A DNA stretch of 30,200 nucleotides from a virus. Lineage: Duplodnaviria > Heunggongvirae > Uroviricota > Caudoviricetes. Both the position numbers and the translations under genes were made by a program. Numbering within the stretch: position 1 is the first letter of the stretch; each line of letters starts with the position of its first letter. The notes below the pieces were generated by a model. That model worked only from the letters and a program-made list of their open reading frames with translations. It made no database searches and was not told the origin of the DNA. Positions 1 through 30,200 of the stretch are shown here, piece after piece. The stretch lies in the IMG/VR virus record IMGVR_UViG_2778261160_000004, one strand, 5' to 3'.

Positions 1-19
1 CTATTTGATAAATATTAAA

Positions 20-1300
20 TTAATTTTTCATTGCTTCGTTATGGGGCATGGTTGGGGCAAACTCGCTTAACTGTGTATTTAACAAAGCTACCTGTGCATT
101 ATTGTTTTCAGACATCCATTTTCCGTATACCTGAAATACCATTTGCGCATCTGCATGGCCCATCTGGTTTGCTATAAATGCCGGGTTAGCACCAGCTGTC
201 AGCGACCAGCAGGCATAAGTATGTCTCGACTGATATGATTTTCGATGGCGGAGTCCGGCACGTTTTATCGCTGCGTCCCACATCTGCCTTATTGAGTCAA
301 CGGTAAAATGGTCACCATAATTTTTTACTCTCGCTGACACTTCAGGTTGAAAAACAAAGGTGCATTTTTGTTTTTCTGTTCTGCCATACTCTCTGAGGTG
401 AACATCAATGATATGCTCTTTGCTCAGTCTCGTTAATGTCATCTGACTCCGGAGAGCGTCGATTGCTGGCTTAATAAGATGAATGACCCGATTGGTTCCC
501 GCCTGTGTTTTTGGTACCGTGAAACGGTCTTTTGCTAAATTTCTCCTGATCATCATTGTTCCATTTTTCAGATCTATGTCCTCCCATCCAAGTGCACACA
601 GCTCACCAGGGCGAACGCCAGTATAAACAGAAACACACCATAAATTTTTTGCTTGCTGATTTCTGCACGCATCGATAAGACGGATAAATTCCTCCCGCGC
701 AAGAGGATCCGGAATGGTTCTTGATTCCTTTAATGGCGAGATCCCCTTAAACGGATTATCTGCCAGGTAACCGTTATCAACACCAAACTGGAACACGGCG
801 TTAAGATTTGTCATGTAATTATTTACAGTTACAGCCGATCTCCCTGGTTGTGTAACAATATAGTTACTTTTGGGGATCTGGTATCCAGTCAGTAGCTCTT
901 TACGAACCTCCAGTAATTTTTCTTTATTAATCGATGAGGCAAGATTTTTTTCACCGATTATGCTCAGGATATTTTTGATGACGGCACGGTATGTGTTGAG
1001 TGATGTTTTGGCGACTTCAGTTTCTTTCAGTGCCAGAAATTTTTCAGCCAGTTCTTTTATGGTTAAATCTTGTCGGGCCTCACCAAATTTTTCCAGATTG
1101 CGTGAGGAGGGAAACTGTTTTGCATAGTCGAAAACACCAGTTTTTATTGCGTAACAAACAGAGGAGCGTAGTTCACCTGCAACGCGCCTGTTTTTTGCTG
1201 TGTCAGGAACCCCCAGATTTTCCCTGACTCTTACGCCTTTATAAACAAACCAGATACGTAATTTCCCTCCATGGTTTTCCACGCCTGTCGGATATTTCAT
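20..1300 (-). CDS. Phage tyrosine integrase (site-specific recombinase)
   Basis: 431-aa ORF. C-terminal catalytic signature visible (…SRHTYACW… and …QMGHADAQMVFQVYGKW…, consistent with the R-H-R-Y integrase box). Start chosen at second ATG (MKYPTG…), which has a purine-rich upstream region; first ATG at 1315 is also possible. Confidence 0.88.
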   Translation of the reverse strand: MKYPTGVENHGGKLRIWFVYKGVRVRENLGVPDTAKNRRVAGELRSSVCYAIKTGVFDYAKQFPSSRNLEKFGEARQDLTIKELAEKFLALKETEVAKTSLNTYRAVIKNILSIIGEKNLASSINKEKLLEVRKELLTGYQIPKSNYIVTQPGRSAVTVNNYMTNLNAVFQFGVDNGYLADNPFKGISPLKESRTIPDPLAREEFIRLIDACRNQQAKNLWCVSVYTGVRPGELCALGWEDIDLKNGTMMIRRNLAKDRFTVPKTQAGTNRVIHLIKPAIDALRSQMTLTRLSKEHIIDVHLREYGRTEKQKCTFVFQPEVSARVKNYGDHFTVDSIRQMWDAAIKRAGLRHRKSYQSRHTYACWSLTAGANPAFIANQMGHADAQMVFQVYGKWMSENNNAQVALLNTQLSEFAPTMPHNEAMKN

Positions 1301-1334
1301 TTCAACTTCTCTCATTAGTTAGTGTGGCTTTTAG

Positions 1335-1586
1335 TCAAGTAAGATGACGTCTTGGTCTCGCTGATGCCTGGCGCTCAATCCAGCGATCAATTTCTTCCAG
1401 GTTGTAAAAGCATGGACTGTTATCCCATGGCATACCGTCATGAGCGACATGCTTATATTCCCTTCCTTCCATAAACGATTTTTCCCGGGCCTTTTTTAAC
1501 GTACCTTTTTTTATTCCTTTCAGCGCAATTAACTGCTCTTCGGATACCCATTTGCCGGGAGAGACAATCATGATTACTTCGCTCAT
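1335..1586 (-). CDS. Small basic protein, putative excisionase/directionality factor
   Basis: 83-aa ORF immediately upstream of and co-oriented with the integrase; size and position typical of xis. No motif-level confirmation. Confidence 0.5.
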   Translation of the reverse strand: MSEVIMIVSPGKWVSEEQLIALKGIKKGTLKKAREKSFMEGREYKHVAHDGMPWDNSPCFYNLEEIDRWIERQASARPRRHLT

Positions 1587-1658
1587 CGATTTCTTTATCT
1601 CTTACATCAGACGAGCGCCGGTTGCAGAATACCAGTCACAACCGGCGACAGTTGAACA

Positions 1659-4130
1659 TTAAGAATCAGCCTGACTCGGGATCAGTTTTTGCCAGATAAC
1701 TGAAACGTATTTTGCCTGGTAACGGGCGTCATCAAGTGCATTATGGCGCTCACCTTCGAATGGAATAGCCGTTCTGGCATCGAAGTCTATGGCTTTCCCC
1801 AGCTCAACGATTGTGCGTACATCGCGATCGTTGTAGTAACGCCACGGGCAGGGGATCCCCTGCCGTTCGTATGAACGGCGCAAAATCGTGTTGTCGAAGT
1901 TGGCTCCATTTCCCCAAACCTGAACAAAAAATTCACCGGAGTTTTCGTCGATAAATTCCCGCAATTGTAACAGTGCATCATCTAACGGGATTTCATCGGT
2001 CATAATGGCAGATTGCGCTTCGCGTGATTGCTTAAGCCACCATTTAATGGTGTCCCGATCAATGACTCCGCCAGCAGTTTCCAGATCGATAGTCTTACTA
2101 AATTCCGGTCCCATATCTCCGGTTTGCGGATCGAAAAATATTGCACCTATTGAGATGATCGGGGCATCAGGATTTTTTCCCATGGTTTCAAGGTCGATCA
2201 TTAGATGGTCACACGTCCTGCTGGTGGATGTGATTTCGTGATGACCGTTCACCTTAATTGGGTGATCTGCCGTCTCGCCAGTTTCATTATCGCTATTGTG
2301 ATGCTGATTGCCGCCAGTGTTCTCCTTGTGTGGATGTTCAGCGCCTTCCATTTCCTCCGGATCATCTTCCTGAACTTCAACCTGATACTCTTCATCGAAT
2401 GTTTCTTGGTATGTTGCGTCGCCCATCACCGCGCCACAATCAGGGCAGTTGCCGCCGCCGGTCTGACCGCAGGCGGTGCAGACTTTTTCCACTTCCTGTT
2501 GCGCTACTGGTTCAGGCTGTTTCGTTTCTGGCTCGTTTTGTAACGCATTTGGACTGTTTTGTTCCGCTTTTTGGTAGTTCCGTTCCGATTCATGCTGGTT
2601 CTGGTTCACAGAATCGCGGGTCTGGATCCCCTTAACCCATTTCGGATCATTCGGGTCACTAATCCCTTCAACAAATTCACCACGTGATGCAGCAAGCAAC
2701 TTATCAGCGTCAGGCTGGCTGATATTGGCTGCCTGCATAATTTTGTTTACTTCGTCAGCGGTAACTTTTATCGGCTCTGGTTGTTCTGAATCTTCAGCGG
2801 TATCTACATTTTGCGGTAAGCCCGTGTATGTGCCATTTTTTCGGGCAAAATATTCTTCTTTTGTGATTTCAGTGGCGCCAGCAGCCAGTGCCTTATCCAG
2901 ACCAGAAAGTTTGTTTGCGCGACCGTATTTTTCTCCGTCCTTATCTGCGAAGAGGAAATAGAACGGCCCCTCACGCTCTACAGATGGTTCAGCTTCCGGC
3001 GCGGTTTCATTTTTTGGGATATCAGATACCTCAGTTTCCACTGCATCAGTTTGTGTTTCTGATGACTGGAGAACATCAACAGTGCCCAGGTCTGTTTCTT
3101 CATTCTCAAACACGCCCTTTGTCGTCAGGTATTCGCAGATATATTTGTTCAGTGCTACGGGATCTTTGTGAATGTCGATCGGACGCTCACGGACAAGGCC
3201 AAAAATAGTCTGGCGGTCGTAGCGAAGGGCATCAGGCTGTTTGCGCATTGATGCCGAGATACGCTTCCAGTCTTCGCGGTCGTTGTCGATAACTTCTTTT
3301 TTTGCCCAGCGATGGATGCTGCCGTCAATGTTTCCGGCATCCACATCACCAGGCCAGAGAGCGTAGGCCAGTTCGTCATCCAGTGTTTTCCATGTCTGCT
3401 TGTATTCGCGATGAATGGCAGCAATGACCGGGCTGATTTTTCCTGTTGAATTTTCAGTGTACTGTTGATTGGCTCTGGCGCGTGCGAGATCAACAACAGA
3501 CGTGTATTTTCCGGTTTCCTTGCGTTCACCTTCGCGACGTTTTTTCCAGATGCGCATCTCTGCCTGAATTTCGGGCCATTTAGCACCAGGAATACATTTA
3601 TGCTTAACCCACCCAATGGCGTGCAACTTAAGCTCCGGATACATGGCGTTAACTTCTGGCATTTTCATCAACGCTTCAACGATATGTCCGTCGAATGTTG
3701 CCATGTCTTCCTGCAACAATTCCTGTGCGCTAATAACCATATCAACGGTGATGTTTTCACATGTGTCGAACTTAACCATGACAGCGTTCTGTACTTCAGG
3801 GGCCAGCTTGTCAAAAGTGACGTTCATCGGATCGGATTCAGTCTCAATCGGGACAAAAGAAGCAGACTCCTCATCCCAGCGGTTTTCCTGCATATATTCA
3901 GCATCCCATGAATCGAGGGCAGGGCGGGGTATGCCAGGTTTATCCTCGCAGACAATAAATTTATAAGCGCAGTCCTGAGCAGCCGGATAATGTTCCAGGA
4001 ATTGCCAGTGAAATTTTGCTCGAGCACGGCGTTCGTCGCCAGCTTCAATGGCTGTGGCTACAGCCACAGCGCCTTCTTCCCTTGTTGCCAGTTCGTCAGG
4101 AATAGCGGCGCAAATAAAGACTTTACTCAT
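1659..4130 (-). CDS. Large early-operon protein with C-terminal DEDDh (DnaQ-like) 3'-5' exonuclease domain
   Basis: 823-aa ORF. C-terminal third carries the three exonuclease motifs in order: MIDLETMG (Exo I, D-x-E), WGNGANFDNTIL (Exo II), HNALDDARYQAKY (Exo III, H-x4-D). A Cys cluster (CTACGQTGGGNCPDCG) lies mid-protein. Occupies the position of ydfE in K-12 Qin. Confidence 0.8.
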   Translation of the reverse strand: MSKVFICAAIPDELATREEGAVAVATAIEAGDERRARAKFHWQFLEHYPAAQDCAYKFIVCEDKPGIPRPALDSWDAEYMQENRWDEESASFVPIETESDPMNVTFDKLAPEVQNAVMVKFDTCENITVDMVISAQELLQEDMATFDGHIVEALMKMPEVNAMYPELKLHAIGWVKHKCIPGAKWPEIQAEMRIWKKRREGERKETGKYTSVVDLARARANQQYTENSTGKISPVIAAIHREYKQTWKTLDDELAYALWPGDVDAGNIDGSIHRWAKKEVIDNDREDWKRISASMRKQPDALRYDRQTIFGLVRERPIDIHKDPVALNKYICEYLTTKGVFENEETDLGTVDVLQSSETQTDAVETEVSDIPKNETAPEAEPSVEREGPFYFLFADKDGEKYGRANKLSGLDKALAAGATEITKEEYFARKNGTYTGLPQNVDTAEDSEQPEPIKVTADEVNKIMQAANISQPDADKLLAASRGEFVEGISDPNDPKWVKGIQTRDSVNQNQHESERNYQKAEQNSPNALQNEPETKQPEPVAQQEVEKVCTACGQTGGGNCPDCGAVMGDATYQETFDEEYQVEVQEDDPEEMEGAEHPHKENTGGNQHHNSDNETGETADHPIKVNGHHEITSTSRTCDHLMIDLETMGKNPDAPIISIGAIFFDPQTGDMGPEFSKTIDLETAGGVIDRDTIKWWLKQSREAQSAIMTDEIPLDDALLQLREFIDENSGEFFVQVWGNGANFDNTILRRSYERQGIPCPWRYYNDRDVRTIVELGKAIDFDARTAIPFEGERHNALDDARYQAKYVSVIWQKLIPSQADS

Positions 4131-4223
4131 TTTGTTTTAACCTCATGACAGATTTAAGGATGAACAAATCCCTGCCATTGCTGGCATATAAGAATGAAAC
4201 CGGATATTTATTACGGAACTGTT

Positions 4224-4415
4224 TTAAAGACCTGCCGGGATTTCGATATTATCCTGGTTAATAACTTTATCGACCGGGTAACAGTTACCGGGAATTTTCT
4301 GTTCGGTTGCTGCAGTCATACACTCCGGCATTGTCCTGTGAACACTGACTGCAATATCAACTGGCACTCCGGAAACAAGAAAAACTGTCAGAACAAGCGC
4401 AAATGCTGAATTCAT
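4224..4415 (-). CDS. ydfD: YdfD-like small lysis/membrane protein
   Basis: 63 aa from internal ATG (MNSAFALVLTVFLVSG…) with hydrophobic N-terminus. Start overlaps the dicB stop as ATGA (translational coupling). Matches YdfD of K-12 Qin as I recall it. Confidence 0.7.
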   Translation of the reverse strand: MNSAFALVLTVFLVSGVPVDIAVSVHRTMPECMTAATEQKIPGNCYPVDKVINQDNIEIPAGL

Positions 4416-4600
4416 TGTGCACATCCTTTTGGCATCAGACGTAAACGAGCCAGCATTGAAACAATGCATATTTTATTTAATAGCTCCCGTTCTTGTTTTC
4501 TCTTGTTAATGGCATCTTCAGTAAATACAGGGTTACTGATAGTGACACCAATTTCAAAACAACCTTCAGACGTATTAACGTTTGGTAATAACGTTTTCAT
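4412..4600 (-). CDS. dicB: Cell division inhibitor DicB
   Basis: 62-aa product MKTLLPNVNTSEGCFEIGVTISNPVFTEDAINKRKQERELLNKICIVSMLARLRLMPKGCAQ, matching DicB from memory. GAGGA Shine-Dalgarno about 8 nt upstream of ATG at 4600. The ORF track's longer 97-aa call extends upstream without a better start. Confidence 0.82.
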   Translation of the reverse strand: MKTLLPNVNTSEGCFEIGVTISNPVFTEDAINKRKQERELLNKICIVSMLARLRLMPKGCAQ

Positions 4601-4769
4601 TATCGCGTCCTCAACAATGAATTTTGTGATGCAGTGCCTGGTGCCTCCAGGTGACGTTAACCAGTTAACAATTAACGTCGGATACAGAGAATCCACCCAT
4701 AACACTGTTTTTGGTTTTAACTGTTCCGCGTGCGCTTAGCCGCATTCACCGCATAACAAAATTCACTTT

Positions 4770-4828
4770 AAAAACGGCGGCAGAGCAGTCACGGAGTAAA
4801 ACTGATACCGCCAAACGTCACCAGAAAA
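4770..4828 (-). ncRNA. dicF: DicF small regulatory RNA (ftsZ translation inhibitor)
   Basis: Minus-strand sequence UUUCUGGUGACGUUUGGCGGUAUCAGUUUUACUCCGUGACUGCUCUGCCGCC followed by a U-run. Near-identical to DicF of K-12 as recalled; lies just upstream of dicB as in K-12. Exact 5' and 3' ends approximate. Confidence 0.8.
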
Positions 4829-5086
4829 TTGATAACAGAGGGCGTTGCAGCGGGGTTGTCACTTAAGCGTATGGTCAACCTGACAACCCGGTGTCCTCAA
4901 CGGGGAAGGAATAACCCCGCCATACTTACCGCCGCGCCATTTTGCGGGTTGCCACAACCGGAAGCGCACGGTCGAATTAAATTTAACGACACCGTACAGT
5001 GAGACGAACTTCGCCGTGCGCTTTCGTGTTGTGTGCCTGCTTTTAACCACGTCAGGCGAGGTGGTATCCTTAAAATCACCACAGTT

Positions 5087-5662
5087 TTAAGGATTCATTA
5101 AGCAATGTCGCAACCACCAATAAATCCGCTTAAGAACATGAAAATTGATTACTGGTATAAAGCGCTTACAGTTGTTGGCGCTGTGTTGTTTGTCTTTAAT
5201 GGAACGTCTTTTTTTGACAGATATCCCGTTGTTCCATTGGGTTTTTTGTCCTCCGGCATCTTTTTTATTGGTTTGGGGAAGTGGATTAATCACCCTCTCA
5301 AAGTGAGATTTATTGGCCCTGGAGTTTGGACTCGTGGATATAATCGTTCTTCGTGCGCACTCGGTATCATCTTCGACATACTTGGTTGTTTCCTGATTGT
5401 TACAGGAGTCGTCAAGTTCTTCTGATGTAAAACCGCAAATGGGGCACGTAACGGGAATTTTGAAAAGCGTTTCTCCGGGTTCCAGAACAAAATTTTCTGC
5501 GGTCTGATTTTGCTTCTCATATTTGTGCTCCGCGTCATTGTGAGAGCACATTCTTATTCTGAGTGCCTGTTTAAACTCACTGAAGCTGAGAGCTTCTTCG
5601 CCTTCGGCAAGGCCTTCGAAGTATTCTTCGTAAGTCTTTTCCATGATTGTGTCGAAATCCAT
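5087..5662 (-). CDS. Hypothetical early-operon protein (ydfB/ydfC position); coding assignment uncertain
   Basis: Start 1 nt after the ydfA-like stop (TGATATG arrangement). N-terminal half is acidic and protein-like with a C-P-I-C-G motif; C-terminal half is lysine-rich and coincides with a hydrophobic antisense ORF (5105-5425, plus strand), so part may be non-coding. Confidence 0.35.
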   Translation of the reverse strand: MDFDTIMEKTYEEYFEGLAEGEEALSFSEFKQALRIRMCSHNDAEHKYEKQNQTAENFVLEPGETLFKIPVTCPICGFTSEELDDSCNNQETTKYVEDDTECARRTIISTSPNSRANKSHFERVINPLPQTNKKDAGGQKTQWNNGISVKKRRSIKDKQHSANNCKRFIPVINFHVLKRIYWWLRHCLMNP

Positions 5663-5663
5663 A

Positions 5664-5819
5664 TCACTCACCTGAGTTTCTTTCCAGCCAGCGACGGGCA
5701 CCATTTTCGGTTTTAAACGTTTTGCTTTTGGTATACGTCATCGCGGTGAACGTGCCGTCCTGGTTGGGGAACACGCCACATACCAGAGATTCGCTGTTGC
5801 CAAGATCGATAGTATCCAT
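5664..5819 (-). CDS. ydfA: YdfA-like small protein, first gene of the dicB operon
   Basis: 51 aa from internal ATG: MDTIDLGNSESLVCGVFPNQDGTFTAMTYTKSKTFKTENGARRWLERNSGE. GGGGA/GAGG ribosome-binding region upstream. Size and position match ydfA of K-12 Qin (from memory). Confidence 0.65.
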   Translation of the reverse strand: MDTIDLGNSESLVCGVFPNQDGTFTAMTYTKSKTFKTENGARRWLERNSGE

Positions 5820-5932
5820 GCTGACCTCATTTCCCCTTAACGCCGGGGTAGCGGAACTGTTTGCTGAGAACACCGTGCGGTGTCTTGATGGAAAGTAATT
5901 TAGAATAACCTAACATGAGAGGCAAGTGTTTT

Positions 5933-5952
5933 TTGTTAGATTGGTCTAACAA
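5933..5952. promoter_or_regulatory. Palindromic operator (TTGTTAGA-N4-TCTAACAA), putative DicA site in the dicB-operon promoter region
   Basis: Perfect 8-bp inverted repeat with 4-bp spacer, between the dicA stop and the ydfA start. Same half-site recurs at 6445-6462. Confidence 0.6.
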
Positions 5953-5987
5953 AAAGAGTGGGCGCAACTAATCACTTGAAAAGAATG

Positions 5988-6395
5988 TTATTTTATTGAT
6001 TTATTTTTACGCGCTTTAAGCATTTCTTCGAAGAGTTTGTTGAAGTTTTCTACTCTTGCGCGCATTTCAGACAGCAAGGCTTCCTGCTCGGAAGATGGAA
6101 GAGCATCGAATAATTCGATCAATTCTTTGTGGTTGGGAGTTAGCTCTGTTTCCACATGAAGTTCTTGTGCAGGCACTGGTGCCTTGTCTTCGTCACCAAA
6201 CATTAGCCATGTAGGTGAGCACTTCAGAGCATCCGCTAAAGCAAACAATCGTTTTCCGACTGGCTGGGTTTCGTCTCTTTCCCATTGTGAAATTGTGACG
6301 TGAGCAACTCCAGCGAGGCGCGCAGCTTCTCGTTGTGTTAAGCGTAATTCTTTTCGTCGCGCCAGAACTCGCTGGCCTAGGGTTCTTGTATCCAT
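5988..6395 (-). CDS. dicA: CI-type HTH (XRE family) repressor DicA
   Basis: 135 aa. HTH region …LRLTQREAARLAGVAHVTISQWERDETQPVGKRLFALADALKCSPTWLMFGDED… and C-terminal …EMRARVENFNKLFEEMLKAR… closely resemble K-12 DicA as recalled. Divergent from dicC. Confidence 0.9.
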   Translation of the reverse strand: MDTRTLGQRVLARRKELRLTQREAARLAGVAHVTISQWERDETQPVGKRLFALADALKCSPTWLMFGDEDKAPVPAQELHVETELTPNHKELIELFDALPSSEQEALLSEMRARVENFNKLFEEMLKARKNKSIK

Positions 6396-6418
6396 AGTTA
6401 GGTAATTCTAATTTTTCT

Positions 6419-6462
6419 TGACTTAGGTATCCCGCGCACAATAATGTTAGAAAAGTCTAACA
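6419..6462 (+). promoter_or_regulatory. dicC promoter (TTGACT -35, 17-bp spacer, ATAATG -10 region) overlapped by palindromic operator TGTTAGA-N4-TCTAACA at 6445-6462
   Basis: Read directly from the dicA-dicC intergenic sequence. Operator half-sites identical to those at 5933-5952. Confidence 0.55.
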
Positions 6463-6475
6463 AGAGGGGGCTTTG

Positions 6476-6703
6476 ATGCTTAAAGTTGACGCAATTACTT
6501 TTTTTGGCAGCAAAACAAAGCTTGCCAATGCCGCAGGAGTGAGACTGGCAAGTGTTGCTGCTTGGGGGATACTGGTTCCTGAAGGTCGCGCGATGCGTCT
6601 ACAGGAGGCATCTGGCGGGGAGCTTCAGTATGATCCCAAAGTTTATGACGAATATCGTAAGACGAAGCGGGCGGGGCGGTTGAACAATGAAAATCACTCC
6701 TGA
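6476..6703 (+). CDS. dicC: Cro-like regulator DicC
   Basis: About 75 aa, (M)MLKVDAITFFGSKTKLANAAGVRLASVAAWG…YDPKVYDEYRKTKRAGRLNNENHS. AGAGGGGG Shine-Dalgarno 5 nt upstream of ATG 6476; a TTG at 6473 is an alternative start. Divergent from dicA. Confidence 0.85.
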   Translation: MLKVDAITFFGSKTKLANAAGVRLASVAAWGILVPEGRAMRLQEASGGELQYDPKVYDEYRKTKRAGRLNNENHS

Positions 6704-7208
6704 ACAGGCTCGTGAGGCTCTGGATGCCTGGATATGTCGACCAGGAATGACACAGGAGCAGGCGACGATATTAATCACTGAAGCATTCTGGGCTTTGAAA
6801 GAGCGCCCGAACATCGATGTTCAGCGTGTCACATATGAAGGTGGCGCGGTTGATCAGCGAGCGCTTAGCGTTAATCGAGTGAAGATATTCGAACGCTGGA
6901 AGGCTATCGACACCAGGGATAAGCGTGAAAAGTTCACAGCGCTAGTGCCTGCAATTATGGAGGCTATCCGGATTAGTGATTTCAGGTTGTATCGTGAGAT
7001 CAGTGATGGAAAAAGTATTACGTACATGATCGCCGGGTTAAATAAAGAATATGGCGATGTGGTGGAATCTGGACTGCTTTTTGCAGATCCTGCCGTTGTA
7101 GATCGTGAAACTGACGAACTTATAGAAAAAGCAATTGCTTTCAAGCTTGCGTATCGACAGCAATACCAACAAAAAGCTGGATGGAATTATGAGTCTTCTT
7201 TTTGCTGA
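6687..7208 (+). CDS. Hypothetical early protein, possibly a regulator
   Basis: 173-aa ORF overlapping the dicC 3' end and the replication-gene 5' end (operon-like packing). No motif recognised with confidence. Confidence 0.6.
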   Translation: MKITPEQAREALDAWICRPGMTQEQATILITEAFWALKERPNIDVQRVTYEGGAVDQRALSVNRVKIFERWKAIDTRDKREKFTALVPAIMEAIRISDFRLYREISDGKSITYMIAGLNKEYGDVVESGLLFADPAVVDRETDELIEKAIAFKLAYRQQYQQKAGWNYESSFC

Positions 7209-8154
7209 ACGCCCACTGGTTATAAACACGCAGCTGGCAATGAAAATCGGCTTAAACGAAGCCATTGTTTTGCAACAACTGCACTACTGGTTGAGAGATA
7301 CCAACTCCGGTATGGAATGTGATGGTGTTCGCTGGATTTATAACACAACGGAACAATGGCTGGAACAGTTCCCATTCTGGTCAGAGTCAACGTTAAAGCG
7401 CGCGTTTGCAAGTCTGAAAACGCTGGGGCTTTTGCGTTGTGAAAAGCTCAATAAATCAAAGCGCGATATGACCAATTTCTACACGATCAACTATGGGAGC
7501 GAGCTTTTAGATGGTGGCAAATTGAACGAATCCATCGGTTCAAAATGCGCCGCTCCATCAGGTCAAAATGACACGATGGAAGAGGTCAAAATGAAACGCT
7601 CCATTGGTTCAAAACGACCCAATGTCATCGGGTCAAAATGGCCTGATGATCTTACAGAGAATACAACAGAGATTACTACAGAGAATAAAAACACTTTTCG
7701 TCCGGAAGCTTCGCAACCGGACCCGCAGACGACTGAACAGGATTTTTTAACCCGGAACCCCGACGCGGTTGTGTTTAGTGTGAAAAAACGCCAGTGGGGT
7801 AGCAGGGAGGATTTGGCGTGTGCGCAGTGGATTTGGGGGCGGATCGTGAACCTTTACGAACAGGCTGCCAGCGACGATGGAGAGATCATGCGACCAAAAG
7901 AGCCTAACTGGACAGCCTGGGCCAATGACGTGCGCACAATGCGGATGCTGGATGGCAGAAGCCACAGACAAATTTGCGAAATGTTTGGTCGGGTACAGCG
8001 GGATCCATTCTGGGTAAAAAACATCATGAGCCCGTCAAAACTCCGCGAAAAATGGGACGAACTGGTCATCCGCCTGGGACGTTCACCTGTACAGCGTTGT
8101 GTGAATCATATTTCTGAACCGGATACAGAAATTCCGCCTGGCTTCAGGGGATAA
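7189..8154 (+). CDS. Replication initiator (lambda O-like replisome organiser)
   Basis: N-terminal …LVINTQLAMKIGLNEAIVLQQLHYWL… typical of phage replication-initiator N-domains. Contains an internal iteron array (7536-7641), as lambda O contains ori. Start taken at ATG 7189 rather than ORF-track 7135. Confidence 0.75.
   Translation: MSLLFAERPLVINTQLAMKIGLNEAIVLQQLHYWLRDTNSGMECDGVRWIYNTTEQWLEQFPFWSESTLKRAFASLKTLGLLRCEKLNKSKRDMTNFYTINYGSELLDGGKLNESIGSKCAAPSGQNDTMEEVKMKRSIGSKRPNVIGSKWPDDLTENTTEITTENKNTFRPEASQPDPQTTEQDFLTRNPDAVVFSVKKRQWGSREDLACAQWIWGRIVNLYEQAASDDGEIMRPKEPNWTAWANDVRTMRMLDGRSHRQICEMFGRVQRDPFWVKNIMSPSKLREKWDELVIRLGRSPVQRCVNHISEPDTEIPPGFRG
7536..7641. repeat. Iteron array (five copies of GGT(T)CAAAA(T/C)G), putative origin of replication inside the initiator gene
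   Basis: Copies at about 7536-7548, 7558-7570, 7582-7593, 7604-7616 and 7630-7641, in phase with repeated IGSK/GSK peptide motifs. Confidence 0.55.
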
Positions 8155-8194
8155 GTGTTGATTTCAGGTCATGAGGTAATTTTAAGGGGGACTT

Positions 8195-8617
8195 GTGGCA
8201 AAAGTTTTTACACAAGAAGAGCGGGAAAAAATTAAAGGGCAGGTTGTTGAACTCGTACGCCGGAGTGGGCGTGAGACGTTACGGCAACTGGAAGTCAAGA
8301 CAGGTGCGACAAGATATCTGATGAGCGTTCTCGCAAGAGAGCTGGTTGCCAGCGGCGATGTATACAACTCTGGTTACGGGTTATTCCCGTCTGAACAGGC
8401 GCGTAAGGACTGGCAAAATGCCCGTAAAAAGCTCTCAAGGGCAAAGTTGAAGAAACCATCTGCGGTTGATCCGGACCTTATCTGGTCATTACCTGACGGA
8501 GAAATACGTCGCTACGACAGGCGTCAGAACATAATCTGTCGCGAGTGCCGGAAGAGTGAAGTTATGCAGCGCATACTAGCATTCTATCAGGGAAATGCTC
8601 GATATTTATTGAAGTGA
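8195..8617 (+). CDS. Hypothetical protein (replication-module accessory)
   Basis: 140-aa ORF with GTG start preceded by AAGGGGGA. Normal GC composition, co-oriented with the replication gene. Too short for a DnaC/P-like loader. Confidence 0.6.
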   Translation: MAKVFTQEEREKIKGQVVELVRRSGRETLRQLEVKTGATRYLMSVLARELVASGDVYNSGYGLFPSEQARKDWQNARKKLSRAKLKKPSAVDPDLIWSLPDGEIRRYDRRQNIICRECRKSEVMQRILAFYQGNARYLLK

Positions 8618-8869
8618 TGAGATTAAAGTTCATTAGTTCAGATATTGATTGGCTCTTTTGTGGAGTAGGGTAGAGTTAGTGTGTTTGTCTGCTTGGTGCC
8701 AGCAGCGGATATGTTTAACAACAGAAAGCATTCAGCATGGTTAGTGGATTTGCAAAGTGGATTAGGATTTGAGAAACTTTGATGAAGTTGTAAAGCTTGT
8801 TTCTATAAAAATAGAAATTTAACTAATAGTTAAACACACCTCCAGCTTCATTGAAAAGGATTATTAGCT

Positions 8870-9769
8870 ATGATTGATCCACTTATTAGAAACTTACAGA
8901 GTGATATTGCACTACTCCAGCTTTATATCGCGCAACGCAAACAGGCAGGCTTTCATGACATGGAAAGAATAATTGAGTCATTGACCATCTTTATGTTTCG
9001 CGCGCTGAAAATGGGTGAACTGGTAAACATGAATCAGATTAAAGTTAATTTTCCCGCCATTGATTTAGCTGATAATAAAAACATGATAGCAGTTCAAGTT
9101 ACTACGAATGCAAGTCCAGCAAAAATTAAAAAAACTATCGAATCTTTTGAGAAAACAAATGAAATAGGAGAGAGTCTGAAAGATAAATACTCTACTTTAT
9201 ATATTTTTGGTTTTTGTAAAGCCTCAAGATATCTAACTCCAAGTTATTGTAAAATAATCGACCCCAGCTATTTCGTGAATGAACTTTGCGATAAAGCAGA
9301 TGAAGATATGGTCCAGGATATGATTGACGCCATTCGACGCCATCATGATTATACATCATTACATCCATGGAGTGATAAAGATTCACTCGAAATTATACTC
9401 AATATTATTAATCGCAATGCAATAAAACATCGGATGAGTTGCGAAGGCAGTCTGTCTGATATGATCGCTGGTTTAAAAGAAATTAATGAAGTAATTACAA
9501 AAGGAACAATTCAACGTAAGCAACGTTCAAAATCGATATCTGACTTCAAAGATCAAAGCATGGTGAAATTTATGAGAGGTGTAATGGATGATTTGTCTGT
9601 TATTCAAGCCATAGTGAACAAATCTAAAGTTAACCAAGGTGATATGGTTTATATAAGCCATGAAGATATGATTAATATTGATAAATTAAAAGCTAAAATA
9701 GCAAGTGATTCATCAGAGATTGCAAGGCTAAATAATATTGATATAACACTAAATGTTGTTGATTTATAA
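8870..9769 (+). CDS. Orphan cargo protein, possible N-terminal SMEK-like sensor domain; candidate defence/abortive-infection protein
   Basis: 299-aa ORF in visibly AT-rich DNA. N-terminus has the pattern …NFPAIDLADNKNMIAVQVTTNASPAKIKKTIESF… that I associate with SMEK-type domains (recollection, not a search). No catalytic motif recognised in the C-terminal half. Confidence 0.65.
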   Translation: MIDPLIRNLQSDIALLQLYIAQRKQAGFHDMERIIESLTIFMFRALKMGELVNMNQIKVNFPAIDLADNKNMIAVQVTTNASPAKIKKTIESFEKTNEIGESLKDKYSTLYIFGFCKASRYLTPSYCKIIDPSYFVNELCDKADEDMVQDMIDAIRRHHDYTSLHPWSDKDSLEIILNIINRNAIKHRMSCEGSLSDMIAGLKEINEVITKGTIQRKQRSKSISDFKDQSMVKFMRGVMDDLSVIQAIVNKSKVNQGDMVYISHEDMINIDKLKAKIASDSSEIARLNNIDITLNVVDL

Positions 9770-10083
9770 TTGTCGATTTAGCAAAACAGAGAATGCTTTG
9801 AAAATTTCACCGAGAAATATTTATTGTGAACCTCCTTATTGTTTATCGACTTTCACTCTCCGCTCATTGCAGTACTGTCGGAGAAGGCTACTATGTACAA
9901 GAAGCAGCTAACATAAGCGAGCATCACTATTGATATTAGGAAGAGTATATAAAAACTTCATGCTGAACCTTACAAAAGTAGGTAAACCGGCAATGGCCTA
10001 AGTGGCAGGGTCATGTTGATCCGGCACTGCCGAGCTAATAATTAACAAGCAAATCACTCTTTCTAATAATTTGTTGAAATAAA

Positions 10084-10743
10084 CTAAATATGTATATGTT
10101 TACCAACAACCACATATGAACTACCTGCTTTGCTCCATGATTTTATTATTTCTAAATTATTATCTGAGCATATTTTACTTACAGTATCCACATCTAATAA
10201 ACCATAATAGAAAGCATTACGAGAGTTTTGGTATATATACCCATGCAAATGTTTAATACCTCTCTCGTACCTCTTGAAATAAGAACTTTTGTATTGATTG
10301 ACAATCAGTGCTTCACCATCACTCTTTAATAATTCTCTAATCGCACTGAGGACTTTGTGAATTGTGGATTCACATGGAATTGCGGAAAGCACGTTTGCGC
10401 AAAGTATGAAATCATAATGATTTGTTATTTTATCTATATTTTCATAAGAAACGATCTTAGCATTCTTATAGTTATTTATCACGTAATCTGGAATCGTGGT
10501 TTGTACACCTCTGATAATTTGCACTCTTTCTAGTTGTCTTCTCGAATCTAAAAATGTCACAGTTTCAAATTTATTTACTAATTGTTCTGAATATCTAAGT
10601 TTTCCACATCCAAAATCAAGGGCATTGCCATTTTTATTAGTGCTTTCAATCTGTTTACAGAGATAGTTAGATGGCATAGTGTGCGGTTTCGCTGCATTTT
10701 CTGAACGTATGTTTATTCCATTTATTTTGTAATTCAAAATCAA
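10084..10743 (-). CDS. Class-I SAM-dependent methyltransferase-fold protein (not a typical DNA methyltransferase)
   Basis: 219 aa. Motif I ALDFGCGKL, acidic end of beta-2 (TVTFLDS), motif DFILCANVL. No DPPY/NPPY or PC-ENV motifs. Six nt downstream of the membrane-protein gene (operon). Confidence 0.7.
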   Translation of the reverse strand: MILNYKINGINIRSENAAKPHTMPSNYLCKQIESTNKNGNALDFGCGKLRYSEQLVNKFETVTFLDSRRQLERVQIIRGVQTTIPDYVINNYKNAKIVSYENIDKITNHYDFILCANVLSAIPCESTIHKVLSAIRELLKSDGEALIVNQYKSSYFKRYERGIKHLHGYIYQNSRNAFYYGLLDVDTVSKICSDNNLEIIKSWSKAGSSYVVVGKHIHI

Positions 10744-10749
10744 CCTCGT

Positions 10750-11457
10750 TTAAAAAATATTGTTATTGTTAAAGAATTCTTTTATTTTGCTATCAGGTAT
10801 TTGTCTTACTTGGCTTTCTGTTCTTGGTTTAACTGATGCTATGAAAATAAGGAAGTCAAATGCGACAAGAGAAATAATCCACAACCAAAGATTAATTAAA
10901 GAGCCAGTAACAGAGAATATATTTGTTAATTTGGCGATACTTATTATTAAAATAGTAACAAATGCGATTACTGTATGTTCAAAGAAAACCCAAAAGTAAT
11001 AAACTTTGTTCCAGAAAAGTTCAACGTAATGTTTGTCTTTTAACTCTTTAACTTCTGGGTAATACAGTTTACTCATTACCTTGTGAGATTCATCAGTAGT
11101 TAATTTTCTCGTAATGCCTGCAATTTTTGCTAATGGTTTAATAATTAAATGACTATCCCACATCTTCCTTATTCCAATAATTTTTGCTACATTATTATGT
11201 AGATCTAAAGCTCCACTAATTACTGACCAAAAAACTGAAGATGCAATTGGTAATATGCCAAAGGTTAATATCCATTTAATAAATTCCTCGTAGTCTTTAA
11301 CGGGGGGGATATACTTGGCATTAATGCCAACCAATGGCATGTAGCCATAAATGACTAATGATAGGTAAAATATAAATGTAGTAATAAAAGTCGCCTTATG
11401 GAGCATAGGCAACATTTCATTATAACTCTTTGGTGGTTCTAACATTTTACTCTCCAA
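10750..11457 (-). CDS. Integral membrane protein, four predicted transmembrane helices with a roughly 65-aa charged loop
   Basis: 235 aa. Hydrophobic segments at about residues 22-45, 59-84, 151-175 and 180-210. Very AT-rich. First gene of a two-gene operon with the methyltransferase-fold gene. Confidence 0.7.
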   Translation of the reverse strand: MESKMLEPPKSYNEMLPMLHKATFITTFIFYLSLVIYGYMPLVGINAKYIPPVKDYEEFIKWILTFGILPIASSVFWSVISGALDLHNNVAKIIGIRKMWDSHLIIKPLAKIAGITRKLTTDESHKVMSKLYYPEVKELKDKHYVELFWNKVYYFWVFFEHTVIAFVTILIISIAKLTNIFSVTGSLINLWLWIISLVAFDFLIFIASVKPRTESQVRQIPDSKIKEFFNNNNIF

Positions 11458-11886
11458 ACATTCAAAAAAAAGCTAATCTTCTATAATAACGAAATTCAGC
11501 TAGCACAATTAAAGATTAATTGCCACCAATTTCTTGATTTTATAATTTTATCTAAATGTTTTTGATTAATCTAGTCCTAAAAGAAACCTACTGCATAAAT
11601 ATTTATGCTGATGACCCACTCCCTGTTCGTTAACACATAGCAACGTTAGTAATGCATCCTAAGTGATCAATATTTTTGCTAGCTTCATCTGCTCGCTCAA
11701 AGGGAACTAAAATGTTGGCTTGCGTGTGACTTGGCATGTTTAAAGAAGTGCTGGTGGTGACTGGTTGCTGTTTTCCATTTCCACAGAACAAAATCATAGA
11801 AACTATACCCAATAGTTGTATTGAATCACTGACGAGACAGCCTCATATTTATCAGGACTGGTGTACGTCCAATACAGGAGGTTGTG

Positions 11887-11976
11887 GTGCTGGTTCTCAA
11901 ATGTGCGCTGGCTATTGCTGCTGTAATGGCAATTTATTGTCTTGCTGTTGTTCTTATGGATCGCCTTTCTGATTGA
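11887..11976 (+). CDS. Candidate 29-aa hydrophobic peptide (type-I-toxin-like small membrane peptide)
   Basis: Consensus AGGAGG at 11876-11881, GTG start 5 nt downstream, product (M)LVLKCALAIAAVMAIYCLAVVLMDRLSD: one hydrophobic helix and a charged tail. Below the ORF-track length cut-off. Unverified. Confidence 0.25.
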   Translation: MLVLKCALAIAAVMAIYCLAVVLMDRLSD

Positions 11977-12187
11977 TTTCATATTGGCGAGGTAACGGTA
12001 GTTAAGTAGAATGCCTGCGGGTGCTTGAGGCTATCTGCCTCGGGCATGAACACCAAAGGCAGATAGAGAAAAGCCCCAGTTAACATTACGCGTCCTGCAA
12101 GACGCTTAACATTAATCTGAGGCCAATTTCATGCTAGACACATGTAGGTTAGCCTCTTACGTGCCGAAAGGCAAGGAGAAGCAGGCT

Positions 12188-12343
12188 ATGAAGCAGCAAA
12201 AGGCGATGTTAATCGCCCTGATCGTCATCTGTTTAACCGTCATAGTGACGGCACTGGTAACGAGGAAAGACCTCTGCGAGGTACGAATCCGAACCGGCCA
12301 GACGGAGGTCGCTGTCTTCACAGCTTACGAACCTGAGGAGTAA
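12188..12343 (+). CDS. hokD: Hok-family membrane toxin HokD
   Basis: 51 aa: MKQQKAMLIALIVICLTVIVTALVTRKDLCEVRIRTGQTEVAVFTAYEPEE, matching HokD (RelF) as recalled. AAGGAG 8 nt upstream. The ORF-track 70-aa call is an in-frame upstream extension. Confidence 0.85.
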   Translation: MKQQKAMLIALIVICLTVIVTALVTRKDLCEVRIRTGQTEVAVFTAYEPEE

Positions 12344-12350
12344 GAGACCC

Positions 12351-12440
12351 GGCGAGGGAGAAATCCCTCGCCACCTCTGATGTGGCAGGCATCCTCAACG
12401 CACCCGCACTTAACCCGCTTCGGCGGGTTTTTGTTTTTAT
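12351..12440 (+). terminator. hokD 3' stem-loop (GGCGAGGGA-GAAA-TCCCTCGCC, 12351-12372) plus rho-independent terminator (ACCCGC-TTCG-GCGGGT and T-run, 12411-12440)
   Basis: Perfect 9-bp stem with GAAA loop directly after the hokD stop; second hairpin followed by TTTTTGTTTTT. Confidence 0.6.
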
Positions 12441-12559
12441 TTTCAACGCGTTTGAAGTTCTGGACGGTGCCGGAATAGAATCAAAAATACTTAAGTAGCG
12501 CGCAGGGATAAGAGGGATGGTCCCTTAAAGGGGAGAGCTAATTATCCGGAAGGATTCTG

Positions 12560-12811
12560 ATGATGAACATCGAAGAACTGCGTAAAGTTTTTTGTGAAGA
12601 TGGCCTCTATGCTGTGTGCGTTGAAAATGGAAATCTTGTTAGTCATTACCGCATTATGTGTTTGCGAAAGAATGGGGCTGCGTTAATTAATTTTGTGGAT
12701 GCTCGGGTCACGGACGGATTTATCTTGCGCGAAGGTGAGTTTGTCACTTCATTACAGGCATTGAAAGAGATCGGAATAAAAGCTGGCTTTTCTGCTTTTT
12801 CAGGAGAATAA
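12560..12811 (+). CDS. rem: Rem-like small protein
   Basis: 83-aa ORF between hokD and ydfU; position and length match rem of K-12 Qin. Assignment by synteny and size, not sequence recall. Confidence 0.55.
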   Translation: MMNIEELRKVFCEDGLYAVCVENGNLVSHYRIMCLRKNGAALINFVDARVTDGFILREGEFVTSLQALKEIGIKAGFSAFSGE

Positions 12812-12877
12812 ACTCATCTACAATCTTGCGCGGGGCTGAACTCCCGCTGAGTAACACCGTGCCACCGGAGAAAACCG

Positions 12878-13156
12878 ATGGCACGCAACGCAAAATATTA
12901 CAATTCTGATAATTCGCCCGTTCTTGCCTGCACGCACGGGCGGTATTCTCACGCATTCAAGTCTGAATGGTTCCAGCACCCTCCATGCACTGCAGAACAG
13001 GCCGAATGGCTGATTCATTCTTACCGCAGGCGCGGGTTCGAGGTTAAGAAAGCTCTCAGTCTCGACTATCGGCACTGGATAATCTCTGTCAGGCTGCCTT
13101 ATTCCGAACGCCCACCACGTGCGTCCCGCACTTTCCAGCAACGGATCTGGAGGTAA
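12878..13156 (+). CDS. Hypothetical 92-aa protein, translationally coupled to ydfU
   Basis: GGAGAAAACCG then ATG. Its stop lies inside the GGAGG ribosome-binding site of the following gene, whose GTG start is at 13158. Confidence 0.45.
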   Translation: MARNAKYYNSDNSPVLACTHGRYSHAFKSEWFQHPPCTAEQAEWLIHSYRRRGFEVKKALSLDYRHWIISVRLPYSERPPRASRTFQQRIWR

Positions 13157-13157
13157 C

Positions 13158-14207
13158 GTGCGGGTATTACTTAGACCTGTTCTGGTGCCTGAGCTTGGGC
13201 TGGTGGTCCTTAAGCCGGGCCGTGAATCCATACAGATATTTCATAATCCTCGAGTGCTGGTGGAACCGGAACCAAAAAGCATGCGTAATCTGCCATCCGG
13301 AGTCGTTCCTGCCGTTCGCCAGCCGCTGGCGGAAGACAAAACATTGCTGCCGTTTTTTAGTAACGAACGGGTGATTCGTGCTGCTGGCGGCGTTGGCGCA
13401 TTGTCCGACTGGCTATTACGTCATGTTACATCCTGCCAGTGGCCTAATGGCGATTACCATCACACTGAAACAGTCATTCACCGTTATGGTACCGGCGCAA
13501 TGGTGTTGTGCTGGCACTGCGACAACCAACTGCGTGACCAGACATCGGAATCACTGGAGCTGCTTGCTCAACAAAATCTGACAGCATGGGTGATTGACGT
13601 CATCCGTCACGCAATAAGCGGTACGCAGGAGCGGGAATTATCTTTGGCTGAATTATCCTGGTGGGCGGTCTGCAATCAGGTGGTGGATGCACTACCTGAG
13701 GCTGTATCGCGTCGTTCGCTGGGATTACCAGCGGAAAAAATCTGCTCGGTGTACCGCGAAAGCGACATCGTACCGGGAGAGCAGACCGCCACCAGCATAT
13801 TGAAACAACGCACAAAAAATCTTGCACCGTTGCCTTACGCCCACCAGCAACAAAAATCACCACAGGAAAAGACGGTGGTAAGCATCACCGTTGATCCAGA
13901 GTCTCCGGAATCTTTCATGAAGCTGCCTAAACGTCGCCGCTGGGTTAAGGAGAAATACACACGTTGGGTTAAGACACAGCCGTGTGCTTGCTGCGGTATG
14001 CCAGCCGACGATCCGCATCATCTGATTGGTCACGGGCAGGGCGGAATGGGAACAAAAGCACATGATCTCTTTGTGTTGCCTTTGTGCAGAAAGCATCACA
14101 ACGAGCTGCATACGGATACAGTGGCATTTGAAGATAAGTATGGCTCCCAACTGGAGCTGATATTTCGTTTTATCGATCGCGCGCTGGCAATTGGCGTACT
14201 GGCGTAA
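13158..14207 (+). CDS. ydfU: YdfU-like protein (DUF968; NinG/Rap-like C-terminal Cys/His cluster)
   Basis: 349 aa from GTG 13158 (GGAGG upstream). C-terminus …QPCACCGMPADDPHHLIGHGQGGMGTKAHDLFVLPLCRKHHNELH…. Length equals K-12 YdfU as recalled. Confidence 0.75.
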   Translation: MRVLLRPVLVPELGLVVLKPGRESIQIFHNPRVLVEPEPKSMRNLPSGVVPAVRQPLAEDKTLLPFFSNERVIRAAGGVGALSDWLLRHVTSCQWPNGDYHHTETVIHRYGTGAMVLCWHCDNQLRDQTSESLELLAQQNLTAWVIDVIRHAISGTQERELSLAELSWWAVCNQVVDALPEAVSRRSLGLPAEKICSVYRESDIVPGEQTATSILKQRTKNLAPLPYAHQQQKSPQEKTVVSITVDPESPESFMKLPKRRRWVKEKYTRWVKTQPCACCGMPADDPHHLIGHGQGGMGTKAHDLFVLPLCRKHHNELHTDTVAFEDKYGSQLELIFRFIDRALAIGVLA

Positions 14208-14220
14208 GTGGAGAACGAGC

Positions 14221-14973
14221 ATGAACCTTGAAGCCTTACCAAAATATTACTCCCCAAAATCTCCAAAATTGAGCGATGACGCTCCAGCGACAGGCACCGG
14301 TTGTTTAACAATTACGGATGTAATGGCAGCGCAGGGGATGGTGCAGTCGAAAGCACCACTTGGGTTGGCCTTATTTCTGGCAAAAGTTGGTGTTCAGGAC
14401 CCTCAGTTTGCGATTGAAGGCCTGCTAAATTACGCGATGGCACTGGATAACCCGACATTGAACAAATTGAGTGAAGAAATCCGGTTACAGATTATTCCTT
14501 ACCTCGTGAGTTTTGCCTTTGCTGATTACTCCAGGTCTGCGGCAAGTAAGGCTCGCTGTGAGCATTGTTCAGGTACGGGATTTTATAATGTATTGCGCGA
14601 AGTGGTGAAACACTACAGACGCGGGGAATCTGTAATCAAGGAAGAATGGGTGAAGGAACTATGTCAGCATTGCCATGGTAAGGGCGAAGCCAGCACAGCG
14701 TGCAGAGGGTGTAAGGGTAAAGGGATTGTTCTGGATGAAAAAAGAACCCGGTTTCATGGCTTACCGGTATATAAGATTTGTGGGCGTTGTAATGGAAACC
14801 GGTTTAGTCGTTTACCGACCACGCTGGCACGACGTCATGTCCAGAAGCTGGTACCAGACCTGACCGATTATCAGTGGTATAAGGGGTATGCGGACGTCAT
14901 TGGTAAACTGGTAACAAAGTGCTGGCAGGAAGAAGCATACGCGGAAGCGCAATTGAGGAAGGTGACGAGATAA
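14221..14973 (+). CDS. quuQ: Late-gene antiterminator Q homologue
   Basis: 250 aa from ATG 14221 (GTGGAG upstream). Cys-rich zinc-binding region (…CEHCSGTGFY…CQHCHGKGEASTACRGCKGKG…CGRCNG…). Sits directly upstream of the lysis region. Confidence 0.75.
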   Translation: MNLEALPKYYSPKSPKLSDDAPATGTGCLTITDVMAAQGMVQSKAPLGLALFLAKVGVQDPQFAIEGLLNYAMALDNPTLNKLSEEIRLQIIPYLVSFAFADYSRSAASKARCEHCSGTGFYNVLREVVKHYRRGESVIKEEWVKELCQHCHGKGEASTACRGCKGKGIVLDEKRTRFHGLPVYKICGRCNGNRFSRLPTTLARRHVQKLVPDLTDYQWYKGYADVIGKLVTKCWQEEAYAEAQLRKVTR

Positions 14974-15077
14974 ATGATTTTTGCTGAAGATGGCGACATG
15001 ATGTTTGCATTTTTCAAAAAATATGGATAAAATTTTTTCAACGATGGGCTTTGTATACCCGACGTTAAGAAAAAGTA

Positions 15078-15110
15078 GAAAACCCGCTGATGAGCGGGTT
15101 TTGTGCTTTA
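15078..15110 (+). terminator. Rho-independent terminator (CCCGCT-GATG-AGCGGG plus T-run), candidate tR'-like terminator downstream of Q
   Basis: Hairpin and TTTTGTGCTTT read directly; preceded by an A-run, so may act bidirectionally. Confidence 0.5.
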
Positions 15111-15394
15111 AATGGGGCAATGGTAATGTTGAATCTCATCCCGGGACTCATGTCTGTTAACTTATTATTTAGCTGGTGACTTGGTTATTTGCCTGATGTT
15201 TAAAATGTTTTCTTCCAGTACAATGTCCCTAAACACAATGAGTCTGCTTATTATATTATTAGCAGAGCTATTACGGCCAAAGTACAGCATAAGCTTTTAA
15301 AGCCAATCAACCAGTCATCAAGACAGACGGGGTTATTCATAAAAACTCTCCATGTGTGATCCGATGGGGCCTGAAATTAAAGCTTTAATATAGC

Positions 15395-15607
15395 TCATGA
15401 AAGGTAAACATTGGCAGCTGAAGGGCCACGCAGACCATTTATCCGGCAAAATTCCACGCGTAATCCGGTGGTAATTTCTTCTGCATCGCGGAGATTGAGC
15501 GCTGAAACATGAAGCTGGACATCGATACGACCATCGGATGGGGTGATAAGACCCTTGCCGCTTTTGCCGTCAAAGGTTTTGACAATTCCTGTCATTTTAC
15601 GGGACAA
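15395..15607 (-). CDS. cspF: Cold-shock-domain protein, CspF/CspH-type
   Basis: 70 aa: [70 protein letters not shown]. Divergent from cspB as cspF is in K-12 Qin. Symbol by synteny; cspH-like is equally possible. Confidence 0.8.
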
Positions 15608-15907
15608 AAAAATTCCTTAATACTGATAACTTGGCGCACTATACACACGTTCCTGAAGAAAGCTATAGTTTTTTGATGGGGTTGAAGATGGCTGGATGTC
15701 TAAAATAAACATTGCTTCATATGTTCAACTATGCGTTAATGATTGCGTCGGTTTGAAGAACAGACGATATACGAAGTAGTTTACTAAAGCAGTTCTCATT
15801 TCAGGTGTTATTCACTTATTCCTTCTTTGAGTCTCTCCAATTAAGTACGAAGTCGTTTCTGTTATGCAAACCATTTATGCCGAAAGGCTCAAGTTAAGGA
15901 ATGTAGA

Positions 15908-16123
15908 ATGTCAAATAAAATGACTGGTTTAGTAAAATGGTTTAACGCTGATAAAGGTTTCGGCTTTATTTCTCCTGTTGATGGTAGTAAAGATGTGTTT
16001 GTGCATTTTTCTGCGATTCAGAATGATAATTATCGAACCTTATTTGAAGGTCAAAAGGTTACCTTCTCTATAGAGAGTGGTGCTAAAGGTCCTGCAGCAG
16101 CAAATGTCATCATTACTGATTAA
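15908..16123 (+). CDS. cspB: Cold-shock protein CspB
   Basis: 71 aa: [71 protein letters not shown], with RNP1-like KGFGFI and RNP2-like VFVHF motifs. Long upstream leader (about 15740-15907). Confidence 0.9.
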
Positions 16124-16404
16124 AATTCATCGCTCGTCTGTATACGATAACGAAGAAGGCTGATGCCTGAGTAGAGATACGGACAGAGTAGTGAATATTG
16201 GATCTCTTTAATAAAAAGTAAGGAGGTCCAATACATGAAACAATGGCTAGCATATTTGGCAAAATCTTAATCAGGAAAAGTATGCTAACCATTGTGGTGA
16301 AGTGCAGGTTTGCTGCATGAATAGTTTTACAGCAGAAGCTAACTGCTGGCATGGCAAAACAAAGTGCGTAAGTGGATGACTCCCACAAAAAGCACCACAA
16401 TCTC

Positions 16405-16428
16405 AAACCCGCTCAGGCGGGTTTTTTA
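16405..16428 (+). terminator. Rho-independent terminator (AAACCCGC-TCAG-GCGGGTTT plus T-run)
   Basis: Read directly; downstream of cspB. Confidence 0.6.
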
Positions 16429-16486
16429 TTATCTGCTTTAAATATATTATTAAAATATAAAAAATACTTGTTACTAATAAAATCAA

Positions 16487-16657
16487 TCAGGCTACAGCTT
16501 TAAGATTTGTCTGGAATACTTTGTTGCAATGAGGGCAGATCAAAAGGGCACCTTTTTGTACTCTTGAAAAACTGTGTTCTGACTCTTGGGTGCAGTTTGG
16601 GCAGGAACATTTAACGAGATAATTACGGCGTGATTTTGAGTTTTTACGTTCTGACAT
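16487..16657 (-). CDS. Small zinc-ribbon protein (C-x-C-x2-C … C-x2-C)
   Basis: 56 aa from internal ATG (AGGA 9 nt upstream): MSERKNSKSRRNYLVKCSCPNCTQESEHSFSRVQKGALLICPHCNKVFQTNLKAVA. Confidence 0.45.
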   Translation of the reverse strand: MSERKNSKSRRNYLVKCSCPNCTQESEHSFSRVQKGALLICPHCNKVFQTNLKAVA

Positions 16658-16876
16658 AGGCTTTTCCTGTATAAATGGCCGTATACAGTACACTAAATAT
16701 GAAAACATTTCTCGTATTATTATTTTATATATGACTTTCTTTCAAAATAATTACCCACATTTTTAATGTGTATGTTTTTTTAGCGCCGTTGAGAACAACG
16801 TGTGCTGTCAAAACTACCCCGTAGACTCCGATCTTTTCAAACATATTGCACCATCCGTGTACATCGGGGTGAGGAT

Positions 16877-17092
16877 ATGAAATCAATGGATAAGTTAACA
16901 ACAGGTGTTGCCTATGGCACATCGGCGGGTAATGCTGGTTTCTGGGCATTGCAGTTACTCGATAAAGTAACTCCGTCACAGTGGGCTGCAATCGGTGTGC
17001 TGGGTAGCCTGGTTTTTGGCCTGCTGACGTATCTGACAAATCTTTATTTCAAGATTAAAGAAGACAGGCGTAAGGCTGCGAGAGGAGAGTAA
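16877..17092 (+). CDS. essQ: Class II (phage-21 S-type) pinholin with dual-start motif
   Basis: 71 aa: [71 protein letters not shown]. The M-K-S-M dual start is typical of holin/antiholin pairs. Confidence 0.8.
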
Positions 17093-17096
17093 TCCA

Positions 17097-17404
17097 ATGA
17101 CTCAAGACTATGAACTGGTTGTGAAAGGAGTCCGTAATTTTGAGAATAAAGTTACGGTAACTGTAGCCTTACAGGACAAAGAACGCTTTGACGGTGAAAT
17201 TTTTGACCTGGATGTCGCCATGGACCGTGTTGAAGGAGCTGCGCTGGAGTTTTATGAGGCAGCAGCCAGAAGGAGCGTCCGGCAAGTCTTCCTGGAAGTA
17301 GCAGAAAAATTGTCAGAAAAAGTTGAGTCTTATCTGCAGCATCAGTACTCCTTTAAGATTGAAAATCCTGCCAATAAGCACGAGCGTCCTCATCATAAAT
17401 ATCT

Positions 17405-17408
<4 letters not shown>
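17097..17408 (+). CDS. ydfR: YdfR-like protein (DUF1327)
   Basis: 103-aa ORF between holin and endolysin, as in K-12 Qin. Confidence 0.7.
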
Positions 17409-18432
<1,024 letters not shown>

Positions 18433-18794
18433 GGTAATATTAAATCGGAACATTTACATCGCGGAATGTAAAATTTAAATAAAAAGGACTTTTCCATGAG
18501 CCAAAATTCCTCAAATCTTAAGGGTAAGATAAAAGGTCTTAATCAGAATGACACGTTTTATTAATAAATAAAGCTATTCTTTCATTGCTGTGTTTTTCTT
18601 TACAAAAGTAATCCTTGCTATGGGTGGTTAATCATGCGTTAATGGTGTTCTGGTTTGTTACAAATTTATCTGAAGCAGTCATTGTTATAATTTTATTATT
18701 TGTACCTCTTGAGATTTCCTTGTTGGTTTTTCTCTCTGATATTTTTTTTCGGACCATTCTGCCCAAGGGCTAATTTCTTCAAAAGGTAATAATT

Positions 18795-19007
18795 ATGTCT
18801 AACAAAATGACTGGTTTAGTGAAATGGTTTAACCCTGAAAAAGGTTTTGGTTTCATCACGCCGAAAGATGGCAGCAAAGATGTGTTTGTCCATTTCTCAG
18901 CAATTCAGAGCAACGATTTCAAAACATTAACTGAGAATCAGGAAGTTGAATTTGGTATTGAGAACGGACCTAAAGGTCCTGCCGCTGTTCATGTAGTGGC
19001 GCTTTGA
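18795..19007 (+). CDS. cspI: Cold-shock protein CspI
   Basis: 70 aa: [70 protein letters not shown]. Long upstream leader (about 18620-18794). Confidence 0.9.
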
Positions 19008-19212
19008 GGTAGACAATATTACAAACCATATTCACTTTAGATGCCCGTGTTGTCATGGTTCCCAGTATAGAACATCATCTTTTGATGTTTCTGACATGAA
19101 TCCTTTCGGGGCAAAATGTATCTTTTGTAAATCAATGATGATTACATTTGATAATATTTCACAATACTTAAATGCCAGCCGTCTGTCGTTGGATTTAAAA
19201 AAGTGAAAATGA

Positions 19213-19236
19213 AGGCTCCTTCGGGAGCTTTTTTGC
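19213..19236 (+). terminator. Rho-independent terminator (GCTCC-TTCG-GGAGC plus TTTTTT)
   Basis: Read directly. Confidence 0.55.
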
Positions 19237-19278
19237 TTGGTATCTATTCGATGGATACTCACATACTACGGTAACATC

Positions 19279-19509
19279 ATGAAAAAAATCATAGTTTTTT
19301 TTAACTCTGAACCAGCAGTGGTAGTGCCAGCGATGACTGGAGTTAACACCATCATGCGTGAATATCCAAATGGCGAAAAAACACACCTTACTGTAATGGC
19401 CGCAGGGTTTCCATCTCTGACCGGAGATCATAAAGTCATTTATGTAGCCGCGGATCGACATGTTACTTCAGAAGAAATTCTGGAAGCAGCAATAAGGCTC
19501 TTGAGTTGA
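19279..19509 (+). CDS. Hypothetical small protein
   Basis: 76 aa from ATG 19279; weak ribosome-binding site. Start uncertain (ORF-track start is 19237). Confidence 0.4.
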   Translation: MKKIIVFFNSEPAVVVPAMTGVNTIMREYPNGEKTHLTVMAAGFPSLTGDHKVIYVAADRHVTSEEILEAAIRLLS

Positions 19510-19680
19510 TTTGATGCTATTGTATTGATAATTCAGGAAAATTCTCTTTGTCTGTTTGTGTAAAATTTAGACTATCGTATGTTGATTATTGCGATGTTTC
19601 ATCTTATCTTTTACACGTTTGCACCATATAATCGACTTACTGTGTAACTGGAAAGTCATAACAGACTAAAAGAGGAAATG

Positions 19681-19854
19681 ATGAATATTGAAAACTTAAA
19701 AACAAAAGCAGAAGCAGATATTTCTGAATATATAACAAAAAAAATTATTGAACTTAAGAAAAAGACCGGGAAAGAAGTTACCAGTATTCAGTTTACCGCA
19801 CGGGAAAAAATGACGGGTCTTGAAAGCTATGATGTCAAGATTAATTTAATCTGA
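19681..19854 (+). CDS. gnsB: GnsB-like protein
   Basis: 57 aa: MNIENLKTKAEADISEYITKKIIELKKKTGKEVTSIQFTAREKMTGLESYDVKINLI, resembling GnsA/GnsB as recalled. AGAGGA ribosome-binding site. Below the ORF-track length cut-off. Confidence 0.75.
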   Translation: MNIENLKTKAEADISEYITKKIIELKKKTGKEVTSIQFTAREKMTGLESYDVKINLI

Positions 19855-20005
19855 TGTATTCAATAATAAAATTTATCCATAAACCTCGTTTTTACGGGGG
19901 TTTGTTATATTTGAATGGTTCCGAATATCTAAATCACAATTGTTGATGGTTTTTATTAAACCAATGCAGTCCGGCTCAGGAGTGAGAGAAGCCGGACGTT
20001 ATGGT

Positions 20006-20416
20006 TTAGCGTGGTAAGATCTGTGTAGTTTTCTGGATGCTTTCAGTAAATAGTAATGAGTTATCAAAGGCATAGTAATATCTTTGGTGTTCCTGGATAT
20101 TTGTAACCCATCGGAAAACTCCTGCTTTAGCAAGATTTTCCCTGTATTGTTGAAATGTGATTTCTTTTGATTTCAACTTATTATAGGAGGTCTCTATAAG
20201 ATGTTTGTTTCTGGAGAATTTAACATTTACAACCTTTTTGAGTCCTTTTACTAACACTATGTTGTCGTTTTCTAACACAATGTGAATATTATCTGTGGCT
20301 AAATAGTAAATATAAAGTGAGATATTGTGACGTTTTAGCTCAGAATAAAATAATTCACAGTTTAAATCTTTACGCACTTGATCGAATATTTCTTTAAAAA
20401 TGGCAGCCTGAGCCAT
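20006..20416 (-). CDS. ydfO: YdfO-like protein (DUF1398)
   Basis: 136 aa from internal ATG (GGAAGG 9 nt upstream). Position and length match ydfO of K-12 Qin. Confidence 0.65.
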
Positions 20417-20716
20417 TGGTAAACCTTCCATGTGATACGATGGCGCGTAGTTTGCATTATCGTGTTTATTGTTTCAATCTGGTCTGACCTCTTTGTGTTT
20501 TGTTGATGATTTATGTCAAATATTAAGCCTGTTTTTAATGAATAGTGTTGATTGCGTAACAAAATTGAGCCTTGCTGGCATCCAGGAGGGATATGCAACC
20601 GACAGATGTATGTAAGGTCGATGTACTCAAACTTTCATACTTTTCCTCTTTTATGCAGTAAGATTTGAAGTAATATTTTAACCGCTAGATGACGAGCAAA
20701 CGCATGGAGCGACAAA

Positions 20717-20923
20717 ATGAATAAAGAACAATCTGCTGATGAACTCTCGTTGGATCTGATTCGTGTAAAAAATATGCTTAATAGCACCATTTCTATGAGT
20801 TACCCGGATGTTGTAATTGCATGTATAGAACATCAGGTGTCTCTGGAAGCATTCAGGGCAATTGAGGCAGCGTTGGTGAAGCACGATAAGAATTCGAAGG
20901 ATTATTCCCTGGTGGTTGACTGA
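20717..20923 (+). CDS. Hypothetical small protein (ynfO position)
   Basis: 68-aa ORF between ydfO and the cos/Nu1 region. Assigned by synteny only. Confidence 0.45.
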
Positions 20924-21247
20924 GCACCATAACTGCTAATCATTCAAACTATTTCACCTGTGACAGAGTCAATATCGCATTCTGTCACTGTCAGGCTAAT
21001 ACAGAGCTGCAATTCAACTACTGCAATGTCCTCGTAATTAGGTGAATTTACAATATCGTCCTGTTCGGATGCCGGCTGCATTGCTGAAGATGAGGCATTT
21101 ATGGTTCGCATATTTTCCCCTCATGCTCGTCAGTCCTGTGCGTAGGAAGAAACAGGACACTCACACTAATTTGTGTGGGCATGCTGTGATGTCCTTCTGA
21201 ATTATTCCTATGCCATTATGTAAAGCGCTGTATCAGATGCTCGTCAC

Positions 21248-21279
21248 GGCTGTCAGGCTGTCAGGCTGTCAGGCTGTCG
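21248..21279. repeat. Tandem octamer repeat (GGCTGTCA, about 3.5 copies) next to the cos region
   Basis: Read directly: GGCTGTCAGGCTGTCAGGCTGTCAGGCTGTCGG. Confidence 0.7.
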
Positions 21280-21289
21280 GGTCCTCCCG

Positions 21290-21345
21290 GTGGGGGCCCC
21301 TGCCACGGGGCGGGAGCGTCGCGGAAAAAGGCTAGTTTTTGAAAT
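21290..21345. other. cos site (cosN-like) for terminase cleavage
   Basis: ACGGGGCGGGAGCGTCGCGGAAAAAGGCTAGTTTTTGAAATTTTATTCG parallels lambda cos (ACGGGGCGGCGACCTCGCGGGTTTTCGCTATTTATGAAAATTTTCCGG, from memory). Lies upstream of the Nu1-like gene. Confidence 0.55.
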
Positions 21346-21492
21346 TTTATTCGTCATCACCACTACTGTAATTGATTGATATTACAGTGGTTTTATTTTT
21401 ATGGTGTCGATTCTGATTGTTTTTTGTTCATCACTAACACCGTTTGCCTAAAGTTGTTCGCAGATGCATGTTTAAAACATTCTGGAGCGGGT

Positions 21493-24482
<2,990 letters not shown>

Positions 24483-24548
24483 ATTTTATAACCCATAACG
24501 GGCGTCAGAAATGACGCCTTTTTTATTGCAGAAAAGCGAGAGGTAATT

Positions 24549-24719
24549 ATGCGTAAACTTTATGCCGCCATTTTGTCCGCAGCCATCTGTCTGGCCGTAT
24601 CCGGTGCGCCTGCATGGGCGTCTGAACATCAGTCCACGCTGAGCGCGGGCTATCTTCATGCCTCGACGAACGTTTCCGGCAGCGATGATCTGAACGGGAT
24701 TAACGTGAAATACCGTTAA
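24549..24719 (+). pseudogene. lom: lom fragment (N-terminal 56 codons of the lambda Lom outer-membrane protein gene)
   Basis: [56 protein letters not shown] then stop; matches the start of lambda Lom as recalled. Confidence 0.7.
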
Positions 24720-24864
24720 CAGCACTTCCGAGTCACTGGCGGCAACGCCAAAAGCAGTTAAGGCCGCGTATGACCTGGCTAACGGGAAATACACCGCACA
24801 GGATGCAACGACAGCACAGAAAGGGATAGTACAGCTCAGCAGCGCGACCAACAGCACATCTGAA

Positions 24865-26319
24865 ATGCTGGCGGCAACGCCAAAGGCAGTAAAAGCAGCC
24901 AATGACAATGCTGAGAAACGTCTGCAGAAAGATCAGAACGGTGCGGATATCCCTGGCAAAGACACCTTTACGAAAAATATTGGTGCCTGCCGTGCCTTCG
25001 GTGGGTCAGTAAGCACAACAACAGGAAACTGGACGACTGCACAGTTTATCGAGTGGCTGGATTCTCAGGGAGCATTTAACCATCCATACTGGATGTGCAA
25101 GGGTTCCTGGTCTTATGGCAATAATAAAATCATTACTGATACTGGCTGCGGTAATATTCATCTCGCCGGAGCTGTCATTGAAGTAATGGGGATAAAGTCA
25201 GCGATGACGATCCGCATTACCACTCCGACCACATCCAGCGGTGGCGGAACAATCAACGCCCAGTTTACCTATATTAATCACGGAACAGATTATTCACCTG
25301 GCTGGCGAAGGGACTATAACTCCAGAAATAAGCCAACGGCATCAGAGATCGGGGCGCTACCGTCAGGTGGAACAGCAGTATCATCAGTTAATCTGGCTTC
25401 AAAAGGTCGGGTAGCCGCGCTGACAGACAATACGCAGGGGGCAGCAGGTCTTGAGTTATACGAGGTGTATAACAACGGATATCCAACAGCGTATGGAAAT
25501 ATCATTCACCTGAAAGGGATGACAGCCGTTGGCGAAGGTGAGTTACTCATCGGCTGGAGTGGTACAAGCGGTGCTCATGCTCCGGCATTTATTCGTTCAC
25601 GACGGGATACGACCGACGCAAACTGGTCGCCGTGGGCGCAGCTTTACACCTCGGCTCATCCTCCTGCAGAGTTTTATCCAGTCGGTGCACCAATCCCGTG
25701 GCCATCAGATACCGTTCCGTCTGGTTATGCCCTGATGCAGGGGCAGACTTTTGACAAATCTGCTTACCCGAAACTTGCAGCCGCTTATCCGTCAGGCGTG
25801 ATCCCTGATATGCGTGGCTGGACGATTAAGGGCAAACCTGCCAGTGGTCGGGCCGTATTGTCTCAGGAACAGGACGGCATTAAATCGCACACCCACAGCG
25901 CCAGCGCATCCAGTACGGATTTGGGGACGAAAACCACATCGTCGTTTGATTACGGCACTAAATCCACGAATAACACCGGGGCGCATACGCACAGTGTGAG
26001 CGGTACAGCCGCAAGTGCCGGAAACCATACTCATAGTGTCACAGGCGCATCAGCAATCAGCCAGTGGTCACAAAATGGGTCAGTACATAAGGTAGTGTCT
26101 GCGGCCAGTGTGAATACAAGTGCTGCAGGAGCGCACACTCATAGTGTCAGCGGCACAGCTGCATCTGCAGGTGCTCACGCACATACTGTCGGTATTGGTG
26201 CTCATACGCACTCCGTTGCGATTGGTTCACATGGACACACCATCACCGTTAACGCTGCTGGTAACGCGGAAAACACCGTCAAAAACATCGCATTTAACTA
26301 TATTGTGAGGCTTGCATAA
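24865..26319 (+). CDS. stfQ: Side tail fibre protein, N-terminally truncated fragment
   Basis: Repeated SE(S/M)[11 protein letters not shown] motif at the junction, then repeats GAHTHS(V/A)SGTAASAG. The frame is open from about 24709 with no start codon until ATG 24865 and no Shine-Dalgarno, so expression is doubtful. Confidence 0.6.
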
Positions 26320-26894
26320 TGGCATTCAGAATGAGTGAACAACCACGGACCATAAAAATTTATAATCTGCTGGCCGGAACTAATGAATTTATTGGTGAAG
26401 GTGATGCATATATTCCGCCTCATACAGGTCTGCCAGCAAACAGTACCGATATTGCACCGCCAGATATTCCGGCAGGCTTCGTGGCTGTTTTCAACAGTGA
26501 TGAGGCATCGTGGCATCTTGTTGAAGACCATCGGGGTAAAACAGTTTATGACGTGGCATCAGGGGACGCGTTATTTATTTCTGAACTCGGTCCGTTACCG
26601 GAAAATGTTACCTGGTTATCGCCGGAAGGGGAGTTTCAGAAGTGGAACGGCACAGCCTGGGTGAAGGATACGGAAGCAGAAAAACTGTTCCGGATCCGGG
26701 AGGCGGAAGAAACAAAAAACAACCTGATGCAGGTAGCCAGTGAGCATATTGCGCCGCTTCAGGATGCTGCAGATCTGGAAATTGCAACGGAGGAAGAAAT
26801 CTCGTTGCTGGAAGCATGGAAAAAGTATCGGGTATTGCTGAACCGTGTTGATACGTCAACTGCACAGGATATTGAATGGCCAGCACTGCCGTAG
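26319..26894 (+). CDS. tfaQ: Tail fibre assembly protein
   Basis: 191 aa; start overlaps the stf stop (ATAATGG). Position and size typical of Tfa. Confidence 0.8.
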
Positions 26895-26991
26895 GGTAAA
26901 ACATATAAATTCTATAATTAGATGTATCTTTCCATTTACGGCAAGGAAGGGGGCTTGGAAGACGTAAAGCATCTCACACCGAGATTATTTT

Positions 26992-27582
26992 TTATATGTC
27001 AGGTGTCTGAAGTTTTGCTTTGGCTCTTAAAATGGTTTGCCGCGAGGTTTTGAATTCCCGGGCAATGGCACTTATACTTACACCTGACTTAATTCGTTCG
27101 AATACCACCTGTTTCTGTTCTTCATTTAACACAGGTGGTCGACCAAAACGTTTCCCTGCGCCGCGGGCTCTTACTATCCCGGAATGAGTGCGTTCAAGTA
27201 AAAGGTCTCGTTCAAATTCAGCGACTGCTGAAATTACTTGCATCATCATTTTTCCTGTTGGACTGGTCAGGTCAATGCCCCCCAATGCTAAGCAATGCAC
27301 TCTGATACCTGTTTCGGTCAGTTGTTCCACTGTTTTCCTGATATCCATTGCATTACAACCAAGGCGATCCAGTTTTGTCACAATCAATTGATCACCACAT
27401 TTCAGGCGAGCAAGCAACCGGTTAAAACCAGGACGCTCACTGGTTGCTGCTGAGCCGCTAATGTGTTCTTCGATTATTTGCTGAGGTTTGATTTTAAAAC
27501 CTGCACTTTCGATTTCCCGGCGTTGATTTTCGGTGGTCTGATCCAGCGTTGATATCCGACAGTAAGCAAAAATTCGAGACAT
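26992..27582 (-). CDS. pinQ: Serine DNA invertase (Pin/Gin/Hin family)
   Basis: 196 aa. N-terminal catalytic region [20 protein letters not shown]… with active-site Ser in the R-I-S-T context; C-terminal HTH. Convergent with tfa. Confidence 0.9.
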
Positions 27583-27898
27583 AGTGAGACTCTATACGAA
27601 ATTGGTGTTCATATCATAATGCATCTCAGAAAATAATTTTGATTATTTTTGTGCATATTTGTATGTACACGTTCGAAAATAAACGAATGCGTATGCAACC
27701 CCGTAATTTTGGTGAGACCCAAAATCGATTTTGTGAAAAATGGCTTTAACTCGGTTTGTTTTTCGAGTTCCGGGCGGACTCAAGGAAGAAGAATAGTGTT
27801 GCGTGTTATTTTAACCAGATTTCAAGTTGTTTGGTCGTGGAAAAGTGGAGCAAAATGTTGTTAAAGTGGAAAAATGATAAAAAAGTAAGTTTATTATA

Positions 27899-28132
27899 TT
27901 ACATTTTACCATTTAAATTTTGGTTGTCTTTAAGAACTGATATCGCTGTTTGTAATAATTCTTTGTTATCCAGCCATGATTTTTTCTTTATGTTTCCTTC
28001 AATGTAATCAAGCAATGTTCTGGTATTGATAGGTCTTCCCTGTTTTGCTACTTCCACTACAGCATCCCCTAGGATAATTCTTACTTCAGGAAGCTGCGCA
28101 GGGAACCACTTTAGGGTGTCTTTTGATTTCAT
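27899..28132 (-). CDS. ydfK: YdfK-like protein
   Basis: 77 aa from internal ATG: MKSKDTLKWFPAQLPEVRIILGDAVVEVAKQGRPINTRTLLDYIEGNIKKKSWLDNKELLQTAISVLKDNQNLNGKM, matching YdfK as recalled. Confidence 0.8.
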   Translation of the reverse strand: MKSKDTLKWFPAQLPEVRIILGDAVVEVAKQGRPINTRTLLDYIEGNIKKKSWLDNKELLQTAISVLKDNQNLNGKM

Positions 28133-28916
28133 GAAGATATTCCTTAAAATATTATTGATTTTCATTGCGATATTGTATGTCTGATTCAGGATATGTTGGC
28201 TTATACATCGGTTTTGTCTGGGTTATTGGATATGCCAATCCCTAATTTTATTAGGGCATGACTAAAAATGCTGAATATGATAAGGAGAGAAGTGATTATC
28301 AGTATGCTGTTCATATAGCCTCGAATTAGTAATGTGTTATATATGATATAGTTGACAATTTTTATCTTGGGTGTTCTTAAAGTTCGTAGATAAACATTGT
28401 CGTTTCAGGTATACAGGAATGCTAACAGGTGGCAGCAAAAATCAGGCGGTTTATGGCGCAAGCTGAAGCGGCAACTGCAAACTATCTTATGCAGAGACTC
28501 TACACGGATTGGGTTTAAAAGTATACATAGATAACAGTTTTTATCTGAAGAAGAAAAATATCAAGGTGATATAGCCTATATGCCTTTGATGCGGAGGAAT
28601 GAATGTGATGGGAGTGATGTATCTGAATAGTTGAAAAACCGCAGACACGCCTTATGCAAGAACGTGCTGCGGTTGGCTGGTAAATTTTTCGATAGTGCGA
28701 GTATTGAATGATTTCCAGCCGTTATTGATTTTACGCGTAAATCCATGAAAAACTACTTATCTGTTGGGGAGTCTTTTTGGGGCATATATGGGACAGAAAT
28801 AGGCCCCAGATAGACACTGAGATCGAACTTAGGATGCTTTTTAAAAAATGCAACTATCTGAAAAAACCTAGAAAACGCCAAGGAAACCACAGGATGGGAA
28901 AAAACACCTGTGAATT

Positions 28917-30200
28917 ATGGATTTCCAGTTATATTCGCTCGGCGCAGCGTTAGTGTTTCATGAAATATTTTTTCCTGAATCATCAACGGCAATGGCGTTA
29001 ATTCTGGCAATGGGAACCTACGGTGCAGGTTATGTGGCGCGTATTGTCGGAGCATTTATTTTCGGCAAAATGGGCGACAGAATAGGGCGTAAAAAAGTGC
29101 TCTTTATTACCATCACCATGATGGGGATCTGTACCACCTTAATTGGTGTGTTACCGACCTATGCACAGATTGGTGTTTTTGCACCCATCTTGCTGGTGAC
29201 GTTGCGTATTATTCAGGGGTTGGGTGCAGGTGCGGAAATTTCCGGTGCCGGTACGATGCTGGCGGAATATGCGCCAAAAGGTAAGCGCGGAATTATCTCC
29301 TCATTTGTGGCTATGGGAACTAACTGCGGAACCTTGAGCGCAACGGCAATCTGGGCCTTTATGTTCTTCATTCTCAGTAAAGAGGAACTGCTGGCGTGGG
29401 GATGGCGTATACCGTTCCTGGCGAGCGTTGTCGTGATGGTCTTTGCTATCTGGTTACGTATGAATCTGAAAGAAAGCCCGGTCTTTGAGAAGGTTAATGA
29501 CAGCAACCAACCCACAGCAAAACCTGCACCTGCTGGTAGCATGTTCCAGAGCAAATCCTTCTGGCTGGCAACAGGGCTGCGTTTTGGTCAGGCGGGTAAC
29601 TCCGGGTTAATTCAGACTTTCCTTGCAGGCTATTTAGTGCAGACGTTATTGTTTAACAAAGCAATTCCAACAGATGCATTGATGATTAGTTCGATTCTCG
29701 GCTTTATGACCATTCCGTTCCTTGGTTGGTTATCCGATAAAATTGGTCGCCGGATCCCGTATATTATTATGAATACCTCCGCGATTGTGCTGGCATGGCC
29801 AATGCTTTCTATCATTGTAGATAAAAGCTATGCCCCGAGCACCATTATGGTTGCACTGATTGTGATTCATAACTGTGCGGTGCTGGGATTATTTGCTCTG
29901 GAAAACATTACCATGGCAGAAATGTTCGGCTGTAAAAACCGCTTTACCCGGATGGCTATTTCTAAAGAAATTGGTGGTCTTATCGCTTCCGGTTTTGGTC
30001 CTATCCTGGCGGGTATTTTCTGCACCATGACGGAATCCTGGTATCCGATCGCCATTATGATCATGGCATATTCAGTAATTGGTTTAATCTCTGCGCTGAA
30101 AATGCCAGAGGTGAAAGACCGTGATTTAAGTGCGCTGGAAGACGCTGCGGAAGATCAACCGCGTGTTGTAAGAGCTGCGCAACCTTCCAGAAGTCTGTAA
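28917..30200 (+). pseudogene. ydfJ: MFS (metabolite:H+ symporter family) transporter, 5'-truncated by prophage insertion
   Basis: 427-aa ORF with about 12 hydrophobic segments and MHS-type motifs (…GKMGDRIGRKK…, …WGWRIPFL…, …GWLSDKIGRR…). It begins at MDFQLY, which aligns to the conserved EWFDF/YG motif and so lacks about 25 N-terminal residues. Matches the Qin-interrupted ydfJ of K-12. Confidence 0.75.

Follow-up and report, generated by a model that had tools for sequence, protein, structure and literature searches.

Cargo hotspots of temperate phages, such as those of lambda (ren/nin), P2 and P4, are bounded by conserved phage flanks, between which cargos of foreign composition exclude one another (Rousset et al. 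2022, PMC9122126). The locus described here, an AT-rich island in a Qin-like lambdoid prophage that occupies the K-12 Qin site of E. coli, is arranged likewise, and, as in the published hotspots, a known defence gene, AbiH, fills its slot in a sister prophage. No description of this slot, between the DUF977/Ren-like gene and hok/sok of Qin-like prophages, or of its present cargo (genes A, B and C) was found in the literature examined.

The SMEK/Mrr domain is the nuclease effector of short pAgo systems, and the SMEK/Mrr-APAZ effectors of clade S2B short pAgo, e.g. that of Kordia jejudonensis, have an N-terminal nuclease domain homologous to that of gene A, with the core NFPAIDLAD...IAxQ(V/I)T (PMC10810196, PMC12738770). 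Gene A, however, is a stand-alone gene lacking both APAZ and an Argonaute partner, and has a helical C-terminal domain of its own. In the work cited in PMC10810196, nuclease activity is reported for the SMEK-APAZ/pAgo complex only and not for the subfamily of gene A. The Mrr + beta-propeller protein (Vassallo et al. 2022, bioRxiv 10.1101/2022.05.12.491691) likewise joins an Mrr-like nuclease and a non-catalytic C-terminal module in one polypeptide carried by E. coli mobile elements, but the C-terminal part of gene A is a helical bundle in the AF2 model and not a beta-propeller. No match of gene A to the PD-T4/T7/lambda models of PADLOC was obtained.

For the pair formed by genes C and B, the closest validated two-gene system is the HAD-like hydrolase with a TM protein from the P4 hotspot (Rst_Hydrolase-3TM), which is active against T7 (PMC9122126). 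Here, as well as with the TM effectors of CBASS and Pycsar, a soluble enzyme is paired with a multi-pass membrane protein, and both C-B and Rst_Hydrolase-3TM are small operons of prophage hotspots and defence islands. In P2-like prophages the C-B pair sits after ogr, outside the published P2 hotspot (PMC9122126). The TehA/TehB tellurite resistance system also places a membrane protein gene beside a gene for a TehB-like class I SAM methyltransferase. The similarity of B to TehB is nevertheless marginal (25–29 bits against equivalog cut-offs of 218–303), gene C encodes four TM segments with no family match instead of a TehA/SLAC1-type 10-TM channel, and the genomic company of the pair is made up of defence genes, not stress genes.

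The AT-rich island and its variable slot

The features of the locus are given below in positions of the window, i.e. the whole stretch of 30,200 nt that was analysed.

8195–8617, plus strand: DUF977/Ren-like gene, left flank, the last conserved gene before the variable slot (Pfam DUF977, 106 bits; PHROG 142 'Ren-like exclusion protein', 3.4e-46)
8687–11611, no strand: three-gene block, present as one unit in an unrelated replicon, the IncHI2 plasmid pK820-1 (one blastn alignment of 2960 nt, 87.8% identical)
8713–11689, no strand: island proper, 2.98 kb of AT-rich DNA inserted with respect to the backbone of Qin-like prophages, delimited by GC and the homology break
8870–9769, plus strand: gene A, 299 aa, with a predicted N-terminal SMEK/Mrr-like PD-(D/E)xK-type nuclease domain (residues ~5–140) and a family-specific helical C-terminal domain (residues ~140–299)
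9770–10083, no strand: spacer on which genes A and B converge, the module junction, not common to single-module loci (SMEK-only loci are homologous up to 9756, pair-only loci from 10101)
10084–10737, minus strand: gene B, 217 aa from TTG at 10737, divergent class I SAM-dependent methyltransferase of small-molecule/protein type
10750–11445, minus strand: gene C, 231 aa from ATG at 11445 (RBS GGAGAG), which opens the C-B operon and encodes a four-TM inner-membrane protein whose cytoplasmic helical insert is ~65 aa long
11446–11611, minus strand: region upstream of the C-B operon, presumably its promoter, which travels with the block inside the 2960-nt homology to pK820-1
12019–12343, plus strand: complete hok/sok type I toxin-antitoxin locus, right flank (sok RNA match 12019–12193; hokD CDS 12188–12343)

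The initial annotation had marked positions 8620–12130 as an AT-rich stretch with flanks of ordinary composition, lying between the replication module and hokD. Windowed GC and GC3 confirmed the composition: the GC content of 8713–11689 is 0.322, as compared with 0.473 in the left flank (6000–8712), 0.495 in the right flank (11690–14700) and 0.443 in the whole window, of which the island is the lowest-GC part. In a sliding window the GC content is 0.29–0.34 from ~8750 to ~11750 and 0.47–0.51 on either side, and GC3 is 0.25–0.28 in the three island genes versus 0.42–0.55 in the O-like gene, the DUF977 gene, hokD, ydfU and ydfT; that of rem (0.37) is below the other neighbours of the island. The AT-rich run AAAAATATTGTTATTGTTAAAGAATTC is located at ~10753–10779. 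Further AT-rich patches occur in the same prophage at 15000–17000, 18250–20750 and 27500–28750. The position is also as described, with the O-like gene (7135–8154) and the DUF977/Ren-like gene of the replication module on the left and hokD on the right. The claimed extent, by contrast, is too wide, mostly at the right: homology with other DUF977-hokD (Qin-like) prophages stops at ~8712 and restarts at 11675–11693, and therefore 11690–12130 is prophage backbone upstream of hok/sok and not part of the island. The number of intact ORFs above 200 aa in the island is exactly three.

Both flanks are conserved. Of 5426 complete E. coli genomes, 4067 have a match to the DUF977 gene, and on the right both the Hok peptide (Pfam HOK_GEF, 81.6 bits) and the sok antisense RNA region (Rfam RF01794, 118.3 bits; gathering score 59) are present, HokD and Rem being 100% and 98.8% identical to the K-12 proteins. 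The three-gene block is carried by only 151 of the 5426 genomes, at least 99% identical in 146 of them, whereas the flanking DUF977 gene and/or hokD region occurs in 4067–4824; the three genes are thus not the conserved backbone of Qin-like prophages. In six other prophages that were sampled, the interval from DUF977 to hokD is filled differently each time, namely by a 269-aa hypothetical protein, QueH, a DUF7380/DUF4209 protein, AbiH with a 463-aa protein, small nin-like ORFs, and an alpha/beta hydrolase, so that seven prophages, including the present one, have seven different cargos at the same slot. It is clear that the slot from the DUF977/Ren-like gene to hok/sok is a true cargo hotspot, in agreement with its earlier designation as a moron and defence-gene hotspot, and that the island is accessory and horizontally acquired. 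The initial reading withstood, in its core, all the checks proposed for it.

The K-12 Qin element is the same chromosomal prophage, with a collinear backbone and with hokD and rem 99–100% identical. Its gene order is rem-hokD-relE-relB-ydfV-flxA, and the placement of relBE and ydfV-flxA beside hokD had been given correctly in the initial annotation, as had the absence of any RelB- or RelE-like ORF here: tblastn with RelB, RelE, YdfV, FlxA and YdfW of K-12 revealed no homologue in the window, the best E value (0.016) belonging to a chance similarity of 21 residues elsewhere. The view that the cargo replaces relBE in the K-12 interval holds as far as relBE is absent, but the replaced segment is larger than the island. 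Positions 6967–12173, spanning most of the cII-like gene, the O-like gene, the DUF977 gene, the island and the sok region, correspond to ydfW-flxA-ydfV-relBE in K-12, whose homology begins only at 12174, and K-12 lacks the sok region that the present prophage retains. Since this difference exceeds the island, relBE and the present cargo are not simply alleles of one slot.

Two modules in one acquired block

The three genes, regarded earlier as unrelated cargo, are indeed cargo, but they form two modules: the independent, stand-alone SMEK gene A and the strictly conserved membrane protein/methyltransferase operon C-B. Homology to SMEK-only loci covers 8686–9756, and homology to pair-only loci covers 10101–11456. 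Homologues of gene A without the C-B pair are found in Enterobacter, Pseudomonas, Vibrio, Cupriavidus and Citrobacter, and those of gene C without SMEK in P2-like prophages, in a retron/relaxase island and in Pseudomonas. Gene A and the C-B operon are transcribed convergently from separate upstream regions. That of the operon (11446–11611) is not common to the P2-like or Pseudomonas loci, the homology of which stops at 11456, and a consensus scan gave no strong promoter match in it.

On plasmid pK820-1 of Citrobacter koseri the block lies at 8324–11281 of locus L036, flanked, unlike in the prophage, by an integrase, a recombinase, DUF4145 and AbiTii; no terminal repeats were found around the block. 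One carrier genome (H6) has an IS1 inserted inside it. All three ORFs are intact, with dN/dS of 0.09–0.35 against diverged copies (0.14–0.20 for gene A), and the three island genes are thereby shown to be under purifying selection. The region ~8713–11689 is thus a horizontally acquired composite cargo block in a polymorphic slot of a Qin-like lambdoid prophage. Among 50,697 deposited phage genomes there is no full-length match to proteins A, B or C, the sole phage match of protein A being to one Klebsiella phage over 30% of its length.

The three proteins were also run through PADLOC v2 (2023; PADLOC-DB v2.0.0), as had been proposed, and neither module was called as a known system. For protein A the match was to an Argonaute-associated protein and confined to its nuclease domain, for protein B it was weak (mad2, 6.7e-5), while gene C had no match among the PADLOC-DB v2.0.0 models; as judged by these profiles, neither module as a whole matches a PADLOC (2023) defence system.

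Sequence and structural features of the three proteins

The N-terminal domain of gene A is assigned to Pfam SMEK_N (PF21941, 80.5 bits; cut-off 27) and NCBIfam NF033859 (106.7 bits; cut-off 30). Its only solved relative in the PDB is the 'Mrr domain from Kordia jejudonensis Mrr-APAZ pAgo' (E 8.6e-8), and the best PADLOC match is an Argonaute-associated REase protein (Aga_REase, 9e-21), restricted to profile positions 9–143 of 463; Foldseek gave no more than weak matches to type II REases (E 1.4–2). The residues E36, D65, Q76, T78 and K85 of this domain, and R182, E192, G193 and K221 of the C-terminal domain, are invariant. In the AF2 model (pLDDT 86) E36, D65 (in PAID), Q76, T78 and K85 are positioned on alpha-beta-beta-beta-alpha elements, as a PD-(D/E)xK domain would have them. 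The canonical lysine of (D/E)xK is, throughout the family, replaced by an invariant threonine (QxT, here QVT), and therefore nuclease activity is plausible but predicted only; judging from the model, K85 on the next helix may substitute for the missing lysine.

The C-terminal domain (160 aa) is seen only with SMEK_N, in proteins of ~300 aa, and this full-length architecture is kept down to ~30–42% identity across Proteobacteria. Fold searches returned only generic helical-bundle matches for it. An Rx4-6H motif (R182-N-A-I-K-H187, with R182 invariant and H187 at least 90% conserved) brought a HEPN RNase into consideration, but this candidate was rejected, as neither profile nor fold comparison gave a HEPN match that places the motif at the start of a helix. 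Homologues of gene A stand alone inside defence islands, next to Lamassu-type genes, AAA_15/21 ATPases, Abi_alpha, helicase/DUF87, SymE, DRT-type SLATT, integrases and resolvases. Old annotations label A as a 'regulator'.

Gene B matches Pfam Methyltransf_23/12 and TehB at 25–35 bits and has no close solved relative, the best being a type-11 MTase (E 0.011) and TehB (E 0.042); no DNA-MTase match was found in PADLOC. Eight homologues keep its motif I (LDFGCGKLRYS) and its N-terminal IRSENAAK without any change. RefSeq annotates a shorter form of 197 aa; the longer form of 217 aa is, however, supported by the conservation of residues 1–22. The copy from Saccharophagus contains an internal stop. 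Gene C has an invariant glutamate (E156) inside TM3 and a conserved cytoplasmic insert, but no known family or fold, fold searches yielding generic helical-bundle matches only.

The adjacency and order of C and B are kept in all sampled contexts, from E. coli to Pseudomonas and across Gamma- and Alphaproteobacteria and Lactobacillaceae. By tblastn, a methyltransferase homologue directly follows the C homologue in all ten loci tested, down to 31–40% identity, and the same order is found on plasmids of Bradyrhizobium, L. plantarum and L. kefiri (hmmsearch 8e-68, 8e-23 and 7e-7, respectively). Direct neighbours of the pair include Hachiman HamAB, Lamassu LmuACB, a C5 DNA MTase with HD-CE, a retron RT-Toprim, CBASS, Sau3AI restriction-modification and a TIR protein. 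Furthermore, the pair is situated at prophage ends: in P2-like prophages at the end that carries ogr, and in an e14-like element at the icd end.

Proposed function and alternative explanations

Both modules of the acquired cargo block probably serve the host in anti-phage defence or superinfection exclusion, the prophage being their supplier; we infer the defence function of both modules from genomic association only. Gene A would be a single-protein nuclease effector cutting nucleic acid with its Mrr/SMEK-type PD-(D/E)xK domain, and its helical C-terminal domain could stand in for APAZ/pAgo, acting as a sensor or autoinhibitor through which cleavage is permitted once a phage infects. C-B would constitute a two-component membrane system in which the cytoplasmic SAM methyltransferase B is the enzymatic or sensing part and the four-TM protein C, with E156 in TM3 and the conserved cytoplasmic insert, its membrane partner or effector. 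Once triggered, the system might damage the membrane (abortive infection) or block the entry of phage DNA. The substrate of B is likely a protein, a lipid or a small molecule and unlikely to be DNA. AT-rich islands of E. coli are commonly silenced by H-NS, so that expression of the block in the lysogen is not assured.

Since the nearest relatives of B are small-molecule methyltransferases (TehB, UbiG), a metabolic or resistance role would fit too. The cargo could accordingly be beneficial but not anti-phage, with C-B as a small-molecule, lipid or envelope-modifying or detoxifying module, methylating, by analogy with TehA/TehB, toxic anions, or else a quinone or phospholipid, and with the SMEK protein as an unrelated selfish or regulatory gene. 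This is possible although rather unlikely. The best family matches of B (TehB, UbiG-like, PmtA-like and generic small-molecule methyltransferases), the tehAB-like placement of a membrane protein beside it, the non-defence genes QueH and alpha/beta hydrolase in the hotspot of other prophages and the old 'regulator' label of A all agree with it. However, the methyltransferase matches are far under the equivalog cut-offs (TehB 28 bits versus 218/303), C, with 231 aa and four TM segments, bears no similarity to TehA/SLAC1, the pair adjoins Hachiman, Lamassu, CBASS, restriction-modification, retron and TIR genes across three phyla and not metabolic genes, and A, with its conserved nuclease core, is located within defence islands.

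That the three genes form one restriction-modification-like system, B methylating host DNA, A restricting unmethylated DNA and C anchoring or regulating, is improbable. A nuclease and a methyltransferase are co-located, the block is common to the E. coli prophage and the Citrobacter plasmid at 88% identity, and the weak PADLOC match of B is to the methylation-associated MADS system (mad2). B, however, carries only small-molecule class I MTase signatures, with no MTase_II or orphan-MTase match in PADLOC, a library in which a genuine C5 MTase encoded beside one copy of the pair reached 1.7e-111; its conserved blocks show no DPPY/NPPY-type motif. Moreover, A and C-B are found apart in most contexts and, where joined, are convergent, each with its own upstream region.

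It is very improbable that the genes are decaying, silenced passenger DNA of no current function. Extremely AT-rich DNA such as this is typically bound by H-NS in E. coli. The prophage occupies the site of a cryptic one, and the IS1 in one carrier and the internal stop in the Saccharophagus methyltransferase would also suit decay. Against it stand the three intact ORFs, the near-identity of the block in 146 genomes, the dN/dS values and the many residues invariant across phyla. Finally, almost no credence is given to the idea that gene A belongs to, or is left over from, a short prokaryotic Argonaute system (SMEK/Mrr-APAZ + pAgo), to which its best PADLOC match and sole solved relative belong, because that match is confined to the nuclease domain, the C-terminal 160 aa are a different domain, and no pAgo-like ORF occurs in the island or beside the homologues in eight sampled contexts.

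Under the favoured explanation, the two-module block would be anti-phage or superinfection-exclusion cargo supplied to E. coli by its prophage. The two modules, which adjoin known anti-phage systems in many bacteria but as wholes match no defence system modelled in PADLOC (2023), are two defence candidates.

Composition, setting and rarity of the island

A sliding-window profile demonstrated that GC content drops to 0.29–0.34 across about 8750–11750, the lowest of the whole window, versus 0.47–0.51 on either side. With refined island boundaries it is 0.322, compared with 0.473 and 0.495 in the left and right flanks, and GC3 deviates as well, being 0.25–0.28 in the three island genes versus 0.42–0.55 in the O-like, DUF977, hokD, ydfU and ydfT genes. 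The AT-rich stretch between flanks of ordinary composition, as described in the initial annotation, is thus confirmed, with the qualification that the limits then proposed (8620–12130) were too generous, mainly on the right side; the A/T run cited there was located near 10753–10779. Further AT-rich patches of the same prophage (15000–17000, 18250–20750 and 27500–28750) have a GC content of 0.32–0.40; judging from the K-12 Qin alignment, the cspB/cspF and cspI-to-ydfO regions are the expected counterparts of the first two. The island contains exactly three long ORFs:

8870–9769, plus strand, gene A, SMEK/Mrr-like nuclease-domain protein
10084–10743, minus strand, ORF of gene B, class I SAM methyltransferase
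10750–11457, minus strand, ORF of gene C, four-TM protein

The window represents a lambdoid prophage of the Qin type, located at the K-12 Qin site; strain SY3626 has a nearly identical locus, bounded by rspA/ynfA on one side and by the Qin late genes (rem, ydfU, ydfT, cspF/B, essD, rrrQ, cspI, gnsB, ydfO and nohA) on the other. By blastn the window is collinear with K-12 Qin, segments 1–1179, 3364–5044, 5562–6106 and 6383–6966 corresponding to intQ through dicC/ydfX and segment 12174–20494 to hokD through ynfO (98.9%); in tblastn, HokD is 100% and Rem 98.8% identical to the K-12 proteins. The same blastn comparison found no counterpart in K-12 Qin for 6967–12173, where K-12 has ydfW-flxA-ydfV-relB-relE and lacks most of the cII-like gene, the O-like replication gene (PHROG 391, 2e-92), the DUF977/Ren-like gene (PHROG 142, 3e-46) and the sok region. 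The K-12 gene set given in the initial annotation is correct, but the difference from K-12 extends beyond the island, across all of 6967–12173. Tblastn with K-12 RelB, RelE, YdfV, FlxA and YdfW gave no significant match anywhere in the window, in agreement with the earlier remark that RelB- and RelE-like genes are absent, and remnants of relBE or flxA/ydfV were rejected on that result.

A full Rfam match to sok (12019–12193; 118 bits, gathering score 59) sits directly upstream of the hokD start and overlaps it, so that this prophage keeps a complete hok/sok locus (12019–12343). In K-12 Qin, by contrast, homology to the window reaches no further than 14 nt upstream of the hokD ATG, and relBE stands in place of the sok region, which fits hokD being an orphaned toxin gene there. 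K-12 Qin is also much more decayed than the window prophage. Segments 1180–3363 and 20495–25411 are without counterpart in K-12 Qin, the latter including an 831-aa ORF (21987–24482), and an 823-aa ORF lies at 1659–4130 on the minus strand, the ORF at the equivalent position in sister prophages being annotated as an exonuclease. In the backbone stretch that separates the island from sok lies a 78-codon, Cys-rich ORF (11736–11972, plus strand; ...CTSNTGGCGAGSQMCAGYCCCNGNLLSCCCSYGSPF), a possible gene. Its DNA is 94–98% identical in sister prophages, which have GTG as the start codon and, in one copy, a frameshift.

By megablast with 8750–11800, 151 of 5426 complete E. coli genomes contain the island in full, with ≥99% identity in 146; 707 further E. 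coli genomes match the last ~110 nt alone (87–88%). The flanks are far commoner, a query including them (8400–12400) having matches in 4824 E. coli genomes and the DUF977 gene in 4067. Homology to other DUF977–hokD prophages ends on the left at 8712, or earlier at 8596, and resumes on the right at 11675–11693, or later at 11946–11999. Six sister prophages, sampled across the range of identities, differ from one another in what they carry between DUF977 and hokD: a 269-aa hypothetical protein; QueH; a 595-aa DUF7380/DUF4209 protein; AbiH, a named abortive-infection gene, with a 463-aa protein; a string of small nin-like ORFs; and an alpha/beta hydrolase. The DUF977-to-hok/sok slot thus has the pattern of a cargo hotspot, as had been proposed for this position, and the three island genes are accessory cargo rather than conserved backbone.

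Several carriers and occupants of the slot merit a separate remark. The 463-aa protein next to AbiH in E. coli MS6198 (locus L024, 5185–7574) is uncharacterised and has no PADLOC match, and the 595-aa DUF7380/DUF4209 protein of Seattle 1946 (locus L023, 5621–7408) is likewise uncharacterised. An IS1A element interrupts the island in E. coli 14EC047 (NZ_CP024155.1). Two short contigs from GTDB MAGs, assigned to 'uncultured Haemophilus sp.' and 'Candidatus Scatousia excrementigallinarum', share ~99% identity with the island of E. coli; they seem to be E. coli contigs placed in the wrong bin and not true occurrences in those taxa.

Two modules in one travelling block

Comparison of the island by blastn with every fetched locus demonstrated that the cargo, initially regarded as three unrelated genes, actually consists of two modules, gene A and the C-B pair. 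Enterobacter islands with the SMEK gene only align to 8686/8691–9756, i.e. to gene A and ~180 nt upstream, and the corresponding Pseudomonas loci to gene A alone (8868–9735); loci with only the membrane-protein/methyltransferase pair, among them P2-like prophages, align to 10101–11456. The spacer 9757–10100 and the region 11457–11690 are common to neither group. Positions 8687–11611 form a single alignment to the IncHI2 plasmid pK820-1 of Citrobacter koseri (87.8% over 2960 nt), where the three-gene block is accompanied by an integrase, a recombinase, a DUF4145 protein and an AbiTii homologue. Since this alignment is unbroken, the block is a small composite island, and it has been transferred whole on at least one occasion. 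Both modules co-travel in two replicons, the window prophage and pK820-1; because they also occur apart, an obligate three-gene functional unit was rejected. Transposon-like ends were rejected too, the block ends having no terminal direct or inverted repeats beyond those expected by chance in AT-rich DNA. Purifying selection acts on each of the three genes: versus pK820-1, dN/dS is 0.20 (A), 0.35 (B) and 0.11 (C), and versus more distant copies it is 0.09–0.14.

Sequence-structural features of the three proteins

Residues ~5–120 of protein A correspond to SMEK_N (Pfam 80.5 bits, cut-off 27; NCBIfam 106.7 bits, cut-off 30). Its best PADLOC match is the Argonaute-associated 'REase' protein, covering only profile positions 9–143 of 463, and the sole solved relative is the Mrr domain of the Mrr-APAZ pAgo partner from Kordia jejudonensis (E 8.6e-8), with which it has the NFPAIDLAD...IAxQ(V/I)T core in common. 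SMEK/Mrr-like domains fused to APAZ are tentative or demonstrated nuclease effectors of clade S2B short-Argonaute systems (PMC10810196, PMC12738770). An alignment of 60 sequences revealed invariant E36, N60, D65, Q76, T78 and K85 in the nuclease domain, and in the AF2 model (pLDDT 86) these map to the helix and strands expected for a PD-(D/E)xK site. The canonical lysine position is, however, occupied by an invariant threonine, so that the predicted active site is plausible but non-canonical.

The remaining ~160 C-terminal residues are helical and have invariant positions of their own (P166, D169, R182, E192, G193 and K221). A profile search with this domain retrieved SMEK_N proteins only, and domain shuffling was rejected accordingly. 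A HEPN motif is present, but there is no profile or fold support, and the HEPN identity is of low probability. Foldseek with protein A against the PDB gave nothing at E≤1e-3. The full-length architecture is kept at 31–100% identity in 108 clusters from Enterobacterales, Pseudomonas, Vibrio, Xanthomonas, Cupriavidus and others. In the sampled loci the homologues occur as stand-alone genes, never with an Argonaute gene nearby. In Citrobacter the gene is flanked by Lamassu-type genes and AAA_15/AAA_21 ATPases, and in Vibrio it adjoins an Abi_alpha gene; in Cupriavidus it is beside a helicase/DUF87 cluster and SymE, in Pseudomonas beside a DRT-type SLATT protein, and in Enterobacter it is surrounded by integrases, resolvases and an AAA_13 protein. 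Among sequenced phages, the only match was a partial SMEK_N at the end of a Klebsiella prophage record. On a Pseudomonas chromosome (CP145799.1; locus L008, 6958–9736), the SMEK homologue is followed by three genes, encoding a 219-aa protein with an R-N-x-x-x-H (HEPN-like) string, a SLATT_5/DRT-type SLATT membrane protein and a 309-aa protein without family, which may be another uncharacterised defence cluster.

The C-B operon runs from 11445 to 10084 on the minus strand. Gene C most likely starts at the ATG at 11445 behind GGAGAG, yielding 231 aa as in RefSeq, and gene B most likely at the TTG at 10737, 12 nt past the C stop, yielding 217 aa. The 197-aa RefSeq form of B is probably too short, because residues 1–22 of the longer form hold an invariant IRSENAAK block. 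Protein C has four hydrophobic segments (~20–41, 58–80, 148–172 and 181–208) and a K/R-rich insert of ~65 aa between TM2 and TM3; by the positive-inside rule, the insert and both termini would be cytoplasmic. It has no match in Pfam, NCBIfam, PHROGs or PADLOC and is outside every described family or fold. An exhaustive HMM search of 1.84 billion representatives found 188 relatives at E≤1e-3, nearly all of those among the matches listed being ~230 aa long, with a few short fragments; the distant homologues from this library lie on ~1-kb contigs, and ten tested relatives have no Pfam domain. Positions H83, R93, W96, Y129, H139, W152 and E156, the last inside TM3, are invariant or nearly so. A SLATT-like nature of C was rejected, as it has no similarity to the SLATT_5 neighbour of the Pseudomonas SMEK gene and no Pfam match.

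Protein B is a class I SAM methyltransferase, its motif I reading LDFGCGKLRYS. It gave weak matches, to families acting on small molecules (Methyltransf_23/12, TehB, UbiG-like and PmtA-like), and PADLOC gave no match to DNA methyltransferases. The pairing with C is strict in the loci tested. By tblastn, a methyltransferase homologue directly follows the TM gene in 10 of 10 loci, including Pseudomonas and Saccharophagus copies (31–40% identity for C, 40–48% for B). Methyltransferase homologues with 30–34% identity occur on plasmids of Bradyrhizobium, Lactiplantibacillus and Lentilactobacillus, and a C-family protein precedes every one of them (hmmsearch 8e-68, 8e-23 and 7e-7, respectively). The copy of Saccharophagus sp. 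K07 (locus L033, 5685–6320) has an internal stop or frameshift in the methyltransferase, a possible pseudogene or assembly error. The pair is found at the ogr end of P2-like prophages of Enterobacter and Providencia and at the icd end of an e14-like element, adjoining mcrA; neither B nor C had a match in sequenced phages. Its neighbours in further loci are:

L032: Hachiman HamA/HamB, directly upstream
L035: Lamassu LmuA/C/B, directly upstream, and integrases
L034: C5 DNA methyltransferase and HD-CE protein
L018: retron RT-Toprim, in a relaxase island
L038: CBASS and ImmA
L039: Sau3AI restriction-modification
L040: TIR protein

Proposed function and significance

The three proteins have no full-length match to a known defence system in PADLOC (2023), the comparison suggested in the initial annotation. 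Their cargo status, modularity, conservation of the C-B pair, purifying selection and defence-rich neighbourhoods are established; both modules are somewhat more probably than otherwise anti-phage or exclusion cargo. Protein A would be a self-contained nuclease effector, its private C-terminal domain taking the sensing or gating role played by APAZ/pAgo in Argonaute systems. The C-B operon would be a two-component membrane system, with B as the catalytic or sensing part and C as its membrane partner or effector. Either abortive infection or membrane-level exclusion would be the outcome. In one model, the effector would stay off as long as the TM partner, or else a small ligand, is constitutively methylated, and would fire once a phage upsets SAM pools or methylation, e.g. 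by a SAM lyase; in another, the methyltransferase would label some part of the phage at the membrane. The closest validated precedent found for the architecture is a different pair, a HAD-like hydrolase with a TM protein, from the P4 hotspot (PMC9122126). The full proposal, that the TM-methyltransferase operon is an unrecognised multi-phylum anti-phage system in which SAM methylation controls a membrane effector and that the SMEK-helical protein is a second, new single-gene nuclease defence family, is put forward tentatively and is rather less likely than not.

A non-defence module for envelope or small-molecule methylation is an unlikely alternative. One three-gene system resembling restriction-modification is very improbable, since B is without DNA-methyltransferase features and the modules occur apart; silent junk, disfavoured by the dN/dS values, is slightly less probable still, and an Argonaute remnant is hardly conceivable.

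Cargo hotspots in temperate phages and Mrr-like nuclease effectors are already well known. We found no description in the literature of a stand-alone SMEK-helical-domain defence gene, of the TM-methyltransferase pair as a system or of the DUF977-to-hok/sok slot as a named hotspot, and an earlier description of any of them may still exist. The TM-methyltransferase pair stands out by being kept as a pair from E. coli to Lactobacillaceae, by directly adjoining Hachiman, Lamassu, CBASS, restriction-modification, retron and TIR genes, and by a membrane component without described family or fold. Two candidates in the island are directly clonable together with their native upstream regions, namely a single gene of 0.9 kb and a two-gene operon of 1.4 kb. 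Should neither module act against phage, the island would be an ordinary prophage moron island. If the proposal is true, defence built on a non-DNA SAM methyltransferase would represent a new enzymatic logic in bacterial immunity, and the SMEK protein would indicate that an Argonaute-system effector domain is usable with a different sensor. Prophage cargo slots are a productive source of new immune systems, and the slot from the DUF977/Ren-like gene to hok/sok, a hotspot now defined in a prophage type (Qin/lambdoid) that is very common in E. coli, can be mined systematically; as other occupants are also uncharacterised, a systematic census of it looks worthwhile.

Follow-up and report, generated by a model that had tools for sequence, protein, structure and literature searches.

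The window, by which we mean the whole stretch of 30,200 nucleotides that was analysed, is Escherichia coli DNA with a Qin-like lambdoid prophage, and within it a block of AT-rich cargo genes flanked by a Ren-like DUF977 gene and by hokD/sok. The block holds a gene for a protein with an N-terminal SMEK domain, facing a pair of genes related to ymfD and ymfE. The features discussed below are as follows.

8691..8869, + strand: conserved upstream leader, presumed promoter and 5' UTR (homology to an E. coli island, L023, begins at 8691; alignment of seven contexts)
8698..11602, no strand: AT-rich cargo block, comprising the SMEK gene and the convergent ymfD/ymfE-like pair (from the composition profile, the alignment with a second E. 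coli lambdoid prophage, L024, and annotated identical loci)
8856..8860, + strand: AAGGA ribosome-binding site, 9 nt before the ATG; AAAGGA is invariant in 7 of 7 aligned contexts
8870..9769, + strand: coding sequence of the SMEK domain-containing protein, 299 aa, identical to RefSeq WP_021533429.1
8870..9295, + strand: N-terminal SMEK domain, aa 1-142, of PD-(D/E)XK nuclease fold
8975-8977, 9062-9064, 9095-9097, 9101-9103 and 9122-9124, + strand: conserved SMEK residues E36, D65, Q76, T78 and K85, respectively, from the family alignment
9296..9766, + strand: C-terminal four-helix bundle, aa 143-299, family-specific
10084..10743, - strand: ymfD-like class I SAM methyltransferase, 219 aa, with Pfam methyltransferase matches, convergent with the SMEK gene; a neighbour, not a component
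10750..11457, - strand: ymfE-like membrane protein, 235 aa; likewise a neighbour, not a component

The SMEK gene is real and both of its halves are under purifying selection. The open reading frame starts with ATG and encodes 299 residues, exactly as the original prediction described it; the motifs NFPAIDL, IAVQVTT and KIKKTIESF that the prediction quoted are all located in the protein, the AAGGA ribosome-binding site is present, and the methyltransferase and membrane protein genes do run convergently toward the SMEK gene. RefSeq names the identical protein "SMEK domain-containing protein". A hand estimate (about 33% GC, with about 7.5% of random codons being stops) puts the probability of a chance open frame of 299 codons at about 1e-10. 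By database search the protein has 108 homologues, in Enterobacterales, Pseudomonas, Vibrio, Xanthomonas and Burkholderiales; nearly all are 290-305 aa long and align over their full length. In pairwise comparison with five homologues dN/dS comes to 0.12-0.27, with no difference between the two halves of the protein. The low probability of the open frame, the number of homologues and the dN/dS values together argue that the frame is not a product of chance. One homologue, 87% identical to the E. coli protein, lies on a 3048 bp contig (L034) labelled Streptomyces sp. NPDC088196 and is most likely an enterobacterial contamination of that assembly. In two E. coli genomes the SMEK gene is annotated as two pieces, and the lengths of the matches, 899 and 901 bp, imply frameshifts; in one genome an IS5 element has entered the 3.1-kb block that contains the gene. 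These copies point to occasional decay of the cargo.

The prediction that the gene is cargo within a mobile element agrees with both the composition profile and the prophage annotation. GC content falls to 30-35% from about 8650 to 11700, compared with 45-52% on either side. Of 5426 E. coli genomes, 152-153 contain the 3.1-kb block (2.8% of complete genomes), on the chromosome every time; in 146 complete genomes its identity is at least 99%. In annotated copies the prophage is integrated beside rspAB. The order of its genes is integrase, excisionase, exonuclease, dicB/ydfD, a CI-like repressor, Cro, a YdaT-like gene, a replication gene, DUF977, the SMEK gene, the methyltransferase, the membrane protein, hokD, rem, ydfU and a Q-like antiterminator. 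The DUF977 gene (8195-8617, + strand), directly upstream of the cargo, matches PHROG 142, "Ren-like exclusion protein", with an E value of 3e-46. In lambdoid phages the slot after ren is the usual site of accessory cargo. Given that DUF977 is Ren-like, the SMEK gene sits in the slot just past ren, and two putative exclusion or defence genes lie side by side downstream of the replication genes. Other small accessory loci are found nearby. The type I toxin-antitoxin locus hokD/sok (12019-12343, + strand) begins directly past the AT-rich block, with Rfam sok scoring 118 bits at 12019-12193 and a hok/mok reading frame at 12131-12343 that includes the HokD peptide; and a reading frame at 6687-7208 (+ strand), in the interval between cro and the replication gene, is named "toxin YdaT family protein" by RefSeq and is a small accessory gene of the immunity region.

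Upstream of the SMEK gene, a leader of about 180 nt is conserved in seven unrelated contexts, and the sequences diverge upstream of it. That the leader is kept in all seven and similarity is lost beyond it argues that the gene carries its own control region. The suggestion that the gene has its own promoter therefore holds in part: the conserved leader does travel with the gene, but a scan for sigma-70 consensus sites found none there, the best candidate by eye being TTGATG (8779-8784) and TATAAA (8804-8809) separated by a 19-nt spacer. Between this candidate -10 and the ribosome-binding site lies a perfect 8+8 palindrome, TTTAACTA-A-TAGTTAAA (8818-8834, + strand), which is only partially conserved in the other contexts. 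A structured RNA or riboswitch in the leader was considered and rejected, as the single-sequence z score is -0.58, the RNAalifold consensus is weak (-4.5 kcal/mol) and Rfam has no match in the leader; RNAalifold pairs 8745-8752 with the spacer between the ribosome-binding site and the ATG, a pairing backed by one-sided changes only. A small open reading frame noticed by eye at 8711-8782 was likewise dropped, its ATG not being conserved in the other contexts. At the other end of the gene, a consensus scan for a terminator was negative, and the convergent spacer (9770-10083) holds no inverted repeat.

The SMEK assignment of the original prediction is borne out by profile searches. Pfam SMEK_N (PF21941) matches residues 10-120 with 80.5 bits, where the threshold is 27, and NCBIfam SMEK_N (NF033859) matches residues 5-97 with 106.7 bits, where it is 30. 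We find that residues 1-142 adopt the PD-(D/E)XK restriction-endonuclease fold, with conserved acidic and glutamine residues on alpha1, beta2 and beta3. Among 55 family representatives with a mutual identity of no more than 50%, every one has E36, D65, Q76 and K85, and position 78 is threonine in 52 and serine in the other 3. The constellation E36...D65...Q76-x-T78...K85 maps to alpha1, beta2, beta3 and alpha2, the canonical active-site positions of the fold. The lysine of the canonical (D/E/Q)xK motif is replaced by threonine or serine (QVT here), and an invariant lysine, K85, follows seven residues on. K85 could stand in for the canonical lysine; given the threonine or serine at the canonical position, catalysis would depend on this substitution.

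The family profile matches a single solved structure, PDB chain 26bh_D (E 3.6e-13, residues 20-139), entitled "the Mrr domain from Kordia jejudonensis Mrr-APAZ pAgo", and the Kordia SMEK-APAZ protein shares the signature NFPAIDLAD...QxT...K with the N-terminal domain of the window protein. A Foldseek search of the full model against the PDB gave no match below E 0.03. The SMEK domain of the APAZ partners of short Argonautes has been termed "Mrr-like (annotated as SMEK)" (bioRxiv 10.1101/2023.06.08.544223; PMC10810196), AspBHI is described as its closest nuclease homologue (bioRxiv 10.1101/2023.06.08.544223), and SMEK is listed among the effector domains at the N-terminus of LmuA in short Lamassu systems (PMC12663957). 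The original prediction called SMEK a sensor domain. That label is wrong, since published work handles SMEK as a nuclease effector, in keeping with the nuclease fold and the homology to the Mrr domain found here. "Mrr-like" is in turn a statement at the level of fold only; hhalign gave no kinship of the family to E. coli Mrr (probability 0.4%), and neither Mrr_cat nor Mrr_N of Pfam matches the window protein at E<=1.

The C-terminal part of the protein has no Pfam match even at E<=10, and its structural matches are to generic bundles only, in line with the prediction that it would lack a recognisable catalytic motif. Across the wide family, D169, R182, A184, E192, G193, G212 and K221 are conserved, and residues 211-221 form a basic loop. 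A HEPN RNase was considered for this domain because of the run R182-N-A-I-K-H187 (compare Rx4-6H) and was rejected: His187 is aspartate in 17 of the 55 representatives, the R182–H187 motif lies away from a helix start, and the domain matched neither a HEPN family nor a HEPN structure. A profile of the domain searched against 1.84 billion representative proteins returned just 92 matches. The full-length ones are proteins of 274-356 aa (mostly 290-320) with the domain at the same position, the remainder being fragments, and SMEK_N was present in all nine of the distant full-length matches that were checked. The bundle is thus seen only fused to SMEK_N and is private to this architecture rather than a shuffled module. 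With generic bundles as its only structural kin, a role for it as sensor or regulator can be put forward as conjecture.

The gene is a separable single-gene module that accompanies defence and addiction genes. At 21 non-redundant loci, open reading frames were called and the four on either side of the gene were compared by all-against-all BLAST; no neighbour family recurs across context types, the window and the related prophage L024 excepted. Between these two lambdoid prophages 8698 to 11602 aligns at 83% identity, with all three cargo genes and different flanks. The alignment with the E. coli island L023 is limited to 8691-9756, that is, the SMEK gene and 180 nt of leader, and stops at the gene end. 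Homologues of 77-82% protein identity are found next to a CBASS-like pair of SMODS and S_4TM genes, within a conjugative element that also carries T4SS genes, AbiGi, ArdC and a DNA methyltransferase, and at the end of an island that has an integrase. More distant homologues adjoin a complete Lamassu together with an AAA_15/21 pair, or else Abi_alpha, SLATT_5, SymE, TacAT, a helicase with a HerA-like ATPase, or an AAA-S8 protease pair. In Vibrio parahaemolyticus the homologue is a single-gene cassette between attC-like repeats (3767-3890 and 4861-4983 of locus L026). The gene moves alone with its leader among prophages, islands, an ICE, a plasmid and an integron. The lack of a recurrent neighbour, the solo mobility and the Vibrio cassette favour the single-gene reading, one of the two that the original prediction had offered.

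Two of these loci deserve a closer description. The Vibrio locus (contig ABMALE010000026.1, 1-10856) is a superintegron-like array with 13 or more attC-like repeats, each about 120 nt long and 270-1600 bp from the next, in which the SMEK homologue occupies 3975-4856 and other cassettes encode SduA_C, FRG, DUF4160 and HNH proteins. In Pseudomonas (L007, 6958-9736, and also L008-L010) the homologue is followed 58 bp downstream by a same-strand gene for a 219-aa protein of no known family, and further on by a SLATT_5 protein and a 309-aa protein without an assigned family; these genes, not seen in other genera, could be a local operon.

A scan of 108 neighbours with PADLOC and Pfam identified LmuA/B, PtuA, AriA, PDC-M01A, mad3/8, S_4TM and a pPIWI-associated nuclease, no defence family being found in more than four proteins. 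Overall, the homologues lie beside Lamassu, CBASS, Septu/PARIS-like, Abi and toxin-antitoxin genes. Full-length family members number 0 in 50,697 records of sequenced phages, a nucleotide search of phage genomes with the 3.1-kb block gave no match, the sole match of the protein search is a SMEK_N domain at 30% coverage in a Klebsiella phage, and the family is rare on plasmids.

How does the window protein compare with known systems that use a related nuclease? PADLOC 2.0 finds no full-length system or candidate for it; the REase part of its Argonaute-associated profile Aga_REase-PNTD1-PNTD2 alone matches, at window residues 8-146 and profile positions 9-143 of 463. In short pAgo/SMEK-APAZ systems an APAZ region lies C-terminal to the nuclease and a MID-PIWI gene is adjacent, whereas the window protein has a four-helix bundle at that place, and its gene has DUF977, ymfD-like, ymfE-like and hokD neighbours. 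Short Lamassu uses the same class of effector domain as the killing module of a defence system, but the C-terminal region of LmuA is missing from the window protein, PADLOC LmuA does not match it, and neither LmuB (SMC-like) nor LmuC lies in the window neighbourhood. In Citrobacter koseri, a homologue adjoins a complete Lamassu that has its own LmuA. Shedu (SduA) is a one-polypeptide system found in defence islands, a PD-(D/E)XK nuclease joined to a regulatory domain. A one-protein mode of action would be alike for the SMEK protein, and SduA_C lies two cassettes away in the Vibrio array; yet the Shedu nuclease is DUF4263 and the one here is SMEK_N, domain order and regulatory domain are unrelated, and PADLOC Shedu does not match the window protein.

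We favour, with about even confidence, the reading that the SMEK protein is a self-contained Mrr-like PD-(D/E)XK nuclease, carried as a prophage moron and most likely protecting the lysogen against phages or mobile DNA. This reading draws on the SMEK identity, the fold, the conserved residues, the use of the domain as an effector elsewhere, the autonomy of the gene, its defence and mobile-element company, the moron slot and purifying selection. The company comprises Lamassu, AAA_15/21, CBASS SMODS+S_4TM, Abi_alpha, AbiGi in a T4SS element, SLATT_5, SduA_C, SymE and TacAT, and, by PADLOC, PtuA, AriA, LmuA/B and PDC-M01A. The bundle would be the regulatory part, keeping the nuclease inhibited, sensing a trigger and/or driving oligomerisation. 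On an infection cue the nuclease domains would be set free or assembled, and the invader would then be stopped by cleavage of DNA, directly or through abortive infection. The literature searched holds no published experiments on stand-alone SMEK + bundle proteins. Association with islands equally fits toxin or addiction roles, and the rarity of the family in phages and plasmids counts against a defence role. With less assurance, short of an even chance, we extend the favoured reading to the whole family: SMEK_N joined to the bundle, about 300 aa in all, may be an unrecognised family of single-gene anti-phage or anti-plasmid proteins, in which the bundle would be a new sensor or oligomerisation switch and QxT...K an active site with a relocated lysine, and whose nuclease module may later have been co-opted by short Argonaute and Lamassu systems.

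The protein might instead be a constitutive restriction-like endonuclease, Type IV-like or modification-dependent, in which the helical C-terminal domain reads DNA, foreign DNA is cleaved directly and neither a trigger nor cell death is involved. We consider this improbable, though it is the strongest of the alternatives. Mrr-like nucleases are typical of modification-dependent enzymes, and such an enzyme would accord with AspBHI as the closest homologue (bioRxiv 10.1101/2023.06.08.544223). Neither a cognate DNA methyltransferase nor a partner gene was found, as would suit an enzyme of this kind, and the conserved basic loop K211-K221 could touch DNA. Mrr combines a D...(Q/E)xK catalytic domain with a DNA-binding N-terminal domain. 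In the window protein, by comparison, the nuclease is N-terminal and the second domain is a helical bundle that is not a known DNA reader, and the motif D...QxK of Mrr, MspJI and AspBHI is set against D...QxT with a downstream lysine.

Somewhat less probable still is that the gene acts in addiction or as a self-limiting toxin, stabilising its mobile element under the control of the leader or of an unrecognised cis-encoded RNA, with its main role outside phage defence. The integron arrays and islands in which homologues reside are rich in SymE, TacAT, CbtA and hok/sok, and the conserved 180-nt leader accompanies the gene every time, both as expected of such a gene. However, an adjacent antitoxin-like reading frame is absent in all contexts, and the leader has no conserved small ORF, Rfam match or significant structure.

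We give slightly less weight again to a catalytically dead nuclease fold, the protein serving as a DNA-binding regulator or scaffold. Replacement of the canonical (D/E)xK lysine by threonine would suit a dead enzyme, and some (older) database records name the protein "regulator", yet these names rest on no evidence and E36, D65, Q76 and K85 keep an active site-like pattern in every representative. Moreover, the homologous SMEK-APAZ/pAgo heterodimer is reported to carry out guide-directed DNA cleavage (PMC10810196, citing Kim et al. 2020).

The other half of the original prediction, that the SMEK protein is a third component of the neighbouring operon, forming a three-gene system with the YmfD-like methyltransferase and the YmfE-like membrane protein, is already largely refuted and very unlikely: one AT-rich block with all three genes is indeed common to two lambdoid prophage backbones in E. 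coli, at 83% identity, but ymfD-ymfE occur without a SMEK gene, in prophage e14 by lit, in 283 of 5426 E. coli genomes, SMEK homologues of 77-82% identity lack the pair in islands, an ICE and CBASS-adjacent loci, no ymfD/ymfE-like neighbour is found in 19 other loci, and the convergent orientation makes the SMEK gene and the pair separate transcripts. The pair itself is 68.8% identical in nucleotide sequence to ymfD-ymfE of e14, where it adjoins the gene of the Lit cell-death peptidase, and in one form or other it is present in 434 of 5426 E. coli genomes; by this homology and occurrence the uncharacterised pair is a recurrent prophage moron in its own right.

The observation as such is not new, since both the SMEK domain and the protein family have catalogue entries and RefSeq annotates the gene by its domain. 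In the literature and databases searched, the stand-alone architecture of SMEK with a private bundle is undescribed as a functional unit, and so is the way it behaves in defence contexts as a single-gene cassette that moves. Should the gene turn out not to serve defence, it is an ordinary hypothetical protein, annotated by domain, at a moron position of a prophage. If it is an autonomous defence nuclease, it would be a compact addition to E. coli prophage immunity, of 0.9 kb or about 1.1 kb with its leader. It would also identify a new regulatory domain, and it would provide a stand-alone model for the SMEK nuclease module, which is otherwise buried in Argonaute and Lamassu complexes and poorly characterised.

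Follow-up and report, generated by a model that had tools for sequence, protein, structure and literature searches.

Several small inner-membrane proteins encoded by phages or prophages, like SieA of P22, Imm of T4 and gp15 of HK97, allow adsorption and stop the productive entry of the phage genome; none of these three is known to be paired with an enzyme. In other systems, such as RexAB of lambda and Kiwa (KwaAB), a four-TM component is co-transcribed with a soluble partner in a prophage or defence island, the action is exerted after adsorption, and both genes are required. A membrane gene followed by a methyltransferase gene is also the order found in tehAB, where TehA is a 10-TM channel of the SLAC1 type. 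Finally, SAM-dependent methyltransferases are components of defence loci such as restriction-modification, BREX and MADS; to our knowledge, no described defence system uses a small-molecule-type methyltransferase of the sort analysed here.

The closest described relative is the ymfE-ymfD pair of the e14 prophage of Escherichia coli K-12. Its membrane protein YmfE (named 'Kunado') has been reported to protect against T5-like phages at a step after adsorption (bioRxiv 10.64898/2026.09.05.749240, September 2026). According to this preprint, the loss of ymfE in a delta-hns strain restores the infectivity of T5-like phages, and the cloned gene protects BW25113 delta-9 while adsorption is unchanged. 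The blocked phages use different receptors, and ymfE on pBR322 is both active and tolerated in a strain without e14. The authors propose exclusion rather than suicide (a blockade of injection is their hypothesis) and describe the lit/ymfE intergenic region of K-12 as bound and silenced by H-NS. A Keio screen of the e14 genes recovered only lit and ymfE, which implies, although the preprint does not say so, that protection from T5-like phages does not need ymfD. YmfE is presented there as a system of one gene, and YmfD goes unmentioned. The functional evidence for YmfE comes from this single preprint, whose clone may or may not include ymfD, and the activity against T5-like phages is that of the K-12 protein only.

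The window (the whole stretch of 30,200 nucleotides that was analysed) contains two minus-strand genes that are homologues of this K-12 pair. They are carried by a Qin-like lambdoid prophage, within an island of 31% GC. We consider, with a probability of roughly 0.6, that they are the allele of the e14 ymfE-ymfD operon belonging to this Qin-like prophage and that the two function together as a mobile unit against phages. The earlier note had described them as a two-gene unit, a candidate for defence or exclusion that it could match to no named system. The unit itself is real: both ORFs are present where they had been placed, and it is conserved at 99-100% in 146 of 5426 complete E. coli genomes. 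A match does exist, namely the e14 pair, and its membrane protein already has a name in the preprint. The features of the locus are the following:

10084..10737, minus strand: gene of a YmfD-family class I SAM-dependent methyltransferase (217 aa, TTG start)
10738..10749, minus strand: intergenic spacer of 12 nt; its GAGG (10744-10747) is the ribosome-binding site of the methyltransferase gene
10750..11445, minus strand: gene of a YmfE/'Kunado'-family inner-membrane protein (231 aa, homologous to K-12 YmfE over its full length)
11446..11700, minus strand: AT-rich upstream region, where the operon promoter is expected

The AT richness noticed earlier is evident in the composition, with 31% GC over 10001-11000 and 35% over 11001-12000, where the upstream region of the membrane gene lies, while the phage backbone has 45-53%. 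The start of the membrane gene is the ATG at 11445 and not the TTG at 11457 given before, since a GGAGAG Shine-Dalgarno sequence (11450-11455) precedes this ATG, M(L/F)EPPK is the N-terminus in all the homologues and the RefSeq length of the gene is 696 nt. For the methyltransferase, the second TTG (10737), which gives 217 aa, is most likely the start. It is located 6 nt after the GAGG, while the TTG at 10743 directly abuts it. Residues 1-20, containing the segment xYxIxGxxIRSENAAKP, are conserved in all the homologues, and the 197-aa RefSeq call found in some genomes is therefore too short; in other RefSeq genomes the gene is called at 654 nt. With the corrected starts the gap between the genes becomes 12 nt instead of 6, and this spacer with its GAGG implies that both genes would be co-transcribed. 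A promoter had been proposed at 11460-11620 and could not be confirmed, as a scan of that region for the sigma-70 consensus gave no minus-strand match and fewer sites than in shuffled sequences. At 31-35% GC the locus is compatible with silencing by H-NS and, by analogy with e14, is probably silenced under laboratory conditions.

The pair resembles its e14 counterpart in the gene order, the abutting genes, the character of AT-rich prophage cargo and the presence nearby of further defence or toxin genes, which are lit in e14 and, in the window, an SMEK-nuclease gene and hokD. It differs in being found in another type of prophage and insertion slot and in 40% (YmfE) and 32% (YmfD) of the residues, and consequently the specificity or target range of the window allele may differ as well.

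The membrane protein aligns with K-12 YmfE at 60% identity over 230 of 231 residues (BLASTP, E 3e-108). The pair of helical hairpins with a charged loop between them, read earlier from its sequence, corresponds to four hydrophobic segments (at about 21-41, 59-79, 152-176 and 187-205) flanking a 65-residue net-positive helical region. The latter, between TM2 and TM3, forms a conserved three-helix domain that is cytoplasmic by the predicted topology. The AF2 model is all-helical (pLDDT 92.4, pTM 0.86) and, together with the segments, gives the multi-pass inner-membrane architecture predicted for the YmfE/'Kunado' family. Hydropathy and charge suggest an N-in/C-in topology; the ends are predicted to be cytoplasmic on account of the charge bias and of the fusions found in relatives (TIR at the N-terminus, methyltransferase at the C-terminus, see below). 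In 36 diverse homologues H83, R93, M124, Y129 and W152 are invariant, and position 156, inside TM3, is always E or D (E156 in the window). No match was obtained against Pfam, PADLOC (up to E 1) or PDB sequences, nor any structural match of the fold to the PDB and BFVD structures, and a search for similarity to pore-formers or SLATT-like proteins was equally negative. The mode of action proposed for YmfE is that of SieA, Imm and gp15, but no sequence or fold similarity to them was detected, and unlike them the YmfE family is not confined to prophages, since members are also found in the defence islands of bacteria from many phyla. Clustering of the family at 50% identity gives 568 clusters. Should the preprint be correct, the membrane protein would be the founding member of a widespread anti-phage family with a fold unlike the solved structures.

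The methyltransferase is 68% identical to K-12 YmfD over its full length (E 5e-112). The class I SAM-binding motifs previously pointed out (ALDFGCGKL and DFILCANVL) are present, and the Pfam profiles Methyltransf_23 (34.9 bits, cut-off 27) and Methyltransf_12 (34.8 bits, cut-off 30) match above their cut-offs. The hallmarks of the class, motif I (D/E-x-G-x-G) and the acidic residue that ends strand 2, are present as LDFGCGK and FLDS and are invariant in 36 diverse homologues, in which the fully conserved positions are D43, G45, C46, G47, K48, R50, D66, S67, Q70, P123, Q150, S154 and G168. With its SAM-binding residues invariant, the enzyme appears to be catalytically intact. Its AF2 model (pLDDT 89.2, pTM 0.88) is related by Foldseek to many class I methyltransferases with a probability of 1.00, the top matches being Trm9, MfnG, NNMT, NodS, DnrK and DhpI (TM-scores 0.55-0.64), and the PDB profile matches are weak (E 0.003-0.007) and indicate no particular substrate. 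It resembles small-molecule methyltransferases and not DNA methyltransferases. The target motifs of the latter are missing, as had been said before: the sequence contains no PP dipeptide (hence no (D/N/S)PP(Y/F/W) motif), PCQ or ENV, and 217 aa leave no room for a target-recognition domain. The enzyme is thus not a DNA methyltransferase of the restriction-modification type, and among the PADLOC methyltransferase models only mad2 of MADS gave a match, a weak one (E 6.7e-05). Although it shares with restriction-modification, BREX and MADS the presence of a SAM-dependent methyltransferase in a defence locus, it has neither these DNA-methyltransferase features nor a nuclease or ATPase partner, and so would not mark self DNA. 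Nicotinamide methylation, considered because of the NNMT-like fold and a TIR fusion, was discarded: TM-scores of ~0.58 are generic and most members of the family have no TIR domain. Earlier literature on ymfD describes a biofilm phenotype.

The association of both genes is what points to a single module. Among loci collected by a search with the methyltransferase alignment, a YmfE-like gene adjoins the methyltransferase gene in 33 of 35 species-level genome loci and in all 26 IMG/VR viral-contig loci, so that the co-occurrence the earlier note had proposed to check is indeed conserved. These loci span Pseudomonadota, Planctomycetota, Bacillota, Chloroflexota, Dormiibacterota and others, and in some lineages the gene order is reversed with the adjacency kept. 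The reading frames of homologous pairs abut or overlap by about 10-20 nt, and the distance matrices of the two proteins are correlated (Mantel r 0.67, a value reached by 0 of 2000 permutations). In Vibrio cholerae the pair lies between consecutive attC repeats and constitutes one integron cassette of 1487 nt. Two other systems of V. cholerae integrons, Toutatis (a 64-aa TutA plus a methyltransferase) and Sucellos (RexAB-like), were checked and are different from the pair. The 50,697 deposited phage genomes that were searched gave no homologue. The two genes do not decay equally: the membrane gene is disrupted beside an intact methyltransferase gene in about six independent cases (including IS5 and ISApl1 insertions in E. 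coli) and the reverse was seen once, an asymmetry based on about seven events.

A 459-aa protein, identical on four independent contigs, contains the membrane and methyltransferase domains in one polypeptide, the methyltransferase being attached at the C-terminus of the membrane protein. Another protein, P0370 (400 aa), is an intact TIR_2-YmfE fusion with a catalytic-type Glu (judged by eye). Both contigs of its cluster-mate P0210 show a frameshift in TM3, and on contigs L009/L010 a methyltransferase gene follows this frameshifted version; the TIR-YmfE architecture is accepted here only on account of the intact P0370. An apparent fusion ORF in two Bradyrhizobium loci turned out to be a decayed membrane gene, with an in-frame stop and a frameshift, that reads through in the methyltransferase frame.

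Complete defence systems are located directly beside the pair in six of 32 diverse loci (a raw count, with no matched random genes for comparison), namely Hachiman (two loci), Lamassu (two loci), Gabija and Olokun, all on the same strand and 67-175 nt away; a seventh locus has an Hhe/PDC-S37-like gene nearby. These loci agree with a location in defence islands, another point the earlier note had wanted examined. Large serine recombinases are found near the pair in six of the 32, and in other E. coli the prophage slot of the window is occupied by AbiH, a KwaB-like gene or other cargo, as in a variable hot spot. Some other loci, for example one in Neptuniibacter, have ordinary genes around the pair. 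Taken with the co-occurrence, the cassette and the fusion, as well as with the experiments on K-12 YmfE described in the preprint, these neighbours and the hot spot favour the defence or exclusion reading put forward from the sequence; its 'envelope-modifying' variant received no direct support. The apparent dispensability of ymfD in the Keio screen weakens the note's other hypothesis, a membrane effector under methyltransferase control, as it weakens any part for the enzyme in the mechanism. The pair was undescribed in Vassallo et al. 2022 and in the other defence-discovery papers examined.

If the window pair is indeed an anti-phage module, its four-TM inner-membrane protein would be, by homology to K-12 YmfE, the part that stops the phage. 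The block would take place at or just after the entry of the genome through the inner membrane, given that in the preprint T5-like phages with different receptors are affected and adsorption is not blocked. The methyltransferase may work on the cytoplasmic side of the membrane protein, since in one lineage it is fused to the C-terminus of the latter, and the methylation of the membrane protein or of a membrane-proximal molecule might tune or restrain the activity rather than kill the phage.

A more specific version of this reading, which we regard as possible and put forward tentatively, is that Kunado does not act alone but forms a two-component system with the methyltransferase, which would be physically coupled to its cytoplasmic side (as the single fusion lineage suggests), methylation contributing to immunity or to its regulation. 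The YmfE domain would then be a modular inner-membrane sensor of genome entry by phages, wired either to a methyltransferase or to a TIR NADase. Methylation could concern the membrane protein itself, lipids or quinones, or some component of the phage where it enters. RexAB and Kiwa offer a parallel, but there is no homology with either, neither has a SAM-dependent methyltransferase, and the partner gene, required in both, appears dispensable for the sole known phenotype of K-12 YmfE according to the preprint.

Abortive infection is a rather unlikely alternative. On entry of a phage the membrane protein, as sensor or effector, would collapse the membrane or, in the TIR variants, trigger the depletion of NAD+, and the methyltransferase would be its antitoxin-like restraint or its sensor. 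For example, constitutive methylation could hold the effector off until the phage depletes SAM or shuts the host off. The TIR_2-YmfE fusion with its catalytic-type Glu and the Abi-type neighbours (lit, Lamassu and Gabija) would fit, the more frequent loss of the membrane gene looks as if its product were costly (and would agree, indirectly, with a pair like the type II toxin-antitoxin ones, of membrane toxin and enzyme antitoxin), and the acidic E156 in TM3 together with the juxtamembrane polar cluster suggests a gated function. Nevertheless, ymfE is tolerated on pBR322 and exclusion is proposed in the preprint, nothing resembling a pore-former or SLATT protein was found, and SAM sensing is pure inference.

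Less probable still is a pair that methylates small molecules, lipids, quinones or metalloids at the membrane, like TehA/TehB, and that mobile elements carry as an accessory trait for reasons other than phages, the anti-T5 effect being a by-product of changes to the envelope. The gene order resembles tehAB, the Pfam TehB profile matches above its cut-off (24.6 vs 20.4 bits), the nearest structures are small-molecule O/N-methyltransferases and Trm9, and the invariant polar cluster of the membrane protein might bind a substrate. The TehB match, however, is confined to profile positions 29-136 of 193, the generic SAM-binding core, and the membrane protein, with four TM segments, is unlike TehA (a TDT/SLAC1 protein) or any Pfam family, so that the pair is not a TehAB pair. 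The distribution is patchy and tied to the prophage hot spot, the integron cassette, recombinases and defence islands, a metabolic role would not easily explain the TIR fusion, and the K-12 phenotype needs ymfE and not ymfD, if the Keio screen of the preprint is so read. Strong homology to a housekeeping or biosynthetic pair would have refuted the earlier note; no such homologous pair was found.

That the genes are mere neighbours, the methyltransferase being unrelated cargo (e.g., an RNA or orphan enzyme downstream), would agree with the absence of ymfD from the hits given in the preprint and with a study in which knocking out ymfD reduced the number of mRNA m6A peaks (three unrelated knockouts did likewise), but is close to refuted by the adjacency across phyla even with reversed order, the overlapping or abutting frames, the shared cassette, the single-polypeptide fusion and the correlated divergence.

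The anti-phage report on K-12 YmfE was already known; the pairing with a methyltransferase, the cassette, the fusions, the TIR lineage and the defence neighbours are new. The methyltransferase is a noteworthy companion in a just-described defence family, of which the window pair is a second E. coli version. Why an intact methyltransferase almost never separates from the membrane protein, and sometimes fuses to it, is a question that goes beyond the preprint, and explaining it could bring to light a step at the membrane, of control or of effector action, that is based on methylation. These data suggest that defence-finding tools, if they annotate 'Kunado' as a single gene, would overlook half of the unit. 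As K-12 carries a version of the pair, tools are at hand (Keio mutants, delta-hns and delta-9 strains, BASEL phages).

Within E. coli the e14 allele is found in 283 genomes and the window allele in 151 of the 5426 complete ones. Three matches were to plasmids, one of them from Citrobacter; another (H48) is actually an excised e14 circle, and the third (H47) is probably one too.

The two minus-strand genes encode homologues of proteins of the cryptic prophage e14 of E. coli K-12. The four-helix membrane protein (10750-11445) is related to YmfE (60% identity, E 3e-108) and the methyltransferase (10084-10737) to YmfD (68% identity, E 5e-112). ymfE and ymfD are the first two genes of e14, abutting each other beside lit. 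Since both proteins have these homologues, the pairing, which the earlier note could not match to a named system, is a known one, present here as a second E. coli allele of ymfE-ymfD in a prophage other than e14. Of 5426 complete genomes, 151 have this allele and 283, for the most part K-12 derivatives, that of e14. The two reading frames, the high AT content, the SAM-binding motifs quoted for the enzyme and the layout of two hairpins with a charged region between them are all real; both start codons are corrected here. For the membrane gene the start codon is the ATG at 11445, downstream of a GGAGAG site (231 aa), and for the methyltransferase gene it is most likely the TTG at 10737, 6 nt past a GAGG (217 aa). 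The 197-aa RefSeq call of some genomes is too short, since residues 1-20 are conserved in every homologue. With these starts the spacer is 12 nt instead of 6; the promoter proposed upstream of the membrane gene could not be located.

Earlier literature on ymfD is confined to a biofilm phenotype and one assay as an mRNA m6A enzyme, in which a ymfD knockout lowered the peak count, but three unrelated knockouts did so too. For ymfE, a preprint dated 11 September 2026 (bioRxiv 10.64898/2026.09.05.749240) reports that BW25113 or MG1655, once hns is deleted, shows an otherwise masked defence against T4-like and T5-like phages, and that e14 genes screened through Keio mutants yielded two hits, lit against T4 and ymfE against T5-like phages. 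Expressed from pBR322 under its own promoter, ymfE protected a prophage-free strain from T5-like phages with differing receptors, and adsorption still took place; the authors, who name the protein Kunado, propose that it serves superinfection exclusion by keeping DNA from being injected. Neither "ymfD" nor "methyltransferase" appears in the text; it is implied there, and not stated, that a ymfD deletion was screened and was negative. The methyltransferase is thus apparently dispensable for the one phenotype measured.

In evolution, the methyltransferase is an integral partner of the membrane protein. The methyltransferase alignment served to search species-level genomes and IMG/VR, and every open reading frame was then scored against profiles for the two families. 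A YmfE-like gene lay next to the methyltransferase in 33 of the 35 informative genome loci (the exceptions being a methyltransferase gene near a contig end and a methyltransferase fragment) and in all 26 viral-contig loci. The pair occurs in gamma-, alpha- and delta-proteobacteria, Planctomycetota, Bacillota, Dormiibacterota and Verrucomicrobia; a Chloroflexota genome was found separately. The frames usually abut or overlap by ~10-20 nt, and adjacency is kept in four loci with reversed order. The two proteins diverge in a correlated way (Mantel r 0.67; 0 of 2000 permutations as high). In V. cholerae the pair is bounded by consecutive attC (VCR) repeats, with 1487 nt from one to the next, and makes up one integron cassette of two genes where most cassettes have one gene. 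In the adjoining cassette a 29-nt unit, GTAACGTGTTTATGTTACTTTTTCTAGTA, occurs seven times in tandem (locus L006, 8191-8451). A protein of 459 aa, P0300, identical on four contigs from four samples, joins the whole membrane domain, N-terminal, to the whole methyltransferase, and a GIY-YIG nuclease gene flanks it on three of them. A second putative fusion, from Bradyrhizobium, was rejected as a pseudogene.

The enzyme model is confident (pLDDT 89). Its structural matches are class I enzymes whose substrates are small molecules or a tRNA base (Trm9, MfnG, NNMT, NodS, DnrK, DhpI); the TM-scores, 0.55-0.64, do not identify its own substrate. As had been noted, DNA-methyltransferase motifs are absent; nor is there room for a target-recognition domain. 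The SAM-pocket residues and the family-specific K48, R50, Q70, Q150 and S154 are invariant among 36 diverse homologues; selection therefore acts to keep the enzyme active. As a homologue of YmfE, the membrane protein is most likely an inner-membrane barrier that would act after adsorption. Because the methyltransferase is integral in evolution yet apparently unneeded for the measured phenotype, the best reading is that it would tune or restrain the membrane protein by acting on its cytoplasmic face or on a nearby molecule.

Two observations favour a different arrangement, abortive infection, in which the membrane protein would be the sensor or effector and the methyltransferase a restraint or a sensor. 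One lineage carries an N-terminal TIR_2 domain on the membrane protein (Pfam E 3e-26; intact in the 400-aa P0370); the first-found copy is frameshifted, and on its contigs a methyltransferase follows that is 33% identical to that of the window. The other is an asymmetry of decay. About six times, independently, the membrane gene is broken beside an intact methyltransferase: through insertion of IS5 and of ISApl1 in E. coli genomes, through a third interruption, of ~1.4 kb, in an IMG/VR contig, through frameshifts in an excised e14 circle and in the TIR variant, and in the Bradyrhizobium pseudogene. The reverse was seen once. Though the numbers are small, this suggests that the membrane protein is the costly component. 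Abortive infection is a less probable reading than the first. A purely metabolic, TehAB-like pair is unlikely, and so is mere neighbourhood of the two genes.

A PADLOC scan of 320 neighbouring open reading frames at 32 diverse loci placed complete systems directly beside the pair in six (Hachiman and Lamassu in two each, Gabija, Olokun), a raw count without matched random control. They lie on the same strand as the pair, 67-175 nt away. A seventh locus has a giant Hhe/PDC-S37-like gene nearby; large serine recombinases occur near the pair in 6 of the 32, and a DUF3987 gene adjoins it in another. In a 246-aa subclass of the membrane protein, the genes lying upstream encode a small ABC_tran/AAA_21 ATPase and a 511-aa protein without a family; these and the GIY-YIG gene may be further linked components in those lineages (metagenome contigs L011, 3802-5876, and L078/L080). 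The defence reading of the earlier note was right in substance; as to its candidate undescribed module, the pair is instead a new member of the recently described Kunado family. New here are the methyltransferase as a near-obligate partner, the variants with a fusion or a TIR domain, and the broad distribution in defence islands; taken together, they raise a pointed question that is easy to test.

The window is a Qin-like lambdoid prophage, in the order integrase (20-1315), dicB/DicF, immunity and replication region, hokD/sok, rem, ydfU, Q, lysis and head. The copy in strain H8, 100% identical over the query, adjoins rspB/ynfA; a closely related prophage in strain 55989 sits at ompW.

Additional features of the window (RNA features by Rfam, above gathering score)
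4775-4826, minus: DicF sRNA
8870-9769, plus: SMEK-domain gene (299 aa; Pfam SMEK_N, E 1.4e-22)
12019-12343, plus: hokD/sok type I toxin-antitoxin (sok 12019-12193, 118 bits; Hok-type frame ending at 12343)
15747-16139, plus: cspA-type thermoregulator leader of a prophage cold-shock gene
18649-19034, plus: cspA-type thermoregulator leader of a prophage cold-shock gene
26662-26860, plus: IS009 sRNA

The pair shares an island of 31-35% GC, between a DUF977 replication-region gene and hokD, with the SMEK-domain gene, convergent with the methyltransferase gene. The N-terminal half of the SMEK protein matches the PADLOC model Aga_REase-PNTD1-PNTD2 (E 9e-21), and a 2023 NAR paper counts SMEK among the nuclease domains tied to short prokaryotic Argonaute systems. 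Since it stands alone in the window, it may be a defence candidate of its own, with a single gene; in other genomes it shows no linkage to the pair. hokD/sok lies directly upstream of the ymfE-like gene in divergent orientation, mirroring lit/ymfE of e14, whose divergent promoters are co-silenced by H-NS according to the preprint. Cargo in the DUF977-hokD slot (about 8620-12020) varies among related E. coli prophages, other genomes having AbiH, a KwaB-like gene, a DUF4209 protein, DUF4406, an alpha/beta hydrolase, QueH with an ATP-binding protein (ATPase) and DUF1627, sce7726 with a "beta family" protein, or DUF7167 with a different class I methyltransferase; several unnamed slot genes are possible defence candidates to mine. 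ARAGORN found no tRNA genes in the window; the 55989 prophage has three. The latter (L001) also carries a Ser/Thr kinase and PP2C phosphatase after Q and sce7726 with a "beta family" protein near the lysis genes (19713-21217 and 26932-28561), which look like further accessory or defence cargo. The H8 annotation, which extends over the window in full (identity about 99-100% in the parts compared), has other genes at those positions.

Follow-up and report, generated by a model that had tools for sequence, protein, structure and literature searches.

A 29-codon open reading frame (ORF) directly ahead of the hok/sok module of a lambdoid prophage is very probably, judging by comparison with its relatives, a real and conserved small membrane-protein gene of lambda-like Escherichia coli prophages that has been missed here by RefSeq. 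The window, that is the whole stretch of DNA that was analysed, comprises 30,200 nucleotides of an E. coli lambdoid prophage, and the region considered is 100% identical to strain H8. Patterns of variation among relatives show that the frame, its Shine-Dalgarno (SD) sequence and its start codon are under purifying selection. We consider it likely that the ORF is a genuine small gene of the lambdoid-prophage backbone and a shortened member of a narrow family of single-pass membrane proteins of 29-34 residues. This family is already in the databases as 'hypothetical protein', with ribosome-profiling support, and is neither a new kind of system nor a sign of a new toxin-antitoxin pair. The features of the region are as follows.

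8870-9769, plus strand: SMEK-domain protein gene, its N-terminus matching PADLOC Aga_REase-PNTD1-PNTD2 (E=9e-21)
10084-10743, minus strand: SAM-dependent methyltransferase gene of the cargo slot
10750-11457, minus strand: gene of a 235-aa multi-pass membrane protein, belonging to no family
11690-11817, no strand: conserved non-coding block, 86-95% identical upstream of hokD in ~2,600 genomes with differing cargo
11736-11972, plus strand: 78-aa Cys-rich frame, rejected as a gene
11821-11849, plus strand: candidate sigma-70 promoter TTGAAT-17-CATATT, predicted only
11861-11871, plus strand: 5'-UTR box GT(G/A)TACGTC(C/A)A, conserved in relatives
11876-11881, plus strand: SD sequence AGGAGG, followed by the 5-nt spacer TTGTG and then GTG 11887
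11884-11886, plus strand: first in-frame GTG, which is TAT, GTC, ATC, ATT or GTT in relatives
11887-11976, plus strand: 29-codon ORF with GTG start and TGA stop (11974-11976), product MLVLKCALAIAAVMAIYCLAVVLMDRLSD
11984-12012, plus strand: hok promoter TTGGCG-17-TAGAAT, its -35 beginning 8 nt after the stop of the ORF
12019-12193, plus strand: hok mRNA leader/sok region (Rfam RF01794, 118.3 bits, E=5e-28)
12188-12343, plus strand: hokD coding sequence, annotated by RefSeq in the identical strain (Pfam HOK_GEF, PF01848, 81.6 bits)
12412-12438, plus strand: hok intrinsic terminator, the first one downstream of the small ORF

The product MLVLKCALAIAAVMAIYCLAVVLMDRLSD has one predicted transmembrane helix and a conserved tail, LMDRLSD. 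It is hydrophobic at residues 2-24, with a GRAVY of 1.8 overall and of 2.7 for the core (residues 6-24), carries a lysine at position 5, and with 29 residues belongs among small (under ~60 aa) hydrophobic peptides with a transmembrane helix. A preliminary description of the window had noted an AGGAGG 5 nt before a GTG and a 29-aa frame just upstream of hokD, coding for a helix-like hydrophobic stretch with a charged tail, and the sequence bears out each of these points, the tail being DRLSD. The automated ORF list begins one codon earlier, at GTG 11884, but the 29-aa reading is the right one, because GTG 11887 is invariant across relatives while the codon before it varies. The SD core GGAG is present in diverged relatives as AGGAGG, GGGAGG, AGGAGA or TGGAGA. 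An AGGAGG with a start codon 4-9 nt away and at least 25 open codons is found three times in the window, compared with 0.9 times in shuffled sequences. The SD sequence and the ORF are by themselves near chance, and the case for a gene depends on comparative data.

RefSeq has nothing annotated between the gene of the 235-aa membrane protein (10750-11457, minus strand) and hokD. The earlier statement that the ORF is unannotated holds for RefSeq, which has no feature in the identical strain H8 or among the matches listed, but not for GenBank, where some entries carry submitters' names for it, 'hypothetical protein' or 'membrane protein' (GCZ25347.1, APK03751.1).

The main statistics on coding were restricted to sequences retrieved by DNA, namely BLAST hits and viral contigs sampled via the hok -10/+1 region, which avoids circularity; loci found by peptide pattern were left out because they are biased towards intact peptides. 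Thirty distinct single-site variants in this set, a small number of independent substitutions, are distributed over codon positions 1, 2 and 3 as 7, 5 and 18. Seventeen of them are synonymous, where 28% would be expected (binomial p=9e-4; most relatives are >85% identical), and none creates a stop in the frame of the ORF. The amino-acid replacements are conservative (A/V/T, V/I, M/V/I/T, D/E/N and R/H). Nei-Gojobori dN/dS against the window is 0.10 for locus L011, 0.19 for L222, 0.24 for L013 and 0.34 for a 34-aa homologue; the value of 0.85 for L003 is uninformative, that locus being barely diverged. The other plus-strand frames have 5-8 synonymous variants out of 30, and a synonymous excess is otherwise seen in minus frame 1 only, which shares the same wobble position and has a stop codon. 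Where flanking DNA can no longer be aligned, the second GTG and the SD core GGAG are kept. The frame is open in ~130 related prophage and phage loci and in all full-length relatives; a lack of conservation of the frame, named beforehand as an observation that would count against a gene, was not encountered. The synonymous excess, the low dN/dS, the conserved SD and start, and a homologue supported by RIBOseq together uphold the earlier proposal of a coding small hydrophobic peptide.

Of 5,426 complete E. coli genomes, 2,653 have a module of ~300 bp that is 86-99% identical to the one in the window (about 11690-11995); it occurs also in phages Evi, Tritos, mEp460_ev081 and HannyBb. Every relative inspected for its distribution has the module upstream of hok and quite different cargo to the left, and the ORF therefore belongs to the conserved backbone. 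Its placement at the edge of a cargo island in the preliminary description was thus correct as to position, but the ORF itself is part of the conserved phage backbone. The cargo slot (8870-11457) lies between a DUF977 gene and the hok module and holds three genes in the window. Relatives hold varied genes in the equivalent slot (NACHT, RelA/SpoT, AbiH, DUF4145, QueH or acetyltransferase genes), which suggests a hot spot for defence or moron genes.

The right-hand limit of the variable cargo is near 11690, or near 11817 in some relatives. The non-coding block bounded by these positions contains 1-, 2- and 12-nt indels and is missing in L003, L012, L013 and L222; its start in relatives is the cargo junction, marked there by a hairpin, GTCCGCTT-N8-AAGCGGAC. 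Similarity in the most diverged loci (L003, L011, L012, L013, L022 and L025) is seen only from ~11817 onward, and all six retain TTGAA(T/G), a diverged 17-nt spacer, CATATT, the GT(G/A)TACGTC(C/A)A box, GGAG, GTG and an intact ORF. The leader is gone in L222, where a 30-codon ORF with its own GGAG and GTG is found 50 nt after a co-directional ORF6N-family gene. The ORF is dispensable, because it is truncated by the cargo junction in 11 of ~41 loci with this type of hok promoter and its start is lost in L010. Junctions inside the ORF leave its last 6-8 codons (…ATGGATCACCTTTCTGATTGA) before the hok promoter (L106, L103, L110, L111, L115, L116, L150, L162, L181, L199 and L201), and in the L106 type an AAGGAG by chance precedes the ATG of the remnant codons.

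The 29-aa peptide matches no Pfam, NCBIfam or PHROG model (E<=10). A word-indexed search returned 32 clusters, all from Escherichia or Shigella and named 'hypothetical protein', 'membrane protein' or 'putative membrane protein'; the exact 29-aa sequence is present on 146 contigs and one variant on 650. A 34-aa relative, MSDDISLAMEGALAVIAVVGVYCLVVFLMDRLGN, turned up at the equivalent position in a sample of contigs anchored on hok. The two forms can be aligned without gaps over all 29 residues at 48-55% identity, their genes are 73% identical in DNA, in frame, and tblastn of the 34-aa relative matches the window at 11872-11973 (E=1e-6). With dS ~1 between diverged members, synonymous sites are saturated and protein similarity is still detectable. 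As the SD sequence of the window matches codons 2-4 of the longer form, the 29-aa form is apparently an N-terminally shortened derivative.

In a collection of phages, tblastn of the 34-aa protein recovered just the 29-aa type, with weak E-values, and a joint 29/34-aa profile searched against 1.84 billion representatives gave 26 hits, exclusively of these two types. Three diverged members, P0101, P0103 and P0107, are of unchanged length and share the pattern AIYCL..V.L(M/W)(D/E)R(L/I), ending in (S/F)(D/E). Among GTDB genomes, one per species, members were found in Escherichia and Shigella only, apart from three metagenome bins under other genus names that probably contain contaminating DNA. 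By these searches, the family of 29-34-residue proteins is confined to lambdoid prophages of Escherichia and Shigella. The Qin prophage of K-12 has no homologue of the ORF, and relE abuts hokD there. A literature search with the peptide sequence and accession gave no match in main texts.

The 34-aa gene carries the PGAP annotation WP_001278450.1 in 669 genomes, and in Sakai prophage Sp6 it is ECs_5710, located directly before mok/hok. Its sequence is contained in that of XECs145 (comparison with the data of PMC5597208), one of 465 intergenic ORFs of O157:H7 Sakai with a convincing RIBOseq signal (Hücker et al. 2017, PMC5597208). For XECs145 in LB, a transcriptome RPKM of 79.1, a translatome RPKM of 346.1, an RCV of 4.35 and a coverage of 0.99 are reported (PMC5597208, S2 Table), and in BHI an RCV of 1.14, the thresholds of that study being an RCV of 0.25 and a coverage of 0.5. 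One transmembrane helix and an inner-membrane location are predicted in its tables. These data show that XECs145 is transcribed and efficiently translated in growing lysogens; they concern the homologue and not the 29-aa allele, and read mapping can be blurred where prophage copies are nearly identical.

Downstream, the start of the hok transcript at 12019 is taken from the Rfam model, and the in-frame mok-type ORF of hokD begins at 12131. The hok/sok element is the only real Rfam element and does not overlap the ORF. A sub-threshold isrK match (25.7 bits against a gathering score of 50) at 12352-12433, over the hok 3' end and terminator, is probably a mere resemblance to a terminator. There is no credible terminator from 11976 to the hok terminator at 12412, so transcripts of the ORF would extend into hok. 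Apart from the hok promoter, TTGAAT-17-CATATT is the sole promoter-like site on the plus strand; it scores 8/12. Both of its hexamers are kept despite the diverged spacer in the six most diverged loci, and its -35 is absent or replaced in ~17 of 99 loci, in E. albertii L019 and in L222. Transcription of the ORF would come from early-operon read-through, possibly also from this weak promoter of its own. In loci with co-directional genes upstream, the ORF would belong to an early rightward operon.

A hok leader is found within 120 nt of the ORF in 85 of 86 loci, which had themselves been found via the peptide. The unbiased sample of 118 lambdoid contigs anchored on hok includes 29 with an intact 29-aa ORF, 11 with an ORF truncated at the cargo junction and 21 with the 34-aa type. 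A further 45 carry only another small hydrophobic ORF, which is either a 27-aa one, MTWPEAFTTVGIAMAVALVVYSICRWG (20 contigs), or a 32-aa one, MEKIDVLILMFGHINALFLGVFMAVMCIEYWR (25 contigs). One of four kinds of small hydrophobic ORF is therefore located right before the hok promoter in 95 of the 118. The 27-aa ORF (MIWPEAFAITGVAIAIDFLVYVICRWG in O157:H7) has a strong SD sequence, AGGAGG, is unannotated, and varies in sequence with its peptide pattern kept (L113, L128, L161, L135, L013 and L220, at 2390-2473 in the last). It also occurs in four loci of the 34-aa type, and is found ahead of the 29-aa ORF (L013) and of the 34-aa gene (L220). The 32-aa ORF fills the slot before the hok promoter in L114, L101, L108, L120, L152 and others. 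Pfam, NCBIfam and PHROGs searches with the 27-aa, 32-aa and 34-aa types gave nothing above noise. O157-type loci have a perfect 22-nt palindrome, CGATATGGGAATTCCCATATCG, after the stop of the 34-aa gene and before the hok promoter (L220, ~2622-2643; also L130, L146, L182 and others). It is not followed by a T-run on either strand and might be a site of protein binding or an atypical terminator.

The arrangement raises the question of whether prophage hok/sok modules have three parts, with the small membrane protein modulating Hok, giving immunity or timing Hok-assisted phage release. We regard this as unlikely. The strict adjacency in 85 of 86 loci, the regular occurrence of one of the four kinds of ORF in the hok-anchored contigs and the missing terminator between ORF and hok all agree with such a partnership, as does the reported role of hokW-sokW in the release of phage Sp5 (PMC8621323), a paper in which no upstream ORF is discussed. 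However, the synteny may be plain conserved gene order of the nin region, and hok loci outside lambdoid phages, whether plasmid-borne or chromosomal and including hokD of K-12, have no such ORF upstream. The ORF is moreover intact in an arrangement that lacks hok (L011, L015 and L223), which occurs in 338 complete genomes and in two diverged lineages. Similarity in these loci (L011 1498-1760; L015; L223 ~2500-2714) is lost within the hok -35, TTGATTACATACTGGC, and returns with a piece of the hok leader, CATTAATCTGAAG. A DUF1971 gene is adjacent in L011, L223 and L224, and host genes are adjacent in L223, which suggests a decayed prophage. The fact that nearly every lambdoid hok locus is preceded by a small hydrophobic ORF nevertheless offers a cheap lead on how prophages use hok/sok.

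It is very unlikely that the ORF is non-functional and open by chance or hitch-hiking, its DNA conserved through proximity to the hok promoter or through recent divergence. An SD sequence and an ORF of this size are expected about once per window, and most copies are 86-99% identical; constraint at the level of DNA, however, would not be expected to produce the excess of third-position and synonymous variants or the low dN/dS, and protein similarity extends to members whose synonymous sites are saturated (dS ~1). Some loci are truncated or without the ORF and there is no obvious consequence, but the ORF also persists where hok and its promoter are gone, and the homologue XECs145 is translated.

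The preliminary description had further assigned the peptide to the class of type I toxins, which finds no support in similarity to toxin families, in antisense signals or in the behaviour of the freely translated homologue. A membrane-depolarising peptide curbed by an unrecognised antisense or divergent small RNA is, in our view, highly improbable. The small size, the one transmembrane helix and the short charged tail would fit, and many small hydrophobic peptides are toxic if overproduced, although toxicity of that sort would not be specific. The prophage location beside a bona fide type I module also speaks for a toxin, as such loci sometimes cluster. A single helix with a short charged tail is, on the other hand, common to many non-toxic small membrane proteins. 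Against this, no Pfam, NCBIfam or PHROG family was matched at E<=10, while the neighbouring Hok scores 81.6 bits, and the SD sequence is strong, optimal and unsequestered. An RCV of 4.35 for XECs145 in growing cells is the opposite of what a silenced toxin mRNA would give, and the upstream block is absent in L003, L012, L013 and L222 though the ORF persists.

The search for an antisense promoter that the preliminary description had proposed covered 11780-12080 and gave no minus-strand promoter that scores 8/12 or more and reads into the ORF, a result that applies to canonical promoters and leaves room for non-canonical ones; two weak minus-strand candidates are located upstream of the ORF and point away from it. 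No minus-strand terminator was found in 11400-12500, and folding was no better than that of shuffled sequences on the plus strand (MFE z -0.27) or the minus strand (z +0.66). A cis-acting antisense RNA to the ORF was accordingly rejected, there being no promoter, terminator or structure for it. A divergent or trans-acting antisense RNA from the upstream block was also rejected, since the 13-nt imperfect repeat GTGGTG(A)CTGGTT shared with the block, through which such an RNA might in principle pair with the start region, is not significant (reached in 83 of 1000 shuffles) and several loci with the ORF are without the block. A hairpin enclosing the SD sequence, in which the 5'-UTR box would pair with codons 5-8 (RNAalifold), is weak, lacks covariation and is disrupted in 2 of 7 sequences.

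That the real gene is the 78-aa Cys-rich frame or a 59-aa minus-strand frame (11803-11982) can practically be dismissed: both are open in the window, but only 5 and 6 of 30 variants, respectively, are synonymous in them, neither has a family match, the 59-aa frame gains a stop, and indels of 1, 2 and 12 nt disrupt the 78-aa frame in L005, L008, L009 and L010. L003, L012 and L013 do not have the 78-aa frame at all, and it has no ribosome-binding site, as had correctly been stated before.

As a small gene of the prophage backbone, the ORF would close the rightward early (nin) region, as its final reading frame ahead of the hok/sok module. Its peptide would insert into the inner membrane via residues ~2-24, and probably acts through the helix motif (A/G)(I/V)YCL and the tail LM(D/E)RL(S/G)(D/N), its most conserved parts; the conservation of motif and tail points to binding of a membrane partner and not to non-specific membrane damage. 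About half of the complete E. coli genomes carry the module, and recognising a selected gene in it corrects the RefSeq annotation. A prophage-specific family of small membrane proteins is now defined and open to testing.

Compared with known systems, the ORF resembles type I toxins (Hok/Gef, Ldr/Fst, TisB, ZorO, Ibs, ShoB and DinQ) in having fewer than 60 aa, one hydrophobic helix, a short polar tail and a location on a mobile element. It differs from them in that it lacks family similarity, small-RNA signals and a structured leader that would block translation, its SD sequence being exposed. Small single-pass membrane proteins of E. coli known from ribosome profiling are mostly regulators or subunits of larger membrane proteins. 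The ORF is like them in length, in its one helix and strong ribosome-binding site and in having been overlooked by automatic annotation; no named member is related to it in sequence, however, and its own family is restricted to lambdoid prophages. Also close to the ORF is its homologue ECs_5710/WP_001278450.1/XECs145. RefSeq annotates this 34-aa form and not that of the window, and the RIBOseq support (PMC5597208) is for the 34-aa form only. The window form lacks its five N-terminal residues and starts at GTG. In the window the palindrome downstream of the stop is missing, and the -35 region of the hok promoter is unlike that of the 34-aa loci. The single transmembrane helix, the YCL motif and the LMDRL tail are nonetheless common to both forms, and in O157:H7 prophages such as Sakai Sp6 the 34-aa gene is likewise co-directional with hok and located immediately before its promoter in the rightward early (nin) region.
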